Positions 1 through 64,000 of a stretch of DNA of 64,000 nucleotides are shown piece after piece. The notes under the pieces were generated by a model. The model was not told the origin of the DNA. It worked only from the letters and a program-made list of their open reading frames with translations, and ran no database searches. Position numbers and translations under genes: made by a program. Within the stretch, counting starts at the first letter, position 1. Each line of letters begins with the position of its first letter. Origin of the DNA: a virus. The stretch lies in IMG/VR virus record IMGVR_UViG_3300045988_173425, positions 32,001 through 96,000 of that record; one strand, given 5' to 3'.

Positions 1-1
1 G

Positions 2-400
2 CGCGTATCACAAGAAATCAGCCTCCCCAACGACGTATACACACGTCAGCGGTATGTGGTAGTGGTTGGCGACAACGCTACTCCCGCCGCCAACGAAGCC
101 GCTGTAGCACGCTCGTTCAGCGAATTCCGCACCGACTTCGAAGCGTTGATCGCCACGCTCCAGCGTCGTGTTGAAACGTCGGACTATGTTATGGGCGCTA
201 TTCGGTCGTTGGGCTTTGACGTGCGTCCTGACACCGTGGTGGAGAAGATCACCACACCTGAAGCCGAAACCGACGTCATCGCCGCGTTCGCCAACACATC
301 AGCAGCGGTGTACATCAGCCTCCAGCCGGGATATCGTGAAATACGATTTGTGGCCGTCGCAGGGGCTGGGTGGTACAAAGTGACGTTTCACGGAAGATAA
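2..400 (+). CDS. hypothetical protein (5' end probably outside window)
   Basis: Frame of track ORF 56..400 stays open back to nt 2. The M at 56 is a GTG codon. No family motif recognised. Confidence 0.45.
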   Translation, partial: RVSQEISLPNDVYTRQRYVVVVGDNATPAANEAAVARSFSEFRTDFEALIATLQRRVETSDYVMGAIRSLGFDVRPDTVVEKITTPEAETDVIAAFANTSAAVYISLQPGYREIRFVAVAGAGWYKVTFHGR

Positions 401-418
401 TCAAAATTCAAGACCAAA

Positions 419-967
419 ATGGAGGATAAATTCACACTCTTCGCCGCGTTGGCGTGTGCGGTAGCGATTCTGATAGTGATGTGGTGGGAGCACCGCCCGT
501 CGTTTTCTTGGGTGAGGTATCTGTTTGGGTTCGACGAACACGACTCCGACACGATGCCGTGGGACGAGGTGGTTGACCGTATCGCTCGCCGAGCGCTTAA
601 GGCTTACCGACGTGACCCTGAAGCCAAGGCGTTAAGCAATGGTGTGTACGCAGAATATTACGACGCTGTATACGCTAACGGCGACCACCTGCGTGAGGTG
701 ATGCTGACGTTGAAACGCCAAGACATGATGGACTTCCCGATCGTTGTAACTATCAACGTTGACACCGGGTATAGCGAGGTGACTGGCGTTGACGCTACAC
801 CCTACGCCGACCCCTACCAGTGGATGATGGAGCAGGTGGGCGACTTACCGTGTTACGAAATAGCACGCCGAGCGTATATCTGTGAGCAGCGTGGTGAACG
901 CGGCGATAACGAACGCGCGGCAGTACGCGCTGAATACATCTCGTGGATCGCACGGCGGTTCATCTAA
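419..967 (+). CDS. hypothetical protein with N-terminal transmembrane helix
   Basis: ATG start. Hydrophobic N-terminus FTLFAALACAVAILIVMWW. Followed by hairpin terminator 1020-1058. Confidence 0.6.
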   Translation: MEDKFTLFAALACAVAILIVMWWEHRPSFSWVRYLFGFDEHDSDTMPWDEVVDRIARRALKAYRRDPEAKALSNGVYAEYYDAVYANGDHLREVMLTLKRQDMMDFPIVVTINVDTGYSEVTGVDATPYADPYQWMMEQVGDLPCYEIARRAYICEQRGERGDNERAAVRAEYISWIARRFI

Positions 968-1019
968 CAACGTTATACCACGTGACGCCGCGAGGCGGTA
1001 ACAACACTTCCTTTCTGTG

Positions 1020-1058
1020 CCCCAGCCTGACACCACCCCGTCGGCTGGGGTCTTTTGT
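1020..1058 (+). terminator. rho-independent terminator candidate
   Basis: CCCCAGCC (1020-1027) pairs with GGCTGGGG (1043-1050), followed by TCTTTTGTT. Confidence 0.6.
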
Positions 1059-1090
1059 TGGCGGTTTACGAAAAAGTTCTCCTTTTCTTG

Positions 1091-1173
1091 GAAGATTTTT
1101 CGTGATTCTCTTTGAACTCTTGGAGATTTACACTACCTTCGCTCTTGGAAAATGAAACTAAAACACTTGAACT
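1091..1173 (+). promoter_or_regulatory. conserved promoter/leader element, copy 1 of 4
   Basis: Aligns with copies at 4153, 17471 and 27254. TTTG (1110-1113), 19-nt spacer, TACCTTCG (1134-1141), then conserved leader GGAAAATGAAACTAAAACACTTG ending at ATG 1174. Confidence 0.6.
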
Positions 1174-1287
1174 ATGAAACGCTTTAATCTTATCTCTGCT
1201 CTTGAAGTTACGGCTCGTGTATTGATGGTCGTTGGATTGATGGCTGGAACGCTGGCTGTGGTTGGATTGATGGTTTCGATGTTCTAA
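1174..1287 (+). CDS. small hydrophobic peptide (37 aa)
   Basis: ORF below the track size cutoff: MKRFNLISALEVTARVLMVVGLMAGTLAVVGLMVSMF. Its ATG sits exactly where the other promoter/leader copies place their gene start. Confidence 0.45.
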   Translation: MKRFNLISALEVTARVLMVVGLMAGTLAVVGLMVSMF

Positions 1288-1301
1288 AAACACTTGGTAA
1301 A

Positions 1302-1490
1302 ATGGATAAGAATCGTAAACAGCTGGAAGAACGCGCTGCGTGGGCGCTGGTTATAATCGTCGTCGTAATAGCGTTTGTTGGCGTGAACTTGGTATGGTAC
1401 GGTGACGGGCTGATGAAACTCCTTGGAGTTTGCGTTGGTGGGTATGGCTTGTATGTGATGGCCCGTATAGTAGAACGCTTAAATCGGTAG
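1302..1490 (+). CDS. small membrane protein
   Basis: 62 aa with two hydrophobic stretches (AWALVIIVVVIAFVGVNLVWY, LLGVCVGGYGLYVMA). ATG start. Confidence 0.55.
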   Translation: MDKNRKQLEERAAWALVIIVVVIAFVGVNLVWYGDGLMKLLGVCVGGYGLYVMARIVERLNR

Positions 1491-1622
1491 CCCTATGACA
1501 CGTGAAATGATTATCGCTGCGGCCTACGCTGCTGGCTGGGAGGCTGAAACGCCCAGCGTTGAAGGCGCTGAAGCCTATTTAGACGCCGTTGTAAGATTGT
1601 AAAACTAAATCGTATATTCGTT

Positions 1623-1961
1623 ATGAAATCCAAAACCCTCAAACAATTTCTCGCCGAGCGGCGTAAAAGCGAAGTGCAAACAGCCGACGCCGTGATGAAA
1701 GCGGTGGACACGCTGGCGCACGTGAACGACGGCGCGTATTTCGGTTCTGCCGTCATTATCAACATCACCGACCTTGAAGGTAAGGTGTTGACCGATGCCG
1801 CTATCAACGGTGAAATGCTCGACGCGCTCCGGCCTCATCTCGTTGAAGCGTATCGCCAGACGCTGATGGCTAAAGAGGTCCGCGTTGCGTACAACCTTCG
1901 TAAAATACAAAACACTATCAACACCTACGACCCTGAACGTCCTAAACAACCCCAGAAATGA
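1623..1961 (+). CDS. hypothetical protein
   Basis: ATG start, co-directional tight packing with a 4-nt overlap to the next gene. No motif recognised. Confidence 0.6.
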   Translation: MKSKTLKQFLAERRKSEVQTADAVMKAVDTLAHVNDGAYFGSAVIINITDLEGKVLTDAAINGEMLDALRPHLVEAYRQTLMAKEVRVAYNLRKIQNTINTYDPERPKQPQK

Positions 1962-2287
1962 ATCCCCTGTACCGTATCGGCACCCGCGTAAAGGTTAAGA
2001 CGTGGCCCGAAATAGCAGAACACGTTGGCGTCGAGTACGACGAAGCCACGTTCATGGAATTAGAAGGCGTGGTGTACGACGACGCCAACGACGACCCTAT
2101 TGGGCTGTTGGAAGAAATGTACACTGGCGCTGGCCGTGGCGAAGACACGTGTCTGATCGTTGGCGGCGAACCTGAAGCGATGTTTCCCACCTATCACCTG
2201 CGTAACTTGCGTACTGGTGAAATGATTGAATACACGCCCGGCGCACCGTACCACTTCCGCGACTGGATGTTGAAACTGACGCGGTGA
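1958..2287 (+). CDS. hypothetical protein
   Basis: ATG start overlapping the upstream stop. No motif recognised. Confidence 0.6.
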   Translation: MNPLYRIGTRVKVKTWPEIAEHVGVEYDEATFMELEGVVYDDANDDPIGLLEEMYTGAGRGEDTCLIVGGEPEAMFPTYHLRNLRTGEMIEYTPGAPYHFRDWMLKLTR

Positions 2288-2520
2288 TGACGAAAGACGA
2301 AATTATACGCCAAATAGAAGACGTCCGCCGTCAACGCGTGAAGGCTGAACGCAAACTCATCACCAGCGGTAAGGGTTATCCCGTCCACAACGACGCTGAA
2401 GTGGACCTCACGCTGGATGAATATCACCACGAGGGGTCTTCTACACGCTCTGAAGAACGGCTGTTGGCCCTGTTGAATGAAGAACGCGCTAAATACACCA
2501 CCACCCTAACTTACCTGTGA
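2287..2520 (+). CDS. hypothetical protein
   Basis: Track ORF begins on GTG at 2284. The ATG at 2287 overlaps the upstream stop (GTGATGA). Confidence 0.55.
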   Translation: MTKDEIIRQIEDVRRQRVKAERKLITSGKGYPVHNDAEVDLTLDEYHHEGSSTRSEERLLALLNEERAKYTTTLTYL

Positions 2521-2521
2521 T

Positions 2522-3010
2522 ATGTCCCGACCTGGAAATCGCGCTGTGCTTTACGAAGGCAGCCCTGCGCTACAAGAACTCATCGAAACCTACGCCACGA
2601 TGGATGTAAGGGCGTATTGCGCTAAATGGGGATTGGCGATCGCTACGGTCCGCAGCACGGCGTCGCGAAGGGGTTTACTCCGCCAGAGGGGGAAAGTCCG
2701 TAAAAACGACACCGCCAACATCGTGAAGCCCGCCTCACGCCGTGGTCGTAAACCTAAAGCGCTCGTAACGCCTCCTCCGCCGCCTGTGCCTGCGTACGAA
2801 CCGCCAGCCGATATGATACCCCCCAACGTTCTTAAGCACACGCGGGGATATCGTAAGCGCTCGTGGAAAGACCCCGTGAGTCGCCGCGAACTGAATACGA
2901 TGCCGGTGCCATACCCCTTCAGCGAAATAGCCGACGCACCCTACAACCGCGGATTAGACGAAACGCCAGAAGAGACAGGGCGTGTTGTTAAACGAACCAA
3001 GAACCGTTGA
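2522..3010 (+). CDS. hypothetical basic, proline-rich protein
   Basis: ATG start. Lys/Arg-rich with a TPPPPPVPAYEPP tract. The N-terminal helical part could be DNA-binding, but this is unverified. Confidence 0.55.
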   Translation: MSRPGNRAVLYEGSPALQELIETYATMDVRAYCAKWGLAIATVRSTASRRGLLRQRGKVRKNDTANIVKPASRRGRKPKALVTPPPPPVPAYEPPADMIPPNVLKHTRGYRKRSWKDPVSRRELNTMPVPYPFSEIADAPYNRGLDETPEETGRVVKRTKNR

Positions 3011-3015
3011 CGCTT

Positions 3016-3567
3016 ATGAACCTGCGAGGACCTATATGTCGTTTGATCGTTGATGAATTGCCCGTTGACGCCTATGGAATGAAGGTGTTGGCGGCGGCGC
3101 GTGAACTGTGGACGGCGCAGGGTAAGGTGTGTATCACTACGGGCCGTGCGTTGGGGCGCGAGTTCCCGGTGGTACAGATTATCGGTGGCGAACCGATGAA
3201 CTACCCACAGCGCGTTATCGAAGTCGTGGAGCAAGTCCGTGCGTCGAACCCCACCGTGCGCGTCAAGTTATTCACCGGGTTCCCTGACGTTGAAGGGTTG
3301 TTGAAGGTAGCACCGCTGGTGGATGCTATCGCCGTGACGCTGGCCAGCGCGGATGACGAACACCACTTTCGGGCTGCGCGGTTGGGGTTTCGCGACTTTG
3401 GCCGTACACGAATGGAGGTGCGCTACAATTCCGCCACCGGAGAAGACCCTTCGGGGCGCGTATTTACCCAGTATTGGCGGTTGGTGGATATGGCTAAAGA
3501 GGGCGACTACCTACTGGAGTCTAAAGTGTGGGTGATGAAATACGCCAACGGAACGTTATTTGACTAA
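3016..3567 (+). CDS. hypothetical protein
   Basis: Track ORF starts on TTG at 3007; the first ATG is at 3016. It has an IIGGEPM motif but no CxxxCxxC cluster. Confidence 0.55.
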   Translation: MNLRGPICRLIVDELPVDAYGMKVLAAARELWTAQGKVCITTGRALGREFPVVQIIGGEPMNYPQRVIEVVEQVRASNPTVRVKLFTGFPDVEGLLKVAPLVDAIAVTLASADDEHHFRAARLGFRDFGRTRMEVRYNSATGEDPSGRVFTQYWRLVDMAKEGDYLLESKVWVMKYANGTLFD

Positions 3568-3578
3568 AATCGTGAAAT

Positions 3579-4004
3579 ATGACTGAAGAACGAAATTATG
3601 ACGACCCGCGTCTGAATGACGAAATGCGACGTTGGGGGTGCTATACCGTCAAGACCGCCAACGACACCACGCAGATAATACTCACGCCAGAATTCTTGGC
3701 CAACACCTCAGGATACGCCATCACGATGGATATGGGGTTTGGAAAAGAGCGCGTGAGGGCGTGGAAGCGTAACGCCAACGGAGTGTTGGAATGTAGCGAA
3801 TATCCTGACCGCTTGTATTTGGATGAAACGGCTGGTGAAGGTAAGTACACTGCGCGTATCACGTTGACGTGTGAGTGTGGTGAAGAAATCACGTTGACGC
3901 ACTCTCAGGCGAGAATCTTTATGCGCGGTGCGTACGAGAACCGTTACCTTCAGCGTGTGCTGTTGCGGTGTCGGCGGTGTAACAAAATGCTTTTCAAGCC
4001 GTGA
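3579..4004 (+). CDS. hypothetical protein with putative zinc ribbon
   Basis: Two Cys pairs: CECGEE and CRRCNK. Confidence 0.6.
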   Translation: MTEERNYDDPRLNDEMRRWGCYTVKTANDTTQIILTPEFLANTSGYAITMDMGFGKERVRAWKRNANGVLECSEYPDRLYLDETAGEGKYTARITLTCECGEEITLTHSQARIFMRGAYENRYLQRVLLRCRRCNKMLFKP

Positions 4005-4152
4005 AACGAGTGTTGATATGGATGGTGAGGTTGGTGGTCCGGGTGATCGTCAACCTCGTTTATTTGGCGGGGTTTGGTGTTGTGTTGGCGTTATTGTTGA
4101 TGACGCTATATTCGCTGTGGTGTTAGTGAAACGACGATTTGGAAAAATCTTT

Positions 4153-4236
4153 GAAAAATATTTCGTAATTCTCTTGGCGGTTTGGCAGATTCGCCGTACC
4201 TTTGTAGTGGAAAATGAAACTAAAACACTTGGAATT
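4153..4236 (+). promoter_or_regulatory. conserved promoter/leader element, copy 2 of 4
   Basis: TTCGTAATTCTCTTGG, 19-nt spacer, TACCTTTG (4197-4204), then GGAAAATGAAACTAAAACACTTGG, ending at ATG 4237. Confidence 0.65.
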
Positions 4237-5151
4237 ATGAAACCTTCTATCGAAAACATCCGCACTATCGTAAGCGTACTGACCGCTGAAGAGCGCCAGC
4301 TCCTGAAAGACACCTTCCTCTATGGAGGTTGGGGAGACACCGACTATGAGTTTCTTGACGAAAACGGCAACGACGAAACCGTTGGCGCTTGGGGCTACTG
4401 CACGAACGACGCTCGCGAGGGTAAGCACTTTGCAGGCCGTGTCGTGGCTACGATGTTCCGCTCGATTTACGCTAAACTGTGCCCGGCTAACCGTCATCAG
4501 CGTGGCGCACAGTTATCGCACTGCAACGACTGGTGGGGTGACGGCTCGGGTGATATGCTGTTCATCCGTTCGAGTTGGAATAAAGCGTGGCTGGAGTGGG
4601 CCAAGACCCCGGAAGAACCGAAAATGAAGGACTATCTGTTCCAGTTCGCCGACAAAAACGGTAAGTATTTAGGCCGCGTAACGATTGCAGCCTTTGAAAC
4701 GCCAACTGTCGATGAGGCTTTAGCCACCTTCAGAACCCATTCCCCATCAGCCGTCAATTCAGCAGTAGCCAACGGTGTTACGCTCATCACCGACAACGAG
4801 CAACCGCTCGGCGAGGTGGCTGTAGGCAGCCGCGTGTATTCAAATATCAACCAGCGTGAGTATCAGGTCGTAGAGCAGTTCCCGAATTCCGTCCGCGTGG
4901 TACACCTCACCGGGGAAGCCGCTGGAGTGTTCTGTGAACTGAATCCTAACTATCCGGTAGTAGTGAAAGAAACTCCGGACGAAGAACTCTCCAACAGCGC
5001 CTTCGCTGCGGTTAACGTGTCGGCCAACGGCGCACGCTACACAGAACTGATTTACGGCACGGGTGACACGATTTGTAAACGTGTCTACTTTACCGCCGAC
5101 GAGTTCGCCAAGGTTGTAGAAGCAATTAAACAATTTAACGATAAGAAATAA
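4237..5151 (+). CDS. hypothetical protein
   Basis: In-frame ATG directly after promoter/leader copy 2. The upstream 103 codons of track ORF 3928..5151 cover the intergenic promoter and overlap the previous gene, so they are discounted. Confidence 0.65.
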   Translation: MKPSIENIRTIVSVLTAEERQLLKDTFLYGGWGDTDYEFLDENGNDETVGAWGYCTNDAREGKHFAGRVVATMFRSIYAKLCPANRHQRGAQLSHCNDWWGDGSGDMLFIRSSWNKAWLEWAKTPEEPKMKDYLFQFADKNGKYLGRVTIAAFETPTVDEALATFRTHSPSAVNSAVANGVTLITDNEQPLGEVAVGSRVYSNINQREYQVVEQFPNSVRVVHLTGEAAGVFCELNPNYPVVVKETPDEELSNSAFAAVNVSANGARYTELIYGTGDTICKRVYFTADEFAKVVEAIKQFNDKK

Positions 5152-5152
5152 C

Positions 5153-5980
5153 ATGAAAACGTACCTTATCAACCAGTTCAAGACCAAGGAAGAGGTGATG
5201 GACGCCATCATCGACGTATTCAAGCGCCGCGAAGATTGGTGCGAGGCTGAAGCCCATCGCACCGGTACCAACCCCGAGCCGTCATTCAAGGCTCAAAAGG
5301 CATACGACCTCGCCTTCCAAACGATGGGTGGTAACTCGTTCAAGCCTGGCGAGTACCAGCACACAAAGCGCTATATGGTCGATTACCTGAAGAATATGGA
5401 GTGCCTGTTCCGTGAAGCGCGTGAGCGTTGGCTGCGCTTCTACCTCCAAGACACCTACCTCCGGTCGCCGGAGGGGAGGGCACGCCAACAGGAGTTACTC
5501 AACACCATCAATCACAACAACGCCGAACTGGACCGCCAAAACAAAACGCTCCTCACCCAGTTGAATAAGTTCGTTGAAGAGCACCGCAACTGCGAAGACT
5601 GGCGCGTGGCACGTTTCACCGAGAACTCCGTGACGTTTGGGTTGGCCGACGCTAAAGGCGAAATCGTTGAAAAGTCGGCGCTGACGTTCTACATCGACCG
5701 TGGCGTCAGTGGTAACGATGAGCCCACGCTGGTAACAGCGGTGGACAATCACGGGCGTTTTTCGTGCGACGACGTGAATATCCAGGTCGTGCGCTATGCG
5801 TGGATGGGGGTGTTGCTGTTGGCAGGTCGTCTTAAATCGCTTAAAGACCTCTTGCTGGTATACGGGTCCGCCGCAGCTAAAATCGCGACTGCCATCAGCA
5901 CTGCCAACGTTCAACTGAAAGAACTCGGTCTTGAAGACTTTGAAGCCGCGTTCAACGAATACGAACTCCAAAACTGGTAA
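5153..5980 (+). CDS. hypothetical protein
   Basis: 275-aa ORF. Its ATG is 2 nt after the upstream stop. No motif recognised. Confidence 0.65.
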   Translation: MKTYLINQFKTKEEVMDAIIDVFKRREDWCEAEAHRTGTNPEPSFKAQKAYDLAFQTMGGNSFKPGEYQHTKRYMVDYLKNMECLFREARERWLRFYLQDTYLRSPEGRARQQELLNTINHNNAELDRQNKTLLTQLNKFVEEHRNCEDWRVARFTENSVTFGLADAKGEIVEKSALTFYIDRGVSGNDEPTLVTAVDNHGRFSCDDVNIQVVRYAWMGVLLLAGRLKSLKDLLLVYGSAAAKIATAISTANVQLKELGLEDFEAAFNEYELQNW

Positions 5981-5985
5981 AAGCG

Positions 5986-6285
5986 ATGAACCCTACTTTC
6001 ATCAACCTCTACGTCGTAAACGCCACCGCCAACAGCGACCTTCGTGATATGTCTGTTGACGAACGACGCCGTGTGGAAGAGCGACGGCTGATAACGGCTC
6101 GTGAGTTGTTACCCGGCACCAACGTCTTGACCAACGTAACCATCAACAGCGAACTCCGCACCGCCATCATGGTCCCTCGCTTAACACGCCGTGAAGTGGC
6201 TGATGCGTGGCACACCCTGACGACTGTATTCGGCGACTTCAACCCCGACCGCGTGATGTTCGAGAAAATAGAAATCGAAGTTTAA
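5986..6285 (+). CDS. hypothetical protein
   Basis: ATG start, tight spacing. No motif recognised. Confidence 0.55.
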   Translation: MNPTFINLYVVNATANSDLRDMSVDERRRVEERRLITARELLPGTNVLTNVTINSELRTAIMVPRLTRREVADAWHTLTTVFGDFNPDRVMFEKIEIEV

Positions 6286-6304
6286 TCCCCTAATATCGTG
6301 AATT

Positions 6305-6532
6305 ATGGCACCTAATCGAGTAACTCGTGCGACGGCCATGGCTACGGCCCGTGACTACGCCCGCACTCATTCCAAAGAAGCCGTCCGTGTACAGGTAGCG
6401 CTGTACCGTGATCAGGTCAAGTCCCTCAATCGCGCCAAGGCCAACGCCAGCGAAGAAGAAGTTCGTCGGTTGTGCGAACGTATAGCCGACACCCGTGAGT
6501 TGTTACGAGCGTTCGAGAAGGAGGCCCAGTAA
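6305..6532 (+). CDS. hypothetical protein
   Basis: 75-aa helical, charged ORF with an ATG start. Confidence 0.5.
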   Translation: MAPNRVTRATAMATARDYARTHSKEAVRVQVALYRDQVKSLNRAKANASEEEVRRLCERIADTRELLRAFEKEAQ

Positions 6533-6572
6533 ACCGCCAAAACCCATTTAATCACTCAAATAGTACAACACA

Positions 6573-7565
6573 ATGGAAAACACAAAACCTATCAGCGTCT
6601 TCAACGCTACCGAACCCCTCCGCATCAACGACCAAGCGTCAATCACCCGCGGCCAGGTCCTGTTCCTTTACGCCGTGGCTGCCGCAGCGGCTGACGTGCC
6701 GGTGATCGTACGGCTGGATGAAGGTCCGCTGCCGTTCACTGGCGTTGACGAAGCAGCGCCGCGTTATGGCGACGTACGCACGTGGCTGGGGATGTTCCTC
6801 GACGCCAACTTGGCGTTCCGCGTGATGATGCCTATTCCCGACGGAGGTCGCGTCACGGAAGAAATCAAGAAGATGTCTCACGAGTGCACCGACGCAGGGC
6901 TGTTGGAGTTCCACGCCGACGACGACACGCTCCGTTTCACCGCTCTTGGCGTTGAGGCCATCAACCTCTACGGTTGGGTGTTCGAGAACGAGTGGCGCAC
7001 GATTGAGAGCATCGTGCTGAAGATCGTCAACGACCGCTACGGCCACTGCGGTATTGGCGTTGAGGCGTGCACCGAACACGTCACCACGCTCAACCCGCGA
7101 GATCTGACGGGCCAGTTCGTGCTGGTAGACACCGACCTCATGGCAGCCACGTATCGCCGCACCGACGGTATGCTGGTAGCGAACGTCTTTGGCGTTGGAA
7201 CGTTCATCGTCGAACGGCTGTGTGCCGTCAACACGTCGCTGTTGGCCGCGCTGGCTGACGAAGGTATGGCGGAGCGTAACACCACTGACGAAATCCTCGA
7301 CGAGTATCATCGCCGTTTCAAGGCAGCGTCGGAGGCTTACCAGCGTGAACACGGCATCGTCAACGACCCCGAACCTGAAGAAGCACCTCAAGACGGCGCT
7401 ATGGCCCAGTTGGCTGCCGCGCTGGGTAAGGCTCTTGGCCATGGCGTCGGTCTGAAGCGTGTAGACATCCCTCACGACGGTGGTGAACCCACGGTGACGG
7501 ACCTTGGCGAAAAGGTCGCTGATGCTGAAGTGGTGATCGAAGCCGCCGACAAGCCTGTGTCGTAA
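6573..7565 (+). CDS. hypothetical protein
   Basis: 330-aa ORF with an ATG start, followed by a terminator at 7590-7628. The antisense ORF 6639..7475 is judged a shadow. Confidence 0.65.
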   Translation: MENTKPISVFNATEPLRINDQASITRGQVLFLYAVAAAAADVPVIVRLDEGPLPFTGVDEAAPRYGDVRTWLGMFLDANLAFRVMMPIPDGGRVTEEIKKMSHECTDAGLLEFHADDDTLRFTALGVEAINLYGWVFENEWRTIESIVLKIVNDRYGHCGIGVEACTEHVTTLNPRDLTGQFVLVDTDLMAATYRRTDGMLVANVFGVGTFIVERLCAVNTSLLAALADEGMAERNTTDEILDEYHRRFKAASEAYQREHGIVNDPEPEEAPQDGAMAQLAAALGKALGHGVGLKRVDIPHDGGEPTVTDLGEKVADAEVVIEAADKPVS

Positions 7566-7589
7566 CGACGCTTTGGCGTTGACGCTTTT

Positions 7590-7628
7590 AGCCGCCTTGG
7601 ATTTAGGTCCTTGGCGGCTTTTCTGTTG
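7590..7628 (+). terminator. rho-independent terminator candidate
   Basis: AGCCGCC (7590-7596) pairs with GGCGGCT (7613-7619), plus an inner GGA/TCC pairing, followed by TTTTCTGTT. Confidence 0.6.
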
Positions 7629-7631
7629 GCG

Positions 7632-7722
7632 TCCTCCTCCCCCTTTTCCCCCTTATGGTTCTCTTCCCCCCCTACCCCCTTTTACTCCTTTACCCCCTAT
7701 AATCCCCCTTCTCCGCTTTTCC
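7632..7722. repeat. polypyrimidine tract with six C5-C7 runs (G-runs on the minus strand)
   Basis: C-runs at 7639-43, 7648-52, 7666-72, 7675-79, 7693-97 and 7704-08. There are almost no purines on the + strand. Confidence 0.85.
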
Positions 7723-7723
7723 G

Positions 7724-7795
7724 GTATAAACACCAAAAGACACTGGTGTTTATACTTTCGAGAGACTTCGTCTCTCCTCGCGCACATACGTGCGC
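7724..7795. other. three consecutive perfect hairpins
   Basis: GTATAAACACC/GGTGTTTATAC (7724-7734 with 7745-7755). GAGAGAC/GTCTCTC (7760-7766 with 7770-7776). GCGCAC/GTGCGC (7780-7785 with 7790-7795). Confidence 0.8.
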
Positions 7796-7917
7796 TCACG
7801 TGCTTACGCACGCTCATACGCATACGCGAGACACATGCCAGCGAGAACACGTGTGTACCACCCCGCGTGCGCCTATACGCGCGTGACCAACACGCCAACA
7901 GCCAGCCATCATTCACA

Positions 7918-7956
7918 GCCAACGTTATTCACTTCGTAAACAAACAACACTTCAGA
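7918..7956 (+). promoter_or_regulatory. second shared upstream motif (copy a)
   Basis: GCCAACGTTATTCACTTCGTAAACAAACAACAC precedes ATG 7957 and resembles the sequence at 11082-11126. Confidence 0.25.
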
Positions 7957-8502
7957 ATGAAACGATATTTCCAACGCTTCGTTGAATGGCTTTACGCCGA
8001 CCGCGTGGCTGATGCTATTGGCACAGCGGTGACGCGTGAACTACGTCGGCGGATGCCTGAATTACGCGACGACGAAGACTTGGCGCCTTTAACTCACCAA
8101 GACGTTTACGCCACAGTGGTGATTAACCTTCCTTCGCCAGCAGAAGTTATTCACGCCAACTGGGGTGACGCCAACGAACTTCACTTGCGAACCCTTACCG
8201 TCAGCGTTGAGGGCTTGAAACTTCAACTCGAAATCACAGCCTCCCGCACCAAGGTGCTTTCAAACCACGACGCCAGAATATGCTTTGGCGATTGGGTATA
8301 CCTGCTGGACGTGAAGGTGACTGGCGACGAAGAGTGTTGGCTGTGGTTCCAGCTGAAGAAGCGTCGTATCGCCAACGTTGGTGTTGAAGGCGAAATTCCC
8401 TATTGGCGCCAGCGCGGCGTTTACATACCCTTGGTTCATCGCTTCACAGCTGAAGTGTTGAAAGGCGTGGCACGAGGACTCCAAAATCTTGACGTGTTAT
8501 GA
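7957..8502 (+). CDS. hypothetical protein
   Basis: First ATG after the non-coding island. The upstream part of track ORF 7573..8502 is a translation of the pyrimidine tract and is discounted. Confidence 0.6.
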   Translation: MKRYFQRFVEWLYADRVADAIGTAVTRELRRRMPELRDDEDLAPLTHQDVYATVVINLPSPAEVIHANWGDANELHLRTLTVSVEGLKLQLEITASRTKVLSNHDARICFGDWVYLLDVKVTGDEECWLWFQLKKRRIANVGVEGEIPYWRQRGVYIPLVHRFTAEVLKGVARGLQNLDVL

Positions 8503-8864
8503 GCGAATTCTTCCACGTTGGCCCCACGTCGGGCCGTGACGCCGAACGTACTCGCACCGAGCAGTTAGAGCGCCAAAAGCAAGAGCAGCGTTATCTTGGA
8601 TCAGCCATTCGGCTACCGGGTATGCGGTTATACGAGTTCAACTATAAGACCGGAGAATGTCGCGAGATTGGTACTGAGATCACGTTGGAATTAGACGTCA
8701 CCACCGGCACTCCACGTCAGCGTCGGGCAGTGAAGGTCCAGTACAACCCCGATTGCGTTTATTTACAAGCCTTGAATCACCGTAACGCTATACGCAAACT
8801 GACCAAGGCTGGGTACATCAAAATGGTGAAACACGATGGTAAAGGTCCACACGTCAAAGATTGA
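8499..8864 (+). CDS. hypothetical protein
   Basis: ATG overlapping the upstream stop. No motif recognised. Confidence 0.55.
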   Translation: MSEFFHVGPTSGRDAERTRTEQLERQKQEQRYLGSAIRLPGMRLYEFNYKTGECREIGTEITLELDVTTGTPRQRRAVKVQYNPDCVYLQALNHRNAIRKLTKAGYIKMVKHDGKGPHVKD

Positions 8865-9315
8865 CGAACAACAGCAGCCTTCCAAGGCTCATAAGATACC
8901 CCGCGGTGCCAACGGTCTGCCGCTGTTTGGCGATAAATCAGCCGCTGAAAAATCCCGCCCCTACGACGCCCAGCGTAACGCCGACGATGGCGTTGACTAC
9001 GATCTGTCGTTGAGCGATTTTCTGGATCAGGCTGAATCCTTGACCCAGAAAAAGCGCTTGAACGGCATTTTTATCGAGTTAGGCGACGCAGTGGTCCCGT
9101 GGTACGCCGTGCGTTCGTTAGAGCGTGCAGAGCGCTATAATGCCTCGTCAATGCAGTACGAGTTCGGTATCGTTATCAACCGCGATACGATGGCCTCTGA
9201 AGGCGACAACATCAGCGAGTGGTGGGTAAACGCCACAGCGCGTGACGACGCGTGGTACTTATTACGCCAACAACTCGTAGAACTGGGCATCACTATCGTT
9301 TCAGCAAAGGTCTAA
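8836..9315 (+). CDS. hypothetical protein
   Basis: ATG start with a 29-nt overlap to the upstream gene. No motif recognised. Confidence 0.5.
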   Translation: MVKVHTSKIDEQQQPSKAHKIPRGANGLPLFGDKSAAEKSRPYDAQRNADDGVDYDLSLSDFLDQAESLTQKKRLNGIFIELGDAVVPWYAVRSLERAERYNASSMQYEFGIVINRDTMASEGDNISEWWVNATARDDAWYLLRQQLVELGITIVSAKV

Positions 9316-9354
9316 ACAACCCTCATAATCATCAACAATCAAAATTATCGTAAA

Positions 9355-9651
9355 ATGAAAACGCAAGAATTTTACAACGTGCTGGCCACCAAAGCCGGCA
9401 CCACCAAGGCTCAGGCCATCGCACTGGTCCGCGCCTTCGAAGCGGTTCTCGCCGAGGAGGTCCGCGACAAGGGTGAATCCATCACGCTCAACGGCGTGGG
9501 CAAGTTCGCTCTGAAGGACGTTCAGGCTCGTATGAGACGCAACCCCATCACCGGACAGAACGCCGAGGCCCAGCCGTATCGCACGGTTCAGTTCCGCGCG
9601 GCTCACGCCTTCAGGGTGTACGGCGAAACTGCCAAAAAGGGTAAGAAATAA
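9355..9651 (+). CDS. HU/IHF-family (type II) DNA-binding protein
   Basis: 98 aa, colinear with bacterial HU. N-terminal helices (ATKAGTTKAQAIALVRAFEAVLAEE) and a beta-arm with GKFALKDVQARMRRNPITGQ (R-N-P motif). Confidence 0.85.
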   Translation: MKTQEFYNVLATKAGTTKAQAIALVRAFEAVLAEEVRDKGESITLNGVGKFALKDVQARMRRNPITGQNAEAQPYRTVQFRAAHAFRVYGETAKKGKK

Positions 9652-9679
9652 CCCAAACTAACAACGTTTGCTTTCGCAG

Positions 9680-9716
9680 TCCGTCAGGGAGGTGGTTTGC
9701 CCTGACGGATTTTTCG
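9680..9716 (+). terminator. rho-independent terminator
   Basis: 10-bp stem TCCGTCAGGG (9680-9689) with CCCTGACGGA (9700-9709), followed by TTTTT. Confidence 0.75.
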
Positions 9717-9969
9717 TTACTTACACGCCAACGTTATACTACCTGAAACGAGCGATACGCCGACTTACGCCAAGTGACGAAATGAGGTTTAGCAGTTAGT
9801 GTAGTTCTTTTCCAGTTGGCGTTCTGTAGTTTCTAACGGGCCGAAAGGTCAACCAAATTGTCTCCAAGGCAGCAACGCAGACTTCCTCCATAGCGAGCGC
9901 CGGAGCGGAGGAGACAGACTCGAACCGAGGGATAGAGTATAACGGACGCCGCAGTCCGATCCCTCACTT

Positions 9970-10043
9970 TGAGGTGTGGTGTAATGGTAACACACGAGAT
10001 TTTGGTTCTCGCGTTGGAGGTTCGAATCCTTCCATCTCAACCA
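9970..10043 (+). tRNA. tRNA-Gln (anticodon UUG), CCA encoded
   Basis: Hand-folded cloverleaf. Acceptor TGAGGTG/CATCTCA, D-stem GTGT/ACAC, anticodon stem CGAGA/TCTCG with loop TTTTGGT (anticodon TTG), T-stem GGAGG/CCTTC with loop TTCGAAT, discriminator A plus CCA. Confidence 0.85.
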
Positions 10044-10395
10044 GCGCCGACGAGTGCGGCACGGCAAAATGAACACTCGCTGGATCGTCGTCCAGAAAGA
10101 GGAGTGATACAGGGTGATGAACCTGAAGCCACTCCGAGGATCGTACCGAAGACCGTGTGAGAATCAGGGACACGTTAACTCCCTGACGGAATTAACACCC
10201 AAGGTTAACTACCAGTGGACGCCCGGCCGGCAAAGGGAACCGCAATAGGTCGCTGCTCTTGTTAACTTGGGTGTTTCTTTTAGAAGAGAGAAACGCGGAT
10301 AACCGCCGCGGGAGATCAAAGATGTCCGCCGCCACGTCGGAGAAGGCATTAAACCGATTGCGTAAGCGCTCCCGCGGCGGTCTCTTCTTTGTAAA
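10044..10395 (+). ncRNA. candidate structured non-coding RNA downstream of the tRNA
   Basis: No credible ORF. Helices seen: 10074-10084 with 10091-10106; 10164-10170 with 10180-10186; 10195-10209 with 10261-10274 (14 bp, one bulge); 10302-10314 with 10369-10381 (13 bp perfect), followed by a U-rich tail. Confidence 0.3.
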
Positions 10396-10407
10396 GTAAA
10401 AACGAAG

Positions 10408-11076
10408 ATGAAGAAAAGTAACTATTTGGTGTTTGACTGCGAGACCGGAGGCCTTGACCCCTCAGAAAACCCCATAACGCAATTTGCAGCCGTTGTGTTA
10501 GACTTTAACACCCTGAAAGAGGTAGACCGCTGGGAGACCTACATAAAGCCGTACAACGGTCTCCAAATAACGAAGACAGCCATCGAGAAAACGATGGTGA
10601 ATATGGCTGAGGTGAATCGCGGTATGGAACTGAATGCGTTTATTGAGGCGTTTGGACGGTTTTGTACCCAGAACTTCGGTGACGTAAAGGGTAAGGACCA
10701 GCGGCGTCTGATTGGTGTTGGCCACAACGTGCTGTTCGACGTCGGGATGTTGGAAGCGGCGTTCTATTACTCGTCGTACGCCAAAAAGCAAAGCCTGTTC
10801 ACCTACATCCAAGACCAGACGCTGGACACGATGTACCTCTCGAAAATGATGTACGGCTTGACGGGTGATGAAAAAATGACGTTGGGTGCCACGTGTGAAC
10901 GCGCAGGAATCGTTCTTACGGACGCTCACGGAGCGATGAACGACGTTGAAGCCACGGCTGGGTACTTCCGCTACTGCGTACAGCGTTTGAGGGCTGTAGG
11001 CGGCTCGTTACCCACAGCGGAGAAAAAGGCGCGCCGTCGTGGTAACGAGTTCTTCGAATTTAAGTGCGCCAAATAA
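10408..11076 (+). CDS. DEDDh 3'-5' exonuclease (DnaQ/epsilon-like)
   Basis: ExoI VFDCETGG, ExoII GHNVLFDVGML, ExoIII HGAMNDVEA. Confidence 0.8.
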   Translation: MKKSNYLVFDCETGGLDPSENPITQFAAVVLDFNTLKEVDRWETYIKPYNGLQITKTAIEKTMVNMAEVNRGMELNAFIEAFGRFCTQNFGDVKGKDQRRLIGVGHNVLFDVGMLEAAFYYSSYAKKQSLFTYIQDQTLDTMYLSKMMYGLTGDEKMTLGATCERAGIVLTDAHGAMNDVEATAGYFRYCVQRLRAVGGSLPTAEKKARRRGNEFFEFKCAK

Positions 11077-11081
11077 CAATC

Positions 11082-11126
11082 GCCAACGTTATACAATACG
11101 TCAAACAACAAAACCGTATAACGAAA
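11082..11126 (+). promoter_or_regulatory. second shared upstream motif (copy b)
   Basis: GCCAACGTTATACAATACGTCAAACAACAAAAC precedes ATG 11127 and resembles 7918-7956. Confidence 0.25.
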
Positions 11127-11816
11127 ATGGACAAGCAACAATTCATTACAGGCATTAAGGCGTCAATCGCTGAAATCTTTGAGCGTTCCCGCGATAAGTG
11201 GGTAAGCGTGAGAGAACCCGGAGCGTCGTTCGGCGCTATATTAGCCGCCAACGGCGTCAACAAGAAATACACGCCGCCGCTTTTCGACGTGTTGACGAAA
11301 AACGGACTCATCGAGCGCGAAAGCGTTGGAACAGGGGTGCGTTACCGCTATCAGTCGCAGGCTTGTACAACTCCTGATCTTGATAAGTTGGCTGAAAAGG
11401 TGTATGAAGCCCTTTGCGCGTATCACGCCGCTCGCCGTACCGACGGTCGTCCTAAACGTGTAACCCCCCCGCGCGACGTCAGCCAGAACGGAAATGTCAA
11501 ACGTTTTGAGGGCAAACTGCTGCCTAATATTGGCGATTCGCGATATATACTTCACGTCGACTTCGGGCTGGCTCAGGTGGTGGAGGTTAAGATCATCGGC
11601 ATTATGCGTGATATTACCAACGGCCGCTATACGTTCAACTTGGCATATCGCCTGTCTGATGAAGACGACTTGGTGTACACTAACGACGTTCCGCTGCGTG
11701 ATTTATTCACCAAACCGGAAGACATATTCGCCCACCTCCAGCGGACGATGATTCGCTTTCACGGCGAGTTGTTTCCAACTATAAAACGAGAAACCGTAAA
11801 ACAAAATGGCAGATAA
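11127..11816 (+). CDS. hypothetical protein
   Basis: Track ORF starts on GTG at 11064, overlapping the upstream gene. The first in-frame ATG is 11127 (MDKQQF...). Confidence 0.55.
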   Translation: MDKQQFITGIKASIAEIFERSRDKWVSVREPGASFGAILAANGVNKKYTPPLFDVLTKNGLIERESVGTGVRYRYQSQACTTPDLDKLAEKVYEALCAYHAARRTDGRPKRVTPPRDVSQNGNVKRFEGKLLPNIGDSRYILHVDFGLAQVVEVKIIGIMRDITNGRYTFNLAYRLSDEDDLVYTNDVPLRDLFTKPEDIFAHLQRTMIRFHGELFPTIKRETVKQNGR

Positions 11817-12282
11817 GACACGTGTCGCTCAAACGCCCGAGGAGGTAGAAGCGGCAAAGAAGTTCACCGAACAAGACGAAAATCGCCGCTTGGCGTTTTC
11901 TAAAGCGTTGGAATTGCTCCGTATTTTGGGCCTCGATAACTTGGAGCGCGAGATGATAGCCCAGCGTCAGTTCACTCGTACAGGGGTTGTGAAAAAAACA
12001 ACGCTGTCGCACCGTAAGGCGCTGGACCTACTCGAAACGCTGGCGACGTTCGGTTACGTCGCGTTTCTCGATACCAACAAGACTAAATTCCGCTTCACCT
12101 TCAACGCCGATGACCGCGCAGCGGTCCACAAGGCCAAAATCATACAGCTGACCACCCTGCTGGGCAGTGCCATCGAAAGCTACAACGATCTGCTCCTGAA
12201 GGATTACCCCAAGGACGTATACGAGCGTGAGACGCTGGAAATGGAACGATATTTGAGTACGGCGCTGAAGTTGAAGAGATGA
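11806..12282 (+). CDS. hypothetical protein (small terminase possible from position only)
   Basis: 158-aa helical ORF immediately upstream of the large terminase. No motif recognised. Confidence 0.45.
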   Translation: MADKTRVAQTPEEVEAAKKFTEQDENRRLAFSKALELLRILGLDNLEREMIAQRQFTRTGVVKKTTLSHRKALDLLETLATFGYVAFLDTNKTKFRFTFNADDRAAVHKAKIIQLTTLLGSAIESYNDLLLKDYPKDVYERETLEMERYLSTALKLKR

Positions 12283-12358
12283 GTTTTGTTGTGCGACGCG
12301 GTAACACCCGGAGGGATTTTCAGTCCCTTTGGGTGTTGCTATTAAAATGCCTTGACGT

Positions 12359-15076
12359 ATGATGCCTGAAATTATAGCCCCTTCGGTGACACACCGCTTG
12401 GCTTGTTTGGACCTCGTTGATGAAATTATCGAGGGTATGGACGAGCGCGGCCTGAACGAAATGATGAGCGGCGATATACACGACGTTGATACGATATTCG
12501 ACGCCTTGATGGAAGACACGTACCGGATTATGTATACCGGCGACGTGTCGATCGATTTTAAGCCCCGCTATGAAGAGAACGTCGCTGCCGTGGTGGAAGA
12601 CACCTTGAGGTGCGCCAATTTGACGTATTTCATCACCTCTGTAATACCAGACTTCCAACTGTCGTGGCACCACTTGGAGTGGGGTGAGTTGGTACACCAG
12701 TACAAGAAACTGTGTATCAACGCTGCGCGTGACCACGGAAAATGCGAAGCCGTTGGCACTCCCGTAAGAATGTACGATGGAACTATCAAAAAGGTCGAAG
12801 ACGTTGTCGTTGGAGACCTGTTGATGGGTGTTGATTCTAAACCGCGCCGCGTGGTTGCCACACACCGCGGTCACGATTCGATCATGTACCGTATCGACCA
12901 GTCGCGCGGTGATAGCTACATCGTTAATTCGCGTCACATTTGTACGCTAATCGAAAAAGGACGCGACGGAAGCGTTGAGCGCTGCTGTAAACGAATCGTT
13001 GACGTTGATATACCAACGCTGTTGAGTAAAACCCCAAACTGGGTAAGAGAGCGCTATCGCGGCTTCAAGGTAGCGGTGAAATATCCAGCGCGACCTGTAG
13101 GGGTGGAACCGTATTTCTTGGGGTACTGGTTGGGTGACGGAAATTCTAACAACCAAAAGATCACCACTGCCGACCCCGAAGTTGCGGAGTATTTACGCGG
13201 TTATGCCGAGCGTTTAGGACTTCATTACGGTCAGCAGGGTATGACGGTGACGATTGGAATCGATACCCGTGGACGCGGTAAGCGTAACCCGCTGGAAAGG
13301 ATGCTAAAGGGTTACAACCTACTTTTCAACAAACACATTCCCGACCAATACCTCGTCAACAGCGAAGAAGTTCGTCTCCAGGTGTTGGCAGGGTTGATAG
13401 ACTCCGACGGTAACTATTGGCAGGGCGGCTATCATTTCAGCAACACGAACCACCAGTTGGCGTGTGATGTGAAGAATTTGGCTGATAGCCTCGGTTTTTG
13501 TACACGATTAGGTGGCGGAACGCGGTATTGTAAAGCGTTGGGTCGTGACTATGCGTCGTGGGTCGTGACTATTTCTGGCGAACTGGACCGTATTCCGGTA
13601 AAGATCGCTCGTAAGAAAGTCGTCACCGACTGGGTCTCAAAGACGTCACACAAAAACTGGGGCACGATCAACGGCATACACCCCAGCGTGGTATCGTCGT
13701 TGAAAATTACGCCCGTTGGCGAAGGTGAGTATGTGTCTATCACCACCGACGGCGACCACCGCTTCGTGTTGGGTGATGGTACGGTGACTCACAACTCGTT
13801 CTATTTCTCCAACGCCTACGCCGCGTGGCAGCTATACCGTTACAAACGTCCCTCAACAACTCGTTATTCAAAGCGTCCCACCGTGGCGTCGTCAAATCGC
13901 GGATTCTTATTTTCGTTCTCGCTACAGCAGAGCGTTGACCTTTTGGAGATTCTGAAAGGAACCATCGAAGAAAACGAGATTCTAAAAGAGCGGCTGTTCC
14001 CCCAGTCAACGGCCAACAACTGGTCAGCTACCAATATCGTGTGCCGCAACGGAGCGCGTTTGACGGGTAAGGGCTTTGGATCGTCGGTGCGCGGTGCTCA
14101 CCCGTACTGGATTATCGTTGACGACGGCCTGAAGGACAACGTCATCTACTCCAGTCTCCAACGAAATAAGTCCACCGACTATTTCCACTCGGTGATTATG
14201 AATATGCTCGTCCCCGGCGGCCAGATTATCGTTGTTGGTACGCCGTTCCACGCCGAAGACCTTTACGGCGACTTGAAGACGAAGAACGGCTGGTTTGTGA
14301 TTGAATACCCAGCTATCTTCCCTGACGGACGAATTCTTTGGCCTCAACGGTGGTCGTTTAAGGACCTGATGGACAAAAAGGAGACTCAAGGATCGATCAT
14401 CTTCTCACGCGAGAACCTTTGCCGCCCGATCACTAACGAGTCGTCTATATTCCCGATGGAAATTCTTACACGCGCGTTGCTACGAATGGAGAACTACACG
14501 TTGGTGGATTCACGTGAAGAATTCCCCGTTAAATTCTCCAAGGTGGTCGTTGGGTGCGACTTCGCCATTTCAGCCAACGTCGGTGCCGACTACGCCGTAT
14601 TCAGCGTGTGGGGAATTGACGAATTGACTGACGAGCGTTGGCTGTTACACCTGTACCGTGAAAAGGGCGTGAAGTTCTTCGAGCAAATGAACGTTCTGCG
14701 CCGTATCAACTCCCGTTTCCGTCCAGACCTGATCGTGATGGAGAATAACACCTTCCAACAGATATTCGTTGAAGCCGCCGACACTGAAGGTATGCCTGTT
14801 ATCGGCCACACTACGGGTATTGATAAATACGACCTGAAAACTGGTTGGCCGCACCTTTCGACGCTCTTTGAACGCGGTAAGATACACATTCCTGTGGGTA
14901 ACGTATACTCACAACAGGTCAAGGACCTCATTTTCCAAGACCTCGGTTCAGTGGCTTTCACCGAAAAAGGATTGGAGAGCGTGGGCAGTCACGACGATAT
15001 TTCGTCGTCGTTCTGGTTGGCCGACTTGGCTGCTTCGCGTATGACTACGGGCTTTAAGTTTGATATGTTAGGTTAG
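12359..15076 (+). CDS. terL: terminase large subunit, interrupted by an intein
   Basis: Walker A AARDHGK|S is split by the insert. Walker B is YWIIVDD. C-terminal RNase H-like nuclease motifs VVGCDFA and HDDISSS. The extein is 554 aa after removing 351 aa. Confidence 0.9.
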   Translation: MMPEIIAPSVTHRLACLDLVDEIIEGMDERGLNEMMSGDIHDVDTIFDALMEDTYRIMYTGDVSIDFKPRYEENVAAVVEDTLRCANLTYFITSVIPDFQLSWHHLEWGELVHQYKKLCINAARDHGKCEAVGTPVRMYDGTIKKVEDVVVGDLLMGVDSKPRRVVATHRGHDSIMYRIDQSRGDSYIVNSRHICTLIEKGRDGSVERCCKRIVDVDIPTLLSKTPNWVRERYRGFKVAVKYPARPVGVEPYFLGYWLGDGNSNNQKITTADPEVAEYLRGYAERLGLHYGQQGMTVTIGIDTRGRGKRNPLERMLKGYNLLFNKHIPDQYLVNSEEVRLQVLAGLIDSDGNYWQGGYHFSNTNHQLACDVKNLADSLGFCTRLGGGTRYCKALGRDYASWVVTISGELDRIPVKIARKKVVTDWVSKTSHKNWGTINGIHPSVVSSLKITPVGEGEYVSITTDGDHRFVLGDGTVTHNSFYFSNAYAAWQLYRYKRPSTTRYSKRPTVASSNRGFLFSFSLQQSVDLLEILKGTIEENEILKERLFPQSTANNWSATNIVCRNGARLTGKGFGSSVRGAHPYWIIVDDGLKDNVIYSSLQRNKSTDYFHSVIMNMLVPGGQIIVVGTPFHAEDLYGDLKTKNGWFVIEYPAIFPDGRILWPQRWSFKDLMDKKETQGSIIFSRENLCRPITNESSIFPMEILTRALLRMENYTLVDSREEFPVKFSKVVVGCDFAISANVGADYAVFSVWGIDELTDERWLLHLYREKGVKFFEQMNVLRRINSRFRPDLIVMENNTFQQIFVEAADTEGMPVIGHTTGIDKYDLKTGWPHLSTLFERGKIHIPVGNVYSQQVKDLIFQDLGSVAFTEKGLESVGSHDDISSSFWLADLAASRMTTGFKFDMLG
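12743..13795 (+). mobile_element. intein with LAGLIDADG homing-endonuclease domain (351 aa)
   Basis: Begins with Cys129 right after GK and ends with THN (aa 477-479), followed by Ser. Two LAGLIDADG motifs: YFLGYWLGDGN and LAGLIDSDGN. Confidence 0.9.
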
Positions 15077-15095
15077 CGCCATCGTTTTAAGTGAT

Positions 15096-15911
15096 ATGAA
15101 AACTCTGATAGCACTATTCACTCGTGGTCGTGTTGACCGTCAGAAAACCCTTCAACGCCTCACTCCTGAAGCACGTCGGCGCGTGACCGTATTCTGCCAC
15201 CCCGGCGAATTGGCGGCTCATCGTCGTAACTGGGGCGGTAAGGTTGGCGGCATCGAGGAATACAGCACGGCGTGTCGCGGCGTGGGGGACATACGCGACT
15301 ACATTGTTGTAGAGGCCCAAAATCGGGGATTTGGCGGAGTCTTCTTTTTAGACGATAACGTGTCTTTCTCGCTACGTTTAGACGATGCCAAGACCCCTGT
15401 GGTCATAAACAACGACAATTTCACCGTCGAGGCTCAAGAATATATCTACGCGATGATGTTCGACTGGGTGGCTGAACAGCTGGACACCTATGCCGTGGCG
15501 GCGCTTTCGTACCGTCCTTTCAACCGCGATAAGGAACACGACGTACAGATCAACGGGCGGTTCTTCTCCATTTGGGGGCTGAACATCGAGCAGTACCTGA
15601 GCCAGCCCGTGAGATTCAGCGAGTGGCCCATCAAGGAAGATTTTGCGGTGGCGTGTGGCTTACGCCGTGCGGGATTGGATAACGTGGTGTCGTACCAGTA
15701 CTCGTTCGACAAAATGACCGGAGCCAACGCCGCTGGTGGTTGTAGCGTGTATCGAACCATCGAAAACTCCAACGCCGAATCACAACGTTTAAGAGAAGCG
15801 TTCCCCGAGTATATCACCCTTCGTACCAAGCGGTGCACCAACTGGGGTGGTGAAATGAAGGATCGCGAAATGATCGAAGTCAAAATACACTTAAAAGGAT
15901 ACAAGAAATGA
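15096..15911 (+). CDS. hypothetical protein, possible DxD (GT-A-like) nucleotide-sugar transferase; paralog of 32922..33725
   Basis: N-terminal beta-strand, a VFFLDDNVSF motif about 85 aa in, and ANAAGGCSVYR. These match VVVMDDDIANF and ATQGGGLQDVYK in the paralog. Confidence 0.35.
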   Translation: MKTLIALFTRGRVDRQKTLQRLTPEARRRVTVFCHPGELAAHRRNWGGKVGGIEEYSTACRGVGDIRDYIVVEAQNRGFGGVFFLDDNVSFSLRLDDAKTPVVINNDNFTVEAQEYIYAMMFDWVAEQLDTYAVAALSYRPFNRDKEHDVQINGRFFSIWGLNIEQYLSQPVRFSEWPIKEDFAVACGLRRAGLDNVVSYQYSFDKMTGANAAGGCSVYRTIENSNAESQRLREAFPEYITLRTKRCTNWGGEMKDREMIEVKIHLKGYKK

Positions 15912-16588
15912 ACGTAAAATTCAAGAAAGTACACCCCAGCGCTGTTCTCCCGACATACGCTCACCCCGACGGCGAAGACAACGGACTGGACCTTGTGGCT
16001 GTGTCGATCGAGGAAACCGACGACTACATCGAATACGACACTGGCGTGGCCGTTGAAATCCCCAAGGGGTACTGCGGTTTTTTGGTCCCCAATTCACGCT
16101 GTTCGAAAAAGGACCTGGTGATGTGTAACGCGCCGGGGGTAATCGATCCGGGGTATCGCGGTACGATGCGCGCTCGCTACAAAAACGTCTTCCACGCACC
16201 GACGCTGTGGCAGAAGATTGCCGGTAAACTACAGACGTATAGCCACGGAGTCGGAAAACTCTGCGTCAATCCCGGCCCGACACATTCCAAGGCGTTCGCC
16301 GTCGGCGATGTCGTAGCCCAGCTGGTCATCGTACCTGCGCCTCAGATTGAGTCCGGTTGGGTTGAAGAACTCACTCCGTCGAAGCGCGACACGGGTGGTT
16401 TCGGGTCAACGGTCAAGAAGGAAACGCCGCGTGCCGTGTGGGACGAAGACGTGAAACCGTGCCCGCGGTGCGGATCACCGATGTCGGTATCGGAGGACTT
16501 AGACGATACGGTTCTCTTGCAGTGTGAGGACTGCGGCTACTGGAAACGTATCGATAACGACGGTCACACCGTCGACGGAGGATATTAA
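15908..16588 (+). CDS. dut: dUTPase (trimeric type) with internal insertion and C-terminal zinc ribbon
   Basis: Motifs NGLDL, PNSRCS, GVIDPGYRG, VVAQL and RDTGGFGST. About 25 extra residues lie between motifs 3 and 4. The C-terminal extension carries CPRCGSP...CEDCGY. Confidence 0.85.
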   Translation: MNVKFKKVHPSAVLPTYAHPDGEDNGLDLVAVSIEETDDYIEYDTGVAVEIPKGYCGFLVPNSRCSKKDLVMCNAPGVIDPGYRGTMRARYKNVFHAPTLWQKIAGKLQTYSHGVGKLCVNPGPTHSKAFAVGDVVAQLVIVPAPQIESGWVEELTPSKRDTGGFGSTVKKETPRAVWDEDVKPCPRCGSPMSVSEDLDDTVLLQCEDCGYWKRIDNDGHTVDGGY

Positions 16589-16600
16589 TACTCGTAACTC

Positions 16601-17188
16601 ATGAAAACGATACTCTTACACAATCCCGCCAAACAGGATAACGTCGAAGCGATGGCTGACGCCATGGTAGAGTCGATGCGCTTCGCCGACCATGTAGTCG
16701 ATTATCCGGATATTTCCAAGGCCAAGGCCGACGATGGCGTTCCAGCCGAGTGGTTCTACAAGGCATACGCCGGCATCAACGAGACGTCTGAACTCACGGC
16801 CATTCTCCAGTACACGCAGCAGCGGATGCTTTTTGACCAGATTGGCGAAACGTTCTTGGGGATCGCGCTGACCGAAATGAAGCATTACGATCGTTTAGGC
16901 GACTTCATCGCTCATCTGGGTCACGCTGTATCAAAACCCGTGTTTTCGGCAGCCAAAGTGAACATTACGACCGAAAGCCCCATCGAAGCGGTGATGATCA
17001 ACCTCCGCGCCGAGCAAGACACCATCACTTCGTACGAGAAACTCATTCAGCGCATTCAATCCAGCAACCCTACGCCAACCGTGACTTCTACGTTGGCTGT
17101 TCAGTTGATTAACAAGATTATCGCTGATGAGCGTGTACACGTGAAACTTTTGGCTGAACTGGCTCAAAACCTTGACGAAACGTTATGA
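16601..17188 (+). CDS. ferritin-like di-metal protein (Mn-catalase/rubrerythrin-like)
   Basis: SELTAILQYTQQ, LTEMKHYDRL (ExxH), AEQDTITSYEKL and ADERVHVKLL (ExxH). Confidence 0.5.
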   Translation: MKTILLHNPAKQDNVEAMADAMVESMRFADHVVDYPDISKAKADDGVPAEWFYKAYAGINETSELTAILQYTQQRMLFDQIGETFLGIALTEMKHYDRLGDFIAHLGHAVSKPVFSAAKVNITTESPIEAVMINLRAEQDTITSYEKLIQRIQSSNPTPTVTSTLAVQLINKIIADERVHVKLLAELAQNLDETL

Positions 17189-17472
17189 AACCAGATCGCC
17201 GACACGGTTCGTTGATGTTGGCCGCCGTAAAGCGAATTGAAGCCGAACGCCCGGGAGTAATTTCCTGGGCGTCGCGCCAAGAACGGTGGTGGGAGATATG
17301 CGTCAGCGACTACGACTTTTACAAGAGTGAGTCTTTCCAACGTATTAAGGCCGCATATCGTAAGGCATTACAAGCCGTTGGTGGCGGTAAATTGATATTC
17401 TGTTACGCCAAACCAGATGCTGAACGATTGTATGCCTTGGAGTGTGAAGGTAATTTGGTGATGGATTGTTGA
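17185..17472 (+). CDS. hypothetical protein
   Basis: ATG overlapping the upstream stop. No motif recognised. Confidence 0.55.
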   Translation: MKPDRRHGSLMLAAVKRIEAERPGVISWASRQERWWEICVSDYDFYKSESFQRIKAAYRKALQAVGGGKLIFCYAKPDAERLYALECEGNLVMDC

Positions 17473-17555
17473 AAAATTTTCGTAATTCTCTTGGAGAATT
17501 CGCATTTTCGCCGTACCTTCGCTCTTGGAAAAGAAATCGTAAAACAAAATTGGTT
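17471..17555 (+). promoter_or_regulatory. conserved promoter/leader element, copy 3 of 4
   Basis: TTCGTAATTCTCTTGG, 19-nt spacer, TACCTTCG (17514-17521), then a leader ending at ATG 17556. Confidence 0.6.
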
Positions 17556-18383
17556 ATGGAAAAGACTCAAGACATCAACTCGATCCTCTCGAAACTGAAG
17601 AAACTGCAGCGGCTCTACGAGGGCGCCAAGGCTATCAACTCCGAAGCAGAAGCCCAGAACGCCGCTGCCAAAATTCAGAACCTCCTCACGCAATACAACC
17701 TTTCGATGGTTGATTTGGAAGCAGCCGTTGACGACGAGCCGAAGACTAACGTCACGGAAGAGAAACTCGACGACAGCTGGCAGCGTAAGTGTGGCGGTTT
17801 TTGGGACCAGCTTCTGTTGTACGGGATTTGTAAGTACAACTTCTGCTACACGATAGTCAGCGGGCAGTACACGCACCGCATTAATCGTAACGGCAAAATG
17901 GTCTTCGAAAAGCGTCATAAGTACATCGTTATTGGCGAGCCGCAGAATATCGAGGTCGTAAAATGGCTGTTCAACGTCTTGGCAGGGCAGCTGTATCGCT
18001 TGGCGCTGAAGCGGTACGAAGAGTATCGCGAAGACGACCGTCAGGCGGTTATGCGTCTCTTTGTGGGTGAAAAGAAAATGCACCGCGGTACGTTCCTCCG
18101 CTCGTATTTAGCTGGCGCAGCCAAGGGTGTTCAGGACAAATTGCGTGAAGAACGTGAACGCGAACTCCAAGCCCAAGTGCAGGTAAACGCGCTGGTGCTC
18201 CGCCACGACCAGCAGCTGAACGACTATGTGGCTGAAAATTACAAGGACCTCCGCGCTTCCAAACCGGGTCACATTGGCAGCTATCAGGCCATGCAGCAGG
18301 GACGCGAAGACGGCCGCAAGATTAATATAACGCGAGGCGGCATCGCTGCTTCGAATACCAACCCTAACCGTATAGCGCAATGA
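17556..18383 (+). CDS. DUF2786-like phage protein
   Basis: ATG after promoter copy 3. The N-terminal ILSKLKKLQRLYEGAKAINSEAEAQNAAAKIQNLLTQYNL resembles the DUF2786 helix pair. Confidence 0.5.
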   Translation: MEKTQDINSILSKLKKLQRLYEGAKAINSEAEAQNAAAKIQNLLTQYNLSMVDLEAAVDDEPKTNVTEEKLDDSWQRKCGGFWDQLLLYGICKYNFCYTIVSGQYTHRINRNGKMVFEKRHKYIVIGEPQNIEVVKWLFNVLAGQLYRLALKRYEEYREDDRQAVMRLFVGEKKMHRGTFLRSYLAGAAKGVQDKLREERERELQAQVQVNALVLRHDQQLNDYVAENYKDLRASKPGHIGSYQAMQQGREDGRKINITRGGIAASNTNPNRIAQ

Positions 18384-19372
18384 AAGTGAACCTCGTATTT
18401 GACGGCAATTTCCTGTACCACCTGTCATTCTCCGTATTCTCGACATACTATCGCGGCCAGGACCTAACAGAGGTCCTGGAAGACCGCGAAAAGCGTCAAG
18501 TTCTGATTCGTAAGTGCGTGATGAACCTTTGCGCTGCGGTGCGGCGTTTTGGCGACGACGTGAACCGCGTTGTGGTGGTCATCGACTCCCACTCGTGGCG
18601 GCGAACCATTTACGACGACTACAAGTACGCTCTCACGCGTGTGAAGGAACCGTGGAGTGATGCGTTCGTTGAAGTATTGGGTGAATTCGAAGCGCTGTTG
18701 CGTAAACGCGGGCTGATTGTTACGCGCGTACCGGGAGCCGAAGGCGACGACCTGATTATGATGTGGGCCTTTGCGCTGGACGAACTCCCTGACGAAGAGA
18801 CGGTAATTCTCACCGCCGACAGCGATATTCGCCAGCTGATAACGCCAACCATTTCGGTGTTTAACTACAACTCGAAGTTCATGAAGTTCTACGTCTTTCC
18901 AGGCAAGGAGGCGTTGTGGAATGAGCGCTTGGACGCCGAAATTCAGGTTCTCACCACCGAAGCGTTTGAGGTGTTGTTGTATAAGGTGCTCATGGGTGAT
19001 AAGTCGGATAATATACCCAAGGTCCGCGCTGGATTTGGCGATAAGGCGTTCAACCGTTTTATCGAATCACTGAAACCGGAACTCAACGGCCGATTGCCGT
19101 CGCCGACCGTATTCCAAGGCTACAGCTGTACGAAACTGGCGCTGTGGATTCAGTCCAAGTTTGAGCGATTCTTGGGCACGGCGCTTTCAACGGAAGAAAT
19201 AGGTCGTATCATCTCCAACATCCAGTTAACGTGGCTTTCACCGTCGGTGTACGGCCCCAAGCAGGAAGAACTACTCATAGCGATGGCTGAAGAGGTGGCC
19301 AACACGAAGGACAGCTACAACTATAAGAAGGCATATACGCTTGAAGACTTCTACGGAATGTTAATAAAGTAG
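18380..19372 (+). CDS. 5'-3' exonuclease / flap endonuclease (PIN-like, RNase H family)
   Basis: VFDGNFL, DSHSWRR, GAEGDDLI, LTADSDIRQL, and H3TH-like MGDKSDNIPKVRAGFGDKAF. Confidence 0.8.
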   Translation: MKVNLVFDGNFLYHLSFSVFSTYYRGQDLTEVLEDREKRQVLIRKCVMNLCAAVRRFGDDVNRVVVVIDSHSWRRTIYDDYKYALTRVKEPWSDAFVEVLGEFEALLRKRGLIVTRVPGAEGDDLIMMWAFALDELPDEETVILTADSDIRQLITPTISVFNYNSKFMKFYVFPGKEALWNERLDAEIQVLTTEAFEVLLYKVLMGDKSDNIPKVRAGFGDKAFNRFIESLKPELNGRLPSPTVFQGYSCTKLALWIQSKFERFLGTALSTEEIGRIISNIQLTWLSPSVYGPKQEELLIAMAEEVANTKDSYNYKKAYTLEDFYGMLIK

Positions 19373-19392
19373 TTTGACCAAAATAATATACT

Positions 19393-19593
19393 ATGAAAAA
19401 GTGGATGTGGATTCTTATTATCGCGGTGGTCTTGGTGATCGCTGCGGTGGTATACGCCCATGAGGCGAAGGTGATCCACACGCTGGTGGCTATCTTCTCG
19501 TTTGTGGCGGGCGTGGTAGCACACTGGGCGTGGGTGAAGTATTTGGCTGCCAAGGCCGCTAAACAATCGAACAGCGATGGAAAACATTCGTGA
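19393..19593 (+). CDS. small membrane protein (two TM helices)
   Basis: WMWILIIAVVLVIAAVVYA and LVAIFSFVAGVVAHWAWV, followed by a basic tail. Confidence 0.55.
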   Translation: MKKWMWILIIAVVLVIAAVVYAHEAKVIHTLVAIFSFVAGVVAHWAWVKYLAAKAAKQSNSDGKHS

Positions 19594-20239
19594 CATCATT
19601 TTAGGCGCTCGCGCCGAGCGTCAGGAGCACATGCTCAAGGGCTTTGGCCCGATCCCTGAAGGCGACGAAGTTGAAAAGGCCGACAACGTCTTCGAGAAAA
19701 TGGCCGAGGCTATCGAAAAGGCTGAGTCCGACAACAGCGAGGAGGCTCTCCAAGGTGAACTCCAGAAGGCTGATATCATGAACGCCATCAGCTACGATTC
19801 CAACATCAGGTTCAGCAAACTCGGCAAGGAGATCAAGGCCAAACTGAAGGCCGACGTTCTTCCGCCGCTGAACGCCAAATTGCAGGTTCTGGCCGCAGAA
19901 CTTGAAAGCAAGTTGGAAGAGTGTGGCGGTGCGCCTACTGAAACCACTCCGCCGTGGTGGACGGCCGACATCAAGGTAGACATCCCGTTCCGCATCTTCT
20001 CGTGGGAAAGCATGGACTGCTGTGAAGCGCCGCGAATTGCCGGTACACTCGTTGGCGAAGAGCAGGAGAACCCCGTTACGCCCGAAATGCGTAAGTGCCG
20101 CCAAGAGTACAACGACAAGGTGCGCGAGTACGCCAACGTGGCTACCGACATCAAGGCGTGCGAAATTCTTGAAACCAATCTTTCCGACAACGAACGCTAT
20201 CAACTGTCACCTCGTCAGTTGACGGTGTTCGGGTTTTAG
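19577..20239 (+). CDS. hypothetical acidic protein
   Basis: 220 aa, Glu/Asp-rich, ATG start. The antisense ORFs are judged shadows. Confidence 0.6.
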   Translation: MENIRDIILGARAERQEHMLKGFGPIPEGDEVEKADNVFEKMAEAIEKAESDNSEEALQGELQKADIMNAISYDSNIRFSKLGKEIKAKLKADVLPPLNAKLQVLAAELESKLEECGGAPTETTPPWWTADIKVDIPFRIFSWESMDCCEAPRIAGTLVGEEQENPVTPEMRKCRQEYNDKVREYANVATDIKACEILETNLSDNERYQLSPRQLTVFGF

Positions 20240-20314
20240 TTTCTTTTCCGTTTCCATTTTGTCAGGACAGCGGCCTCGATTCGGTAACGTTTCGGGGCCA
20301 ACGTTTTTGAACGT

Positions 20315-20629
20315 ATGGACCGATGGAAATATTTCAGAATAGGTGATGTCGTTGCAGACCCTGAAGTTTGGGGTCGGACGACGTTTGTAATACGCGCGTT
20401 TCACGGTAACGACTACTGCCCGTTAATTACTGGCGAGTCCCTAAAACCGATTCGCGGTCGCCGCATAAGGGTAAACCTCGGCGTCGGGGAGGTGCGACTT
20501 GTAAACGCTCCTAAACGTCCGTTGATGAAGGTTCCAGATGGTACGTTGGTGCGGTTGACTGGGAAGAGCGTTGAAGCGCGGCGAGAATTGTTAATTAGAA
20601 GCTATCGTAAACAGCATGGCGACCTTTGA
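20315..20629 (+). CDS. hypothetical protein
   Basis: ATG start. No motif recognised. Confidence 0.55.
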   Translation: MDRWKYFRIGDVVADPEVWGRTTFVIRAFHGNDYCPLITGESLKPIRGRRIRVNLGVGEVRLVNAPKRPLMKVPDGTLVRLTGKSVEARRELLIRSYRKQHGDL

Positions 20630-21626
20630 TAATTATGCGTGGGCAGATAAGCTACCTGACGAAACGCTGGACGTGAGCGAAGAGCACCGCTCGGAGTTCT
20701 TCAGAACGATGTTCGAGCGCCAGATGATATGGAAACGCCGCTTCTTGGATGGAGCGCCGCGCCCGTGGACCGAAGACCCGATCTTAAGGGACTATAAGTT
20801 TACCAACGTATATCGCGAGTTAGACCGCAATTCGCAGTGGCAAATACGAAACATCATTCTCGATCCGCTACTTTCGTTGACGAATTTGGTTTGGAAGACG
20901 ATGGTGTTTCGGTACTTCAATAATCCTGCAACGTTCGAATTCGCTCAACAGCGATACGGTTGGAAGGCGGGAATTCCAGATTACGACCAATACGACGAAG
21001 ACCGCTTCGCAGAGATGATAGCTGTGTACCGTGCGTCGGGAAACAACCCTTACACTACGGCGTATTTGATCAATTCGATGGCCACGCCCGGTAAACCGCG
21101 CGACTACTGTTACACGCACTTGGTGGTTCCTACGTTACACCGGCGCTTGGGTGAGTTGATACGGACGGTATTGGCGGCTGAAACTCCTGAACAGATCATC
21201 AGGTTTTTACGCACCCTGCCTTCATCGGCTACATTCATCGCTCACGAATTTTACCAAGACTTTACCTACATATCACGCTACACCACGCGTCGTTTCATGC
21301 GTTTTACTCAAGACGACTATACCAACGTAGGACCTGGCGCATCGATTGGGTTGCGGTTGATATTTCCGTCGTTGAAACGTCAGGTGGATGGAATATATCG
21401 CCTGCGTGACGAATCGCGTGACGAGTTGGCGAAGTTGGGTAATTTCCCATACCTACACTGGGACCGCGCCGGGTGGCGTTACCGCGTATCGCGCGTGGGA
21501 GAAATAACGCTTCATCAGGTGGAAATGTGGCTGTGCGAGTACCAAAAGTATTGGAAAATGCGTATTGGCGAAGGCAAGCAGCGTTCTACATTTGAACCTC
21601 AAACTCGTAAATTAGTGGGACAATGA
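20616..21626 (+). CDS. possible alpha-glutamyl/putrescinyl thymine pyrophosphorylase-like (aGPT-Pplase) DNA base hypermodification protein
   Basis: 336 aa. RPWTEDPILRDYKFTNVYRELDRNSQW and the C-terminal HQVEMWLCEYQKYWK resemble, from my memory, the aGPT-Pplase family signature. Not verified by HMM. Confidence 0.4.
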   Translation: MATFDNYAWADKLPDETLDVSEEHRSEFFRTMFERQMIWKRRFLDGAPRPWTEDPILRDYKFTNVYRELDRNSQWQIRNIILDPLLSLTNLVWKTMVFRYFNNPATFEFAQQRYGWKAGIPDYDQYDEDRFAEMIAVYRASGNNPYTTAYLINSMATPGKPRDYCYTHLVVPTLHRRLGELIRTVLAAETPEQIIRFLRTLPSSATFIAHEFYQDFTYISRYTTRRFMRFTQDDYTNVGPGASIGLRLIFPSLKRQVDGIYRLRDESRDELAKLGNFPYLHWDRAGWRYRVSRVGEITLHQVEMWLCEYQKYWKMRIGEGKQRSTFEPQTRKLVGQ

Positions 21627-21946
21627 TAACCTTTCACACGCCTCTTGAAACGGGCGATTTTATGGGTATCGACTTTCAGATTATGGCCGATGACCTGTCT
21701 ACGAGTGCCGCACGATTAGTAGTCGTCGGCACTTTCATAACACCCTTCACCACGGAAGAAAAAGCGCGGTTTGAACGTTTGATCGTTGATATACGCCACG
21801 ACGGTGAATGGAATGGTTCGTATGACGACCAGACGGACTATTTCACGTGGAATGGTTATCAGGTAGCGGTGTGGGGCGATATCGTCCATCGGGCGCTGAT
21901 TATCAGGCAAACGGCACGGAACGACATTTTGAAACTGTTGTGTTGA
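21623..21946 (+). CDS. hypothetical protein
   Basis: ATG overlapping the upstream stop. No motif recognised. Confidence 0.55.
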   Translation: MITFHTPLETGDFMGIDFQIMADDLSTSAARLVVVGTFITPFTTEEKARFERLIVDIRHDGEWNGSYDDQTDYFTWNGYQVAVWGDIVHRALIIRQTARNDILKLLC

Positions 21947-21983
21947 CAGCCAATTATAGGTTAACAAATCGCGTAAAAACATT

Positions 21984-23741
21984 ATGTCCGGTGTAAAAGA
22001 AAGATTGGAATCGGTGGAACGTGCCATGCAGGCTCTAACAATACGCAAGTCGCTGTTGGTAGAGCGTGCGTTGAGCAGCGACAACCCGTCCGATATACTC
22101 AAAGCCGCTGAAATATTCAATCAGCAATCCAAGCCTGCTAACGTTGCCCCGAAGGCGTACTTGATCGATCCTTTGGAGTTCAATTCGTTTTTGGGGTATA
22201 AGGATAAGCCGTTTTCGCTCTCGTATGAGACACTGCGCCGGATGAGCCGCACCCCCATCATCAACTCAATCCTCAAGACCCGTAAGAACCAAATAGCCGA
22301 CTTCGCTGAACCGCAGGCCGATCGCTATTCTACAGGGTTCGTCATTCGTCGTAAACCGAAATTTGGTCAAGAGCAGAAGATGGATTCTCAAGACCGCAAG
22401 ATTGCGGCCTCCATCACCGACTTCATTCTCAATTGCGGTGATACCGCCACTTGGGACGGCGACGAGTTTGACGAGTTTGTTCGTAAAATCGTTGACGACT
22501 CGTTGACGTTCGACCAGATGACGTTTGAGTGCATTCGTAACCGCCGCGGCAAACTGGTACGGTTTCAGGCCGTCGATGCTGCGACGTTCCGGTTGGCTGA
22601 ATCGTACTTCGACGGTGAATACAACAACCCGTATTTTGACGGCGCTATGATGGATGACCGCCAAAACTGGGGTCCAAAGGTTGATGGCTATTATCCGGCC
22701 TACGTTCAGGTGTACCAAACAGCCAAGGTGGCGCAGTTCTATCCGTGGGAGTTGTGCTTCGGTATACGCAACCCGACCACGTCGATCTACGCCAACGGGT
22801 ACGGAAACTCTGAATTGGAAGAACTGATTAACGTCGTTACATCGATGCTTTGGGGCGACGAATACAACCGCCGCTTCTTCTCTCAAGGATCAGCGCCGAA
22901 GGGTCTTCTTCGGATCAAGGGTAACGTCAACGAGGCTTCGCTTCAACAGTTCAAGCAGCAGTGGCAAGCCATGATATCAGGCGTTATGCAGTCGTGGAAG
23001 ACGCCCGTCGTTGAGGGTGATATCGACTGGGTTGATCTCCAGAAGAACAACCGTGATATGGAGTACAACTCGTGGATGGAGTACCTGATCAAGATCGCGT
23101 GTGCTGTATTCTGTATCGACCCGACGGAAATCGGGTGGGACATTTCCCGTTCCAACGGCAGCGGCCTGACGTTCGGTGATGGCCAAAAGCAGCGCATGGA
23201 GCAGTCCAAAGACAAGGGTCTCTACCCGATGCTGAAGTTCATCCAGCGTAAACTCAACAAATTCATCGTCGAGCAAATCAACCCCGACTTCGAATTCGTA
23301 TTCATGGGCCTCAACGGAATGACCATTTCCGAAGAGCTGGATATGGACATCAAACGCCTTCAGGCCTTCCAGACCGTGGACGAGATTCGCGAGAAGTGGG
23401 ATCTCCCGGCTATTGGCGAAGAGAAGGGTGGCAACACCATCGAGAACTCAGTCATCCAACAGGCTCTCAGCGCCAAGCAGCAACAGCAACAGGCGATGGG
23501 TGACATGGGCGCCGGAGGCGGCAACCCGTTTGAAGAGGCTGCCGGTATGGGCGCTGAAGGCGTTCCGGGTGAAGAGCCCACTGGCGACGAAGGCGACGAA
23601 GGCCCCGAAGCGCAAGGCGGAAACCCGTTCGACCTTTACGCCGCTGGCGATGAAGAAGAAACTATGAAGGCTCGTGAAGCGAATCCGCTCGTGGCCGCAT
23701 TCGACGAATACTTACAAAAAGCAATACACCATGACGAGTAA
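21984..23741 (+). CDS. portal protein
   Basis: 585 aa. The core segment NGYGNSELEELINVVTSMLWGDEYNRRFFSQGSAPKGLLRIKG is typical of HK97/SPP1-type portals. Acidic Gly-rich C-terminal tail. Confidence 0.7.
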   Translation: MSGVKERLESVERAMQALTIRKSLLVERALSSDNPSDILKAAEIFNQQSKPANVAPKAYLIDPLEFNSFLGYKDKPFSLSYETLRRMSRTPIINSILKTRKNQIADFAEPQADRYSTGFVIRRKPKFGQEQKMDSQDRKIAASITDFILNCGDTATWDGDEFDEFVRKIVDDSLTFDQMTFECIRNRRGKLVRFQAVDAATFRLAESYFDGEYNNPYFDGAMMDDRQNWGPKVDGYYPAYVQVYQTAKVAQFYPWELCFGIRNPTTSIYANGYGNSELEELINVVTSMLWGDEYNRRFFSQGSAPKGLLRIKGNVNEASLQQFKQQWQAMISGVMQSWKTPVVEGDIDWVDLQKNNRDMEYNSWMEYLIKIACAVFCIDPTEIGWDISRSNGSGLTFGDGQKQRMEQSKDKGLYPMLKFIQRKLNKFIVEQINPDFEFVFMGLNGMTISEELDMDIKRLQAFQTVDEIREKWDLPAIGEEKGGNTIENSVIQQALSAKQQQQQAMGDMGAGGGNPFEEAAGMGAEGVPGEEPTGDEGDEGPEAQGGNPFDLYAAGDEEETMKAREANPLVAAFDEYLQKAIHHDE

Positions 23742-23988
23742 CGAAAAGAACACCGCGCCCATCGTACAGCTGTTGGCTGACGCTATGCCTAAACCGATTG
23801 TTGACGCTTCTGGCGGTAGCGTCATTTACCGCGGTTATGCGCCCATCGGCACAGGTCAAAGCGAGGCCGGATGGCGCATCGAACGCGAGACCACTGCTGA
23901 TGGAATTACCATCACGGAATATCCGATTGGCGACATGAGTTACAATTTCGTGTGGGCTAATCGCGCTGACTACATTTATTCACGCTAA
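23731..23988 (+). CDS. hypothetical protein
   Basis: Track ORF starts on GTG at 23674 inside the portal gene. The first ATG at 23731 overlaps the portal stop. Confidence 0.5.
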   Translation: MTSNEKNTAPIVQLLADAMPKPIVDASGGSVIYRGYAPIGTGQSEAGWRIERETTADGITITEYPIGDMSYNFVWANRADYIYSR

Positions 23989-23999
23989 TATCTCCGCAA

Positions 24000-25637
24000 A
24001 TGGCAACAGTTGACGTCGGAACCATAGCAGGTATATCCATCGGCACGACGCCCCCGTCGAACCCGGCGATTATCTGGTACGACACCACCGACAAACTCCA
24101 CAAAAGTTACGACGCCTCGCTCGGGCAGTGGGTTCCGATGTCGCAGGCGATTGTGGCTGAAATAGCCGATTTCAACGACCTTATCAATAAGGCGAACCTC
24201 CCCGGCGGACTACCTATCGCGGCGTTCTACAACGTCATCAAGCGCGACGCTGACGGTCAGTGGAACACCATGGTGTGGGTAGTAGGCCAAACCCGTATTC
24301 AGTACGTCGATAAGCAAAACAACATCATCGTCGAAGACCTCGCTGGGCAAGGTACCACAACGCAATACGTTGCTTCAACGAACTACTTCTTCGATAACGT
24401 CGTCGCCACGTTCGATCAACAAACGTCGCGTCTCAATTTCACCTTCCAGCAGGTGACGGATAACCCTGCTATGCAAGACGTACTTTTCGGTAGCCGCATT
24501 ATCAACGATAATCCAACGTTGGTGAAGCGTACCGTGAAATCGTTGCTCTCAACGTCATCGAAGAACTCGCTGTCGTTCGTCAACGGGTTGTACTTCGACT
24601 TCAGCGCAGCGATGAATGGCGTTATCGTCTCCGAGCAAGAAAACGATACACAGGTCGTTGGATACAAGCAGTACACGGCCGATTATGCCGCCATGGATAA
24701 GACGTTCACGGAGGTAACGAAGATCATCAACGACTGGCAAAACGGCTCACAACAGATGATCTTCAGCGCCCGGTTGATTGAGGTTAATCCTGTTACGGCT
24801 ACTATTGCCGCACCGCAAGACCTTACTACGACCGACGATTTGAAAATGGCGCTCAACAAGATTCAAGGCTGGTACAACCGCTTGAAACTGGCCACCGGAA
24901 TGAGCCTGTCGTCGGCGTATAAGGCTGATCCCGCTACCAAGGGCGTTATGCCTGCTGGTGGTGATCCTGTTGAAAAAGCCATTGCGCTGCTTCACCAAGC
25001 AATCTTGGATGTCGATTTTTCGCAGTATGGCGATTCCAGTAACATCACGATAGGCGGTTCACAAGGTGACTTCCCCGAAATACCCTATATGTCGTTTATC
25101 GACGTTGAAGGTTCGGTTCGTCAAGCGTTTGAGGTAGTGTGGAGCGCGTTAGGGAATATCATTACGGGCGATGATACTGGCGAAATACTGAAGAAACTCG
25201 TTGCTTCGTCTTCCATATTCGAACGCAACGTGTTGAAAAGCCACTTGGCAAGAGGTATTGTCGGCGGCTTCGACGATTATAGAATTCTGCCCGGCGGCAG
25301 TACTTACAACGTCGAGTTGGGGCACCGCTATTTTTACAATCTGAATGCGTCGGAAATTTCTTCATCGACTTGGACTCTTAATTTGGGTACGCTTACCAAC
25401 CCGTCGTCGTTGGAGGCATACACACAAGAAAGCGTCGGTGGAACCATCGAAGTGCTCGTCTATTGTAATGTCGCTAACGGCCAGACTCTGCGCGTCGTTG
25501 ACGGTAATGGCATTAAGGCGAATTACAATATGTCGCAAAAGGGATATTATCTTCTCACGGCTTGGGCTACGCAGTTTATATCCCGAAGCAGTCTTGGTTT
25601 TGAGTGTTTCATCACGCGGCCGGAATATTTAGGATAG
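24000..25637 (+). CDS. hypothetical protein (545 aa, possibly structural)
   Basis: Long ORF with an ATG start. No motif recognised. Confidence 0.6.
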   Translation: MATVDVGTIAGISIGTTPPSNPAIIWYDTTDKLHKSYDASLGQWVPMSQAIVAEIADFNDLINKANLPGGLPIAAFYNVIKRDADGQWNTMVWVVGQTRIQYVDKQNNIIVEDLAGQGTTTQYVASTNYFFDNVVATFDQQTSRLNFTFQQVTDNPAMQDVLFGSRIINDNPTLVKRTVKSLLSTSSKNSLSFVNGLYFDFSAAMNGVIVSEQENDTQVVGYKQYTADYAAMDKTFTEVTKIINDWQNGSQQMIFSARLIEVNPVTATIAAPQDLTTTDDLKMALNKIQGWYNRLKLATGMSLSSAYKADPATKGVMPAGGDPVEKAIALLHQAILDVDFSQYGDSSNITIGGSQGDFPEIPYMSFIDVEGSVRQAFEVVWSALGNIITGDDTGEILKKLVASSSIFERNVLKSHLARGIVGGFDDYRILPGGSTYNVELGHRYFYNLNASEISSSTWTLNLGTLTNPSSLEAYTQESVGGTIEVLVYCNVANGQTLRVVDGNGIKANYNMSQKGYYLLTAWATQFISRSSLGFECFITRPEYLG

Positions 25638-25638
25638 T

Positions 25639-26208
25639 ATGTGTAAGGTGGTCTATTTAACATCGCGGCGTTTTAACGCTGAAGCACGGCGGTTCATCCA
25701 AGCACTGGCTGAAGAATTACGTCGCCGACGTATCGAAGTGGTAGTTGGCAACGCTTACGATGTTTGGAATTACTTCAGACCCCATCGAACTTATGGTATC
25801 GCGTTGGCGGTGGACTTCTTCAATGATCACAAAGACGGCTGCAGTCTCACGCTGAACCGAGTTTGTCCAGCGCTTACACGTGATTTTGCTTACAACTTAT
25901 CGAACCACTACGATATTTTGACGCCTCAAATTCGTTGGCGGTCGTTCCTATTTGTGGATTCGTACGACCGCCAGTGGTACCGTTTCTTCAATCGTGTGAG
26001 TGCAGAGGTTAAACTTATAATTTACCCTGCAACGCTTACCAACGAAGGCGACATGGATGCGTACCTCGGCGCACGCGACGGTATTATACGAGCGTTTGCT
26101 GATGAAATTGTGAGGTGTCTTCGCTCTAATTACGATTACAACTCGTACGCTAAAGCAGCTAAAGTTGCTCGCATACGCATTAACGAAAGAATGAAACGCA
26201 ATGGCTGA
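25639..26208 (+). CDS. hypothetical protein, weak Amidase_3-like layout (catalytic residues not evident)
   Basis: Segment order resembles MurNAc-LAA (ALAVDFFND, IYPATLTNEGDMDAYL), but the usual His/Glu ligand positions are substituted. Confidence 0.25.
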   Translation: MCKVVYLTSRRFNAEARRFIQALAEELRRRRIEVVVGNAYDVWNYFRPHRTYGIALAVDFFNDHKDGCSLTLNRVCPALTRDFAYNLSNHYDILTPQIRWRSFLFVDSYDRQWYRFFNRVSAEVKLIIYPATLTNEGDMDAYLGARDGIIRAFADEIVRCLRSNYDYNSYAKAAKVARIRINERMKRNG

Positions 26209-26701
26209 TGGAACTTTCATGACTACTATCTTCCCCATAATTTCGCTTCTATTCGGGGCGGGTGGTATTGGCTATGCCGTTGTAGCGCGTATGTTGGATC
26301 GTAAGAAATACGCCCAAGAAGTTCGTTGTAGCCAAGCCGACGCTGATTTGAAAGGTGAAGAATTTTGGAAGGGGCGATATGACACCTTGATGAACGAACT
26401 CGACAAGAAGGAATCGTGGTGGAAAGAGCGATACAACAATCTGTATCAGGAAGTGCAAAACGAACGTAAGTTATCAAACGAAATGATGACGAACTTTCGT
26501 AACGAACTTAACAAAATCCGCGACGAATATGAGGCCCAACGACAGGCCGACCGCGATAAGTATAACCGCCTGATGGAGGAGTTCCGTACTCAAGAGCGTG
26601 AAGCCAATAAAGCGGCTGAAGATTACAAGCGCCGTATCAATGAACTCGAAGCGTCGATCACGGCCTACGAAGAAATGATCAAGAACGGTAAACGGTCATG
26701 A
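26201..26701 (+). CDS. membrane-anchored coiled-coil protein (spanin- or holin-associated candidate)
   Basis: N-terminal TM helix IFPIISLLFGAGGIGYAVVA, then a charged heptad-like region. Confidence 0.4.
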   Translation: MADGTFMTTIFPIISLLFGAGGIGYAVVARMLDRKKYAQEVRCSQADADLKGEEFWKGRYDTLMNELDKKESWWKERYNNLYQEVQNERKLSNEMMTNFRNELNKIRDEYEAQRQADRDKYNRLMEEFRTQEREANKAAEDYKRRINELEASITAYEEMIKNGKRS

Positions 26702-27255
26702 AGACAGCATCCAGCATAATTATCGTTGTAGCGGCCCTAATTTTCGCGTTCTTTCTGGGGCGGGGTACTTATACCCCTGAACCCCCTAAAGTCGTTGAAA
26801 AGTGGTATACAAAGCACGATACGGTGGAATATCGCGATACGATCAAAGTTCCTGTTCCGTATCAGGTCGTGCGCGATACTACAATCTACCTGCCGGGGGT
26901 GATCGATACCGCCGCTCTTTTGGCTGATTATCTGGCTCGAAAAGAATATTCACTGGACTTTTCCAACGATAGTATTGGCGAGTTTCGCGTTGATGCGGTT
27001 ATTCAGCGTAACGCCCTCGCGCAAGTTACGTCGCACGTGAAACCCATAATCCGCATCCACGAAGTAGAAAACACGATAATCAACAAGCAGATACCATTCA
27101 TTCAAGGTTACGCCCAAATAGGAACGTCCGTAGACTTTGGCACGCAAAAGTTCTCTGCCGGGGCCGACTTTCGGCAACGGTTCTTGGTTGGCGCTTCAGC
27201 TATAAGAGTTGATGATCGCTGGGGATACACGTTGGATTTTGGTATAAAATTTTGA
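26698..27255 (+). CDS. membrane/beta-rich protein (lysis-cassette candidate)
   Basis: N-terminal TM helix IIIVVAALIFAFFLG. The C-terminus ends GYTLDFGIKF, which looks like an outer-membrane beta-signal. Confidence 0.4.
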   Translation: MKTASSIIIVVAALIFAFFLGRGTYTPEPPKVVEKWYTKHDTVEYRDTIKVPVPYQVVRDTTIYLPGVIDTAALLADYLARKEYSLDFSNDSIGEFRVDAVIQRNALAQVTSHVKPIIRIHEVENTIINKQIPFIQGYAQIGTSVDFGTQKFSAGADFRQRFLVGASAIRVDDRWGYTLDFGIKF

Positions 27256-27328
27256 CGTATTCTCTTGGCAGTTTGAATAAAATTCAGTACCTTTGTAGTG
27301 GAAATGAAACTTATAAACCGATAACGTT
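27254..27328 (+). promoter_or_regulatory. conserved promoter/leader element, copy 4 of 4
   Basis: GTATTCTCTTGG, 19-nt spacer, TACCTTTG (27288-27295), then GGAAATGAAAC, ending at ATG 27329. Confidence 0.6.
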
Positions 27329-29092
27329 ATGAAAGAAATTATCAACTACGGCGAAGCGCGTCGCCAACAGATTCTCAAAGGATTCACCAACATCGACGAG
27401 GTCGCTGAAGAAGCGCCGATCGAAAAAGCGCGTCATGGCGTATACGCTGACAACGCCCAGAATCGTCGCCTCCAGCGCGTGGGACAGGAATACGGTCACG
27501 CCGCCAAAGAAGACCCTGAAGCAGGTCAAGAAGGCAACGAGGGTGTACCTGAAGGCAACGTGAGTCTCCAGAACCACGCTCGTCAGGCTTCCGAGGAGGC
27601 GCTGGTGAAAGTAGCCAACGACCCGTCGGCTGATGCCGAAATGCGCAAGGTGGCTACCGCTGAACTCGAACGGCGCGGCGTGAACGTTCGTGCCAAGAAC
27701 AAGAAGGGCGACCAGTCGCTGCGTAACGGTCTGGCTGACGGCGACGCCAAATCGGCTTCTACGTTTGAGTCGATGGGCTTCCGTCAAATGGACGACCGCG
27801 ATCTGGAGCAGTACGCCGGAGTGGAGGACGCTTCTCACGCTTTCATCAAGCAGGTAGGTGGTGACGAGGACGGCTTCGATCTGGTAGTTACCAAGACCAG
27901 CGAAGGATATCGCGTCGACAAATACCCCTACGCTGACGTGGACAACTTTGAGTCCGTGACGGTGAAGGAAATCGGCGACGTTGAAGGCGCTGCGTCGAAA
28001 TTCGGCGATCCCGACGCTAAAGGAAAGGGTGGAAAGGCTGACGCCAAATCGCTCATCGACAGTTTCAACGAAATGGCCGAGGGTAACGCTGACTTTGACG
28101 CCGAGTCGTTCAAATCCTTCGTCAAGGAAAAAGGCGGAAAGGCCGTGAAAGAACTGGCTGATGCTATTCGCAAGATGCCCAGCGAGGCTGGTCAGAGTGA
28201 TCTCGCCGACGACGAAATTGTCGATATGATCGAGAATATGTTCGAGGAGGCCGACACGCGTGTACCCAAGGAAGCCAAGAAGGAACTCGACAACCTTCGT
28301 GGGTCGGGTGAAAGCGTTCTTGCCAAGTGGGACGCCTATACTTCGGAGTCGGGTGAAGACGATGACTTCGGCGCAGCGCTCGAAAGCCTCATCGACAACA
28401 AGGGCGAGGCCAAGGCCATCAAGGAACTGGCCGCAGCCATGAAAGCAAATCCGGTTGATACTGGCGGTGTTCAGTCCGACGCTACGGACGACGAAATTGC
28501 CGACACCATCGCCAATATGTTCGAGATGGCTGGCGTGAAGGTATCGAAGGACGGCCAGAAGGAACTCGACGCGCTGATCGGCGGTGAGGAGGAAAGCGCC
28601 ACCAAGCAAGGTAAGAAGGCCGATGCTGCCGCCAAGGCCGAAGTGAAGAGTGCCGAGAAGGGCAACAAAGCTACAAAGTCTTCGTCTGAGAAGGATAACG
28701 CTGCGGCCGATAAATTCATCAAGAAAACCGGCAGAGGGGCTGATCCGGCTGAGTATGCCAAGATGATCGCCAAGAACCCCGAAGGCATTGCCCGCGCTCT
28801 GAAAGCAAGGATCGCATCCGGCGACAAAGAGGCCCAGCGTGCTGCTTTGAGCCTCAATTCGCTTACCGATCCGCAGTCGCGTGACAAGGGCGTCGGCCAA
28901 GAACTCCTCAGCCATCCTGAGTTGAAGAAAATCGCTGACGAGCGTCAGGCTGCGCGCGATTCGCTTCGCGGGGAGTATGATCCGGAAGAATACCGTAAGA
29001 AGGTTGACGCGCAAATCGAGGTAATGAAACGCACCAACAAGGAATTCGTTGACAAGTTCCTCGAAATCTACGCCAGTAACACCGAAGAGTAA
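27329..29092 (+). CDS. acidic protein with internal ~92-aa tandem repeat
   Basis: ATG after promoter copy 4. The two repeats share KAxKELAxAxxxxPxxxGxQSDxxDDEIxDxIxNMFExAxxxVxKxxxKELDxLxG. The 607-aa antisense ORF is judged a shadow. Confidence 0.7.
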   Translation: MKEIINYGEARRQQILKGFTNIDEVAEEAPIEKARHGVYADNAQNRRLQRVGQEYGHAAKEDPEAGQEGNEGVPEGNVSLQNHARQASEEALVKVANDPSADAEMRKVATAELERRGVNVRAKNKKGDQSLRNGLADGDAKSASTFESMGFRQMDDRDLEQYAGVEDASHAFIKQVGGDEDGFDLVVTKTSEGYRVDKYPYADVDNFESVTVKEIGDVEGAASKFGDPDAKGKGGKADAKSLIDSFNEMAEGNADFDAESFKSFVKEKGGKAVKELADAIRKMPSEAGQSDLADDEIVDMIENMFEEADTRVPKEAKKELDNLRGSGESVLAKWDAYTSESGEDDDFGAALESLIDNKGEAKAIKELAAAMKANPVDTGGVQSDATDDEIADTIANMFEMAGVKVSKDGQKELDALIGGEEESATKQGKKADAAAKAEVKSAEKGNKATKSSSEKDNAAADKFIKKTGRGADPAEYAKMIAKNPEGIARALKARIASGDKEAQRAALSLNSLTDPQSRDKGVGQELLSHPELKKIADERQAARDSLRGEYDPEEYRKKVDAQIEVMKRTNKEFVDKFLEIYASNTEE

Positions 29093-29310
29093 TGCCCTAC
29101 AACGCCAAACATACACACTTCCTTCCGTCGCCATTCCCCACCGTTACTCAATACGAGAACCAATTCATTAAGGAATGGAACGCCAATAACGCCGCGGCGC
29201 TCGGTGATGTCTTGAAGTACATCGCCGACGCTACGGCTGCGGCGGTTAAAGAACTAAACGAGGATGAAACAAAGAAAGGCAATTTGGGCCATACCGTCAA
29301 CGAAAATTGA
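29092..29310 (+). CDS. hypothetical protein
   Basis: ATG overlapping the upstream stop. 72 aa. Confidence 0.45.
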   Translation: MPYNAKHTHFLPSPFPTVTQYENQFIKEWNANNAAALGDVLKYIADATAAAVKELNEDETKKGNLGHTVNEN

Positions 29311-29773
29311 AAAGATTTGGAGCGTCGGTACGATAATCGCTGGTAACAGCGCGTTGGAAAAAGAACCGCCGTATCCGGTGTGGGTTGTTACCCGCATTAG
29401 GGACGAAAGAGGTCGGCCGAAGTACAACGTCGGTACATTATCGCGTATTGCTGACGGTAAGTGCGAAGTGAAGGTGTACCCCTCTGATGTATCGATCACG
29501 GTGTCGTTACAACCCGACGAAGAAATCCGCCTTTGGCCAGACACCGATTGGTTTTTGAAGAAGATGTTTGACGAAGACGCCGTCAAAATTAAAGACTTCG
29601 CCGAACTCCTCAAGGGCAGCGTCGTTATTGTCAAGGTACGCACTGAAGCCGGATTCAGTTACAGAGTAGGAAAAGTCGTTAAACTCACCGACACCGCTGC
29701 TGAAATCAACCTCAACGACTGCGTGGTTATCTTTAAGCGCGGCCATGAATCAAAGGTACGATTATGGAAGTAG
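29264..29773 (+). CDS. hypothetical protein
   Basis: ATG start with a 47-nt overlap to the upstream ORF. Two beta-rich halves. Confidence 0.5.
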   Translation: MKQRKAIWAIPSTKIEKIWSVGTIIAGNSALEKEPPYPVWVVTRIRDERGRPKYNVGTLSRIADGKCEVKVYPSDVSITVSLQPDEEIRLWPDTDWFLKKMFDEDAVKIKDFAELLKGSVVIVKVRTEAGFSYRVGKVVKLTDTAAEINLNDCVVIFKRGHESKVRLWK

Positions 29774-30360
29774 ACGAAATCACAAGGACCTTTCACGAGG
29801 CCAGTAAATACCGCAACGATCACTTGCGAAAGGCCATTGGCTGTTTTCAAGGAAACACTTTGACCGATGATGCGCTTGAAAAGGCGAAGAAGCATCAGGT
29901 GAATGACGTGAAGCCAGATGACCCGAGATACGTTTGGACTGAATACACTTCAGGAAAATTCGGATGGAGGCTCCGGAAACCTGTTCTTTCTGTTCCTCTC
30001 ACGGCCATAAAGGGAAACATTACCAAGCCGATGAGGACGAAATATCCGTTGAGTGTGTATGCTTCGCCAGTATTGGAAGCGATTAGAAATTATGCTTTGA
30101 ACGTTATCAACAATCCAGTCGTGTACACCGATGTTCAGTTGTCGAACGCTCAAGGATGGTTCGATAGCGTTGATAAGGAATTAGAGGAACGTCGGCGACA
30201 GAAAGAGGCTAAAAAAGAAGCCCGTCGCGCACGTCGGAAGGCTGATGCAATTCGCCGTTCTACAACTTATTACGACGGAGGTGTACCGGGTACAGCGAAA
30301 CACGAAGGGGAATTCGGTAAGAAACTCGCTCAAACGGGCGAACACAACGAAAAAGATTGA
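29764..30360 (+). CDS. hypothetical protein carrying the shared VWTEY..GKFxWR motif
   Basis: RYVWTEYTSGKFGWRLRK matches PWVWTEYKPGKFNWRVDK in 33760..35511. Confidence 0.55.
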   Translation: MEVDEITRTFHEASKYRNDHLRKAIGCFQGNTLTDDALEKAKKHQVNDVKPDDPRYVWTEYTSGKFGWRLRKPVLSVPLTAIKGNITKPMRTKYPLSVYASPVLEAIRNYALNVINNPVVYTDVQLSNAQGWFDSVDKELEERRRQKEAKKEARRARRKADAIRRSTTYYDGGVPGTAKHEGEFGKKLAQTGEHNEKD

Positions 30361-31292
30361 TGATTTTTAACAACCGCCAAATAGACGACATGGTCGGTAT
30401 TCTCCGGCGTTGGCAGTATCTCTTTATTGCCAAACACGTCGGATTGGACTACCTTACGCAGTCTGAAATTGATATCTTGGTAGCGTCGGGAGTCAACGTC
30501 GATAAGTACAAGAACTCAAAGGGTATCATCGAACACGCTTTTTTGTTTGGAATCTTGGCTGAAGCAATCGGTGACACACGCGCCAAGAAGATGAACTACA
30601 AGCAGTTTCTCCAGTTCTTGAAATCGGGGAACTTCGTTCCGCTCACCGAACAGGAAGAAAACGCGCTGAACTACCTCAAGAACCGCGCCTATACCGACAT
30701 CACGTCACTCGGCAACCGGATCGTCACCGGAACGCGCAACGCAGTACTCAAGTCGAACTTTCGCCAGCAATCGGCAATACGTCAGCAAATCAAAGATAAG
30801 GCCATTCAAGCCGTTCAACTTCGTAAGGGAGCGCGGTATATAGCCAGCGAACTGGGGAACCTTACCCAAGACTGGGGACGCGATTGGCTGCGTATTGCGT
30901 ATTACCTTCTCCACGAAGCCTACAATGTAGGTCGCGCTGAAAGTATTTTCAAGCAACACGGTCCTGATGCCAAGGTGTATTTCGACGTTTACCCCGGCGC
31001 GTGTGCTAAATGCCGCGAATTGTACTTGGAAGACCCTGAAGACCTCAACTCAAAGCCGAAACTGTTCCGCTTGGCAGACCTTATTGCCAACGGTAACAAT
31101 ATTGGACGCAAAGTGGCTGAATGGCTCCCGACGATTGACCCAACGCACCCCTACTGCCGGTGTACGATCAACTTCGTTCCTGACGGCTTCGAATGGGACC
31201 CCGCAACACGCGCCTTCACCAAGCCAGTTAAGCGTCAATTCAAGAACCCAAAGTTAAAGAACGTGAAACTTAACATTAAAGTTACCAAATAA
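30360..31292 (+). CDS. MuF / SPP1 gp7-like head morphogenesis protein
   Basis: Track ORF starts on TTG at 30357; the ATG at 30360 overlaps the upstream stop. C-terminal CAKCRELY...DPTHPYCRCT matches the MuF HPxCRC signature. Confidence 0.7.
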   Translation: MIFNNRQIDDMVGILRRWQYLFIAKHVGLDYLTQSEIDILVASGVNVDKYKNSKGIIEHAFLFGILAEAIGDTRAKKMNYKQFLQFLKSGNFVPLTEQEENALNYLKNRAYTDITSLGNRIVTGTRNAVLKSNFRQQSAIRQQIKDKAIQAVQLRKGARYIASELGNLTQDWGRDWLRIAYYLLHEAYNVGRAESIFKQHGPDAKVYFDVYPGACAKCRELYLEDPEDLNSKPKLFRLADLIANGNNIGRKVAEWLPTIDPTHPYCRCTINFVPDGFEWDPATRAFTKPVKRQFKNPKLKNVKLNIKVTK

Positions 31293-32251
31293 TGAAAAAC
31301 AAAATCGTACAAGACCCCCCGTTTACCATGCAGATCGAGCCGACCGAGGGGTGCAATCTGGGGTGTTCGTTCTGTGGTCTTCACGGTATGCGCGAAAAAG
31401 GGACTAAACCGTGGAATTTCATGACCGTTGAAACCGCCGAGCGTATTGCTTCGGAGGTGGCACGCGTGGGGTGGAACTGTAAGTTCGTGTTCGCTATGCA
31501 CGGCGAGCCGACGCTCAACCCCGCGTTCATCGACATCGTGGCTACGTTCCGCAAGCACTTGCCGAAGGCTGTGTTCCATATGTACAGCAACGGCTACGCC
31601 ATGAACCACGCTGCTGACACGTCCGAGTACCTCGACCGCCTGTTCGAGGCCGGCATGAACGACATACTGGTAGACTGTTACACAGCCAACGGCGACTGGA
31701 ACTTCGTCGAGAAGATCGACGTTGAAAAGTACAACGTCGTCACGCTGGAACCGGGCGTTCCGTACTACTATCCCAAGCAGGGGCGCCGTATCTGCCTGCT
31801 GCCGCCTATCGCCGAAGACGATACCAACAAGATGACGCGTCGTCTGGCCAATCACTGCGGTGCAGCGTTCCCGCTCGACGATTCGTTCAACAACAAGCGC
31901 TGCACCTTCCCGTTCCGTGAACTGGATGTGCGCTGGAATGGCCAGGTGTGTCTGTGCTGTGACGACTTCCGCGGCGAATATCCTATCGCCAATATCCACG
32001 ATATGCCTATCGAGGACCTTTGGAACCATCCGCGTTTCCACGCTGCTCGCGTTATGCTGTACAACAACGACCGCCGCTTCCGGCCGTGTCAAGGGTGTAC
32101 ACACGTCAGCGTCCGCGTCGGATTCCTGCCTGACAAAATGGGCAAGAAAACGCTGCCGCCTATTACGCCTGAAATTCGCCGCATGGCTGAAGACGTGTCG
32201 AAGGACGGCCCGTGTGCTGAGAAGATTTACAAACGGCCATGGGAAAAATAA
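31292..32251 (+). CDS. radical SAM enzyme with SPASM/twitch-type C-terminal domain
   Basis: CNLGCSFC (CxxxCxxC), the GEPTLNP SAM-binding motif, and the C-terminal Cys-rich CTFPF...GQVCLCCDDF...RPCQGC. Confidence 0.85.
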   Translation: MKNKIVQDPPFTMQIEPTEGCNLGCSFCGLHGMREKGTKPWNFMTVETAERIASEVARVGWNCKFVFAMHGEPTLNPAFIDIVATFRKHLPKAVFHMYSNGYAMNHAADTSEYLDRLFEAGMNDILVDCYTANGDWNFVEKIDVEKYNVVTLEPGVPYYYPKQGRRICLLPPIAEDDTNKMTRRLANHCGAAFPLDDSFNNKRCTFPFRELDVRWNGQVCLCCDDFRGEYPIANIHDMPIEDLWNHPRFHAARVMLYNNDRRFRPCQGCTHVSVRVGFLPDKMGKKTLPPITPEIRRMAEDVSKDGPCAEKIYKRPWEK

Positions 32252-32919
32252 AGTACCTCTGTGTCGAGCCGCACGCGGGTGATCTCCTGATGAGCGCTTG
32301 TCACGTTTTAGTAGCACCCGAACGTCGTATTCGGGTGCTTACTGTTGATAACACGCCATCGCCGCTCGCTGAACAGCGTAAATTGTACGATTTTCTGGGA
32401 ATCGGCGTGGACTGTCTGGACTTGGAGTTAGAAGATGTCCGTTGTAGCGATTTCAAGACCCATTACAGGGATTATAGCTATGAAAGCGTCTATATGTACC
32501 TTCGTACTAAATTCGGGACTGATGGGCTTAATTTCGCCGAACAAACGCTTCGTGATTATTTGCGTAAGTTTATGCGCCGCAACCCCGGATACACCCTGTT
32601 AGCGCCGTTGGGTGCAGGCAATCCCTTCAACCAGTTTGTACACGATACGGTGTATGATACGGCATCCGGGGCGGAATATTATCGCGACTTTCCGTATTCG
32701 TACACGCGCCGCGGCTGTAGCCAGATTCAAGTCCAGTGCTACGGTAGCGAAAGTTTGTTGATGAAACGCCGCGTTGATGTTGGTGATATGTTCGACGTTA
32801 AGTGGGAACTGGCGCTGCGCTTTTATCCGTCGTTAGAGCCTACGATGAACAAATATCAACGTTTTATAGAACAAAACCCACCCGAGGAAATTTGGTACGA
32901 GGGTGACTTACCGTTTTGA
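32239..32919 (+). CDS. hypothetical protein, possible LmbE/PIG-L-like deacetylase fold
   Basis: The N-terminal LCVEPHAGDLLMSACHVL resembles the PHxDD(E) motif of PIG-L enzymes. The downstream His motif is not clear. Confidence 0.3.
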   Translation: MGKIKYLCVEPHAGDLLMSACHVLVAPERRIRVLTVDNTPSPLAEQRKLYDFLGIGVDCLDLELEDVRCSDFKTHYRDYSYESVYMYLRTKFGTDGLNFAEQTLRDYLRKFMRRNPGYTLLAPLGAGNPFNQFVHDTVYDTASGAEYYRDFPYSYTRRGCSQIQVQCYGSESLLMKRRVDVGDMFDVKWELALRFYPSLEPTMNKYQRFIEQNPPEEIWYEGDLPF

Positions 32920-32921
32920 GT

Positions 32922-33725
32922 ATGAATTGTCAATTCTTCGTCGTGTCCAAGAACCGTCCTAAATGCGTCACGACCAAACTTCTGAAAAAGGGCGGCGTCG
33001 ACTATCACATCGTAGTCGAGAAAGAAGACGTCGAGAAATACGTCGAAGCGGGTCACGAGCGTGAACGCCTTATCGTGCTGCCGGCATCGAATCGTGGCTA
33101 CAGCTATGTAGTCAATTTCTGTAAGAACACCTACCTGCGCGAGGGGCGTCCAGTAGTGGTCATGGATGACGATATCGCCAATTTCTTCTACTCTATTGAC
33201 GGTGAAGCAAAATGCGGGCTTTCGTTGAAAACCCCTGAAGAGTTGGCTGAATTCTTCGAAGAGTTCAACCGCGAAGTCATGGAAACAGACTTCGAGTACG
33301 GGACCATGGGGAAGAGCGCGTTTGACTGGAACTGCACCGACGTCAGTCCTCGCTTCAAATACGGTGGCATCCCTCATCTCATCGTGTTCAAAGGCTTACG
33401 CACGCTGGAACTGGATTTTGACGAAAAGTTGGAGTTAAAGTGTGATATCGACTATTCGTTGAAGTGCATGTACCTCGGTATCGTATACGCACGGTTCGTA
33501 CGCTTTCTTCTCCAGAGTAAGATGAACAAGGAAGCCACCCAAGGCGGCGGTCTTCAGGACGTATACAAGCGTCAAGAGCGTGTACAGCGTGCTCACGATA
33601 TTATCTTGAAGCGTTGGCCGCTTAACGCTCGTGTTGACGAAAAGAAGAAACCCATAAACGGCGTTCCGGAGTTGCGTATTGTGTACAAGAAGTTTGATAT
33701 TGACTTTGACGCTGTAGAAGTGTAG
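32922..33725 (+). CDS. hypothetical protein, possible DxD (GT-A-like) transferase; paralog of 15096..15911
   Basis: Track ORF starts on TTG at 32916; the ATG is at 32922. VVVMDDDIANF and ATQGGGLQDVYK align with the paralog. Confidence 0.35.
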   Translation: MNCQFFVVSKNRPKCVTTKLLKKGGVDYHIVVEKEDVEKYVEAGHERERLIVLPASNRGYSYVVNFCKNTYLREGRPVVVMDDDIANFFYSIDGEAKCGLSLKTPEELAEFFEEFNREVMETDFEYGTMGKSAFDWNCTDVSPRFKYGGIPHLIVFKGLRTLELDFDEKLELKCDIDYSLKCMYLGIVYARFVRFLLQSKMNKEATQGGGLQDVYKRQERVQRAHDIILKRWPLNARVDEKKKPINGVPELRIVYKKFDIDFDAVEV

Positions 33726-33759
33726 GATTCCAAGTATTTATTGGAAAACTGCACAACGT

Positions 33760-35511
33760 ATGTCTGATACTATCCAAAAAGCAAAGCACAACGTCGGCGA
33801 CCACCACCCTACCCAGCCGTGGGTGTGGACGGAATACAAGCCCGGAAAATTCAACTGGCGTGTCGATAAGAACGCCCATTCCAAGTCCAGCGCCGATGCC
33901 GGTAAACAGTCAAGCGAATCGTCGGCCGACACACGCCTTGAAGCGTGGGCCAAGAAGACCAGTGACGACAACCTCCTCAAGGTCGTTAACAATCCTAAAG
34001 GTAATGCCCAATTGCGCCAGATCGCGTACAACGAGTTGAAGTCTCGTAACGTCGATCTTTCGCAGGTTGATACCAGTGGTACGTTGGCTACGCTGTTGAA
34101 GATGACCGTCAAGCAAGACCCCGTCGCGCCTACTGGCACCAAAGCGCAGGTAGATATCAACGACGGCGAGGGCGGTAACGACGACGGTGAAATCATCGAG
34201 GACTGGTTCCTCAATCCTGAAGACCCGCGTATTCAGAAGAAGTTCAACAAACTTCAGAGCCGTCAAGACCGTATCGCCTACGACCGTTTTGTCTACGCGA
34301 TGAAGAAGAAGGACCCCGATTATCAGCCGCCCATCGAAGTGATGTACGACTTGAACCGCCAATATCTGGAGTTCTTGGATAACAAGGAGCAGCGATTCAT
34401 GATCTCGGCTGGCGGTGCTGGTATCGGTAAGTCGTACGGTTTCAAGAAAATTGCTGAACTCCTCAACAAGCGTCCGTTTGACGCTGAAACTGATTCGCCG
34501 GGTGATGGTGACTACGACTATGTTGAGTTGGGTGATATCAACTCCAAGAAGCAGCTGTTGAACGTACTTAAAGCCCACAACGGCAAAATCCTTCTGTTCG
34601 ACGATACTGACTCGGTAATCACTCGCGCCGACCTGGCTTCTATCATGAAGAAGGCTACGGCCGCATCTGGTAAGCGTGTGGTCGGCGATCCTGAAGACGT
34701 CAAGTCGAACTTCGTATTCACGGGCCGCATCATCATCATGACCAACAAGGACCTCGTCAACCTTTCCAAGAACGAGGACACCAAGGCTATTATTTCGCGT
34801 GCTACGCTGACGTCGGAAGTTTATCTCACCGTCGACGAAACGATCGAAGTACTGAAAGACCGTTACGAGGATATGGACATTCCCCAGCAGCCGCATCTCG
34901 ATGACCCCGAGGAAGACAAGCAGGAGCGCAAGGAGTTGTACGATCTTATCGTTAAGAACCGTGCCAAGATTGACCCTGCAAAGTTCACCACCCGTACCTT
35001 TGGCACTATTCTTTCGGAGAAGCGCCTTACGGATCGTGGCAACAAACGTGCAAAACTTGGAGGGCAGTGGACCAGCGTCATCGGCAACAAGCAAAAGGAG
35101 TGGGAACGGGCGGCAGTGCGTGCACTGACGAAGTCACTCGCGTACGAGGCCATACAACCGATCGAAACCTCCGATGAGATAGCCAAGGCCGAAGCCCTGC
35201 TCAACGAAGCAGAATCGCTTGAAAAGGCCGAATTCACCGAGAAGCAGCGTGAGCGTCTTGCCGACAAAAAGGAGGCTCTGCCTGACGGTTCGTTCCCGAT
35301 TCGTAACAAGTCCGACCTGAAGAACGCCATTCGGTTGGCAGGTAACGCCAAAAATCCTGAACGCGCCCGCCGTTGGATCAAGCGCCGCGCCAAGTCGCTC
35401 GGCGCCGAAGACATGATCCCCGACACTTGGAAGGCTCAACAGACAGAACTCGGTGCGTTGCCGGCTGACGATATGTCGATTGAAAAAGCAGAAACCCTTT
35501 TGTTTGGATAA
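33760..35511 (+). CDS. large multi-domain protein with P-loop (AAA-like) NTPase core
   Basis: Walker A SAGGAGIGKS, Walker B KILLFDDTD, sensor-like IIIMTN. N-terminal VWTEYKPGKFNWRV motif. C-terminal ALPDGSFPIRNKSDLKNAIRLAG module. Confidence 0.55.
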   Translation: MSDTIQKAKHNVGDHHPTQPWVWTEYKPGKFNWRVDKNAHSKSSADAGKQSSESSADTRLEAWAKKTSDDNLLKVVNNPKGNAQLRQIAYNELKSRNVDLSQVDTSGTLATLLKMTVKQDPVAPTGTKAQVDINDGEGGNDDGEIIEDWFLNPEDPRIQKKFNKLQSRQDRIAYDRFVYAMKKKDPDYQPPIEVMYDLNRQYLEFLDNKEQRFMISAGGAGIGKSYGFKKIAELLNKRPFDAETDSPGDGDYDYVELGDINSKKQLLNVLKAHNGKILLFDDTDSVITRADLASIMKKATAASGKRVVGDPEDVKSNFVFTGRIIIMTNKDLVNLSKNEDTKAIISRATLTSEVYLTVDETIEVLKDRYEDMDIPQQPHLDDPEEDKQERKELYDLIVKNRAKIDPAKFTTRTFGTILSEKRLTDRGNKRAKLGGQWTSVIGNKQKEWERAAVRALTKSLAYEAIQPIETSDEIAKAEALLNEAESLEKAEFTEKQRERLADKKEALPDGSFPIRNKSDLKNAIRLAGNAKNPERARRWIKRRAKSLGAEDMIPDTWKAQQTELGALPADDMSIEKAETLLFG

Positions 35512-35514
35512 CGC

Positions 35515-37899
35515 ATGGATGAACTGAGAAAAGCGTTGGAAACATTCGCCCTTCGTAATGCAGAGGGCGAAGTTTCTGACGCATTATTGGAGAAAGCGTG
35601 CGAAGCGTACAAGGCTCGTTCTTCAGAGTTCGTCGATGATTACGAGTACAACCTGTATGTGGCAAAATCAGTCTACGACCACATACACGGCGTTGATCAG
35701 GACCCTGAAATAACAAAAGCCATCATGCCCGGCCAAACCAAGGTCGTTAACGGCGTGGTGTATATTTGGACGCTGACTCCAAACGCCAAAACAACTTACG
35801 ATTGGCGAGTTTACAAAAATGCCAATGGTAAGCCCATAGGCGCTGCTGCTTCAAAATCGCCGTCTACTCTGGCCAAGGAGGAAAAGGTCGTCAACGAAAT
35901 GTTCCCGGCCGATACTTCAGAACTGACGTTTGTAAAGAAATTAGGCGGTTCTACAGGGGCTGAGTTGATGAAAGACTCCAAGGGCCGTGAGTTTGTTGTC
36001 AAGAGTTCGAAGAATACCAGCCGCGGTCACGTTGCCGCAGAATACTACGCCGCGCAAGTTTACAGTCTTTTGGGGCTGGACACCCCGGACTATGAGTTGT
36101 ATGACGACGGAACCGACCTGACACTTATTTCGAACTACATGCGCGGTATGTCCGAACCGCAGGCCAAGGACTATGACGCCATGGCCAAGGGGTTTGCGGT
36201 TGATGCATTTCTGGCCAATTGGGATGTATATCAAAATGACAATTGCTTGGTAGACGCTGCCGGTAAAGTCTATCGTGTTGATAACGGCGGCTCGTTTAAC
36301 TACCGAGCGCAGGGAGCGCAAAAGCCTTTCATTGGTCAAATCGACTGGGACGGAATGGTGAAATACAACCCGAGTATTATCGCCAACCTCACCCCGCAAG
36401 ACTTTATTGACCAGATTGATGCTCTCAAGGCTCGTAAGGACGAAATATTGGCGTTCTTTGACGCTGGCAAACTGGCCTCTAAACCGAAGATGCGCGCCAT
36501 AATTGAAGCCCGTTTTGACGATTTAGATCGCATTCGCGGCATGTATGAGGTAGAACTCCAGCGCACCACCAGAAAGATTAAACCGCGGACACTGAAATCG
36601 CCTGCGGATATGTATCGCGATTTTACCGACGACGAGGTTAACAGTTTCTGGCAAAACGCCGCAGGTAATTCGTATTACCAGAAGTTGCAAAACCACAGTG
36701 GCTCTACAGGTTGGAACATACTTTCTGCCGTGTGCGGCGAACGTGGTTTTGACGCTCGCCCTGAAGTAGTCGATGACGCTACGTTCTGGGCAAAGGTAGC
36801 GCAAGCCAAATACCATATGTTCCGCGGTGTTGACCGTAAGGGAACCGACAAAGACTATTACGCTGACGACTTTAAGTACAACGACGAATGTTTCTACGGA
36901 ACGGTTGGCGTTTACGCTGAAGGAATCTATTTCCATGTCAACGATTCAGCCAACGCTAATCGAACTCCCTCGGGGTATCAACACACCTCTGCCTACAAGA
37001 ACGCGCGTGGTTACGCTGGGTCTGGGGCGATCATCGAGGCTTGTCTTGATTCCAGCGCCAAAGTCATAACTGTCGAAGACGCCAAGAAGGAAGTGTCTCA
37101 GTTATCAACCGTTAATTCTCCGGCATTCAAGGCTGCTCGTAAGGAACTCGATGACGCTACGGCGGAATACGAGCGTATCAACGACGAACTCATAAACCTT
37201 ACCGATAACACCAAGAACAAGGTTAAGGCCGACATGCACTGGGACGATGCTTCGTTTGTAGACATTCCGCTTCAAATCGATCAGGTCATCGACTGGGGCG
37301 CTATCGACGATGACGGAAATCCGGCATACATGAAGTTTGACGAGTTCATGGATAATCACCTCAAGGGATGGATAACAGCCAACGGCGGTACCATCACCGA
37401 AAAAGGTAAAGGCACAGGCGACTTTGTTATTCGAATGCCGAACACTACGGAGCGATTCGTGTTCTCGCGCTATCGGTACGAGAACGACGCCATAAAACGC
37501 AAGAACGCTTTTGCGCGTCCGTACAGCTATCCCGTCCGCCAGTTTAAGGAATGGATAATGCGCGAGCACTTTGGTAAGATTGAGGACGCCATCAAGGAGG
37601 CTGTTGACAATTTGGGCGATGAAGTTAATCGTTTACAAGGCGAGCGGAGTAAAGCGTACAATGTTTACAAGGAAAAGCAAAACGCGGTAAATAAGTTGAA
37701 CGTAGGCGCTGTTGGCGATCCTGACAAAGACATTTACGCCGCTATTTACAAAAACGTCATCAAGGATCAAGATAACGAAGCGCTGGGCATATACGCCGCT
37801 TTGAAGGGATATGACGCTCTTATTCAGCCTAACGGAAACGGTTGTGGTAATTCGTTCATGATCGTGTTGAATCGCTCAAAAATCATTACTCGTAAATAG
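35515..37899 (+). CDS. large multi-domain protein: kinase-like domain plus ADP-ribosyltransferase-like region
   Basis: Kinase-like: LGGSTGAEL, FVVK, AEYYAAQVY, DAFLANWDVYQNDNCLVD, YRVDNGGSF. ART-like: HMFRGV, YGTVGVYAEGIYF, AIIEACL. Confidence 0.45.
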   Translation: MDELRKALETFALRNAEGEVSDALLEKACEAYKARSSEFVDDYEYNLYVAKSVYDHIHGVDQDPEITKAIMPGQTKVVNGVVYIWTLTPNAKTTYDWRVYKNANGKPIGAAASKSPSTLAKEEKVVNEMFPADTSELTFVKKLGGSTGAELMKDSKGREFVVKSSKNTSRGHVAAEYYAAQVYSLLGLDTPDYELYDDGTDLTLISNYMRGMSEPQAKDYDAMAKGFAVDAFLANWDVYQNDNCLVDAAGKVYRVDNGGSFNYRAQGAQKPFIGQIDWDGMVKYNPSIIANLTPQDFIDQIDALKARKDEILAFFDAGKLASKPKMRAIIEARFDDLDRIRGMYEVELQRTTRKIKPRTLKSPADMYRDFTDDEVNSFWQNAAGNSYYQKLQNHSGSTGWNILSAVCGERGFDARPEVVDDATFWAKVAQAKYHMFRGVDRKGTDKDYYADDFKYNDECFYGTVGVYAEGIYFHVNDSANANRTPSGYQHTSAYKNARGYAGSGAIIEACLDSSAKVITVEDAKKEVSQLSTVNSPAFKAARKELDDATAEYERINDELINLTDNTKNKVKADMHWDDASFVDIPLQIDQVIDWGAIDDDGNPAYMKFDEFMDNHLKGWITANGGTITEKGKGTGDFVIRMPNTTERFVFSRYRYENDAIKRKNAFARPYSYPVRQFKEWIMREHFGKIEDAIKEAVDNLGDEVNRLQGERSKAYNVYKEKQNAVNKLNVGAVGDPDKDIYAAIYKNVIKDQDNEALGIYAALKGYDALIQPNGNGCGNSFMIVLNRSKIITRK

Positions 37900-37900
37900 T

Positions 37901-38317
37901 ATGAAAAAAGAACCAAGATACGGCATAGCGCGTATGCGAACGGCCTCTGTCGTTGGCGGTATGGCTTCGCCGTATGTAAATCGTAAACAACCCTCGCAGT
38001 TGATACCGTTCAAGGGTGATCTCCCGATGCTGAACGATATTGAAGCGATAAAATTCCGCAACGCCATTCGCGATACGTTGGCTCTTGACGAGTTGAGCAC
38101 CGTATTCCAGCGCGTGGCTACCGAGGGGCATCGTATTGCAGTCATGGAAGAAGGGTTCACGAAGTATTTGCGTGACCGCGGTGTAACGCCTGACGAGTTT
38201 GTAAAATTAAGCAACGCCGAGAAATCGGACTACTTGCTGGATTGGATGAATTTGAACTCCATTAGCTTGGAATCGCTTAAAATTACAATACACAATGGCG
38301 AAAATTACATACAATAA
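37901..38317 (+). CDS. hypothetical protein
   Basis: The ATG is 2 nt after the upstream stop. No motif recognised. Confidence 0.55.
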   Translation: MKKEPRYGIARMRTASVVGGMASPYVNRKQPSQLIPFKGDLPMLNDIEAIKFRNAIRDTLALDELSTVFQRVATEGHRIAVMEEGFTKYLRDRGVTPDEFVKLSNAEKSDYLLDWMNLNSISLESLKITIHNGENYIQ

Positions 38318-38819
38318 TCCCGCAGCGTTTGCTATCAACGACACTGTGAAAGAACTTATCAGCCGTGTGGCTGACGATACTGTCAACCCTGAAGTCGTCA
38401 TCACCTCTACGCTTCGCAGTCCTGAAGCGCAGGCCAAAGCCATGGCTGATAACCTTTACGCCGGCAAGCGTATTCGTTATCGCGCTCCGGGTGCAGCGGT
38501 TGTAAAGGTTTTTGACGACAACTGCAAGAAGCAGGCCCGTTCTGAAGTCGAGAAACTGATGGTCGCTGAAATCAAGCGTCAAGCCTCGTTGGGGCAGCGT
38601 GTTTCGCTCCACTGCACAACCGAAGAGTTATACCGCCAGTGCAACATCATCGATCTGTCGATCACCCGCATGAAAAACCCACGCGACTTCACAAAAGCAT
38701 TGGCCAAAGAAGAAAAGTGCCGTAAAATTATTACGCCGCTTGGCGATACGAAGTACGACAGTCCGAAGGTTTCTATTGACGCCAACGAGCCTGCAATACA
38801 CGTTGAAATAATGGCGTGA
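38295..38819 (+). CDS. possible LAS/M15-type zinc peptidase (cell-wall hydrolase candidate)
   Basis: ITSTLRSPEAQ, SLHCT...IIDLS and AIHVEI resemble the SxxR / HxxxxxD / H layout of M15 peptidases. Confidence 0.35.
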   Translation: MAKITYNNPAAFAINDTVKELISRVADDTVNPEVVITSTLRSPEAQAKAMADNLYAGKRIRYRAPGAAVVKVFDDNCKKQARSEVEKLMVAEIKRQASLGQRVSLHCTTEELYRQCNIIDLSITRMKNPRDFTKALAKEEKCRKIITPLGDTKYDSPKVSIDANEPAIHVEIMA

Positions 38820-38825
38820 CAACTA

Positions 38826-38833
38826 TAAATTTG
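38826..38833 (+). promoter_or_regulatory. candidate Bacteroidota-type -7 box
   Basis: TAAATTTG matches TAnnTTTG and lies 24 nt upstream of ATG 38857. Confidence 0.3.
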
Positions 38834-38856
38834 TAAATTCATAAAATAATAGAAAT

Positions 38857-40617
38857 ATGCCTACTTTTATTGACATGTCTGCGTTGACGCTGAAGTCTTC
38901 GGCCAGCGGACAAGAAGAAATTCAGGTTTCTGAGTCCAACAAGATCAACACAAGCCAGATTGCGGCGTTGACGTTTTCGCAAGATCCGTCGCTTGGCAAT
39001 TTGCCCATTTCCAGCAATTTTACATACGGCAATAGCAAGGTAAAACTTTGGAATATGCTCAGACTACTGACCGCAGCGGCGAATATCGGACGTCTGCGTA
39101 TCGTGTCAGGGAATCCCGCGTCAGGCGCATCAGGAAAACCTGAAATGGCGTTTATTGTCAATATACTCCAAGGAACGAACGCCGAAACCGGAGGCACGAA
39201 CGGTCTCCAAATTTTCCATCTTACCAACGATTATATTCGCGTCATTCCTTCGTCCAGTGTTGCTATGGCATGGTCTACACTCCAGACTCTGACCGACGAA
39301 GCAATCATCACGAAACTGCACTCGACCGCTTCTGGCGATTGGGGTGGTCTGGGTGTAACGATGGAGTGGGCCGGAAGCGGCGGCAGCGCCATGAAATATC
39401 TGACGGTTACTGATTTTACCCGCAACACTTTCAGTAATGGCGCGATTGGTGATCTCGCCGTTGGTGAGATGTTCACGTTTACAAGCGCCGTTGACGCCGC
39501 TAACGGACCCGGTGCGGCTTTGGTAGGTTATGCTGTAAAAGTTTCTGCTTTGTCGGTTAAATATGTCGGCACTTCTACCTCAATCAATACTTATAGCCGC
39601 TCATATCTGTATACTTACCAGTCTACGAGTATTTACAATACGAACTGGTCTATTGTTGGCACCCCCACGGGAATCGAAGCCTCGGTGTACGAATTCACAT
39701 ACGGCGAAAGTGAAGGCGTGCCCACTGCCGATTTGAAATTCGTCAAGGTTGCCGATATCTTCCGTATGATATTCAGTACCCCCGATCAGGCAGACTACGG
39801 TCAATTAGATTTTATCCGGTCTCAAGACAACGATAAAACCGATCAATATGTCTTCGTCTGTCCTTCGGTAGACACCGGCTCGACGTATGGCGGTACGCTA
39901 CAGCGCATCGCTGTTGACGCAACAACCGGAGCCGTGGATATGACGGGAGTAAGTCTTGCTATTGCAAACCAGCCAGCAACAACAATACGGGTGACTAACT
40001 TCAACGCCCCTACGAATAATATTATAAAACAGTTGGCCACAGGTCAAGGAGTGATCATATGTACAGCAGGCTCAACAGTTGGAGGACCTTCAGGCGTTAC
40101 TGCGCCTTTATACGGTCATTGCTTCAGGAGTTCATCAGGACCTATTATTTACACCTATCTGCTTCAAACGGCTGATGGTAGCCGTACTTTCTCTGGCTCG
40201 ACGAACGGAACTACTGCTCAATGGACAGAACTTGGTGGCGGCGGAGCAGGAGTCGAGCAACTTTTCAGTGGCGATATTGCGTTAGCTAATGCAGCACCCG
40301 AAACATTCAATCTCGGCGGAGAGGTAAGCGACGGCGACCGCCTTATGATTGTTTATAACTTTATATCGAGCGATCATACCATGATCGGAAGCAAACAAGG
40401 ACGGAGCATAATTTGGGTCAGCACCAGCGGCACTGAAGACCTAACCGTAGAAGCGCTTAATTACAATACCCAAGGAGACGTTACGAGGTTAGTTGGCTTT
40501 AATCTGATGTTGTCGGCTTCGGGAAGCATACTCAATATGGAAGCGACAGGAGATGTTGACACAGTCATTGAGGCTTTCCATGTCGTAGGTATATACAGGC
40601 TATCTAAATCGCTGTAA
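38857..40617 (+). CDS. tail fibre / receptor-binding protein candidate with switchable C-terminal tip
   Basis: 586 aa, Ser/Thr/Gly-rich. The C-terminal ~122 aa lie inside the segment bounded by the 63-bp inverted repeats. Confidence 0.55.
   Translation: MPTFIDMSALTLKSSASGQEEIQVSESNKINTSQIAALTFSQDPSLGNLPISSNFTYGNSKVKLWNMLRLLTAAANIGRLRIVSGNPASGASGKPEMAFIVNILQGTNAETGGTNGLQIFHLTNDYIRVIPSSSVAMAWSTLQTLTDEAIITKLHSTASGDWGGLGVTMEWAGSGGSAMKYLTVTDFTRNTFSNGAIGDLAVGEMFTFTSAVDAANGPGAALVGYAVKVSALSVKYVGTSTSINTYSRSYLYTYQSTSIYNTNWSIVGTPTGIEASVYEFTYGESEGVPTADLKFVKVADIFRMIFSTPDQADYGQLDFIRSQDNDKTDQYVFVCPSVDTGSTYGGTLQRIAVDATTGAVDMTGVSLAIANQPATTIRVTNFNAPTNNIIKQLATGQGVIICTAGSTVGGPSGVTAPLYGHCFRSSSGPIIYTYLLQTADGSRTFSGSTNGTTAQWTELGGGGAGVEQLFSGDIALANAAPETFNLGGEVSDGDRLMIVYNFISSDHTMIGSKQGRSIIWVSTSGTEDLTVEALNYNTQGDVTRLVGFNLMLSASGSILNMEATGDVDTVIEAFHVVGIYRLSKSL
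40184..40246 (+). repeat. inverted repeat, left copy (63 bp, perfect)
   Basis: GTACTTTCTCTGGCTCGACGAACGGAACTACTGCTCAATGGACAGAACTTGGTGGCGGCGGAG. Its exact reverse complement is at 41381-41443. Confidence 0.95.
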
Positions 40618-40622
40618 GTAAA

Positions 40623-40643
40623 AGCCCCTCGAAATGAGGGGCT
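40623..40643. terminator. bidirectional hairpin between the convergent tip ORFs
   Basis: AGCCCCTC, loop GAAAT, GAGGGGCT. T-rich on the + side and A-rich upstream. Confidence 0.6.
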
Positions 40644-40649
40644 CTTCTA

Positions 40650-41459
40650 TTAATTAGCCTTGAAATATATCCCTTTTATTTGGATAATATCCGATACGTC
40701 TGACAAGTTGTTCGATTGCACGACAACGTTCATGCCTTGAACGCCGTTGGCTCCGGTGATAACCGACGAACAGATAAGTTTGATAGAACCCGGAACCGAG
40801 TTACTACCCAGATATGTCGAGCATATCTCAAACAATACCCCTTGTCCGGTTCCATTAATAGCCGCGACCGTGAGAGGCACCGGGAACTTAATAGCAGCCG
40901 TTGCAGCAGGGCTGGACTGGATGGTCGCTTCGATAAGTATTTTCGCGGTGGTAGGTATCTCCTGATTGAAATTAATAACCCCACTCGTTCCGGATGGTCC
41001 TACGGCACTACTCCACGAACTTACAATCCGTTTCCAGCCGGGGAAGATTTCACTTGAGCCGCTCGATGATAAATCGTACTTTTTCTCTTCTAAGACATCC
41101 CCTGCGCTGTTCAACAGTATTTGATACCAGATGCCCGAAAGGAAATTATCCTCCTGAAAGACATTAAGGGTTACCACATAACCGTCGTCGGAGGAAATAG
41201 TACCGTCGTCTACCTTTTGAACATTTCCGACCAAAGTACAATTCGATGGGACATCCGCAGGTAATCCAGCTACTCCCGCCGGGTCGTATATGATGACAGG
41301 ATAAATTTGCCCTAACTCCTTCCATGTAACAGAAGTGACGGCTTTGGAGATGCTTTCGGCATCCGAGATCATGATGACGCCTCCGCCGCCACCAAGTTCT
41401 GTCCATTGAGCAGTAGTTCCGTTCGTCGAGCCAGAGAAAGTACCAACGCGATTCGCCAT
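40650..41459 (-). CDS. alternative fibre-tip cassette
   Basis: The only convincing minus-strand ORF. Residues 7-26 (TFSGSTNGTTAQWTELGGGG) are identical to the + strand fibre because of the inverted repeat. C-terminal IKGIYFKAN resembles VVGIYRLSKSL. Confidence 0.6.
   Translation of the reverse strand: MANRVGTFSGSTNGTTAQWTELGGGGGVIMISDAESISKAVTSVTWKELGQIYPVIIYDPAGVAGLPADVPSNCTLVGNVQKVDDGTISSDDGYVVTLNVFQEDNFLSGIWYQILLNSAGDVLEEKKYDLSSSGSSEIFPGWKRIVSSWSSAVGPSGTSGVINFNQEIPTTAKILIEATIQSSPAATAAIKFPVPLTVAAINGTGQGVLFEICSTYLGSNSVPGSIKLICSSVITGANGVQGMNVVVQSNNLSDVSDIIQIKGIYFKAN
41381..41443 (-). repeat. inverted repeat, right copy (63 bp, perfect)
   Basis: Exact reverse complement of 40184-40246. Confidence 0.95.
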
Positions 41460-41495
41460 TACAAGTATAACGGTGGTAACAATAGTGCCGTAAAC

Positions 41496-43040
41496 ATGTT
41501 TAAGGACGATAAATTCAATTTTTGGTGCCCTATCGAGCCCATAAAGAAGGCTACCGACGAGGAAACAGGCGAACCTGTTATGCGCATCGGCGGTATTGCT
41601 TCAACCGTCGATCAGGATGCTGACGGCGAAACACTCGATCCGTCAGGCTTCGACATCCAGCCCTTGAAGGAGTCGGGAATGGTCAACTGGCACCATCAGG
41701 CCAAGAACTCGCCTGCAGCAATCATCGGCGAACCATCGAAAGTAGAACTGCGCCCCGAGGGTCTTTGGATCGAGAGTGATTTGTACGCTTCGTCACCTAT
41801 GGCTAATGAGGTATATGAGTTAGCCAAAACTCTCGAAGAAAACAGCAAGACACGCCGCTTGGGATATTCCATCGAAGGCAAGGTTATAAAACGTGCTTCC
41901 AACGACAAGAAATCACCCTTATACAACAAGATCGTGAAGGCGGTGATTACAGGCGTTGCTGTAACACACATGCCGAAGAACCCTCACACGTTCGTCAACA
42001 TCATCAAAGGTCAGGTTGACGCCGATGGTATTGAGGTAGATTTAGAAGAGGAGGACGATAACGCTGAAGAGCGTGGCGGCAAGACCGAAAAGAAGGCTTT
42101 AACTACTGAATCCGGCGCAGCGCTTATGCCTGAATCCGTAGACGGCCAACCGAAGAAAACGTTTTCAAAATCTTCCGTCATGGAATGTATCTTCCGCGAC
42201 ATTCCAAATATTACAATACCGAACGCCCAAGAATTGTATACTTTAATCAAAAATATATCGGTTATGAACAAACGCAAATCCATCACTTCCGAGGACATCG
42301 AGAAGGCATATGACGCTCTGGGGCTTGCTCCTGAGAAGAAAGCCGACAATGCCGAGGACGTGCAGAAGGGCGATGACGCTGATGGCCAGATGGGGAAGGA
42401 AGACGAAACCCACGACGACGAGCCGCGTCACAACGCCGCTAACGCAAAGAACGCCGTTGCAGGCAAGAAGGAAGAATCTGAGGAAGAGACCGAGGACGAC
42501 GACGAGGGTTTCGAGGAGTGCGACAAGAACGGCGCCAAGATGAAGAAGGGTGCCGATAACGACATCCTGAAGGCTATTCATGGTGTTGGAGACGAATTCA
42601 AGTCGTACATTCGCGCTACTGCCGTACTGGTGAACGATCTTCGTCAGAAACGCGCTGAAGACGCTAAACGTATCGGCGAACTCGAAAACATCATCAAGGG
42701 TCAGACCGAGATCATCGAGGGCTTCTCCACCAAATTGGAGCGCTACGGCAGCGAGGTTCCGCGGCCGAAGTCGCTGCGTTCGGCTACGGTGGTTGATCGT
42801 GCCTTCGCGAAGGGAAACGCCGACAACGGTATCGAGAAGGGCGGTAGCGCCACTCGCATTTCGTTGCGTGAAAACCCGAAAGCCGTTGCGTCGCTGCTCG
42901 ACCAGGCATCGTTCGCCAAGGGCTACGACAAGGAGTACGGCGATGCGCTTTTGGCGTTTGAGGCACGCCCCGCTGACGGTCTCCCCAAGAACATTATCGC
43001 TCGCCTCAAGGCTGAAACCGGGTACGAGGTAGTAGAGTAA
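41496..43040 (+). CDS. prohead protease fused to a scaffold-like C-terminal region
   Basis: Track ORF starts on TTG at 41406 inside the repeat; the first ATG is 41496. GGIASTVDQDADGETLDPSGF, VNWHHQ and RLGYSIEGK resemble the HK97-type S78 protease. The C-terminal half is acidic and helical. Confidence 0.6.
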   Translation: MFKDDKFNFWCPIEPIKKATDEETGEPVMRIGGIASTVDQDADGETLDPSGFDIQPLKESGMVNWHHQAKNSPAAIIGEPSKVELRPEGLWIESDLYASSPMANEVYELAKTLEENSKTRRLGYSIEGKVIKRASNDKKSPLYNKIVKAVITGVAVTHMPKNPHTFVNIIKGQVDADGIEVDLEEEDDNAEERGGKTEKKALTTESGAALMPESVDGQPKKTFSKSSVMECIFRDIPNITIPNAQELYTLIKNISVMNKRKSITSEDIEKAYDALGLAPEKKADNAEDVQKGDDADGQMGKEDETHDDEPRHNAANAKNAVAGKKEESEEETEDDDEGFEECDKNGAKMKKGADNDILKAIHGVGDEFKSYIRATAVLVNDLRQKRAEDAKRIGELENIIKGQTEIIEGFSTKLERYGSEVPRPKSLRSATVVDRAFAKGNADNGIEKGGSATRISLRENPKAVASLLDQASFAKGYDKEYGDALLAFEARPADGLPKNIIARLKAETGYEVVE

Positions 43041-43078
43041 ACACCCAAACAATTTCCTAACATAATCAATTCCAAATC

Positions 43079-44566
43079 ATGGACAGACTTTCTATCAATC
43101 TCGCCGACTATGGCATCCAAGCGCGTGGTGCCCAGTACGGCTCGTCCAGTCAGGAAGAGGTCGCTGCGCTGAACAAAGCCCTCGAAGCAACCGACATCAC
43201 GGGTCGCCAGACGACGAACCTGACCGATGCCTCGGGTGCTCCGCTGAAGGTGGAGTCGCTGGAGCGTACTCTGAAACATCTGACGTTCCGCGAGAGCGAC
43301 ATCGTTCTCTGGAAGAACCTGCCGAAAAAGGCCGCTTACAACACCGTTGAGGAGTACAACCAGCTGGCATCGTACGGTGCTGACCGCGGTGGCTTCACCA
43401 ACGAAGGCGAACTCCCCGACGAGGAAGACTCGATCTACATCCGTCGGGCTCAGCTCGTGAAGTATCTCGGCGTTACGAAGTCGGTTACGCACCAGATGAC
43501 CCTCGTCAACACGATGGTGGGCAACATCATGGAGCGCACCATCAAGGACGGCACGCTGTGGATTCTCCGCAAACTGAACAAGTCGCTGTACTACGGCAAC
43601 TCGGACATCATCCCGCAGGAGTTCAACGGTCTACTCGCCCAGCAACTGCAGTCTGACGCGTGGAGCGGTCTGGACGCCTACCTCAATTCGGAGAACGTCA
43701 TCGACCTTCGCGGTCGCGGCCTGACGGAGGACCCCATCGAGACGGCGGCCAACTCGATCGTCGAGAACTACGGCCTCGGCACGGAACTATACGCTCCCCC
43801 CGCCGTTCTGTCGGACTTCGTCAAGACGTTCTACGGCAACAAGTTCATCCAGCCCAACACCGCCCAGACCAGCGCTGGTATCATGGGTCAGCGCGTTCAG
43901 GCCTTCGACTCGCAGTTCGGCCGCATCGGTCTGAATTACGACGTCTTCTTCAAGAAGGCTGCGTTCAAGGTCGCTGGTGCCCAGTCGACGCATCCCAAGT
44001 CGCCTGCCGCTCCCACGTGGGACGCTACCACCCCGGCTGCTGTCGTAGCTGACGTGTCGACCTCGAAGTTCACTTCGGAGGACGCCGGCAACTACATCTA
44101 CGCTATCGCCGCCATCAACCGCCACGGCGAGTCGTCGCTGGTGGTCAACGAGACTCCGGTAGCCGTGACGGCAGGTTCGGTCGTCGACCTCAAGTTCTCG
44201 ATCGTGGACAACGCTCACCCGGCTACGGGTTATCGTATCTACCGTTCGAAGAAGGGTGGCGACAAGAACAGCAAACTGTACCCGATCTTCGACATCTCGG
44301 TGGCTCAGCTGAAACTGGGCTACGCAGGCGCTGCCGGCGACCTGTGCCGCGACAACAACTACTTCCTGCCCGACTGCGATCAGGCCTTCCTGGTACAGTT
44401 CGACAACGAGGTGATTGAGTTCGCCCAGCTGGCCCCGCTGATGAAGATGGACCTGGCGATTCTGTCGCCTGCGTACCGCTTCATGGTGCTGCTGTACGGT
44501 ACGCCGTTCCTGTACGCGCCGAAGAAACTGGTTCGTCTGATCAACATCGGACGCGCCGCCAACTAA
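43079..44566 (+). CDS. major capsid protein
   Basis: 495-aa ORF directly after the protease/scaffold gene, followed by a strong terminator. Assignment is from position and size. Confidence 0.65.
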   Translation: MDRLSINLADYGIQARGAQYGSSSQEEVAALNKALEATDITGRQTTNLTDASGAPLKVESLERTLKHLTFRESDIVLWKNLPKKAAYNTVEEYNQLASYGADRGGFTNEGELPDEEDSIYIRRAQLVKYLGVTKSVTHQMTLVNTMVGNIMERTIKDGTLWILRKLNKSLYYGNSDIIPQEFNGLLAQQLQSDAWSGLDAYLNSENVIDLRGRGLTEDPIETAANSIVENYGLGTELYAPPAVLSDFVKTFYGNKFIQPNTAQTSAGIMGQRVQAFDSQFGRIGLNYDVFFKKAAFKVAGAQSTHPKSPAAPTWDATTPAAVVADVSTSKFTSEDAGNYIYAIAAINRHGESSLVVNETPVAVTAGSVVDLKFSIVDNAHPATGYRIYRSKKGGDKNSKLYPIFDISVAQLKLGYAGAAGDLCRDNNYFLPDCDQAFLVQFDNEVIEFAQLAPLMKMDLAILSPAYRFMVLLYGTPFLYAPKKLVRLINIGRAAN

Positions 44567-44588
44567 CGAAACAATCGTTCAACCGAGA

Positions 44589-44625
44589 AGCAGGGGCGGG
44601 GGTAGCCCCGCTCCTGCTTTTCATT
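44589..44625 (+). terminator. rho-independent terminator
   Basis: AGCAGGGGCGGGG pairs with CCCCGCTCCTGCT (13 pairs including one G-T), followed by TTTTC. Confidence 0.8.
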
Positions 44626-44637
44626 AAATCGTAAGCA

Positions 44638-45021
44638 ATGAAACTGAAAACCAACAATGCGTCCCTTTACGGTTCGCGCCTTACCGTCCCCGTTGACGGC
44701 ACAATCCAAATCGACCGCAACGGTGAGATCAACGTATCTGAAGCCTGCGCCCGCCATCTGCTGACGCTCCCCGAGTGGGTAGCAGCCGGAAAAGACAAGG
44801 CAAAGAACGCCGACCCCGAGCCGGAGGCTGAACCTGAAGAGGCCGATCAGAACAAGGCCGTCATCGATCAGATTCGCGCCATGTCGCTCGAAGAAATGAT
44901 CGAGACCGCTGCCGAGGCTGGTTACCCCGAGGACGAGTACAAGAAGTTCGTAAAGAACGCCAAATTGATGGCAGCCTATCTGGTGAAGAAATACAAGGCC
45001 GCTGTCGCCGCTGAGGAGTAG
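44638..45021 (+). CDS. hypothetical head-associated protein
   Basis: 127 aa with an acidic linker (PEPEAEPEEAD). Assignment is from position only. Confidence 0.45.
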   Translation: MKLKTNNASLYGSRLTVPVDGTIQIDRNGEINVSEACARHLLTLPEWVAAGKDKAKNADPEPEAEPEEADQNKAVIDQIRAMSLEEMIETAAEAGYPEDEYKKFVKNAKLMAAYLVKKYKAAVAAEE

Positions 45022-45061
45022 TTTCCTCGTCTAACCGTTACGACTCGCAAAACAGACCAAA

Positions 45062-45856
45062 ATGACTCTTCAATTAGACATCCTCTATAACAAGAACGAA
45101 GGCCTCGTCATAAGCCCTTCGGAGTTGGCCGAAAACTACCTTTTTGGCATTCCGATGTGCGCTCCTGACGGCCAGCGTGTCGCCGAGTCCTCCATCAAGA
45201 CCCAGATCAAGGTGGCGCAGACACAGGTTGAAAACCTACTGTCGATAAAACTCAAAAGGCAGGTTATTGAGGAAAGCCGCGATTACATTCGCGAAGAGTG
45301 GAACAACTGGGGCTTCATTCGTGCGATGTACCCTGTGGTGTGTATACGTTCGTTGTGCGGTTTCATCAACTCTGTTATGCAGACCCGCTACCCATCGGAG
45401 TGGCTTTCTATCAAGAAGATCGCTTCAGTAGCCGTGTATCGTAACATTTCGCTGATCCCTAATTCCGGTTCTGGAAAAGGGGCTATCATGACGCAGAATT
45501 CGTATGTATACAACGGCATTGCTCCCAATTTAGGGTGGTTTGGTCAAAAGTACATCCCCAACTACTGGCGGCTGAAATACGTCACCGGATGGAACGAAAT
45601 ACCTGCCGACCTGCTAAACTTCATAGCCAAGGCCGCAGCGTTGAACGTTCTGGCGTTGATAGGCGATGTACTGTACGGCGTGGGCATGTCGTCGGTGAGC
45701 ATTTCACTGGACGGTGTGTCGCAAAACACGCCGTTGACACGTTCGGCCCAAGGCGGTCTATTCGGCGGCCGCATTAAACTGTATCTGGACGAACTGAATC
45801 AACAACTGCCGAATCTCAAGAACCAATACCGCGGTATCGCGTTTGATGTACTGTAA
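45062..45856 (+). CDS. head completion / connector candidate
   Basis: Located between the capsid and tail genes. No motif recognised. Confidence 0.4.
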   Translation: MTLQLDILYNKNEGLVISPSELAENYLFGIPMCAPDGQRVAESSIKTQIKVAQTQVENLLSIKLKRQVIEESRDYIREEWNNWGFIRAMYPVVCIRSLCGFINSVMQTRYPSEWLSIKKIASVAVYRNISLIPNSGSGKGAIMTQNSYVYNGIAPNLGWFGQKYIPNYWRLKYVTGWNEIPADLLNFIAKAAALNVLALIGDVLYGVGMSSVSISLDGVSQNTPLTRSAQGGLFGGRIKLYLDELNQQLPNLKNQYRGIAFDVL

Positions 45857-46689
45857 TGGCCAAGAAGCAATCCATATTGAGCGCGTCTATCGTTGACACC
45901 CCACCCGTGAGCCTGACCCCCGCACAACCGGGGCGTCCGGCCGTGGGATGGGACGTGGGGCGTTTCGAACGCTTGATATACGACCAAGGATATGATGCCT
46001 ACATCGACCGCGCTATGCGTTGCCCGTGTGTGGACAAGACCAGCGGTCAGGCTTCGTCAACGTGCCAAAACTGCTATGGCCGTGGCTGGTTCTTTGTAAA
46101 TCGACGTGAAACACGCCTCATAGCCCAGACCATGGGTAACCGCCGTAAGTACGAAGAGTGGAGCGAACTCAATATCGGCACCGCGGCTATCACGGCTCGT
46201 GCTGTTGACCGTATGGGGTTTATGGACCGCGTCGTGCTGTTGGACTTGGAAGGCTATTTCTCTGAAATACTCCGTCCGACTATCTACCGCAACGAGCTGT
46301 TCGCCTATCCGGTGTATGAACCGCTGGAAATTACCGACATATTCCTTCATGTCGCTGACGGTGAACCGCTGCGGCCGCTTACTACGGCCGAGTTCCGCGT
46401 AGACAAGAACAGGGTCGTTTTCAGCAAGGATTTGATCGGTATGGTAGAAAGTAACGACCCCAACGCAAAAGCCGGAAATTTGACCGTTTCCGTTCGTTAC
46501 AAGCACTATCCCGTATACCACATAATCGACGTTGACCGTGAACTGATGCAAGTGCGCGAGGGAAAGCCCTGCGCTGCGCGACGTGAGGCGTTGACGGCGA
46601 TGCCTGTAAAGGTTGTTGGCCGTAAGGCTGAATATGTATTCCCGCCTATGCGGTATGGCGATGTTCCTTATGACAACACGGTGAAATGA
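45856..46689 (+). CDS. virion-module protein with Cys4 cluster
   Basis: CPCVDKTSGQASSTCQNCYGRG. Lies in the neck region. Confidence 0.45.
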   Translation: MAKKQSILSASIVDTPPVSLTPAQPGRPAVGWDVGRFERLIYDQGYDAYIDRAMRCPCVDKTSGQASSTCQNCYGRGWFFVNRRETRLIAQTMGNRRKYEEWSELNIGTAAITARAVDRMGFMDRVVLLDLEGYFSEILRPTIYRNELFAYPVYEPLEITDIFLHVADGEPLRPLTTAEFRVDKNRVVFSKDLIGMVESNDPNAKAGNLTVSVRYKHYPVYHIIDVDRELMQVREGKPCAARREALTAMPVKVVGRKAEYVFPPMRYGDVPYDNTVK

Positions 46690-46976
46690 AAAAGGTGATT
46701 GAAAAGTTCATTGGATGGCTTAATGTCGTCCCCAAGGATAAGTATCAGCATTTTACGCTTGGAGCAATTATCGCTTCCGTGGCGTTAATAATCGCTGCGC
46801 CTTTGATCGACTGTTGGCGTTGGCTACCTTTGGTGATATCGGTAGTCGCTTTGGTGTCATTGGCCATGGTGAAGGAATACGCAGTAGATTCGAAGGTTGA
46901 CGTGAACGACATTCTCTGGACAATGGGCGGTGGATATACGGTTTGGGTGATATTCATTGTATTCATCAATGGCTAA
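46686..46976 (+). CDS. small integral membrane protein
   Basis: Three hydrophobic helices: LGAIIASVALIIAAPLI, LPLVISVVALVSLAMV and GGGYTVWVIFIVFI. Confidence 0.5.
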   Translation: MKKVIEKFIGWLNVVPKDKYQHFTLGAIIASVALIIAAPLIDCWRWLPLVISVVALVSLAMVKEYAVDSKVDVNDILWTMGGGYTVWVIFIVFING

Positions 46977-47772
46977 ACCAATCAACATAGACGTTACAGG
47001 TTTAGGCGCCCAGTTTGGACTCACGCAAGCCCAGATTGACGACCTAACTGAACTCTGTGTTCAAGCCGTTACTGCTGCTGTATACGCCAACTGGCAGGCG
47101 TTGGCCAAACAAGGATTAAATTCAACACGCCCCGAATACCTCCAAAATCTAAACATAATCGATCGCGGCCGTTTCGCCAAGTCGATTGTCCTCACGGGGG
47201 AATTACCAGTGATGCTGGAGGCCGGGGCAACCCCTTTCGACCAAAAGGAATATTTTCAACGGTCATCGAAGGTCCGCCACACGGTGCCTGTACTGCGCAA
47301 GGACGGTACGGTACTGAAACCCGGCGGCGATTGGTATTTGACTGTTCCGTTCCGTCACGGCACGCCGGGAACGGTTGGTCAGGCAGGATTCTCCGACGAA
47401 ATGCCGCAAGAGGTTTACGACGTGGTCCGCACGTTTGTTACTGGCCAACGGCTACGCGCTTCGCAGATTCCTTCACCGTACAACGTACCGACCGAGCGTC
47501 GGGCCATTGCCGCTACTGACCGTTCACCAGCGTATGGCGCTTATATTCGCCGACACTCCATCTACGAGGGCATCACCAAGCAGACAGGAGTTTACGCCCG
47601 AACGACTCAAAACATGTACGTCTCATTCCGTCGAGCGTCAAAGAACTCCGACCCGTTGAGTTGGATATTCCCGGGCCTTACGGCGCGACGCTTCGCCGAC
47701 AAGGCCATCGACCAGACGGATGTTGAAACAATAGTACACAACGAATCGGTTAATTTCTTAGAGAACCTATGA
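46969..47772 (+). CDS. neck / tail-completion candidate
   Basis: Track ORF starts on TTG at 46957; the ATG at 46969 overlaps the upstream gene end. Assignment is from position only. Confidence 0.45.
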   Translation: MAKPINIDVTGLGAQFGLTQAQIDDLTELCVQAVTAAVYANWQALAKQGLNSTRPEYLQNLNIIDRGRFAKSIVLTGELPVMLEAGATPFDQKEYFQRSSKVRHTVPVLRKDGTVLKPGGDWYLTVPFRHGTPGTVGQAGFSDEMPQEVYDVVRTFVTGQRLRASQIPSPYNVPTERRAIAATDRSPAYGAYIRRHSIYEGITKQTGVYARTTQNMYVSFRRASKNSDPLSWIFPGLTARRFADKAIDQTDVETIVHNESVNFLENL

Positions 47773-48473
47773 AAGTAGACGCCCTTATACTGCCCGAGGT
47801 GATAATCGCCCGCGTGTTGAACGCTATCGTGAAAATGATACGCGACGACATTGCACTCACCGTACCACAAGACGTCAAGAACACCATACTTTACCAGCTG
47901 TTGGGTGAAAACGAGGACGGACAACCCATCCGCATGAATGCCTATAACTATTTCCGGCAGGCGGTAAAGATATTTTCTAATCCGGCGAATTTGGAGGTCC
48001 ATTTAGGATACAATCCTCAGGTGACGACCGCCCTCGCCGTTCACATCATTTTGCCCGGCGAACAAGCCTCAAATGCCCCATTAGGCGAGGGGCAGGAATG
48101 GGACGCTGACGCGGACCAGTTCATGTACACGCAGTGGATGGACGCACAGTATCAAATTCTCATCACGTCGGATAACTCTTCCGAGGCTATGATAGCCTAC
48201 AACGTATTGAAAGCCATGCTGCTGATGTACGCTCCAAACCTCGATTTAGTGGGGTTACGCATTCCGCGCGTATCAGGCGGCGATATAATCCTTCAACAGG
48301 ATATAATTCCGCCAACAGTATTCCACAAGGCACTCACACTGGCGTTCAAATACGAGGTTACAGTTCCAACAAGATTGCGTGCCCAAGTCGTAAAGGCCAT
48401 CAGCTACAATTATAACATTTGCGACCCGTTTGACGGTGAAAACGTAATTCCCGGCGACGGTAAAACTGAATAA
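47769..48473 (+). CDS. neck / tail-completion candidate
   Basis: ATG overlapping the upstream stop. Lies immediately before the sheath gene. Confidence 0.45.
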   Translation: MKVDALILPEVIIARVLNAIVKMIRDDIALTVPQDVKNTILYQLLGENEDGQPIRMNAYNYFRQAVKIFSNPANLEVHLGYNPQVTTALAVHIILPGEQASNAPLGEGQEWDADADQFMYTQWMDAQYQILITSDNSSEAMIAYNVLKAMLLMYAPNLDLVGLRIPRVSGGDIILQQDIIPPTVFHKALTLAFKYEVTVPTRLRAQVVKAISYNYNICDPFDGENVIPGDGKTE

Positions 48474-48503
48474 ATACCAAAAACTTTCTAAACATACAAC
48501 ATT

Positions 48504-50189
48504 ATGAGTACTGTGGTAACGATGAATGGCAAAACCTACGTTGAGCCTGGTTCGTACGCAATCACCGTCTATCAGCCTACTTCGGTAGTCAACGTGGCTT
48601 CGTTTGGCCGCGTGATGATTATCGACACGGGCCTCTCTCAGGAGAAGGTGGGCGATGCAACGTACGAATTCGCAGGCGGCGCGGGTATTGCCGGCGTTGA
48701 CGCTTCCGGGCGCAAGGCCATTTACAGTTTCGAGAACTTCGAAGACTTCTCGGACTTCATGGGTGGCGGCATGATCACCGACATCGCTGAAAAGCTATTC
48801 ACGCCGATCGACGGTGCGCTGGGTACGCCGCGCCTGTACTACACCCGCGCAGCAAAGACCACTCCGGCAACTCTTACTATCGGCTCCGGCGCCAATTCTA
48901 TCGTACTGACCTGCTTGAATGAAGGTGCGGTGGGTAACGGCGTGGCTGAAGGCGATATGAGTGAACTGTCGAACGGCACGCTGGAAAACCTCAAGGTCGG
49001 CTACGCTTTGGCCATCAAGGCTGGCGTTGACGACACGTCGAAGTTTATCGCCACTATTTATCGTGGTAACTACCGCGGTACGGACGCTGCTGGCGAGCCT
49101 TATGGCACTTACACGCTGGAACAGGCCTATGGCGAGATGGTAGCCCAGTCGGGTGAAATCAGCACTTACGACGAACTTTACAACTGGCTGATCACTTCGT
49201 CGATGGTTATGGCCAATTTCCGTCCGTCGAAAGGCGCAAGTTTCGCAGGCGCTACGGCTGTTGCGGCTATGGAGCCTACAACCTTCGCTGGCGGCAACAC
49301 CTCGTATCAGGGTGCAAAAGGCGAGAACGAGTATTACCCCGACGTGTTGGAAGCGATCCGCGAACTGGAGGTCACGTTCTTCCTGTGTACGGATTACGGA
49401 GTCGCCAACGGAATGAAGGCTTCTTCCAACGGTAAACTGTTCACCTTCCTCAAGAACGATGCCAAGTTCGACGAGTTCATGTTTGTAGCCGGAGGCGAAG
49501 GTAAGACCGATCTGCTCACGACCAATACCGTCACGCAGACTTCGCAGGCGCTGGCCGTACACTACAACGACGAAAAGGTCATCATCATCCACGGGTCGCC
49601 TACTGTAGCGCGTAAAGACGGCAACGGCACCAAGAACCTGCCGTCGATCTATCTCGCCGCTGCTATCATGGGTCTTAACGCAGGTCTGGCCGCTCAAACT
49701 CCGGTAACGTTCAAGCGTGTGGGGTATGACGCCTACGCCTACGACCTTACGTTCAGCGAGCGTGTCAAGGCTCTTCAGGCTGGCATTATGCACGTCCGTG
49801 AGGTATCGGGATATTACCGCGTCAATCAGGGCATCACGTCGCTTCAGAACAACAAGCAGACTATCGCCGAAGACGGTCAGACGTTTGAGTTGTCGATCGC
49901 CCTTATCAAGGCTCAACTCAACAAGGAACTGATCCTCGAAGGACAGACGCGCTTTACCGGCAACACCGCTGCTCAGGCTTCGCCCAATACCGTGAAGGAC
50001 TTCACCGAAACCAAACTCACGTCGCTTGTAGCCAAGGTCGGCGACGACAACCTGATCATCTCGTGGAAGAACGTGAAGGTTTCAGCCAAGAACGGTGACT
50101 ATAAAGTCACCTACGACTTCGTCCCCAACGTTCCGGTCAACAAGACGTTCTTCGTTGGTAACATGCTCGACTATGTTTTTAACTCGTAA
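48504..50189 (+). CDS. contractile tail sheath protein
   Basis: 561 aa, followed by tube-sized, chaperone-sized and tape-measure genes in canonical myovirus order. Confidence 0.65.
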   Translation: MSTVVTMNGKTYVEPGSYAITVYQPTSVVNVASFGRVMIIDTGLSQEKVGDATYEFAGGAGIAGVDASGRKAIYSFENFEDFSDFMGGGMITDIAEKLFTPIDGALGTPRLYYTRAAKTTPATLTIGSGANSIVLTCLNEGAVGNGVAEGDMSELSNGTLENLKVGYALAIKAGVDDTSKFIATIYRGNYRGTDAAGEPYGTYTLEQAYGEMVAQSGEISTYDELYNWLITSSMVMANFRPSKGASFAGATAVAAMEPTTFAGGNTSYQGAKGENEYYPDVLEAIRELEVTFFLCTDYGVANGMKASSNGKLFTFLKNDAKFDEFMFVAGGEGKTDLLTTNTVTQTSQALAVHYNDEKVIIIHGSPTVARKDGNGTKNLPSIYLAAAIMGLNAGLAAQTPVTFKRVGYDAYAYDLTFSERVKALQAGIMHVREVSGYYRVNQGITSLQNNKQTIAEDGQTFELSIALIKAQLNKELILEGQTRFTGNTAAQASPNTVKDFTETKLTSLVAKVGDDNLIISWKNVKVSAKNGDYKVTYDFVPNVPVNKTFFVGNMLDYVFNS

Positions 50190-50208
50190 TTAAAGAAAGG
50201 AGCGCTAT

Positions 50209-50709
50209 ATGTCGAATAAGAGAGTAATGACTGCGCCGCTTGCGATTATCCGCATCAACAGCGTCGCCGTCGGTAAAATGAAGAACGTCCGTGTTACGGA
50301 GAACATCCGCCGCGGACGGGTCGTGGGCCTCGGTAGCCTCACCCCCAGTGAGGTTCCGGCGGTGGAATGGAGCGGCTCGCTGAGTTGCAGTTCGTATTCC
50401 ATCAACTTCAACCGCCTGGCCAACGTGTCCCGGAAAGGCACCTTCCGCCAGACTACCAGCATTGAAGAGTGGGCCAACGCCATTCTCCTGCAGGAGGAAG
50501 GGCTGGAGTTCGCTATTCAGCGTAAGGTTAAGGACGGCGAAATCGACCCTGAAACCGGACTTGTAAAGGCCACCTACGAAACGTTCGCTCTGGTGAAGGG
50601 AGCGTTCGCTACGCGCGAGGGCTTTGACATCCAAGAGGGGCAGATCTCGGGTCGCGATACCGAGTTCGAGTACATCAATCCGATCCTCTTTGACGGTATC
50701 AGCGAATAG
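50209..50709 (+). CDS. tail tube protein
   Basis: 166 aa directly after the sheath gene, followed by a hairpin terminator. This is one of the few genes with an AGGAG upstream. Confidence 0.6.
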   Translation: MSNKRVMTAPLAIIRINSVAVGKMKNVRVTENIRRGRVVGLGSLTPSEVPAVEWSGSLSCSSYSINFNRLANVSRKGTFRQTTSIEEWANAILLQEEGLEFAIQRKVKDGEIDPETGLVKATYETFALVKGAFATREGFDIQEGQISGRDTEFEYINPILFDGISE

Positions 50710-50740
50710 AACCGCCGCTATATACCAACCCCAAGTATAA

Positions 50741-50780
50741 AGAGAGTGCCGTGGAAAGCCCGTGGCGCTCTCTTTATTGT
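50741..50780 (+). terminator. rho-independent terminator candidate
   Basis: AGAGAGTGCC (50741-50750) pairs with GGCGCTCTCT (50764-50773) with one G-T pair, followed by TTATTGTT. Confidence 0.5.
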
Positions 50781-50799
50781 TAAACAAAATAGTCTAAAA

Positions 50800-51213
50800 A
50801 TGGAAGATTACATGAAACAACTTTCCGAGGTAAAGGCTGTTGAATTCCGTGGCACGAAACTCAACGTCAAGTTCCCTAACGTCGGTGAGATGATCGACAT
50901 CGAGAATCTCAAAACCGCGTACTCTGGCGGGCGTTACGGCGTGATGCTGGCGAGTGGCGTGAAGAGTATGATCTACGCCGTTGACGTCATCGACGCCATG
51001 GCCTTCATCGAAATCAAACTCAAGGCCGTTCGTAACATGCTCAACATCCCCGAGGGGCAGTCGCTGATGAGCGTTGATTCAGCGTTGGCGTCGGAACTGA
51101 CGGCGTGGTACAAGCAGCAAATTGCCCCGTGGTACAACTCGATGATGTCGAAACTGTATGAGGCAGGAAATGCCCAGCCGTCTCTCCACAAAAAGGGCGG
51201 AGCCGACGCTTAA
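50800..51213 (+). CDS. tail assembly chaperone candidate
   Basis: Track ORF starts on GTG at 50746 within the terminator; the first ATG is 50800. Lies between the tube and tape-measure genes. Confidence 0.5.
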   Translation: MEDYMKQLSEVKAVEFRGTKLNVKFPNVGEMIDIENLKTAYSGGRYGVMLASGVKSMIYAVDVIDAMAFIEIKLKAVRNMLNIPEGQSLMSVDSALASELTAWYKQQIAPWYNSMMSKLYEAGNAQPSLHKKGGADA

Positions 51214-51493
51214 TGACGCTCTCGACAACGGCGTCGAGCGTTGGTTGAAAAGGTTCCCGATTGATCTTTGGTGGCGGAGAAAGTACAACGTGGCTTACGG
51301 TTCGCCGCAACACCGGGCGATGAGTTTCTTTGATCAGCTACAAGAGTATCGCGAAGAACTGACACTCCAACGCTTGATACGCGAACATCAAGAGCGAGAG
51401 GCTATGGGCGACGGCTACGATTCGCGTGTTCTGAAAATGAGCCAAGAAGAGATCGACGAGGACTACGACAATATCAACTTGGATGACTTTTAA
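51158..51493 (+). CDS. second chaperone ORF (separate gene or +1 frameshift extension)
   Basis: Overlaps the upstream gene by 56 nt in the +1 frame. The overlap contains the A-run C ACA AAA AGG (51187-51196). Confidence 0.4.
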   Translation: MRQEMPSRLSTKRAEPTLNDALDNGVERWLKRFPIDLWWRRKYNVAYGSPQHRAMSFFDQLQEYREELTLQRLIREHQEREAMGDGYDSRVLKMSQEEIDEDYDNINLDDF

Positions 51494-51504
51494 CGCAAAC
51501 AACA

Positions 51505-53574
51505 ATGGCCGAAAGGGACATAACAGTTAACATCAACGGTAACGGCTCAGGAGGTACAGGTTCGCCTACCACGCCTCCTGAACCAATTACCGGAGGTGAT
51601 GACGCGCGGTTGAGTGCGTCAGTTTCAGAACTCGTTACAGAGATTCGTAATGCCTTATCTCAAGGAAATGGCCCGGCGGTCGGTCAAAGCGGCTTCAAAG
51701 GTTATCTTGATGATGTTGGACGTAGCATCGTCACCCAGCGTCAGGCTGAAATCCGAAACCGTTTCGACCTCACGCGAGAAGAGAACTTCGGCCGTTATTC
51801 AGAGGAGATAGAAAAACTTGACGCCGAACGCGCTGCTCGCGTAAACCGCTATTCTTTCTCGCCTGACGGTACGCTGTATAACCCCGAAGGCAAGGCCCTC
51901 CCGACGGGCGCAGGCATCAGCAGTGACCTCGACAAGTGGTATAACGTCCGCCGTCAGCAAATAGACGAGCAATACGGAGGAATTGACGAGCGTTTAGCCT
52001 CTGAAGAAGAAAGTGAACGTGCGTCAGTAGAACGCGAAATGGTGGACGCCTTACGGACCGTTGCGGAGGCGTTACGAAACGAATCGCGTGAGAAGTCATC
52101 CGGTAGCGAAGATTCCTACATGGGCCGCCTCCGCTTACAGCGGAAAGAGCTGGTCGATGACATGGAACGCGCCGTTGGCGAAGACGACTTCGTTGCAGCG
52201 CGTCGTCGGCTTCAAGAGTTCGATCAGCGTCAGGCTGCTGCCGGTAACGGCGATCTGTTTGAAAATATCACCAACGCGCGTCTTGCTACGTCGGGCGCCA
52301 GTATGTTGACCTCGGCCGCCAGCGGCAATCTCACTGGAGTAGGAATGGGTGCTGCTGGATTAGGAGCTGCAGCCCTTGGAATTCCTATTGCGGGCATTAT
52401 CGCCGCAGCGGTTATCGCTGCCGTGGGGCAAACTGTTGTAGCTACGACGAACCGCATCGAAGCTATGGGTGATATTGCCGCCATACGAGGTATTTGGGGT
52501 GGCAATACCGGTAACGCCGCACTCCGCAACGCTACGGCTACCGTGATCAATGCCCGTACCCAAGGAGCCTACGGCGAAGAGATCACCCGTCGCCAGTTAG
52601 GATTGGAGGATGCTGAATTTATGCAGCGGGCGTTGGCGCTCATGACTACTTCCGGTGTACTGGCCAACTGGGAAAACCGGACGTTCTACAGCTACGCCAA
52701 CGAAAGCCAGTTCAACCTTCGCGAAGGCAGTGTTGCTCAAGCATCGCGATACGACCGTTACGGGCTGGAATCTAACACGGCTATTGCGCGGCTGGCCTAC
52801 GAACTCGAACGCCTCAACGACGAGGGTGTCAATACGGGCATTGGCGGCGATTTAGGATACATCCGCATGCAGGAGCGCTTCGATATTCAACAGCAGTTGA
52901 TGGGGCGCTACTACTCCATGTACAATCGCCCGAGTTACGAAGTGGCCAACGCTACCCAAGCGGCGTATTCTGCTGCCATGGACCCGCGATTCATTCAAGA
53001 CGGCCGATTGGGCGACCTAATAGCCAAGTTGGATTCAGCGATAGGCAACCCCCAGTCTGAAACCATGCAGGCTATTTCGTTTGACGCTTTACGCACCTAC
53101 GGATCGCAGTACGGAATTGGCAGTTTCAACAACCTGCAGATGCAGCACGTGTTACGAACCCCACAAACCTTTAGAATTAGCGAAGCCGAGCGCAACTCGA
53201 TGATTATTCGTCATGTTGCTGACATGGCAGGCATTCCTGAAGAAGAGCGCGGCGATTGGAGTGCATTCTTTGGGTCGCCTGTGTTCTTGGACTATGCTGA
53301 TATGTTGGGGCTGAACTACGAAGAAATGGCGCAAACGATTCCCGGCTTGGCTACTGGGGAAACAGCACGCCAATATGGCCGTTCGCGTCAGACTATGCGC
53401 CGCAACGCTACTGAATCGCATTACGGTATGCTGCAAAATGTAAGCGACTATTCACAGTTCCGGACTGCCGTTGGCAAGATCATCAGCGCTGCTGAAGAGT
53501 TCAGCACTCAACTGGGAAGCGCTGTGGCAGGTTACAACATCGAAGAAAACGAAGTTCACCCCGGTTTACAATGA
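51505..53574 (+). CDS. tape measure protein
   Basis: 689 aa. Helical and charged, with a central Gly/Ala hydrophobic block GVGMGAAGLGAAALGIPIAGIIAAAVIAAVG. Located after the chaperones. Confidence 0.7.
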   Translation: MAERDITVNINGNGSGGTGSPTTPPEPITGGDDARLSASVSELVTEIRNALSQGNGPAVGQSGFKGYLDDVGRSIVTQRQAEIRNRFDLTREENFGRYSEEIEKLDAERAARVNRYSFSPDGTLYNPEGKALPTGAGISSDLDKWYNVRRQQIDEQYGGIDERLASEEESERASVEREMVDALRTVAEALRNESREKSSGSEDSYMGRLRLQRKELVDDMERAVGEDDFVAARRRLQEFDQRQAAAGNGDLFENITNARLATSGASMLTSAASGNLTGVGMGAAGLGAAALGIPIAGIIAAAVIAAVGQTVVATTNRIEAMGDIAAIRGIWGGNTGNAALRNATATVINARTQGAYGEEITRRQLGLEDAEFMQRALALMTTSGVLANWENRTFYSYANESQFNLREGSVAQASRYDRYGLESNTAIARLAYELERLNDEGVNTGIGGDLGYIRMQERFDIQQQLMGRYYSMYNRPSYEVANATQAAYSAAMDPRFIQDGRLGDLIAKLDSAIGNPQSETMQAISFDALRTYGSQYGIGSFNNLQMQHVLRTPQTFRISEAERNSMIIRHVADMAGIPEEERGDWSAFFGSPVFLDYADMLGLNYEEMAQTIPGLATGETARQYGRSRQTMRRNATESHYGMLQNVSDYSQFRTAVGKIISAAEEFSTQLGSAVAGYNIEENEVHPGLQ

Positions 53575-54866
53575 TAGAAACAAAAGGATACATCGATATC
53601 ATACACGACCAGAAGAGCGTGGCGACTATGAAGGACTTCATAGCCTTCTATCATATTGACGAAATAACGCCTGAAAAGCTATTCGACGATAATCGTGAAA
53701 ATATCTTTGCGGCGATGTCGTGGCTGGATAAGTGTTCTTACATGGTTCAGCACGGCATGACTGGTGCCGCTGATACGCTCACGCCCGACAAGTTAGACCC
53801 CGAAATGACGTTACCGCGATTTGCCAAAATACGGGTCTATTATACAAACGTCCGCCAAGAAGACGTTCTATACATCAGCAACGTCAAGGCCAAGATCGCC
53901 GATTACGCAAAGTGGTTTGACGAAAGATTGCTTGAAATAACGGACTCAAACGGTTTCCGGAGCGAAGGTAACGTCGTAACGAAGGAATATCGCAAAATGG
54001 CCCCTAACATTCGCGTGTGCGGGTGGTTCAAGGCGTTGGACTTCTTGCCGAACTATCGAGGCGCTGACACGATAACCTCGACCGTGCGCGACATATCACG
54101 CTACGTTGGAGCCATGACAGTGAATACCACCAAAAACGGCGGCAACTTCACCTTCAGTCTTCCGCATATTGCCGTTGAAAAGATAGTTCGCGGTAAGTCC
54201 GGGCTGTACGAAGATACGATTGTTTCAGCAGAAATCGAAAATAAGTCGTATTACAAAACCGCATTCGCTGACGACACATCCCGAAACGAAGACGATTATT
54301 TCAACTGGTTAATTTCGCCAAATGATTTGATATTCCTGCGTTTCGAAAAGACCGTTGAAGAAATAAACGACGATTTAAACAACCGCACTGGAGAACCTCA
54401 ACTCCACGGCGACGTGTGGGATATGATAGGCTTGGTAGATTCAGTTTCAATATCTACCGACGCGCAGGGTACGGCATCTAACGTGACGGTGAAGGGGCGC
54501 GACCTGATGAAACTGCTGATCGATGACGGCTCGTTCTTCTTTCCTATTGCCATGGACCTTGGGGCGCGTGAACTATTCGCCAACGCTTCAGGGGTTTCCG
54601 TTACCAGCGGCGGCGACGGATTAGGAGTCCAAATCAACTGCAAGAATGCCTTGAATCGCCTTATGGGGCGAAGTGTCAGTGGTAATATACTCCCCTTCAG
54701 AGGCAGTATGTTTACCTTGGAATTTGTGTTGAAAGAAGTCATCAACTGGCTATCAAACATAGCTATTGCCCCTGACTACCTTTTCACTCCTTGGGGTGAT
54801 GAGCGTACTACGATGATGGATATTGAGCCGCCTGCTCCGGAGAACCCTAAAAAGAACGTAAAATGA
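53571..54866 (+). CDS. distal tail / baseplate hub candidate
   Basis: 431 aa directly after the tape measure. Assignment is from position only. Confidence 0.4.
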   Translation: MIETKGYIDIIHDQKSVATMKDFIAFYHIDEITPEKLFDDNRENIFAAMSWLDKCSYMVQHGMTGAADTLTPDKLDPEMTLPRFAKIRVYYTNVRQEDVLYISNVKAKIADYAKWFDERLLEITDSNGFRSEGNVVTKEYRKMAPNIRVCGWFKALDFLPNYRGADTITSTVRDISRYVGAMTVNTTKNGGNFTFSLPHIAVEKIVRGKSGLYEDTIVSAEIENKSYYKTAFADDTSRNEDDYFNWLISPNDLIFLRFEKTVEEINDDLNNRTGEPQLHGDVWDMIGLVDSVSISTDAQGTASNVTVKGRDLMKLLIDDGSFFFPIAMDLGARELFANASGVSVTSGGDGLGVQINCKNALNRLMGRSVSGNILPFRGSMFTLEFVLKEVINWLSNIAIAPDYLFTPWGDERTTMMDIEPPAPENPKKNVK

Positions 54867-56704
54867 GTATCGGACCTGGACTTGTACGCCGAGCGGAACA
54901 AAAAGAAAACGAATACTGGGCTTTCAAGACCTGGAGTGCCAAATGGTGCATATACGGTCAGTCGCCTTCAGCCCCGCTTGTAATTACGTCTATCGTCGGT
55001 AACAGAACGCTGTCTATCGACGGCAAAGAGGTGAAAGGTTTTCACCAAGGGCTGGATATTTCGATGCCCGTCGGTACAGGTATATATGCTCCGGTGTATT
55101 GTAAGTGCGTCCGCATAAGCCGCAATCCCGACGCTCCTTCAGGAAACTACGTTTCAGTGGTAATTCCAGCGTGGTGGTTTGGAGACGTTGGACCATTTGG
55201 CCAATTCCATACGGCCAATTTAGCAAATAACGCTTTATATCGAAACAAATGGGCCGAAGACGCCATAGCTTGCGGCGCTTACGCCACGGTGCGTTTCATG
55301 CACTTGAGCAGTATATCCAACGTCAAAGAAGGCGACTGGATGGAGCCGGGTGATCTCATAGGGCGATCAGGAAATACAGGCCGTTCTACTGGGCCGCACC
55401 TGCACTTGGATTGCGCGTTTGGAGCCGACTGGTTGAATCCGGCGCAAATGATGAGTAACTGTTACTTTTCTACTTCCAAAAAGGAATTCAACCCTTATAT
55501 AACCCCATACGATCGACGGCGGTTTACTACTGATGTCGGTTCAAAACCTGTACCCGACTATCAATGGATAATCGACTTTGTACGCTATCAAAAAGTTGAC
55601 ATTCCGTACGATTCCAACGCCACGGAGCCGTTGGTTCCTGATGTTAAACTCCAAAACCTTCAGGCCCAACAACGGTTAGCGCCCGGAATTTGGCAAATAG
55701 TGAAACTTATCATTGACGAAAACGTGGCGAATCGCCAGTTGTACGATGGTACTATCACAAACCAGACTGGGCCGTTGCTTAATTGGTTCAATAAGGTTTG
55801 CCAAGAACCGTTCGTCGAGTTCATGGGTGAAACGTTTGGCGATCAGTATTACTTCATCGCTCGGCGCCCGCCCTTTGATCATGGAAGCGTGTTGAGGGCT
55901 TACAACTACGCCATTGGTGGAAGCGGTTTGTATCACGTTGTCCGAAAAGAGCAGGTCGTCGAAACTAATTTCAGCCAAAGTATCTCAAACGCTTATTCAT
56001 GGTATTATCTTCGTCCGCGTATTTCGTTTGGCGGAAATAGCAAAACTACCTACTACATCCCTGCAGTATTCTTCCCTGAAATGGCTGCGATGTTTGGGTC
56101 ACGTGCTTGTCACGTTCAGAGCAACTACTACAATGCCGTTGATACTGGCGAAGATGACATTGATAACGCCAACGAAGAGATCAGCAAGTCAGCACGAAAT
56201 AACTTTGCGAAGTCGTACCTGCAAATGATGCTCGACTTGAAGTTCTTGATCGAAACGACGATCTATCTGCCGTTCACGCGCCAAGGAACTATCACACTGT
56301 ATGGTTATCGCCAAATTAAGCGCGGTATGTGGATTCACTTCGCGCCAACAGACGAAATGTACTATGTCGATGCCGTGACGAACACATTCCAGAGCGTCGG
56401 AAACAAGGTATTTCGTTCAACCGTGTTACAGGTTTCACGCGGAATGAAAGTGAGTCTAATTGATGGAACAAACCAACGGTCATTAGGTACAGAAGATCGC
56501 GCAGGAGGGTACGCTCCTAAAGCAGGCTATTTTGGTCTTGTTGACTTTGGTTCAACCAGAGTGGGGGCTTCTTATCCTGAAAAGTGGAATGGTTTGATAG
56601 ACGGTACAACTACTTTTAACGAGTGTATATCGAACATAAGAATTAATCAAACTATTTTGAATCAACTGTGTACAAAGGTAGGTTTCTTGCCTACGCAACA
56701 ATAG
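54863..56704 (+). CDS. baseplate hub protein with M23 (LytM-type) peptidase domain
   Basis: HQGLDISMPVGTGIYAP (HxxxD) and GNTGRSTGPHLHLD (HxH). Confidence 0.75.
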   Translation: MSIGPGLVRRAEQKENEYWAFKTWSAKWCIYGQSPSAPLVITSIVGNRTLSIDGKEVKGFHQGLDISMPVGTGIYAPVYCKCVRISRNPDAPSGNYVSVVIPAWWFGDVGPFGQFHTANLANNALYRNKWAEDAIACGAYATVRFMHLSSISNVKEGDWMEPGDLIGRSGNTGRSTGPHLHLDCAFGADWLNPAQMMSNCYFSTSKKEFNPYITPYDRRRFTTDVGSKPVPDYQWIIDFVRYQKVDIPYDSNATEPLVPDVKLQNLQAQQRLAPGIWQIVKLIIDENVANRQLYDGTITNQTGPLLNWFNKVCQEPFVEFMGETFGDQYYFIARRPPFDHGSVLRAYNYAIGGSGLYHVVRKEQVVETNFSQSISNAYSWYYLRPRISFGGNSKTTYYIPAVFFPEMAAMFGSRACHVQSNYYNAVDTGEDDIDNANEEISKSARNNFAKSYLQMMLDLKFLIETTIYLPFTRQGTITLYGYRQIKRGMWIHFAPTDEMYYVDAVTNTFQSVGNKVFRSTVLQVSRGMKVSLIDGTNQRSLGTEDRAGGYAPKAGYFGLVDFGSTRVGASYPEKWNGLIDGTTTFNECISNIRINQTILNQLCTKVGFLPTQQ

Positions 56705-56707
56705 TCC

Positions 56708-57571
56708 ATGGAAACAAAAGAATACAGACGCGCTCCGGCGCCATTTGGCGTACAAATGAACCACCTCTATATGGGGTCTGGCGGTATAGGTTATATCGTC
56801 ATACCTGAAGGAGGTGAGAATCGTGAATTGTATATCCAAAACTGCATGCGGACCAATACAGTTTCCATCCAAGGAGGTCCCGGCCGTTCGATTTACAACA
56901 ATGTCCCTATTCCGCCGTCAGTGCTGGAAACCGTTGAATTTCCTGTATCTATTAACGAATTTGGAACGCCTATCGTTTGGGTACTGGATGAATACGAACA
57001 GTGGCCTATCGTGGTAAATTCGTTGGACTTGCGCAACTTCAACCAGCAGCAATACGGCCAACGAACGCTGCGCAAAGAATCTAACGGCGTTATCGCTGAA
57101 GTAAAGACCGATGCTTCTCAGGGCATCATCGACATCTATGTAAACGGCACGGAATACACTCCAGCGGAAATAAATATTCGCGTTCAATCGACAAACGCCG
57201 ATTCAAAGGTCAATATTGTTTCCGACGCTGACATAAGCGTATCTGGCGACAAGAACGTTGAAATCACCTCTGCCGCTCGTATCACGGCGCATATTGTAAA
57301 TGGCGTTGATACTGAAGCGGGCATTGAAGTCGTTCTCCAAGACGACGAACTTCAATACGCCACTAAAGGTGCAAAATCGACCTTTATTGTGAAAGAGGGG
57401 AAAGCGTCATTCAACAACGGCGAAAACCGCGGTATGGTAAATATTGCACAAATTGAATCGCTGGTGCAAGCCCTCCAAAAAGACCTGCTGATCGCTTCGT
57501 CTGGTTCGAACCTTTCAACATGGATGGCAAACGAGATGCCTAAAATGGAAGACAAGAAATTATCACATTAA
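56708..57571 (+). CDS. baseplate spike candidate
   Basis: Repetitive beta-strand region VNIVSDADISVSGDKNVEITSAARITAHIVNG. Lies after the hub gene. Confidence 0.35.
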   Translation: METKEYRRAPAPFGVQMNHLYMGSGGIGYIVIPEGGENRELYIQNCMRTNTVSIQGGPGRSIYNNVPIPPSVLETVEFPVSINEFGTPIVWVLDEYEQWPIVVNSLDLRNFNQQQYGQRTLRKESNGVIAEVKTDASQGIIDIYVNGTEYTPAEINIRVQSTNADSKVNIVSDADISVSGDKNVEITSAARITAHIVNGVDTEAGIEVVLQDDELQYATKGAKSTFIVKEGKASFNNGENRGMVNIAQIESLVQALQKDLLIASSGSNLSTWMANEMPKMEDKKLSH

Positions 57572-57575
57572 CGCC

Positions 57576-58022
57576 ATGGGAAAGTTAGGAATAGACCCCT
57601 CAATGGTAATTCGCGCCACGTGTAAAGATTATATCGCTACACTCCCCGCAGAAGAGGCTGATAGCTATGTGGAAGATATGACAAAATCCGTCGGCGATTC
57701 TATCCAGCAGAAGATAGATGAGGCTGAAACGTGGTTGACCGCTGCCGAAACTTCCGGTCAAAACGCCATTGAAGCCTGCTCCACGCTGGCGGTTCAGGCC
57801 GTATGCGCTGACCCTATGGCTGGCGTGGCGTCGGCAGGCGTTATCGCTTCAGCTAAATCGGGAGCAGCCACAGCCAAGGCCACCGTTGCTACGGGCAATG
57901 CCGCTATTCAGCAGGTAATACGAATTGTTGGCGGTTTCATGCTACCTTTACCAGCGCCCGTTACCGCTGCTGCTCAACTGCTGGCTTCGGCCGATGCAGC
58001 GCTGTCTGCACTGCCCTTGTAA
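57576..58022 (+). CDS. baseplate-module hypothetical protein
   Basis: 148 aa, Ala-rich. Assignment is from position only. Confidence 0.45.
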   Translation: MGKLGIDPSMVIRATCKDYIATLPAEEADSYVEDMTKSVGDSIQQKIDEAETWLTAAETSGQNAIEACSTLAVQAVCADPMAGVASAGVIASAKSGAATAKATVATGNAAIQQVIRIVGGFMLPLPAPVTAAAQLLASADAALSALPL

Positions 58023-58050
58023 CAAGTATAATTGATGTAAATTTACGACG

Positions 58051-58839
58051 ATGCCGACCATAGCAGGAACAGTTCTGAACAAAGCCAAAGGAGACTTCGC
58101 TACCGCAGCGAGCGACGCGCTCGTTACGATGGGGCGCGGGTTGGTACACGCTGTTGCGCCGGACGACTACGAGTATTACATGTGCACGTTGGAGTTGTTG
58201 AGGTCAAGCGGTGAAACAGCGGCTTTCATGAACTTACCTGTAATGCCCAGCAACATCACTGAAAGCCGTACATCGCTAACTACCATCACCAAGACCAACA
58301 ACGTGGTAGTGTCGATGATCAATCCATCGTTCAACCCCGTCGATATTTCACTGCGTGGTACGTTTGGCCGCAAATTGCGTATTTCATTCGGCCAGCAACA
58401 GTTCAAGGACCAAGCCGAGGACGGGGCTTCGATACCGTTTTTCAACATCGGTATGTTTACCGGAGCGGCTGGCGTTGGCGATAACCGAACGATGATTGCT
58501 AAAACGGGGTATGGTCTCACCAAGATGATGCAGAAAATCTTGACCGCTGCTACAAAGTTGGACCCCAACGGCAAGCCCTATCGGTTGGTATTTACCAACC
58601 ACGCTTTCAATACGGCGTATTACGTTGAGGTCGTTCAGGATAACTATTCGATGGATGAAAACAGCAACATGATCTGGAATTACTCCATCGAACTCCGCGC
58701 TGTGGCGGCCTATACTACAATAAAGTCGGTGAACGACTTTTTAGGACAGGTCATGAACCAATCGTTGAGTAGAAGTGTGACACGCGTACTGGGGCAGGTT
58801 AGTGACCTGTTGACGTGCGGTGTCATGAATATGTTTTAG
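58051..58839 (+). CDS. baseplate-module hypothetical protein
   Basis: 262-aa ORF with an ATG start. Assignment is from position only. Confidence 0.5.
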   Translation: MPTIAGTVLNKAKGDFATAASDALVTMGRGLVHAVAPDDYEYYMCTLELLRSSGETAAFMNLPVMPSNITESRTSLTTITKTNNVVVSMINPSFNPVDISLRGTFGRKLRISFGQQQFKDQAEDGASIPFFNIGMFTGAAGVGDNRTMIAKTGYGLTKMMQKILTAATKLDPNGKPYRLVFTNHAFNTAYYVEVVQDNYSMDENSNMIWNYSIELRAVAAYTTIKSVNDFLGQVMNQSLSRSVTRVLGQVSDLLTCGVMNMF

Positions 58840-58841
58840 CC

Positions 58842-59843
58842 ATGTTGATACCTGAATACATAATCCGCTTTTCGAACGTCACGAAATATCGCCTGACGGA
58901 GTTCTTGGAACGGTATCAAGACTTCTTCGACAACGACTATGCATCCATAGACCAGTATTTTTCCGGTCTCAGCGAAAGCGTCGATCACGATCGTTTGCGC
59001 CGCCTTCAAAAACTTCTCGGCGATTGCCGCGAACTTCAGGCCCAGTTCAAGAACTACAGTAACCGCTTTGATAACTGCGGCTATTGGCTGCTGATGGAGT
59101 GGATAGACGATCTTATCATACAGGTGGAAAAGGTCATGAAGTTACCCAAGTTCCGCCGCACCACGCTTACGGCTCGTAACTACAAGCCTGTAATTCAGGT
59201 CGAGTCTACTATTGGCGCACAACGTACCATGGAGGACTTGTCGTTTGCTATCCAGTCTAACGGCATGGACCGCGTTTCATGGGAGCAACTGATGTTGGAT
59301 AATGACCTTGAAGAAGACCAGTGGGAAATCGACGAACTGAAGCCTGTTACTGCCATGGTGAATAATATCACTCCGGCTGCTGTGACGACTATTCTCGAAC
59401 CGCCCGTCGGCGAACAGGTCTACGGCAAGGACATCGCGCGTAAAATTACGATCGAGGTTGAAGAAGAAGTGGAAACAAAGGCCGATTTCAGGCGATCTGG
59501 CGACCGAACGTCGGTTATATCGGCCCGGCGTATAGGTGACCTGAAAATCGCGAAATACAAGGATAATATCGACCAAAAGGTGATGATCCTCATGGGACTA
59601 AACCGCGGAACGGTTCCTGATAATCCGTTACTGGGCGTTGACGCTAACCTCACCGCAGGCGTCACGGCGGCCCAGCTGTCATTACCCACGGTTCGACGCC
59701 AGATGGTCGATACGTTCCTTCAAGACGACCTGTTTGAATCGGTAGACATGACAGCCGTTGAACAGAACCAAGACTCGTTGGTTTGTACGCTTGAAATTAA
59801 GACGAAGTACAACGACAAAGTGACCAAAAAAGTGAAGCTATGA
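58842..59843 (+). CDS. baseplate-module hypothetical protein
   Basis: Track ORF starts on GTG at 58815. The ATG at 58842 is 3 nt after the upstream stop. Confidence 0.5.
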   Translation: MLIPEYIIRFSNVTKYRLTEFLERYQDFFDNDYASIDQYFSGLSESVDHDRLRRLQKLLGDCRELQAQFKNYSNRFDNCGYWLLMEWIDDLIIQVEKVMKLPKFRRTTLTARNYKPVIQVESTIGAQRTMEDLSFAIQSNGMDRVSWEQLMLDNDLEEDQWEIDELKPVTAMVNNITPAAVTTILEPPVGEQVYGKDIARKITIEVEEEVETKADFRRSGDRTSVISARRIGDLKIAKYKDNIDQKVMILMGLNRGTVPDNPLLGVDANLTAGVTAAQLSLPTVRRQMVDTFLQDDLFESVDMTAVEQNQDSLVCTLEIKTKYNDKVTKKVKL

Positions 59844-61102
59844 TAACGCAAATAACGCCAATAGAGGAACTCAAGCAGATGTGGCTTGAAATATTCCTGA
59901 ATAAAACCGATAAGATATCTGACGTGTCAGCTGAGTCGGTTTTGAATGCCATGGCCTACGCCGATTCCAAAATCGGCCAGAAGATCATGGTCAATCAGGC
60001 CGTTATCGAAGGTCATATCTTCCCTGACACCGCCGCAGGCGAATACCTCGACGCGCTGGCTGCGTTACGAGGCGTTGCACCACGATTCGAAGCCGCTCCC
60101 GCTACGACCTACGTTCGCGTGATTGGCGATCCGGGCACGTTCTATCAGGCAGGCACGATGTTCACCTCAACGACCGGGTTAACGTTCGTTTCCACGGAAG
60201 ACGCGACTATTGGCGGCGTCGATGAAAATACAGGGCGTGTGGTTGTAAATTCACGGTTGGCGTATATCCCAGTTCGGTGTACGAAGTCCGGCGCTACTAC
60301 CAACGTGCCTCCGCTGTCGTTGAATCGTGTTAATCCTACACCGCCGGGACATCAAAGTTGCACCAACGAATATCAGGCCACTGGTGGGCGCGATAAGGAA
60401 GATGACGAAACGTTCCGCGTCCGTATCAAGGAAAGTGTCAACCAATTGGCAATGAACACTCTGTCGCAGTTGGAGCAGGTACTGATGAAAATCAACCCAC
60501 GTGTTCTTCGAGTGTTGAAAGGCGGGTATGGCGAATCGCAAACTACAGGTTCTGCCGCTGAAAGCCGTATCAACCTCACGGTGGTTTCAGTCAACGGCCA
60601 GAACTTCACTCAAGAAGAGTTTGACGAAATGTATTCCCGCGCCGAAGAGTATTTGTGTCTTACCGACCTGTTGCGCGTTTCTATCGCCGGAGCGCGTTAT
60701 CCGGCTATCAACCTGCGTAACGTGAACTGGCTTGCGGTCAACGTCGACTTCCGTGTTGATATCGACCCGGCCTACAACACGGACGACGTTCGTACCCAGA
60801 TTCAACTTCAAATGAACAAACTGTTCGACTATCGTTTCTGGAAACCGGGCGACAAGGTTGAATGGGAAGATATGCTGTATGTCGTCAAGAACGTCGAGGG
60901 TGTGCGCTACGTTCCCGATACACACTTCAACCCCAGCTACGATATTAACGTTCCGGAATACACGTTACCTCGTGTACGGAGTTTCGTGATGCGCGATTTG
61001 GACGGTAACGTGATAATCGACAACAACGGAGTTCTTTCTGAAGTGTTCTACCCTAACGTCGAAGACTCAAACTACCAAGCAACCGTGTTAATGTCTATCT
61101 GA
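59840..61102 (+). CDS. baseplate J-like (wedge) protein
   Basis: 420 aa. DTAAGEYLDALAALRGVAPR...ATTYVRVIGDPGTFYQAGTMFTS resembles the Baseplate_J family N-terminal signature. Confidence 0.55.
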   Translation: MITQITPIEELKQMWLEIFLNKTDKISDVSAESVLNAMAYADSKIGQKIMVNQAVIEGHIFPDTAAGEYLDALAALRGVAPRFEAAPATTYVRVIGDPGTFYQAGTMFTSTTGLTFVSTEDATIGGVDENTGRVVVNSRLAYIPVRCTKSGATTNVPPLSLNRVNPTPPGHQSCTNEYQATGGRDKEDDETFRVRIKESVNQLAMNTLSQLEQVLMKINPRVLRVLKGGYGESQTTGSAAESRINLTVVSVNGQNFTQEEFDEMYSRAEEYLCLTDLLRVSIAGARYPAINLRNVNWLAVNVDFRVDIDPAYNTDDVRTQIQLQMNKLFDYRFWKPGDKVEWEDMLYVVKNVEGVRYVPDTHFNPSYDINVPEYTLPRVRSFVMRDLDGNVIIDNNGVLSEVFYPNVEDSNYQATVLMSI

Positions 61103-61103
61103 T

Positions 61104-63230
61104 ATGAATCTCACTACCTCTATACGCAGTAAGGTCGTTGTTTCGTCATCGAACGAAGTAACGATCACCGCCGTGGCTGAAGGCAAATTGCCTGAAATCT
61201 ACGAGGCTGAGATTCTTCAGGAGCCGAAAACCATCAACAATACGTCAGGAGTTCAGGGCGACCTCATGATCAGTCTCGATAAGCCGCCTGCTGATGCTGC
61301 TCTTACGAGTGATGGCCGACTGGTTTTAACCGTGTCTGACGGCGAAGAGGATAAGTACCGCCGCGACGGTGCAAACTTGATGTATGACCGCACAACGGAG
61401 CCTGCGCTGAATAATACGATGGCTAACGTCGGCGATCAGCTGTTGGTGGCCATAACGTGTGATATATCAGGCCGCGTGTCGTTGACGGAGTTCGTTGACG
61501 ACCTTACAGGCGTAAGCGCTCCAGCCGACGTGGTGAGATTATTCCAAGTGTCGGCCGACGGTATTTTCTGGACTGAATGGACTGAACTAACCGACGCCGT
61601 TCTTCAAGCGTTAGACCCCATTACGGCTGATGGTGCGTTGATGATCTCGATTCAGTACATCCGTCAAGGGGGCCTCGACCCCATCGAGTTCAAGTCGGCT
61701 ATGTTCAGCGGCGCGGTTGAGCCTATACAGTTTGTTGCCCCGGTTATCGACGAGTCAATATTCGCTTCAGTGGCTTCTTCTGAACAGACCAAGCGTATAG
61801 AGCGTAACCTGTTCAAGAAACTGTACTATCGCGGCGTGATGGCGCAATATGTTACCCGCGGCGCTAATCGTGACTACGACGAAGATCGTGACTACGTTTC
61901 GTTGTTTTCTACCGTTGGACGTTTCTTTGCCATGATGGTTTCGTTCGCTAAACGGTTTGAAAACATATACAACGACTTCGAACTCCTGCGTGAGTACGTT
62001 CGTCAGATAGGACTGTATTTCGACGAAAAAAGCGTCACGCTGGAAGAACTTCAGTATTTGGCTTCACACTACTACGATGAGATACGCCAGCGCGGTACAG
62101 CCATGGTGTTTGCTCGGCGTGACAAAAATAGACCCTACAACGGCGAATTCGTAAGGCTGTTCGGCATCGAAGACAGTGACGAACTTTTGACCGCCAACCT
62201 GCCTGCGTCAGCCATGGGTTGGTGTTTAGGGAAGTCGTCGCCCTTGTATCGCGGCGTTGGCGATTCTAACCAGTTGAATAAAACCCGTGAAACGTCGCCT
62301 GACTTTGAGGCGTTGGACGACTTCGTGACTACGGGAAATGTATCCATCGAAGAAACCGCCGATAAGTACATCGTTGGCTACGACCGTGAAACAAAGGCTC
62401 CTATTTACAAGAACAAGGTTTGCCTCAAAATAACGGAACAAGGCGGTTTAGGACGCGGTGACGCCACTACGCCTGTTGATGATCGGGTGTATACCGCTGA
62501 CTGCAACCTTTCATACGAAGTGTCGTTTTGGATGAAGAGTAACGGCAAGGGAACGCTGAATTTCGGCGTTGAAGGTTTCAACATTTTCAAGACCGCACTC
62601 AACACGGGATTCATTCGTTTGGATTCCACGCAGGTGACAGATTATTTCGCCAACGAATTGCCACTTTCGTCCTTGAAGGCCAACACGTGGTATCACGTTC
62701 GCGGTATTATCCACGCTTACAACACCAAACCCATTACCGTAAACGCACCTGGCCTGAACATTGCGCCGCACCTTGGTACGCAATTATGCTACAACAATTA
62801 TTCGGTTGAGTACATTCTTCCGAAGATTCAGTTAAGTGGCGACGACTCCGCGGCTGTACTGTACATCTGGGACTACAAGATACGACCGCTCGTATACGGC
62901 AGGAATATTCTTCCGCTCAAGGAAACGCTCCGCGTTGACGCTCGTTCAAACGGATTTATACAATCACAGCGGTTGTTTTACATCTTCTTGAAGAATAACA
63001 ACAACTCAATGTCGCAAGCCCAGCTGGAACAAATCGTGAATAAATACCTCATACCGTATGGATTCCAGCCTGTGTTTGTGTACGGTACTACGCCAGTTAA
63101 CACTTCAACTACACCGTCGGAATTTACGCCGTATTTGGTATTGACGCCAAATTCAATTATCATAAACGCGAGTGGCACTCCAGCGCTTGTGGACCTGAAG
63201 ACCAACACCAACGTCATTAAAGTTGAATAA
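61104..63230 (+). CDS. baseplate / fibre-associated structural protein
   Basis: 708-aa ORF after the J-like gene. No motif recognised. Confidence 0.5.
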   Translation: MNLTTSIRSKVVVSSSNEVTITAVAEGKLPEIYEAEILQEPKTINNTSGVQGDLMISLDKPPADAALTSDGRLVLTVSDGEEDKYRRDGANLMYDRTTEPALNNTMANVGDQLLVAITCDISGRVSLTEFVDDLTGVSAPADVVRLFQVSADGIFWTEWTELTDAVLQALDPITADGALMISIQYIRQGGLDPIEFKSAMFSGAVEPIQFVAPVIDESIFASVASSEQTKRIERNLFKKLYYRGVMAQYVTRGANRDYDEDRDYVSLFSTVGRFFAMMVSFAKRFENIYNDFELLREYVRQIGLYFDEKSVTLEELQYLASHYYDEIRQRGTAMVFARRDKNRPYNGEFVRLFGIEDSDELLTANLPASAMGWCLGKSSPLYRGVGDSNQLNKTRETSPDFEALDDFVTTGNVSIEETADKYIVGYDRETKAPIYKNKVCLKITEQGGLGRGDATTPVDDRVYTADCNLSYEVSFWMKSNGKGTLNFGVEGFNIFKTALNTGFIRLDSTQVTDYFANELPLSSLKANTWYHVRGIIHAYNTKPITVNAPGLNIAPHLGTQLCYNNYSVEYILPKIQLSGDDSAAVLYIWDYKIRPLVYGRNILPLKETLRVDARSNGFIQSQRLFYIFLKNNNNSMSQAQLEQIVNKYLIPYGFQPVFVYGTTPVNTSTTPSEFTPYLVLTPNSIIINASGTPALVDLKTNTNVIKVE

Positions 63231-63235
63231 AGATA

Positions 63236-64000
63236 TGTCGAAATTGAAACTATCGCCAAACCTCTTTCTCGAGGTGGCTGAATTGGAGAACTTTCGTCGC
63301 CTGATGGTAGACGAAGGTTACAAGGCCGTGTTCCAATCGATGGTGAAAAACTTCGGAATTGCTCGTAATTCCGACTCCAGTGCTTTTGAAGTCACGGCTA
63401 CTGGCGAAGAAAACATCGTTTCCGTGGCCCCCGGCGTGGCGTGGAATAAGGACTTTGATCGTATCATAAGTCAAGAGGCCGTTACACTTCAGGCCCTTCA
63501 GTCCGACGTCAAGACGTGGATAATTCTTTCTCGCGCCACAACAAACTACGAAGCAGGAACGGTTTCCGTCACTACCGACGGCACGCTTACTGGTGTTGGA
63601 ACCGAATTCACAAAGGTACTGCGCGGTGGAGACAACTTCCCTAACGCCGTTAAGTTCATCGACTCTACAGCCAATATCCTCAGTTACGAAGTTATCAACG
63701 TGGTTTCTGACACGTCGGCTGTTATTGCCGCTCCCGCTACGGCCGAAAGCGACATGCGATACGGCGTTGTTGGAGCCTTCACGCCGGGCTTCGTTCCGTC
63801 GGCGGCCAATGAACTCATTTACGAGTATGACTCCTTCCAAATTAGGATGGTACAGTCGGAAAACGCGCCTGAAATTCAAGAGGGCTATGAGTTTATCATC
63901 GCCCAGCTGAACTGGGATAGCGGTGAAATGTCGATCGTCGATATGCGCAACTCGTGTACGTTTGACGCCGAACCCGCGCAGGAAATCGCTGCTGCTTCAA
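63236..64000 (+). CDS. structural-module protein (3' end outside window)
   Basis: The ATG at 63236 opens a frame with no stop up to nt 64000 (255 codons, MSKLKLSPNLFLEVAELENF...). It is not in the ORF track. The antisense ORF 63250..63879 is judged a shadow. Confidence 0.55.

Follow-up and report, generated by a model that had tools for sequence, protein, structure and literature searches.

The window, a stretch of 64,000 nucleotides, belongs to the genome (~100 kb) of an uncultured gut phage that carries three linked genes. They form three open reading frames on the same strand, at 31292-32251 (319 aa), 32239-32919 (226 aa) and 32916-33725 (269 aa), of which the first encodes a radical SAM enzyme (rSAM). 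The rSAM gene and the second frame (ORF2) overlap by 13 nt, and ORF2 and the third frame (ORF3) by 4 nt, while the TAA stop of the gene upstream and the ATG of the rSAM gene share one base in a TAATG junction. A preliminary description of the sequence had placed three coupled genes here, with the rSAM start directly after the upstream stop, and both points are borne out. All three are under purifying selection (dN/dS 0.01-0.20) and are conserved in dozens of contigs; they are real genes, tightly coupled. The upstream gene had been called MuF, for which it shows a weak match to phrog_595 (7e-5) and, in a profile search, no Pfam match, and we refer to it as MuF-like. The features considered in the window are the following.

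15096..15911, plus strand: TAGT1, a second TAGT-family glycosyltransferase, directly after the terminase large subunit gene (Pfam TAGT, phrog_842)
15908..16588, plus strand: dUTPase fused to a Lar-like zinc ribbon (Pfam, phrog, NCBIfam)
20616..21626, plus strand: HMUDK_hel-family helical protein, related to aGPT-Pplase/ADDT (Pfam, phrog_2396)
31292..32251, plus strand: BtrN-like radical SAM enzyme carrying an auxiliary [4Fe-4S] cluster in a Twitch domain (Pfam, profile, Foldseek, conserved Cys)
32239..32919, plus strand: LmbE/PIG-L-fold protein with degenerate active-site motifs (AF2, Foldseek, Pfam matches in the family)
32916..33725, plus strand: TAGT2, a TAGT-family, GT-A-like glycosyltransferase, putatively of the DNA glycosylation type (Pfam TAGT, phrog_842)

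The product of the first gene scores 60.7 bits against Pfam Radical_SAM (PF04055; curated cut-off 29.5; 2.6e-16) and has the CX3CX2C motif of the superfamily at C21/C25/C28, in columns that are invariant in 27 homologs. With the fold match given below, this confirms the earlier view of a clear radical SAM enzyme. It also scores 47.3 bits against Pfam SPASM (curated cut-off 21.5; 2.6e-12), a model that takes in Twitch domains too. A BtrN-like Twitch domain is an abridged SPASM domain with one auxiliary cluster and four Cys at a spacing of about 18/45/3, and the predicted auxiliary ligands C204, C222, C266 and C269 are spaced 18/44/3. The SPASM subfamily of the anSME/PqqE type, with seven Cys and two auxiliary clusters, was rejected because only five C-terminal Cys are conserved among the 27 homologs (the four named and C223), four of them being the BtrN ligands. 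The family profile matched BtrN in the PDB with E 2.4e-19 over both domains and with all four Twitch Cys aligned, and the AF2 model, of moderate confidence (pLDDT 78), retrieved BtrN (4m7t) in Foldseek with E 3e-11 and a target TM of 0.76-0.80; for anSME the TM is ~0.35-0.40 and the sequence match is limited to the N-terminal core. The structural matches also include the sugar-tailoring enzymes DesII, SpeY, BlsE and AbmM and, more weakly, the peptide maturases anSME, PqqE, SkfB and EpeE, and NCBIfam N_Twi_rSAM gives a sub-threshold match (6e-11). Judged from sequence and model, the protein is a radical SAM enzyme of the BtrN type with a single auxiliary cluster in a Twitch domain; of the SPASM/twitch-type domain first proposed, the four-Cys Twitch holds and the complete seven-Cys SPASM does not.

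The enzyme shares with BtrN (the 2-deoxy-scyllo-inosamine dehydrogenase of butirosin biosynthesis, which carries out a two-electron oxidation at an aminocyclitol CH-OH), DesII, SpeY and BlsE a compact core and a Twitch domain with four aligned Cys, but differs from BtrN in being about 18-19% identical in structural alignment, 70 residues longer, phage-restricted and placed in a phage DNA-modification module, not in an aminocyclitol/aminoglycoside cluster. The gene is strongly constrained (dN/dS 0.01-0.06). The family comprises at least 281 protein clusters at 90% identity, from human-gut and environmental phages with no cultured representative, and is nearly absent from cellular genomes (3 matches among 185,579 species genomes, all on MAG contigs). 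We found no cultured phage carrying the module, and a literature search returned no description of it, in agreement with the initial statement that the combination is not a described phage system.

The AF2 model of ORF2 (pLDDT 91, pTM 0.90) adopts the LmbE Rossmann-like fold. Its top Foldseek match in the PDB, over the full length, is the teicoplanin GlcNAc deacetylase 2xad (E 1.3e-7), and its matches in BFVD are PIG-L-related and LmbE-like viral proteins. Pfam PIG-L matches 14 of the 22 family members (best 1.1e-4, below the curated cut-off) and does not match the ORF2 of the window itself. In LmbE enzymes such as MshB and BshB, the His and the second Asp of the (A/P)H(P/S)DD motif bind zinc and the first Asp is the general base, while the HPxH motif provides the third zinc ligand and a catalytic His. 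These motifs are degenerate in ORF2, which has PHAGD for PHSDD, and therefore Gly in place of the general-base Asp, NPFN for HPFH and PYSY for PHSY. Close relatives (L016-L018) have lost the His of the first motif too (SQAGD, PQAGD), and the clade of the window has [H/Q/N]PFN at the second. Outside this clade, the canonical PH(S/A)DD is kept in 59 of 59 LmbE homologs and HPxH is intact in all, as HP[FMSYT]H or, in L077, HPDH. The window's clade has other residues in place of the general-base Asp, one zinc-ligand His and one more conserved His, so that deacetylation has probably been lost in this genome. ORF2 also evolves 5-10 times faster than the neighbouring genes (dN/dS 0.13-0.20), and its sequence suggests that in this clade it is probably a non-catalytic or repurposed partner. 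The LmbE-like assignment first made from EPHAGD is therefore right as to the fold, but that motif is a degenerate PHSDD and HPxH is lost as well.

TAGT2 and TAGT1 score 51.3 and 51.9 bits, respectively, against Pfam TAGT (PF20691; curated cut-off 27.5; 1.8e-13 and 1.2e-13), and match phrog_842, 'beta-glucosyl-HMC-alpha-glucosyltransferase', at 2.4e-18 and 1.9e-28. The two had been described as paralogs, and they do belong to the same family, but their pairwise BLASTP similarity is not significant (E 1.2). TAGT2 has a DDD motif at residues 84-86 and is 96-100% conserved within its clade (dN/dS 0.01-0.02); in most relatives it is replaced by p482, a GT-B-like protein of 482 aa with weak GT4/GT1/GT5 matches, the GT-B assignment coming from sub-threshold matches. 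In a search reaching close relatives only, close homologs of TAGT1 (93-99%) occurred solely in contigs of the TAGT2-bearing clade, and TAGT1 is probably a partner in the same pathway, adding the first or the second sugar. TAGT members with reported activity act on DNA (Burke 2021, PMC8256090): phage TAGT-type enzymes transfer Glc or GlcNAc onto 5hmC in DNA, and a second glycosyltransferase adds a second sugar (PMC8256090). For the T6-type TAGT, the second glucose on DNA is likely its product, a deduced activity (PMC13390438).

Linkage was surveyed in 83 related loci. A glycosyltransferase gene lies within 1-2 genes of the rSAM gene in 81 of them, often with overlapping stop and start codons; in L066 and L075 the rSAM gene has no glycosyltransferase within about 4 kb. 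The LmbE gene is always followed by a glycosyltransferase gene (TAGT or the GT-B-like p482) or fused to one, with an LmbE::TAGT fusion in three lineages (L037, L045, L071). This recalls the pairs MshA/MshB, BshA/BshB, PIG-A/PIG-L, BtrM/BtrD and teicoplanin GtfA/Orf2*, in which GlcNAc transfer is followed by de-N-acetylation, except that DNA is the putative acceptor here. What the loci conserve is the rSAM together with a glycosyltransferase, and the LmbE gene is lineage-specific; the single conserved trio first supposed is not a fixed unit, as TAGT2 alternates with p482.

In the window's lineage the module lies within a virion-morphogenesis block, between the MuF-like gene, to which it is translationally coupled, and genes for large proteins sharing an N-terminal motif. 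This has invited the idea that a virion or ejected protein (MuF-like, p583, p794 or capsid) is matured, the glycosyltransferase adding a sugar, the rSAM modifying and the LmbE-like protein trimming, and some SPASM/Twitch enzymes, including the weaker matches listed above, are indeed peptide maturases. We regard this as very unlikely. The position beside the MuF-like gene, the basis of this reading, is not conserved: the rSAM gene lies between HMUDK_hel and the portal gene in L046, between TerL and dUTPase in L066 (the slot of TAGT1 in the window phage), and inside replication or nucleotide-metabolism modules in L054-L065 and L076-L083. Even in the window phage, DNA-metabolism genes are interspersed throughout the packaging and structural block (TerL-TAGT1-dUTPase, HMUDK_hel-portal). 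Moreover, the rSAM has no N-terminal peptide-recognition domain, its one auxiliary cluster is of the BtrN type, its match to BtrN is clearly better than those to the peptide maturases, and TAGT members of reported activity have DNA as their acceptor (PMC8256090). In distant phages the TAGT-rSAM pair adjoins a thymidylate synthase (TS)-like pyrimidine hydroxymethylase and HMUDK_hel, far from MuF; the order TAGT-rSAM-TS recurs in L054-L065 and L076-L081, and L077 reads HMUDK_hel-TAGT-LmbE(canonical)-rSAM-rSAM-TAGT...TS.

Genes that could supply a modified base are also present. The dUTPase (Pfam dUTPase 2.4e-8, phrog_135 7.7e-31, NCBIfam dut 1.9e-20, Lar ribbon 1.4e-4) is probably the supplier of dUMP for hydroxymethylation. 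The product of 20616..21626 (Pfam HMUDK_hel 8.3e-51, phrog_2396 3.9e-49) belongs to a family that is a marker of 5-hmdU hypermodification systems; it had been listed as aGPT-Pplase-like, to which HMUDK_hel is related, but a motif scan found no P-loop/Walker A motif in it. In the window's own genome, outside the window and next to the polymerase gene, L111:9686-10924 encodes a TS homolog (Thymidylat_synt 9.4e-23) with a C-terminal extension. Its identity to E. coli ThyA is only 23%, and the residue that aligns with N177 of that enzyme is Asn (uracil type); by its sequence it may be a hydroxymethylase or an ordinary thymidylate synthase. The TS homologs linked to rSAM genes are of the Asn type (uracil) or the Asp type (cytosine), and that of L080 is nearest to homologs of M6/YuA-like and ViI-like thymidine-hypermodifying phages. 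A TS-like gene adjoins TAGT in both groups of loci with the TAGT-rSAM-TS order, and one is present in the window's genome. No TET/JBP was seen, nor did the regions covered, all of the genome but ~7 kb, yield a recognisable P-loop 5-hmdU kinase; of the P-loop kinase and aGPT-Pplase/ADDT pair that characterises thymidine hypermodification, we saw only a weak ADDT match in the HMUDK_hel homolog of L080, which adjoins TAGT-rSAM-TS.

On this evidence we favour, with a probability of roughly 0.65, a DNA-hypermodification pathway in which a 5-hydroxymethyl-pyrimidine receives a sugar that is then tailored, one of the two interpretations offered initially and the one that the TAGT family, the TS/HMUDK_hel adjacency and the window phage's TS homolog and dUTPase support. 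Since this genome combines a uracil-type TS homolog with a dUTPase and HMUDK_hel, 5-hm-dU glycosylation followed by radical sugar tailoring is the best reading, and the modified base is most likely 5-hydroxymethyl-dU. In the scheme below we infer the substrate, the sugar, the type of reaction and the order of steps, while families, folds, linkage, fusions and motif loss are as observed above. The dUTPase and the Asn-type TS homolog would produce 5-hm-dUMP for incorporation into DNA, and one TAGT would transfer either a hexose or an N-acetylhexosamine onto the hydroxymethyl group, much as happens in base J and in the glucosylation of T-even DNA, while a further sugar may come from the other TAGT. 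The BtrN-like Twitch enzyme would then abstract a hydrogen from the sugar, either DNA-linked or on its nucleotide-sugar donor, so that one position is oxidised or otherwise rearranged. In most relatives, an intact LmbE deacetylase would strip the N-acetyl group of a GlcNAc-type sugar, leaving a positively charged amino sugar, whereas in the window's clade the LmbE protein, lacking active-site residues, probably persists without catalysis as a partner of either the rSAM or the glycosyltransferase. The logic of installing and trimming a sugar is thus sound for the wider family, but deacetylation probably does not take place in the window phage.

The rSAM could instead act on the pyrimidine base or the hydroxymethyl group itself, for instance by oxidation of 5-hmU to 5-formyl-U or, like M6 gp53, by C-C bond formation, with glycosylation in parallel or later. 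BtrN and anSME turn CH-OH into a carbonyl, a reaction open to a hydroxymethyl group, M6 gp53 is a precedent for a radical SAM enzyme acting on DNA (PMC8989533), and L066 and L075 show the gene away from a glycosyltransferase. We nevertheless consider it unlikely, as glycosyltransferase adjacency is nearly universal and M6 gp53 is spore-photoproduct-lyase-like, another radical SAM class (PMC8989533). Furthermore, the hydroxymethylases that accompany the module are of the uracil type in some loci and of the cytosine type in others, so its constant partner is the sugar, which argues that the rSAM follows the sugar, not the base.

The nearest solved relatives of the rSAM and ORF2 are natural-product enzymes, which raises the question of a non-DNA glycoconjugate or small molecule, such as an aminoglycoside-like or aminosugar metabolite or a host envelope glycan, made by the logic (GT4 + LmbE + BtrN) of butirosin/neomycin, mycothiol or bacillithiol. 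The BtrM, BtrD and BtrN families co-occur in 2-deoxystreptamine aminoglycoside clusters, which, like the weak GT4/GT1/GT5 matches of p482, speaks for such a product. We judge it quite improbable, because no aminotransferase, cyclase or other aminocyclitol gene was found near the module, the partner glycosyltransferase in the most diverse lineages is TAGT, of a DNA-glycosylation family, and the tight linkage to TS-like hydroxymethylases and HMUDK_hel is hard to square with it.

The proposed sugar tailoring of DNA has partial parallels. As with T-even alpha/beta-glucosyltransferases, the T6 TAGT-type second glucosyltransferase, TET-associated GT-I/GT-II (Burke et al. 2021) and kinetoplastid base J, TAGT is linked to a maker of 5-hydroxymethyl-pyrimidine; phage TAGT-type enzymes have been documented to use GlcNAc as a donor (PMC8256090), and the two glycosyltransferases of the window genome suggest a mono- and then a disaccharide, as in glycosylated hydroxymethyl-pyrimidine systems. 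Unlike in TET-associated or dCMP-hydroxymethylase systems, the most likely source of the hydroxymethyl group is a TS-like enzyme acting on dUMP, and none of the described hydroxymethyl-pyrimidine glycosylation systems adds an rSAM or an LmbE deacetylase for sugar tailoring. In common with the pathways of M6, ViI, PhiW-14 and SP10 (Lee et al. 2018, 2021), the window's genome has near the polymerase gene a TS homolog that may be a dUMP hydroxymethylase, and elsewhere a gene related to HMUDK_hel/aGPT-Pplase; an rSAM occurs in some of those pathways, and tailoring would likewise follow replication. In those phages a P-loop kinase phosphorylates 5-hmdU and amino acids or polyamines are attached, and the rSAM, M6 gp53, is of another class. 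The present module instead has glycosyltransferases as its transferases and an rSAM of the BtrN Twitch type, and the examined regions yielded no such kinase. The combination of rSAM, TAGT and LmbE for sugar tailoring is, on the most likely reading, not yet described for any phage.

Hypermodified DNA determines how phages withstand restriction enzymes, CRISPR-Cas and other defences, and such modifications have provided enzymes for epigenetic sequencing and DNA labelling. To our knowledge, the known phage DNA sugars are plain glucose, arabinose or GlcNAc units; tailoring of a DNA-linked sugar by rSAM and deacetylase would, if true, extend the chemistry of DNA modification by a new layer, link a carbohydrate-type radical SAM enzyme to DNA for the first time and offer new tools for site-selective DNA glyco-engineering. 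More tentatively, and with less than even odds, the rSAM may be the first radical SAM enzyme to act on a DNA-attached glycan, turning a base-J-like glycosyl-5-hydroxymethyl-dU (in other lineages its cytosine counterpart) into a hypermodified base with a keto-, deoxy- or amino-sugar, with LmbE producing a cationic glucosamine-type DNA adduct in most lineages of a widespread, phage-restricted 'tailored glyco-DNA'. Because the family is large, spans human-gut and environmental phages and has no cultured member, it may account for the resistance of some abundant gut phage genomes to restriction or to enzymatic library preparation. With the catalytically decayed LmbE homolog of the window's clade, finally, nature has run a small experiment on how a pathway erodes or a pseudo-enzyme is retained.

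The window is a co-directionally transcribed segment of a phage genome, and a 100,523-bp IMG/VR contig (L032) is 100% identical to it over the radical SAM (rSAM) gene. The three ORFs of the trio lie exactly where the preliminary description placed them.

Genes of the trio (coordinates, strand, product)
31292-32251, +, gene 1: ORF of 319 aa, rSAM enzyme
32239-32919, +, gene 2 (ORF2): ORF of 226 aa, LmbE-fold protein
32916-33725, +, gene 3: ORF of 269 aa, glycosyltransferase (GT) TAGT2

The rSAM start codon and the upstream stop codon have one base in common (TAATG), the rSAM gene and gene 2 overlap by 13 nt, and gene 2 and gene 3 by 4 nt; the trio is probably translationally coupled. A scan of 29-36 kb yields no more promoter-like and terminator-like sites than shuffled sequence would, which together with the overlaps places the trio within a long transcription unit. 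The three are real genes, as judged from homologs on dozens of contigs and from pairwise dN/dS within the clade (the window phage and its closest relatives, whose LmbE gene has degenerate motifs): 0.01-0.06 for rSAM, 0.01-0.02 for gene 3 and 0.13-0.20 for gene 2, ratios that are approximate because dS (0.5-1.9) is close to saturation. Two long antisense ORFs, of 360 aa opposite the rSAM gene (31235-32317, -) and of 607 aa opposite a 587-aa gene (27311-29134, -), are most likely non-coding shadow ORFs, which greedy longest-ORF calling picks instead of the true genes.

Gene 1 matches Pfam Radical_SAM (2.6e-16) and SPASM (2.6e-12), and C21/C25/C28, C204, C222, C223, C266 and C269 are invariant in 27 homologs (at least 48% identity). 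Searched against all PDB sequences, the family profile retrieves only BtrN (E 2.4e-19, both domains) and, far more weakly, anSME, with a match restricted to the N-terminal core. The four auxiliary-cluster Cys of BtrN align with C204, C222, C266 and C269, and BtrN is also the best structural match of the AlphaFold model (pLDDT 78, pTM 0.83), with E 3e-11 and target TM 0.76-0.80, against ~0.35-0.40 for anSME. From the Cys alignment and the structure ranking, the auxiliary domain is predicted to be a single-cluster Twitch and not a two-cluster SPASM, so that only the Twitch half of the SPASM/twitch assignment proposed earlier is retained. The carbohydrate-tailoring rSAMs DesII, SpeY, BlsE and AbmM are also among the structural matches, and an N-terminal peptide-recognition domain is absent from the protein. 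BtrN, its nearest characterised relative, oxidises a CH-OH of an aminocyclitol.

We compared 83 rSAM-bearing loci (L-numbers), in which gene families were mapped with tblastn and iterated local HMMs; LmbE was mapped with a clean profile from which LmbE::TAGT fusions were kept out. Five architectures were found.

Architectures among the 83 rSAM loci (gene order; TS, thymidylate synthase homolog)
(a) Relatives of the window phage: MuF-like, rSAM, LmbE, then a GT, either TAGT2 or p482 (a 482-aa GT-B-like protein)
(b) L046, L047, L051, L053, L074: rSAM-TAGT without LmbE
(c) L076-L081: HMUDK_hel, TAGT, rSAM, TS-like
(d) L054-L065: TAGT, rSAM, one gene, TS-like
(e) L066, a 120-kb relative: TerL, rSAM, dUTPase, ferritin-like

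The rSAM-TAGT pair of L046 lies between HMUDK_hel and portal, and the rSAM of L066 occupies the exact slot held in the window by TAGT1, the gene at 15096-15911. In L077, HMUDK_hel and TAGT are accompanied by a canonical LmbE (L077:9220-9834; motifs PHADD and HPDH; E 7e-10), a pair of rSAMs, another TAGT and a TS-like gene; L001:10957-11619 is a further canonical LmbE ortholog. In L037, L045 and L071 LmbE and TAGT are fused into one protein of 501-525 aa. In 81 of the 83 loci the rSAM has a GT at a distance of one or two genes, which, with the variety of architectures, shows that the MuF-side position is incidental; the partner that stays constant is a GT, for the rSAM as for LmbE. Modification of a virion protein by the trio, one of the two readings in the preliminary description, has only gene position in its favour and is contradicted by this comparison. 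The natural-product relatives of the enzymes would suit a small-molecule or envelope-glycan pathway, but such a role does not fit the linkage to TAGT, TS and HMUDK_hel.

Some genomes encode two BtrN-like rSAM paralogs. L039 and L053 belong to one contig (IMGVR_UViG_3300035510_000313), in which one rSAM accompanies LmbE and p482, and its paralog a TAGT. L077 has its two copies in tandem, and in L037 they stand on either side of the LmbE::TAGT fusion.

TAGT1 and TAGT2 both score above the Pfam TAGT threshold and both match phrog_842. BLASTP finds no significant similarity between the two proteins (E 1.2), so they are family-mates and not recent paralogs; the paralogy suggested for gene 3 stands as family membership, without pairwise similarity. 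The TAGT and aGPT-Pplase families were reportedly defined by Iyer et al. in 2013. Phage enzymes of the TAGT type transfer Glc or GlcNAc onto 5hmC in DNA, a second sugar being added by a second enzyme (PMC8256090); for the T6-type TAGT, addition of the second glucose is described as the likely role (PMC13390438). The p482 family repeatedly matches both halves of GT-B enzymes in Pfam, always below threshold, and its profile has no match in the PDB.

The gene 2 protein of the window has no match in Pfam, PHROG or NCBIfam, and only ten close homologs. Diverged homologs (24-41% identity) were located by synteny in related phages, and 14 of the 22 family members independently match Pfam PIG-L (best 1.1e-4). 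In the PDB the family profile retrieves a single protein, the LmbE-fold deacetylase Dbv21, which it matches at the N-terminal motif. For the confident model (pLDDT 91, pTM 0.90), the teicoplanin GlcNAc deacetylase 2xad is a full-length match (E 1.3e-7), and viral PIG-L/LmbE-like proteins are matched as well. The LmbE likeness noted earlier therefore extends to the fold, but not to the active-site motifs of the window's clade: PHSDD, HPxH and (P)HS(Y/F) are found in 59 of 59 database homologs outside the clade, and P[H/Q]AGD, [H/Q/N]PFN and PYSY in all seven clade members. In MshB/BshB-type enzymes the altered positions supply the general base (Asp), a third ligand of the zinc and a catalytic His. 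The dN/dS of gene 2 is 5-10-fold higher than that of its neighbours, and this, with the loss of motifs, indicates at the sequence level a relaxed selection following loss of catalysis in the clade. As the ratio is still far below 1, the clade has kept the protein, plausibly in the role of a non-catalytic partner.

The catalytic residues of thymidylate synthase (Cys, Arg and Asp) are conserved in the TS-like proteins linked to TAGT-rSAM. The residue at E. coli Asn177 marks the pyrimidine type, with Asp as in T4 dCMP hydroxymethylase; at what we take to be this position (approximate), architecture (c), L076-L081, has Asn and architecture (d), L054-L065, has Asp. The GT-rSAM pair thus occurs with either pyrimidine type, which suggests that the sugar, and not the base, is what the rSAM works on. 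An rSAM acting directly on the base is the less likely alternative, disfavoured by this occurrence with both base types and by the sugar-centred linkage. The Asp-type proteins ('GVPYDMF') are cytosine-like, and the Asn-type ones (L076-L081 and L111, the window's own contig outside the window) uracil-like. In GenBank the Asp type has its closest relative in Agathobaculum phages, annotated as 'deoxyuridylate hydroxymethyltransferase', which may be a mis-annotation.

Walking outward along the window's own contig from a helicase, we reached a 412-aa TS homolog (L111:9686-10924; Thymidylat_synt 9.4e-23) of the Asn type ('GLPTNIF'), whose gene immediately precedes one for a Pol III alpha-like polymerase. 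The TS homolog of L080 is nearest to those of M6/YuA-like and ViI-like phages, which are known 5-hmdU hypermodifiers (PMC5889632, PMC8989533). The HMUDK_hel protein of the window (20616-21626, +) matches its Pfam family at 8e-51, lacks a Walker A motif and has no match among PDB sequences. Taken together with the dUTPase (15908-16588, +), these features make 5-hydroxymethyl-dU most likely the substrate base in the window phage.

Several neighbouring genes have further peculiarities. The HMUDK_hel gene, just upstream of portal, has a weak match to phrog_800 ('terminase small subunit', 3.3e-7); some 'TerS' entries in PHROG may be HMUDK_hel-type proteins, or vice versa. The C-terminus of the dUTPase carries a fused zinc ribbon that is Lar-like (restriction-alleviation type), an unusual fusion in a DNA-modification neighbourhood, and the dUTPase adjoins a ferritin-like/rubrerythrin-like di-iron protein (16601-17188, +; Pfam Ferritin 1.7e-8), found at the same place in L066, for which iron supply and an oxygenase role are possibilities. 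At L111:10926-13369 the Pol III alpha-like gene, encoding PHP and the N-terminal part of DNA_pol3_alpha in 567 aa, is immediately followed by a GIY-YIG/NUMOD3 homing-endonuclease-like ORF, an arrangement suggesting that a mobile endonuclease has split the polymerase. The 33760-35511 product, p583, was considered as a 5-hmdU kinase and rejected, having only a weak AAA_30 match and a match to phrog_1250, of unknown function; it has a P-loop (GGAGIGKS), and its L001 ortholog is 49% identical.

We rate the module as a candidate system in which the hydroxymethyl-pyrimidines of phage DNA undergo glycosyl hypermodification, with tailoring enzymes that have no precedent and a chemistry that we infer. 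In the proposed pathway, the dUTPase and the TS homolog would provide 5-hm-dUMP for incorporation into DNA, and a TAGT enzyme would glycosylate the hydroxymethyl group, which a second TAGT may extend. The BtrN-like rSAM would abstract a hydrogen from the sugar, while this is DNA-linked or still part of the nucleotide-sugar donor, leading to its oxidation, dehydration or epimerisation. In most lineages LmbE would take off an N-acetyl group, a step probably lost in the window's clade. The same logic of GT and LmbE operates in the mycothiol, bacillithiol, GPI, butirosin and teicoplanin pathways.

The module is absent from GenBank phages: megablast of 29-38 kb and tblastn of ORF2 gave no match, and tblastn of the rSAM retrieved only Campylobacter phage genes at 23% identity. 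An exact-sequence look-up of protein P0005 also gave no match. The rSAM family comprises at least 281 clusters in metagenomes, and in 185,579 cellular species genomes it has three matches, all in MAG contigs; one of these, a 10-kb contig 98% identical, is binned with gut Bacteroidales, a weak hint at a Bacteroidales host. The thymidine-hypermodification rSAM of phage M6, gp53, described in 2021 as the first rSAM installing a DNA modification (PMC8989533), is spore-photoproduct-lyase-like, whereas the window rSAM has a BtrN-type Twitch. In agreement with the earlier remark that this is not a described phage system, full-text searches on TAGT, rSAM and LmbE in phage DNA modification gave no description of a TAGT and Twitch-rSAM module, with or without LmbE; an earlier computational mention in Iyer et al. 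2013 is possible.

Campylobacter phage vB_CjeM_WX1 (L133), a carrier of these 23%-identical genes, which are the rSAM's only relatives from cultured phages, was rejected as an instance of the same system, as local HMMs found no LmbE, TAGT, TS or HMUDK_hel. It has five rSAM-like genes, an amidinotransferase and an aminotransferase in one cluster (107721-122482), apparently a distinct, uncharacterised pathway; the related phage IBB35 has an LmbE-like protein.

Proteins 29764-30360, 33760-35511 and 35515-37899 (+), which flank the trio, have in common an N-terminal motif, (V/I)WT..(Y)..GKF.WR, a possible signal for the packaging or targeting of proteins that are internal or ejected. The terminase large subunit (12359-15076, +; phrog_38, 3e-53) contains an intein with Hint and LAGLIDADG homing-endonuclease domains, and its 591-aa ortholog in L066 is without intein. 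A single tRNA-Gln (anticodon TTG; 9970-10043, +) is located in the gap that separates the early genes from the exonuclease gene.

Follow-up and report, generated by a model that had tools for sequence, protein, structure and literature searches.

A fibre-like gene with two invertible C-terminal tips and no recognisable site-specific recombinase in an uncultured human-gut phage

The G segment of phage Mu and the C segment of phage P1, inverted by Gin and Cin respectively, are invertible tail-fibre host-range switches (PMC13501310, PMC12247996). A locus of comparable layout lies within 64,000 nucleotides of viral DNA (positions 32,001 to 96,000 of IMG/VR record IMGVR_UViG_3300045988_173425), a stretch referred to below as the window. 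An initial annotation, made from the sequence alone, had read the locus according to the logic of Mu G and P1 C, with a perfect inverted repeat inside two convergent ORFs and with no invertase in sight. This raises the question of whether the segment between the repeats is found both ways round in natural phage genomes, what the two orientations encode, and what could turn the segment over when no invertase is recognised.

The segment in question measures 1,260 bp (40184-41443), and its ends fall within a plus-strand fibre-like ORF of 586 aa (38857..40617) and a minus-strand ORF of 269 aa (40650..41459). Its two repeat arms were identical at 63/63 nt in pairwise alignment, which is not explained by chance, and they form the sole inverted repeat of at least 28 nt in the whole window (repeat search, seed 14). 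A broader repeat call returned arms of 105 nt at 83% identity (40142-40246 and 41381-41485). The repeat enters both ORFs at codon position 2, given that (40184-38857) mod 3 = 1 and (41459-41443) mod 3 = 1, and in both it specifies the peptide TFSGSTNGTTAQWTELGGGG. The part of the fibre that remains constant corresponds to 443 + 20 aa, to which either tip A (123 aa) or tip B (243 aa) can be joined (Table 1). Apart from the two tips and the hairpin between them, the ORF list shows only shadow frames in the interval 40247-41380. The hairpin has nine pairs, six of them G-C, and a loop of 3; a role as terminator is inferred, and the T-run is weak. Between the ATG of the minus-strand ORF (41459) and that of the divergent protease gene (41496, MFKDD...) there are 36 nt, and gene calls on near-identical contigs show the cassette to be the only minus-strand gene, all its neighbours being one-stranded. 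Beyond the right arm, the decayed extension of the repeat reads in frame as GTIVTTVILVMANRVG and aligns with GPIIYTYLLQTADGSR, as seen in the identical stretch of a relative (L015); this extension holds the ATG of the sequence MANRVG (41457-41459) and part of the 36-nt protease gap. The repeat and its placement in two convergent ORFs, the shared codon position and peptide, the hairpin and the 36-bp gap had all been claimed in the initial annotation, and all of them held.

Table 1. Elements of the invertible segment and its borders, in window positions
Feature	Position	Strand	Remarks
Constant fibre part, residues 1-443	38857..40183	+	ORF; stays put in both orientations
Left arm, perfect 63-bp repeat	40184..40246	+	Encodes TFSGSTNGTTAQWTELGGGG; ends at Gly-rich linker
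Tip A, 123 aa, ends VVGIYRLSKSL	40247..40617	+	Joined to fibre body in the window
G+C-rich hairpin between convergent tips	40623..40643	.	Inside the invertible segment; follows whichever tip is expressed
Tip B, 243 aa, two all-beta domains, ends IKGIYFKAN	40650..41380	-	Slot read as non-expressed in the window
Right arm, perfect 63-bp repeat	41381..41443	-	Pairwise alignment
Decayed outer repeat extension	41444..41485	-	Copies, in degenerate form, the fibre-body codons that directly precede the left arm

The segment is a genuine invertible cassette, which occurs both ways in near-isogenic phage genomes. It was found inverted in four independent metagenome contigs (L026, L027, L029 and L030) with about 99.9% identity to the window in both flanks and a protease exactly as in the window. 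The identity of these contigs to window positions 36504-40246 and 41381-48063 was 99.4-99.96%, and to the segment read in reverse (41443-40184) it was 98.4-99.6%. Over the 3,680 nt of the left flank (36504-40183), the inverted-state contigs L026 and L027 show 3-4 differences (99.9% identity), and the right flank of inverted-state contigs shows a single difference in 2,315 nt. The junction sequences revealed a swap that is exactly reciprocal at both repeat arms and in frame, so that the two products are the fibre body with tip A (586 aa) and the fibre body with tip B (706 aa). In the inverted state, body and repeat peptide are followed by the 243-aa tip B, with in-frame fusion seen in L026, L027 and L029, and tip A moves to the protease-proximal slot. 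Contig L027 (ENA ERZ28660035, 100,066 bp) illustrates both sides of the exchange, with a 706-aa fibre (...YTYLLQTADGSRTFSGSTNGTTAQWTELGGGGGVIMISDAE...IKGIYFKAN) and a 149-aa slot cassette composed of MANRVG, the repeat and tip A. The in-frame joining of the fibre body to the other tip, which the initial annotation had predicted, thus has its product in nature. Tip A occupies the protease-proximal slot also in L014, L088, L089 and L096, in addition to the four contigs named above.

A second, independent pair of more distant relatives displays the same behaviour with another tip: L092 carries tip A on the fibre and tip C in the silent position, and L096 carries tip C on the fibre and tip A in the silent position. 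Their 885-bp segment is inverted at 98.2% identity, the flanks being only 87-91% identical. The predicted inverted junction had no exact match in IMG/VR, a collection that lacks the near-isogenic genomes, and an exact 22-mer of the repeat had no match in JGI metagenome contigs. As the two states come from different human-gut metagenome samples and no read data were at hand, flipping within one population and its rate remain inferred. Contig breaks at the repeat (L016) were considered as a sign of mixed orientations and rejected, since a repeat longer than k breaks the de Bruijn graph with or without inversion.

It could be asked whether the protease-proximal slot holds a store or a separate gene. 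Silent cassettes stay intact under purifying selection: all 20 of the 20 copies of tip A examined were intact (dN/dS 0.08-0.39), and those in the slot were no exception, with dN/dS of 0.08-0.25 when slot copies were compared with one another. In L099 the slot cassette has a stop codon directly upstream and lacks a start codon, and in L104 the Met that could pass for a start lies inside the repeat. The window cassette does have an in-frame start codon (the ATG of MANRVG), and gene callers annotate the slot cassette as a gene, 240 or 149 aa long; they start the 269-aa ORF at Met30, which is why an exact look-up of it returned no record. The slot cassette most probably behaves as a cassette and not as a gene. 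That it is silent in the window in its present orientation, as the initial annotation had suggested, is plausible, but it is not proven and independent translation is not excluded, given the ATG that its L099 relative does not have.

The comparison of repeats across the clade provides evidence of another kind, as the arms are kept identical within a genome while drifting between genomes, which is concerted evolution. In L015, 97.3% identical to the window, the repeat is a perfect one of 60 nt that departs from the window repeat by a 3-nt indel and by three substitutions, of which two are synonymous, every change being present in both arms. The 63-nt type comprises four repeat haplotypes, each identical in both arms of a genome, and the 104-nt repeats of L104, L105 and L110 form three haplotypes that are 100% identical within a genome and 94-99% identical between genomes. 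The two-slot layout recurs in other lineages of the clade, where the repeats are 30-104 nt long and unrelated in sequence. Across lineages the perfect repeats measured 56-63, 96, 104 and 30 nt, and the longest substring common to the 63-, 96-, 104-, 30- and 33-nt types is at most 9 nt. Arms are mismatched in L017 and L090, which are also the two for which no inverted partner was found, in what is a small sample. The fibre region is highly mosaic, with many tip types (A-E and more) and many body types, and its module is common to unrelated phage groups; each genome nevertheless has only two cassettes and one repeat pair.

As to what could catalyse the inversion, the ~100-kb genome has no recognisable site-specific recombinase. 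Profile scans and precomputed Pfam calls revealed no serine or tyrosine recombinase in the whole genome, the scanned set being 61 window ORFs of at least 120 aa and 39 ORFs from the remaining ~36 kb, which was covered through near-identical relatives. In these scanned ORFs there were 0 matches to the Resolvase, Recombinase, HTH_7, Phage_integrase and transposase families, and no reverse transcriptase (RVT family), with no suitable direct repeat near the fibre. The absence of an invertase that had been claimed for the 64 kb therefore held and extends to the rest of the genome. The phage does carry a UvsX-like recombinase (phrog_97, 3.6e-36; Pfam RecA, 1.3e-12), as well as SbcD-like, SbcC-like and 5'-3' exonuclease genes.

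The reading that is preferred here, at a probability of roughly 0.6, is a homology-driven fibre-tip switch that works without a dedicated recombinase. Its mechanism is inferred, and the evidence for the involvement of UvsX or RecA is circumstantial. In this model the segment would flip by homologous recombination between the identical arms, carried out by the phage UvsX-like recombinase with the SbcCD-like nuclease or by host RecA, and gene conversion during flips would homogenise the arms. The protease-proximal cassette would not be made into fibre until flipped in. The tips would bind receptors, and the flip would serve as a bet-hedging host-range switch against variable Bacteroidales surfaces. 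The initial annotation had left three sources open for the recombination activity (an enzyme elsewhere in the phage, one borrowed from the host, or homologous recombination), and the evidence favours the last. Against it stands the length of the repeat, as 63 nt is short for efficient RecA-type recombination, and it remains possible that a host-encoded invertase, or a phage protein among the ORFs without a family, does the work. Moreover, a second group of phages that carries this fibre module shows a clean 835-bp inversion across repeats of only 20 nt, an event that may be better viewed as site-specific recombination. A three-site shufflon in this second group was also considered and is unsupported, there being at most two site copies per locus.

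The closest competitor keeps the tip switch and changes the enzyme: a site-specific recombinase would act on a short core in the 63-bp repeat, whether supplied by the Bacteroidales host as a serine (Mpi-like) or tyrosine (Tsr-like) invertase or present as a phage protein that escaped recognition, and the long perfect repeat would be a by-product of repeated exchange. In its favour, all classical fibre switches are recombinase-driven, and programmed inversions are mostly recombinase-catalysed, with loci that lack a nearby recombinase also known (PMC9881135). The second group inverts its 835 bp across 20-nt repeats with a conserved ACGGGTAGCTCRRRTG, and the ORFs without family assignment leave room for an unknown protein. 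This explanation is nonetheless regarded as unlikely. Searching the whole genome turned up no recombinase of these families, and the repeats of sister lineages have no common core longer than 9 nt, so that one enzyme could not serve all repeat types. The site of the second group was not found in the window, even at 3 mismatches, and perfection over the full 30-104 nt is not needed by site-specific systems. It also counts against a site-specific enzyme that the genomes with mismatched arms are those without an inverted partner, with the reservation on sample size already made.

The remaining alternatives dispense with the switch itself. According to one of them, the minus-strand ORF would be an independent small gene, for example for a second fibre-tip protein, and the arrangements would stem from rare recombination or from horizontal exchange of cassettes between co-infecting relatives. 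The ATG that opens the window cassette and the 240- or 149-aa genes reported by gene callers speak for it, as do the mosaic fibre region with its module common to unrelated phage groups and the invertible segment of L092 and L096, which is more alike than its flanks and suggests lateral cassette transfer. It is, however, less likely still. Genomes only about 0.1% apart elsewhere already differ in the orientation of the segment, so that inversion must outpace point mutation; the swap is in frame and precisely reciprocal; and the arms could not evolve in concert without repeated exchange between them. An independent gene also fits poorly with the L099 cassette without a start codon, with the L104 Met that belongs to the repeat, with a divergent gene only 36 nt away in a genome whose genes otherwise all lie on one strand, and with an architecture that recurs with unrelated repeats. 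The last possibility is an assembly artefact, in which the repeat leaves the inner orientation ambiguous and assemblers chose it randomly. For the Logan contig L016 the break falls in both arms, exactly 30 nt in, and there is an N-gap inside the segment of L026, both of which would agree with such an artefact. It is all but excluded, given that the window contig was assembled at k119 and L029 and L030 at k95; both values of k exceed the 63-nt repeat, and the junction k-mers are therefore read-supported. In addition, diverged lineages hold fixed, different arrangements, and that the arms evolve in concert does not depend on how orientation was called.

The nature of the protein itself is less firmly established than its switching, and the word fibre is itself an inference. 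Among the 678 homologues of the fibre gene none is annotated and none has a Pfam domain, and a sequence search with both proteins gave no match in PDB, Pfam or PHROGs. The gene is placed between the portal and the head protease and not among tail genes. This position, the lack of an annotated homologue and a poor full-length model (pLDDT 56, pTM 0.28) mean that a head fibre instead of a tail fibre is possible. In that low-confidence model the repeat peptide forms two strands (444-449 and 454-460) followed by a low-pLDDT linker (460-466). The AF2 model of tip B was better (pLDDT 80) and matched in BFVD a "tail fiber protein" (E 5.8e-6) and a cr111_1 homologue (E 1.7e-6), with TM-scores of only ~0.3; a fold search against PDB gave nothing at E <= 0.001, the TM-scores being below 0.25. 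Domains of tip B occur in other fibres, either behind Mtd_N (30-31 bits, cutoff 26.3) or behind the same fibre N-terminus (P0022, P0014). From these contexts and the BFVD matches it is inferred that the tips are likely to be fibre modules. Their function as receptor-binding modules, and any role in host range, are inferred without receptor-binding or host-range data. The related C-terminal motifs that the initial annotation had noted in the two tips proved weaker than stated. There is no significant similarity between tips A and B (BLASTP E = 0.12), a value that leaves homology of tip A with the C-domain of tip B unsupported, and what they have in common is a short "G-I/V-Y" motif, whose Tyr is the only column that does not vary among the tip types.

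The phage encodes a Baseplate_J protein, an SPO1/SU10-type capsid protein and PolIII alpha. It is a gut phage of ~100 kb, myovirus-like and apparently virulent, in which no integrase was found. Many of its ORFs have no family assignment at all. A crAss-like identity, suggested by the first BLAST match, was rejected, as only the fibre module is common with a Crassvirales phage. The Bacteroidota host proposed in the initial annotation is possible and has indirect support only, from that Crassvirales module and from the nearest cultured major capsid proteins, which belong to B. thetaiotaomicron phages (49%). The promoter pattern TTTG-N17-23-TAnnTTTG had 2 matches against 1.1 expected, none of them beside the cassette, and is uninformative either way.

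Viewed beside known systems, the locus resembles Mu G and P1 C in the inverted repeats that lie within a fibre gene, in the pairing of a constant N-terminal part with two convergent alternative C-terminal parts, in the in-frame swap that inversion produces and in an unexpressed copy without its own expression signals, with the exception of the ATG of the window cassette. The e14 P segment (Pin) belongs with Mu G and P1 C among the serine-invertase fibre switches. The parallel drawn in the initial annotation therefore held for the segment layout and the swap, but not for the invertase: there is no serine invertase, adjacent or distant, and no co-inverted assembly or chaperone gene (U/U'). The repeats further differ in being coding, perfect, 30-104 nt long and of a sequence that changes between sister lineages. 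There is no crossover site of ~26 bp common to members, as in gix/cix/hix systems, the longest shared substring within the clade being that given above. In contrast to the temperate enterobacterial Mu and P1, the carrier is an apparently virulent gut phage of ~100 kb, myovirus-like. The p15B Min system and the R64 shufflon (Rci) are multiple-inversion systems; like them, the locus selects alternative C-termini by DNA inversion and has a many-tip repertoire at the population level, whereas a single genome has just one repeat pair with its two cassettes, the remaining tips being distributed over different genomes, and neither an Rci or Min recombinase nor a conserved 19-26-bp site is present. 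It departs from Bacteroidales Tsr-type systems in having one repeat pair only and no Phage_integrase match in the scanned ORFs.

The resemblance to homology-driven flip-flops is closer in mechanism. Inversion persists without a local recombinase in the phase-variable hsdS loci of type I restriction-modification systems (alluded to in PMC9881135), and Anabaena cyanophages have a ~30-kb invertible region between inverted repeats (bioRxiv 10.64898/2026.02.14.705889). Inverted-repeat flip-flop is known also from plastids and herpesviruses. The perfect inverted repeats, the lack of a dedicated recombinase, the two isomers and the concerted arms are features in common with these cases; the differences are a very short repeat (63 nt), its in-frame position in a structural gene and a flip that recodes a protein. 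In the cyanophages the region is far larger and the abstract mentions no fibre-tip swap. Diversity-generating retroelements, which act on Mtd in Bordetella phage BPP-1 and also in Bacteroides phages, likewise diversify a receptor-binding fibre tip, a parallel that is inferred for the present locus, and relatives of tip B carry Mtd_N. Here there is no reverse transcriptase and no template/variable repeat pair, and two pre-made cassettes take the place of mutagenesis.

Fibre-tip inversion was known with Gin/Cin-type invertases in temperate enterobacterial phages; what is new is the same outcome, without any invertase found, in an abundant uncultured clade of ~100-kb human-gut phages. Searches anchored on recombinases rely on one being nearby (PMC9881135), and inversion-based host-range switching could be far commoner than detected. 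Near-isogenic pairs in both states are available (assembly ERZ27260846 for the tip A state; ERZ27271216, ERZ27271212, ERZ28646159 and ERZ28660035 for the tip B state), which makes read-level quantification and experiments feasible. Sequence-based host prediction and the design of phage therapy against Bacteroidales would be affected, in that one genome may have two adsorption specificities, an inferred property, of which an assembly shows one. A bolder reading, on which the balance of judgement tips slightly to the negative side, is that of a programmed host-range switch without a dedicated recombinase, in which a virulent-type gut phage would store a spare receptor-binding tip in antisense and flip it into the fibre gene by UvsX-type recombination of its own, across a short in-frame repeat whose arms are kept perfectly alike. 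Within the clade such a switch would have evolved repeatedly, using unrelated repeats placed at varying points of different fibre types, and its cassettes would circulate between phage families, including Crassvirales. If this were true, lytic phages facing the phase-variable surfaces of Bacteroidales would have in short coding inverted repeats a general and readily evolved means of bet-hedging that has so far been overlooked.

The repeat-bounded segment at the 3' end of the fibre-like gene occurs in both orientations across contigs. In the window, which is covered by ENA assembly ERZ27260846 (contig k119_208838, 100,969 bp), the constant N-terminal part of the fibre (the body, 443 aa before the repeat) is joined to a 123-aa tip A (state A), and a 243-aa tip B occupies the antisense cassette position next to the protease gene (the slot). 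Contigs were sought by exact identity of the encoded protease to that of the window, and five places were found, one of which (L028) begins inside the right arm and is uninformative for orientation. L026, L027, L029 and L030 align with the window in three blocks, with the middle one (41443-40184) reversed at 98.4-99.6% identity, the left flank forward up to 40246 where the contig extends that far, and the right flank forward from 41381 at 99.4-99.96% (state B). Over 3,680 nt of left flank there are 3-4 differences, and the 2,315 nt of right flank contain a single one. The initial annotation had predicted that inversion would fuse the body in frame to the other tip, and this held, both products being present in L027: a 706-aa fibre made of the window's body, the repeat peptide and tip B to ...IKGIYFKAN, and a 149-aa slot ORF made of MANRVG, the repeat peptide and tip A. 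The junction table shows the exchange to be exactly reciprocal at both ends. Assembly ambiguity was rejected as the cause of the two orientations, since the assembly k (119 for state A, 95 for state B) exceeds the repeat length in either case. In the absence of reads, switching within a population and its rate are not shown.

Two irregularities were observed within the segment. In the state-B scaffold L026, tip B is interrupted by a stretch of N and its frame is broken; assembly was disturbed within the segment in that sample, possibly by a mixed population. Separately, of the 20 differences that separate the segment in L027 from that in the window, 18 fall in about 200 nt of the tip B C-terminal domain, with flanks about 0.1% diverged; from sequence alone, this stretch is inferred to be a hypervariable or mosaic patch.

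Regarding the layout, the perfect 63-bp inverted repeat, the two convergent ORFs that it enters at codon position 2 with a common peptide (TFSGSTNGTTAQWTELGGGG), the hairpin between the tips and the 36-nt gap to the protease had all been claimed beforehand, and all held. In the repeat search and arm alignment the arms belong to a longer imperfect pair, the sole such pair in the region, the match ending abruptly on the inner side, and no other inverted repeat of at least 28 nt was found in the 64-kb window. The hairpin, with a 9-bp stem, lies between the two stop codons, and the 36 nt separate the minus ORF ATG from the likely ATG of the head maturation protease (phrog_1028, 2.4e-34), after which comes the major capsid protein (phrog_752, 3.7e-87). 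Beyond the perfect core, the right arm is a decayed copy of fibre-body codons, GTIVTTVILVMANRVG aligning in frame with GPIIYTYLLQTADGSR, which indicates that the slot arose by duplication of the fibre 3' end.

Location of the features discussed (window coordinates unless a contig is named)
Feature	Location	Strand	Size or detail
Fibre ORF	38857..40617	+	586 aa
Minus-strand ORF	40650..41459	-	269 aa
Imperfect inverted pair	40142-40246 / 41381-41485		105 nt, 83% identity
Identical inner arms	40184-40246 / 41381-41443		63 nt
Tip B variable patch	40816-41014
Same protease as window	L026 (ERZ28646159)		53 kb
Same protease as window	L027 (ERZ28660035)		100,066 bp
Same protease as window	L029, L030 (ERZ27271216, ERZ27271212)		k95 contigs
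N run and frame break	L026:~4180-4200
Perfect repeat	window, L015, L026, L027, L088, L092, L096		56-63 nt
Repeat	L089		at least 51 nt, contig ends there
Perfect repeat	L099:4454-4549/5350-5445		96 nt
Perfect repeat	L104:4477-4580/5365-5468; also L105, L106, L110		104 nt
Perfect repeat	L112		30 nt
Repeat	L113		33 nt at 97%
Body-tip B junction	L088:4519-4600
Group-2 cassette	L004:6292-7126 vs L008:6052-6886		835 bp
Group-2 inverted block	L003:3212-8500		~5 kb
5-hmdU DNA kinase (8.3e-51), TET-associated glycosyltransferase, radical-SAM/SPASM protein	20616-21626, 15096-15911, 31292-32251	+	likely modification genes
Intein-containing ORF	12359-15076	+	905 aa
Direct repeat, three copies	1091-1163, 4154-4226, 17471-17543		~73 nt, 62-71% identical
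Direct repeat, two copies	28208-28291, 28487-28570		84 nt, 76%; in 587-aa ORF 27329..29092

The fibre and minus-ORF proteins have no sequence match in Pfam, PHROGs or PDB. The two domains of tip B recur in other phage proteins, where they adjoin this fibre N-terminus (P0022, P0014) or come after Mtd_N (P0002, P0003 and P0025; 30-31 bits, cutoff 26.3), a domain found in the tropism determinant of the Bordetella phage. The model of tip B (pLDDT 80) shows a disordered repeat peptide followed by two all-beta domains; a fold search returned no significant PDB neighbour, and in BFVD it matches, with low TM-scores, the cr111_1 homologue (1.7e-6) as well as a "tail fiber protein" (5.8e-6). In the poor full-length model (pLDDT 56) the repeat peptide forms two strands and leads into a Gly linker of low confidence (460-466), which places the end of the repeat at a domain boundary. 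The gene sits between the portal and protease genes, and a head fibre is not excluded.

That the slot is silent in the present orientation is a plausible inference for the window, short of proof. Several observations speak for a cassette and against a gene: no other minus-strand gene occurs in the genome, which is otherwise one-stranded; the L099 slot frame has no start codon and a stop codon directly upstream of the repeat; in L104-type genomes the repeat itself contains the first Met; and the window's MANRVG ATG corresponds in the alignment to a Thr codon in the fibre body. This ATG means that independent translation is not excluded. Tip A is intact in 20/20 copies examined, and its dN/dS between slot copies (0.08-0.25) is not above that between expressed copies, implying that slot copies are often exposed to selection, by flipping or by slot expression. 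A promoter scan was uninformative.

The same architecture recurs in the clade, a convergent cassette lying between fibre and protease in about half of 28 IMG/VR loci with a protease homologue. L092 (tip A on the fibre, tip C in the slot) and L096 (the reverse) differ by an inverted 885-bp segment that is 98.2% identical, with flanks only 87-91% identical, and tips D, E and others fill the two positions in L014, L017, L088 and L090. Perfect repeats are the rule. The repeat types have no common substring of more than 9 nt and are placed differently in different fibre bodies; the 96-nt and 104-nt repeats of sister lineages join another fibre type to the slot cassette, and no inverted partner of these loci was found in the sample. 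The arms evolve in concert. L015, in state A and 97.3% identical to the window, has a perfect 60-nt repeat differing from the window's by three substitutions, including the synonymous GAA CTT to GAA TTA, and a 3-nt deletion, all in both arms. Four haplotypes of the 63-nt-type repeat were seen across the clade, each common to both arms of its genome, and copies of the 104-nt repeat match at 100% inside each genome and at 94-99% when genomes are compared. Synonymous changes common to both arms mean that peptide selection is insufficient, and repeated arm-to-arm DNA exchange can account for them. L017 and L090, whose arms mismatch at 2-3 positions, had no inverted partner in the sample, which fits homology dependence, although the sample is small.

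The absence of an invertase, claimed for the window, held there: no Resolvase, Recombinase, Phage_integrase or transposase appeared among 22 families in a Pfam scan of 61 ORFs of at least 120 aa, large minus-strand frames included. For the ~36 kb outside it, the analysis drew on L022 and L025, contigs that encode exact copies of the proteins from the window's terminal genes, and on an IMG/VR contig (L049, L074) whose helicases are 100% identical; no recombinase turned up there in a Pfam scan of 39 ORFs, with 534 nt separating L049 from L074 left out. These negatives apply only to families that Pfam can detect, in ORFs no shorter than 100-120 aa. The phage does encode a UvsX-like recombinase (phrog_97, 3.6e-36; Pfam RecA, 1.3e-12), SbcD- and SbcC-like nuclease subunits, DnaB, UvrD and DEAD helicases, and a 5'-3' exonuclease in the window.

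The favoured mechanism is that intramolecular homologous recombination between the arms would invert the segment. It rests on the lack of a recombinase, the lineage-specific repeat sequences, the perfect identity over the whole repeat, the concerted arm evolution, the UvsX/SbcCD set, and repeat lengths close to the known minimum at which RecA/UvsX-type systems use homology efficiently. The whole reading, a homology-driven inversion exchanging the fibre tip, has a slight balance in its favour (probability about 0.6), its mechanism being inferred. The main rival, considered unlikely, is that a host or unrecognised site-specific recombinase catalyses the flip. It draws support from group 2 (L001-L009, ~63-kb contigs), unrelated phages with the fibre module in common (their fibre matches the window's body at 80% identity), in which a clean two-tip cassette inversion separates L004 from L008 across 20-nt repeats, short for homologous recombination, containing ACGGGTAGCTCRRRTG (encoding TGSS-N/G-E); the cassette also occurs in L003, L005, L006, L007 and L009. 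Against it, this site is absent from the window.

Other rearrangements were seen in these modules. In L006 and L009, compared with L003 and L007, not only the cassette but also a block holding a 176-aa gene and a 1365-1440-aa tail-like gene has the opposite orientation with respect to the fibre; this changes the upstream context of the silent cassette (...IIYQITGSS instead of ...SVNQITGSS) and could not be reduced to one event. In L088 (protease 100% identical) the body is joined straight to the tip B C-domain, skipping the first domain, at a junction (GGCGGTAGCTCAAATGAAATC) resembling the group-2 site, a tentative hint of cassette traffic between the two groups.

As for the phage itself, crAss-like identity was rejected, the top BLAST match (Crassvirales phage cr111_1) having only the fibre module in common. 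The window encodes a portal, Baseplate_J, a baseplate wedge protein and an SU10/SPO1-type capsid protein. Among cultured phages, DAC16-23 and SJC03 of Bacteroides thetaiotaomicron have the closest capsid proteins (49%), and all relatives come from human-gut samples, from which a Bacteroidales host is inferred as likely. The modification genes, with a second TET-associated glycosyltransferase member also matched, make hypermodified DNA a likely inference. An intein that includes a homing endonuclease (Hom_end_hint 1.5e-11, LAGLIDADG_3, Hom_end) lies within the 905-aa ORF. The ~73-nt direct repeats end in ...GGAAAATGAAACTAAAA and possibly represent a repeated regulatory or promoter cassette; the 84-nt repeat reflects an internal duplication within a protein that has not been assigned to any family.

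The likeness to the Mu G and P1 C switches held for the logic and failed for the rest: unlike that family, the window cassette has no invertase, conserved crossover site or co-inverted assembly gene. It did meet the tests of a homology-driven inverted-repeat flip-flop that could be run. Gene-altering inversions in bacteria and prophages have been surveyed systematically with a nearby recombinase expected (PMC9881135), viral invertons were merely suggested in a 2026 method paper (PMC13501310), and an invertible region of 30 kb has been described in a cyanophage (bioRxiv 10.64898/2026.02.14.705889). No prior description of the present system was found in the literature searched, whose coverage is incomplete, and this is absence of evidence only. 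As far as that literature goes, what is new is a Mu G/P1 C-type tip switch without a recognisable invertase, whose alternative tips would, by inference, serve in receptor binding and host range.
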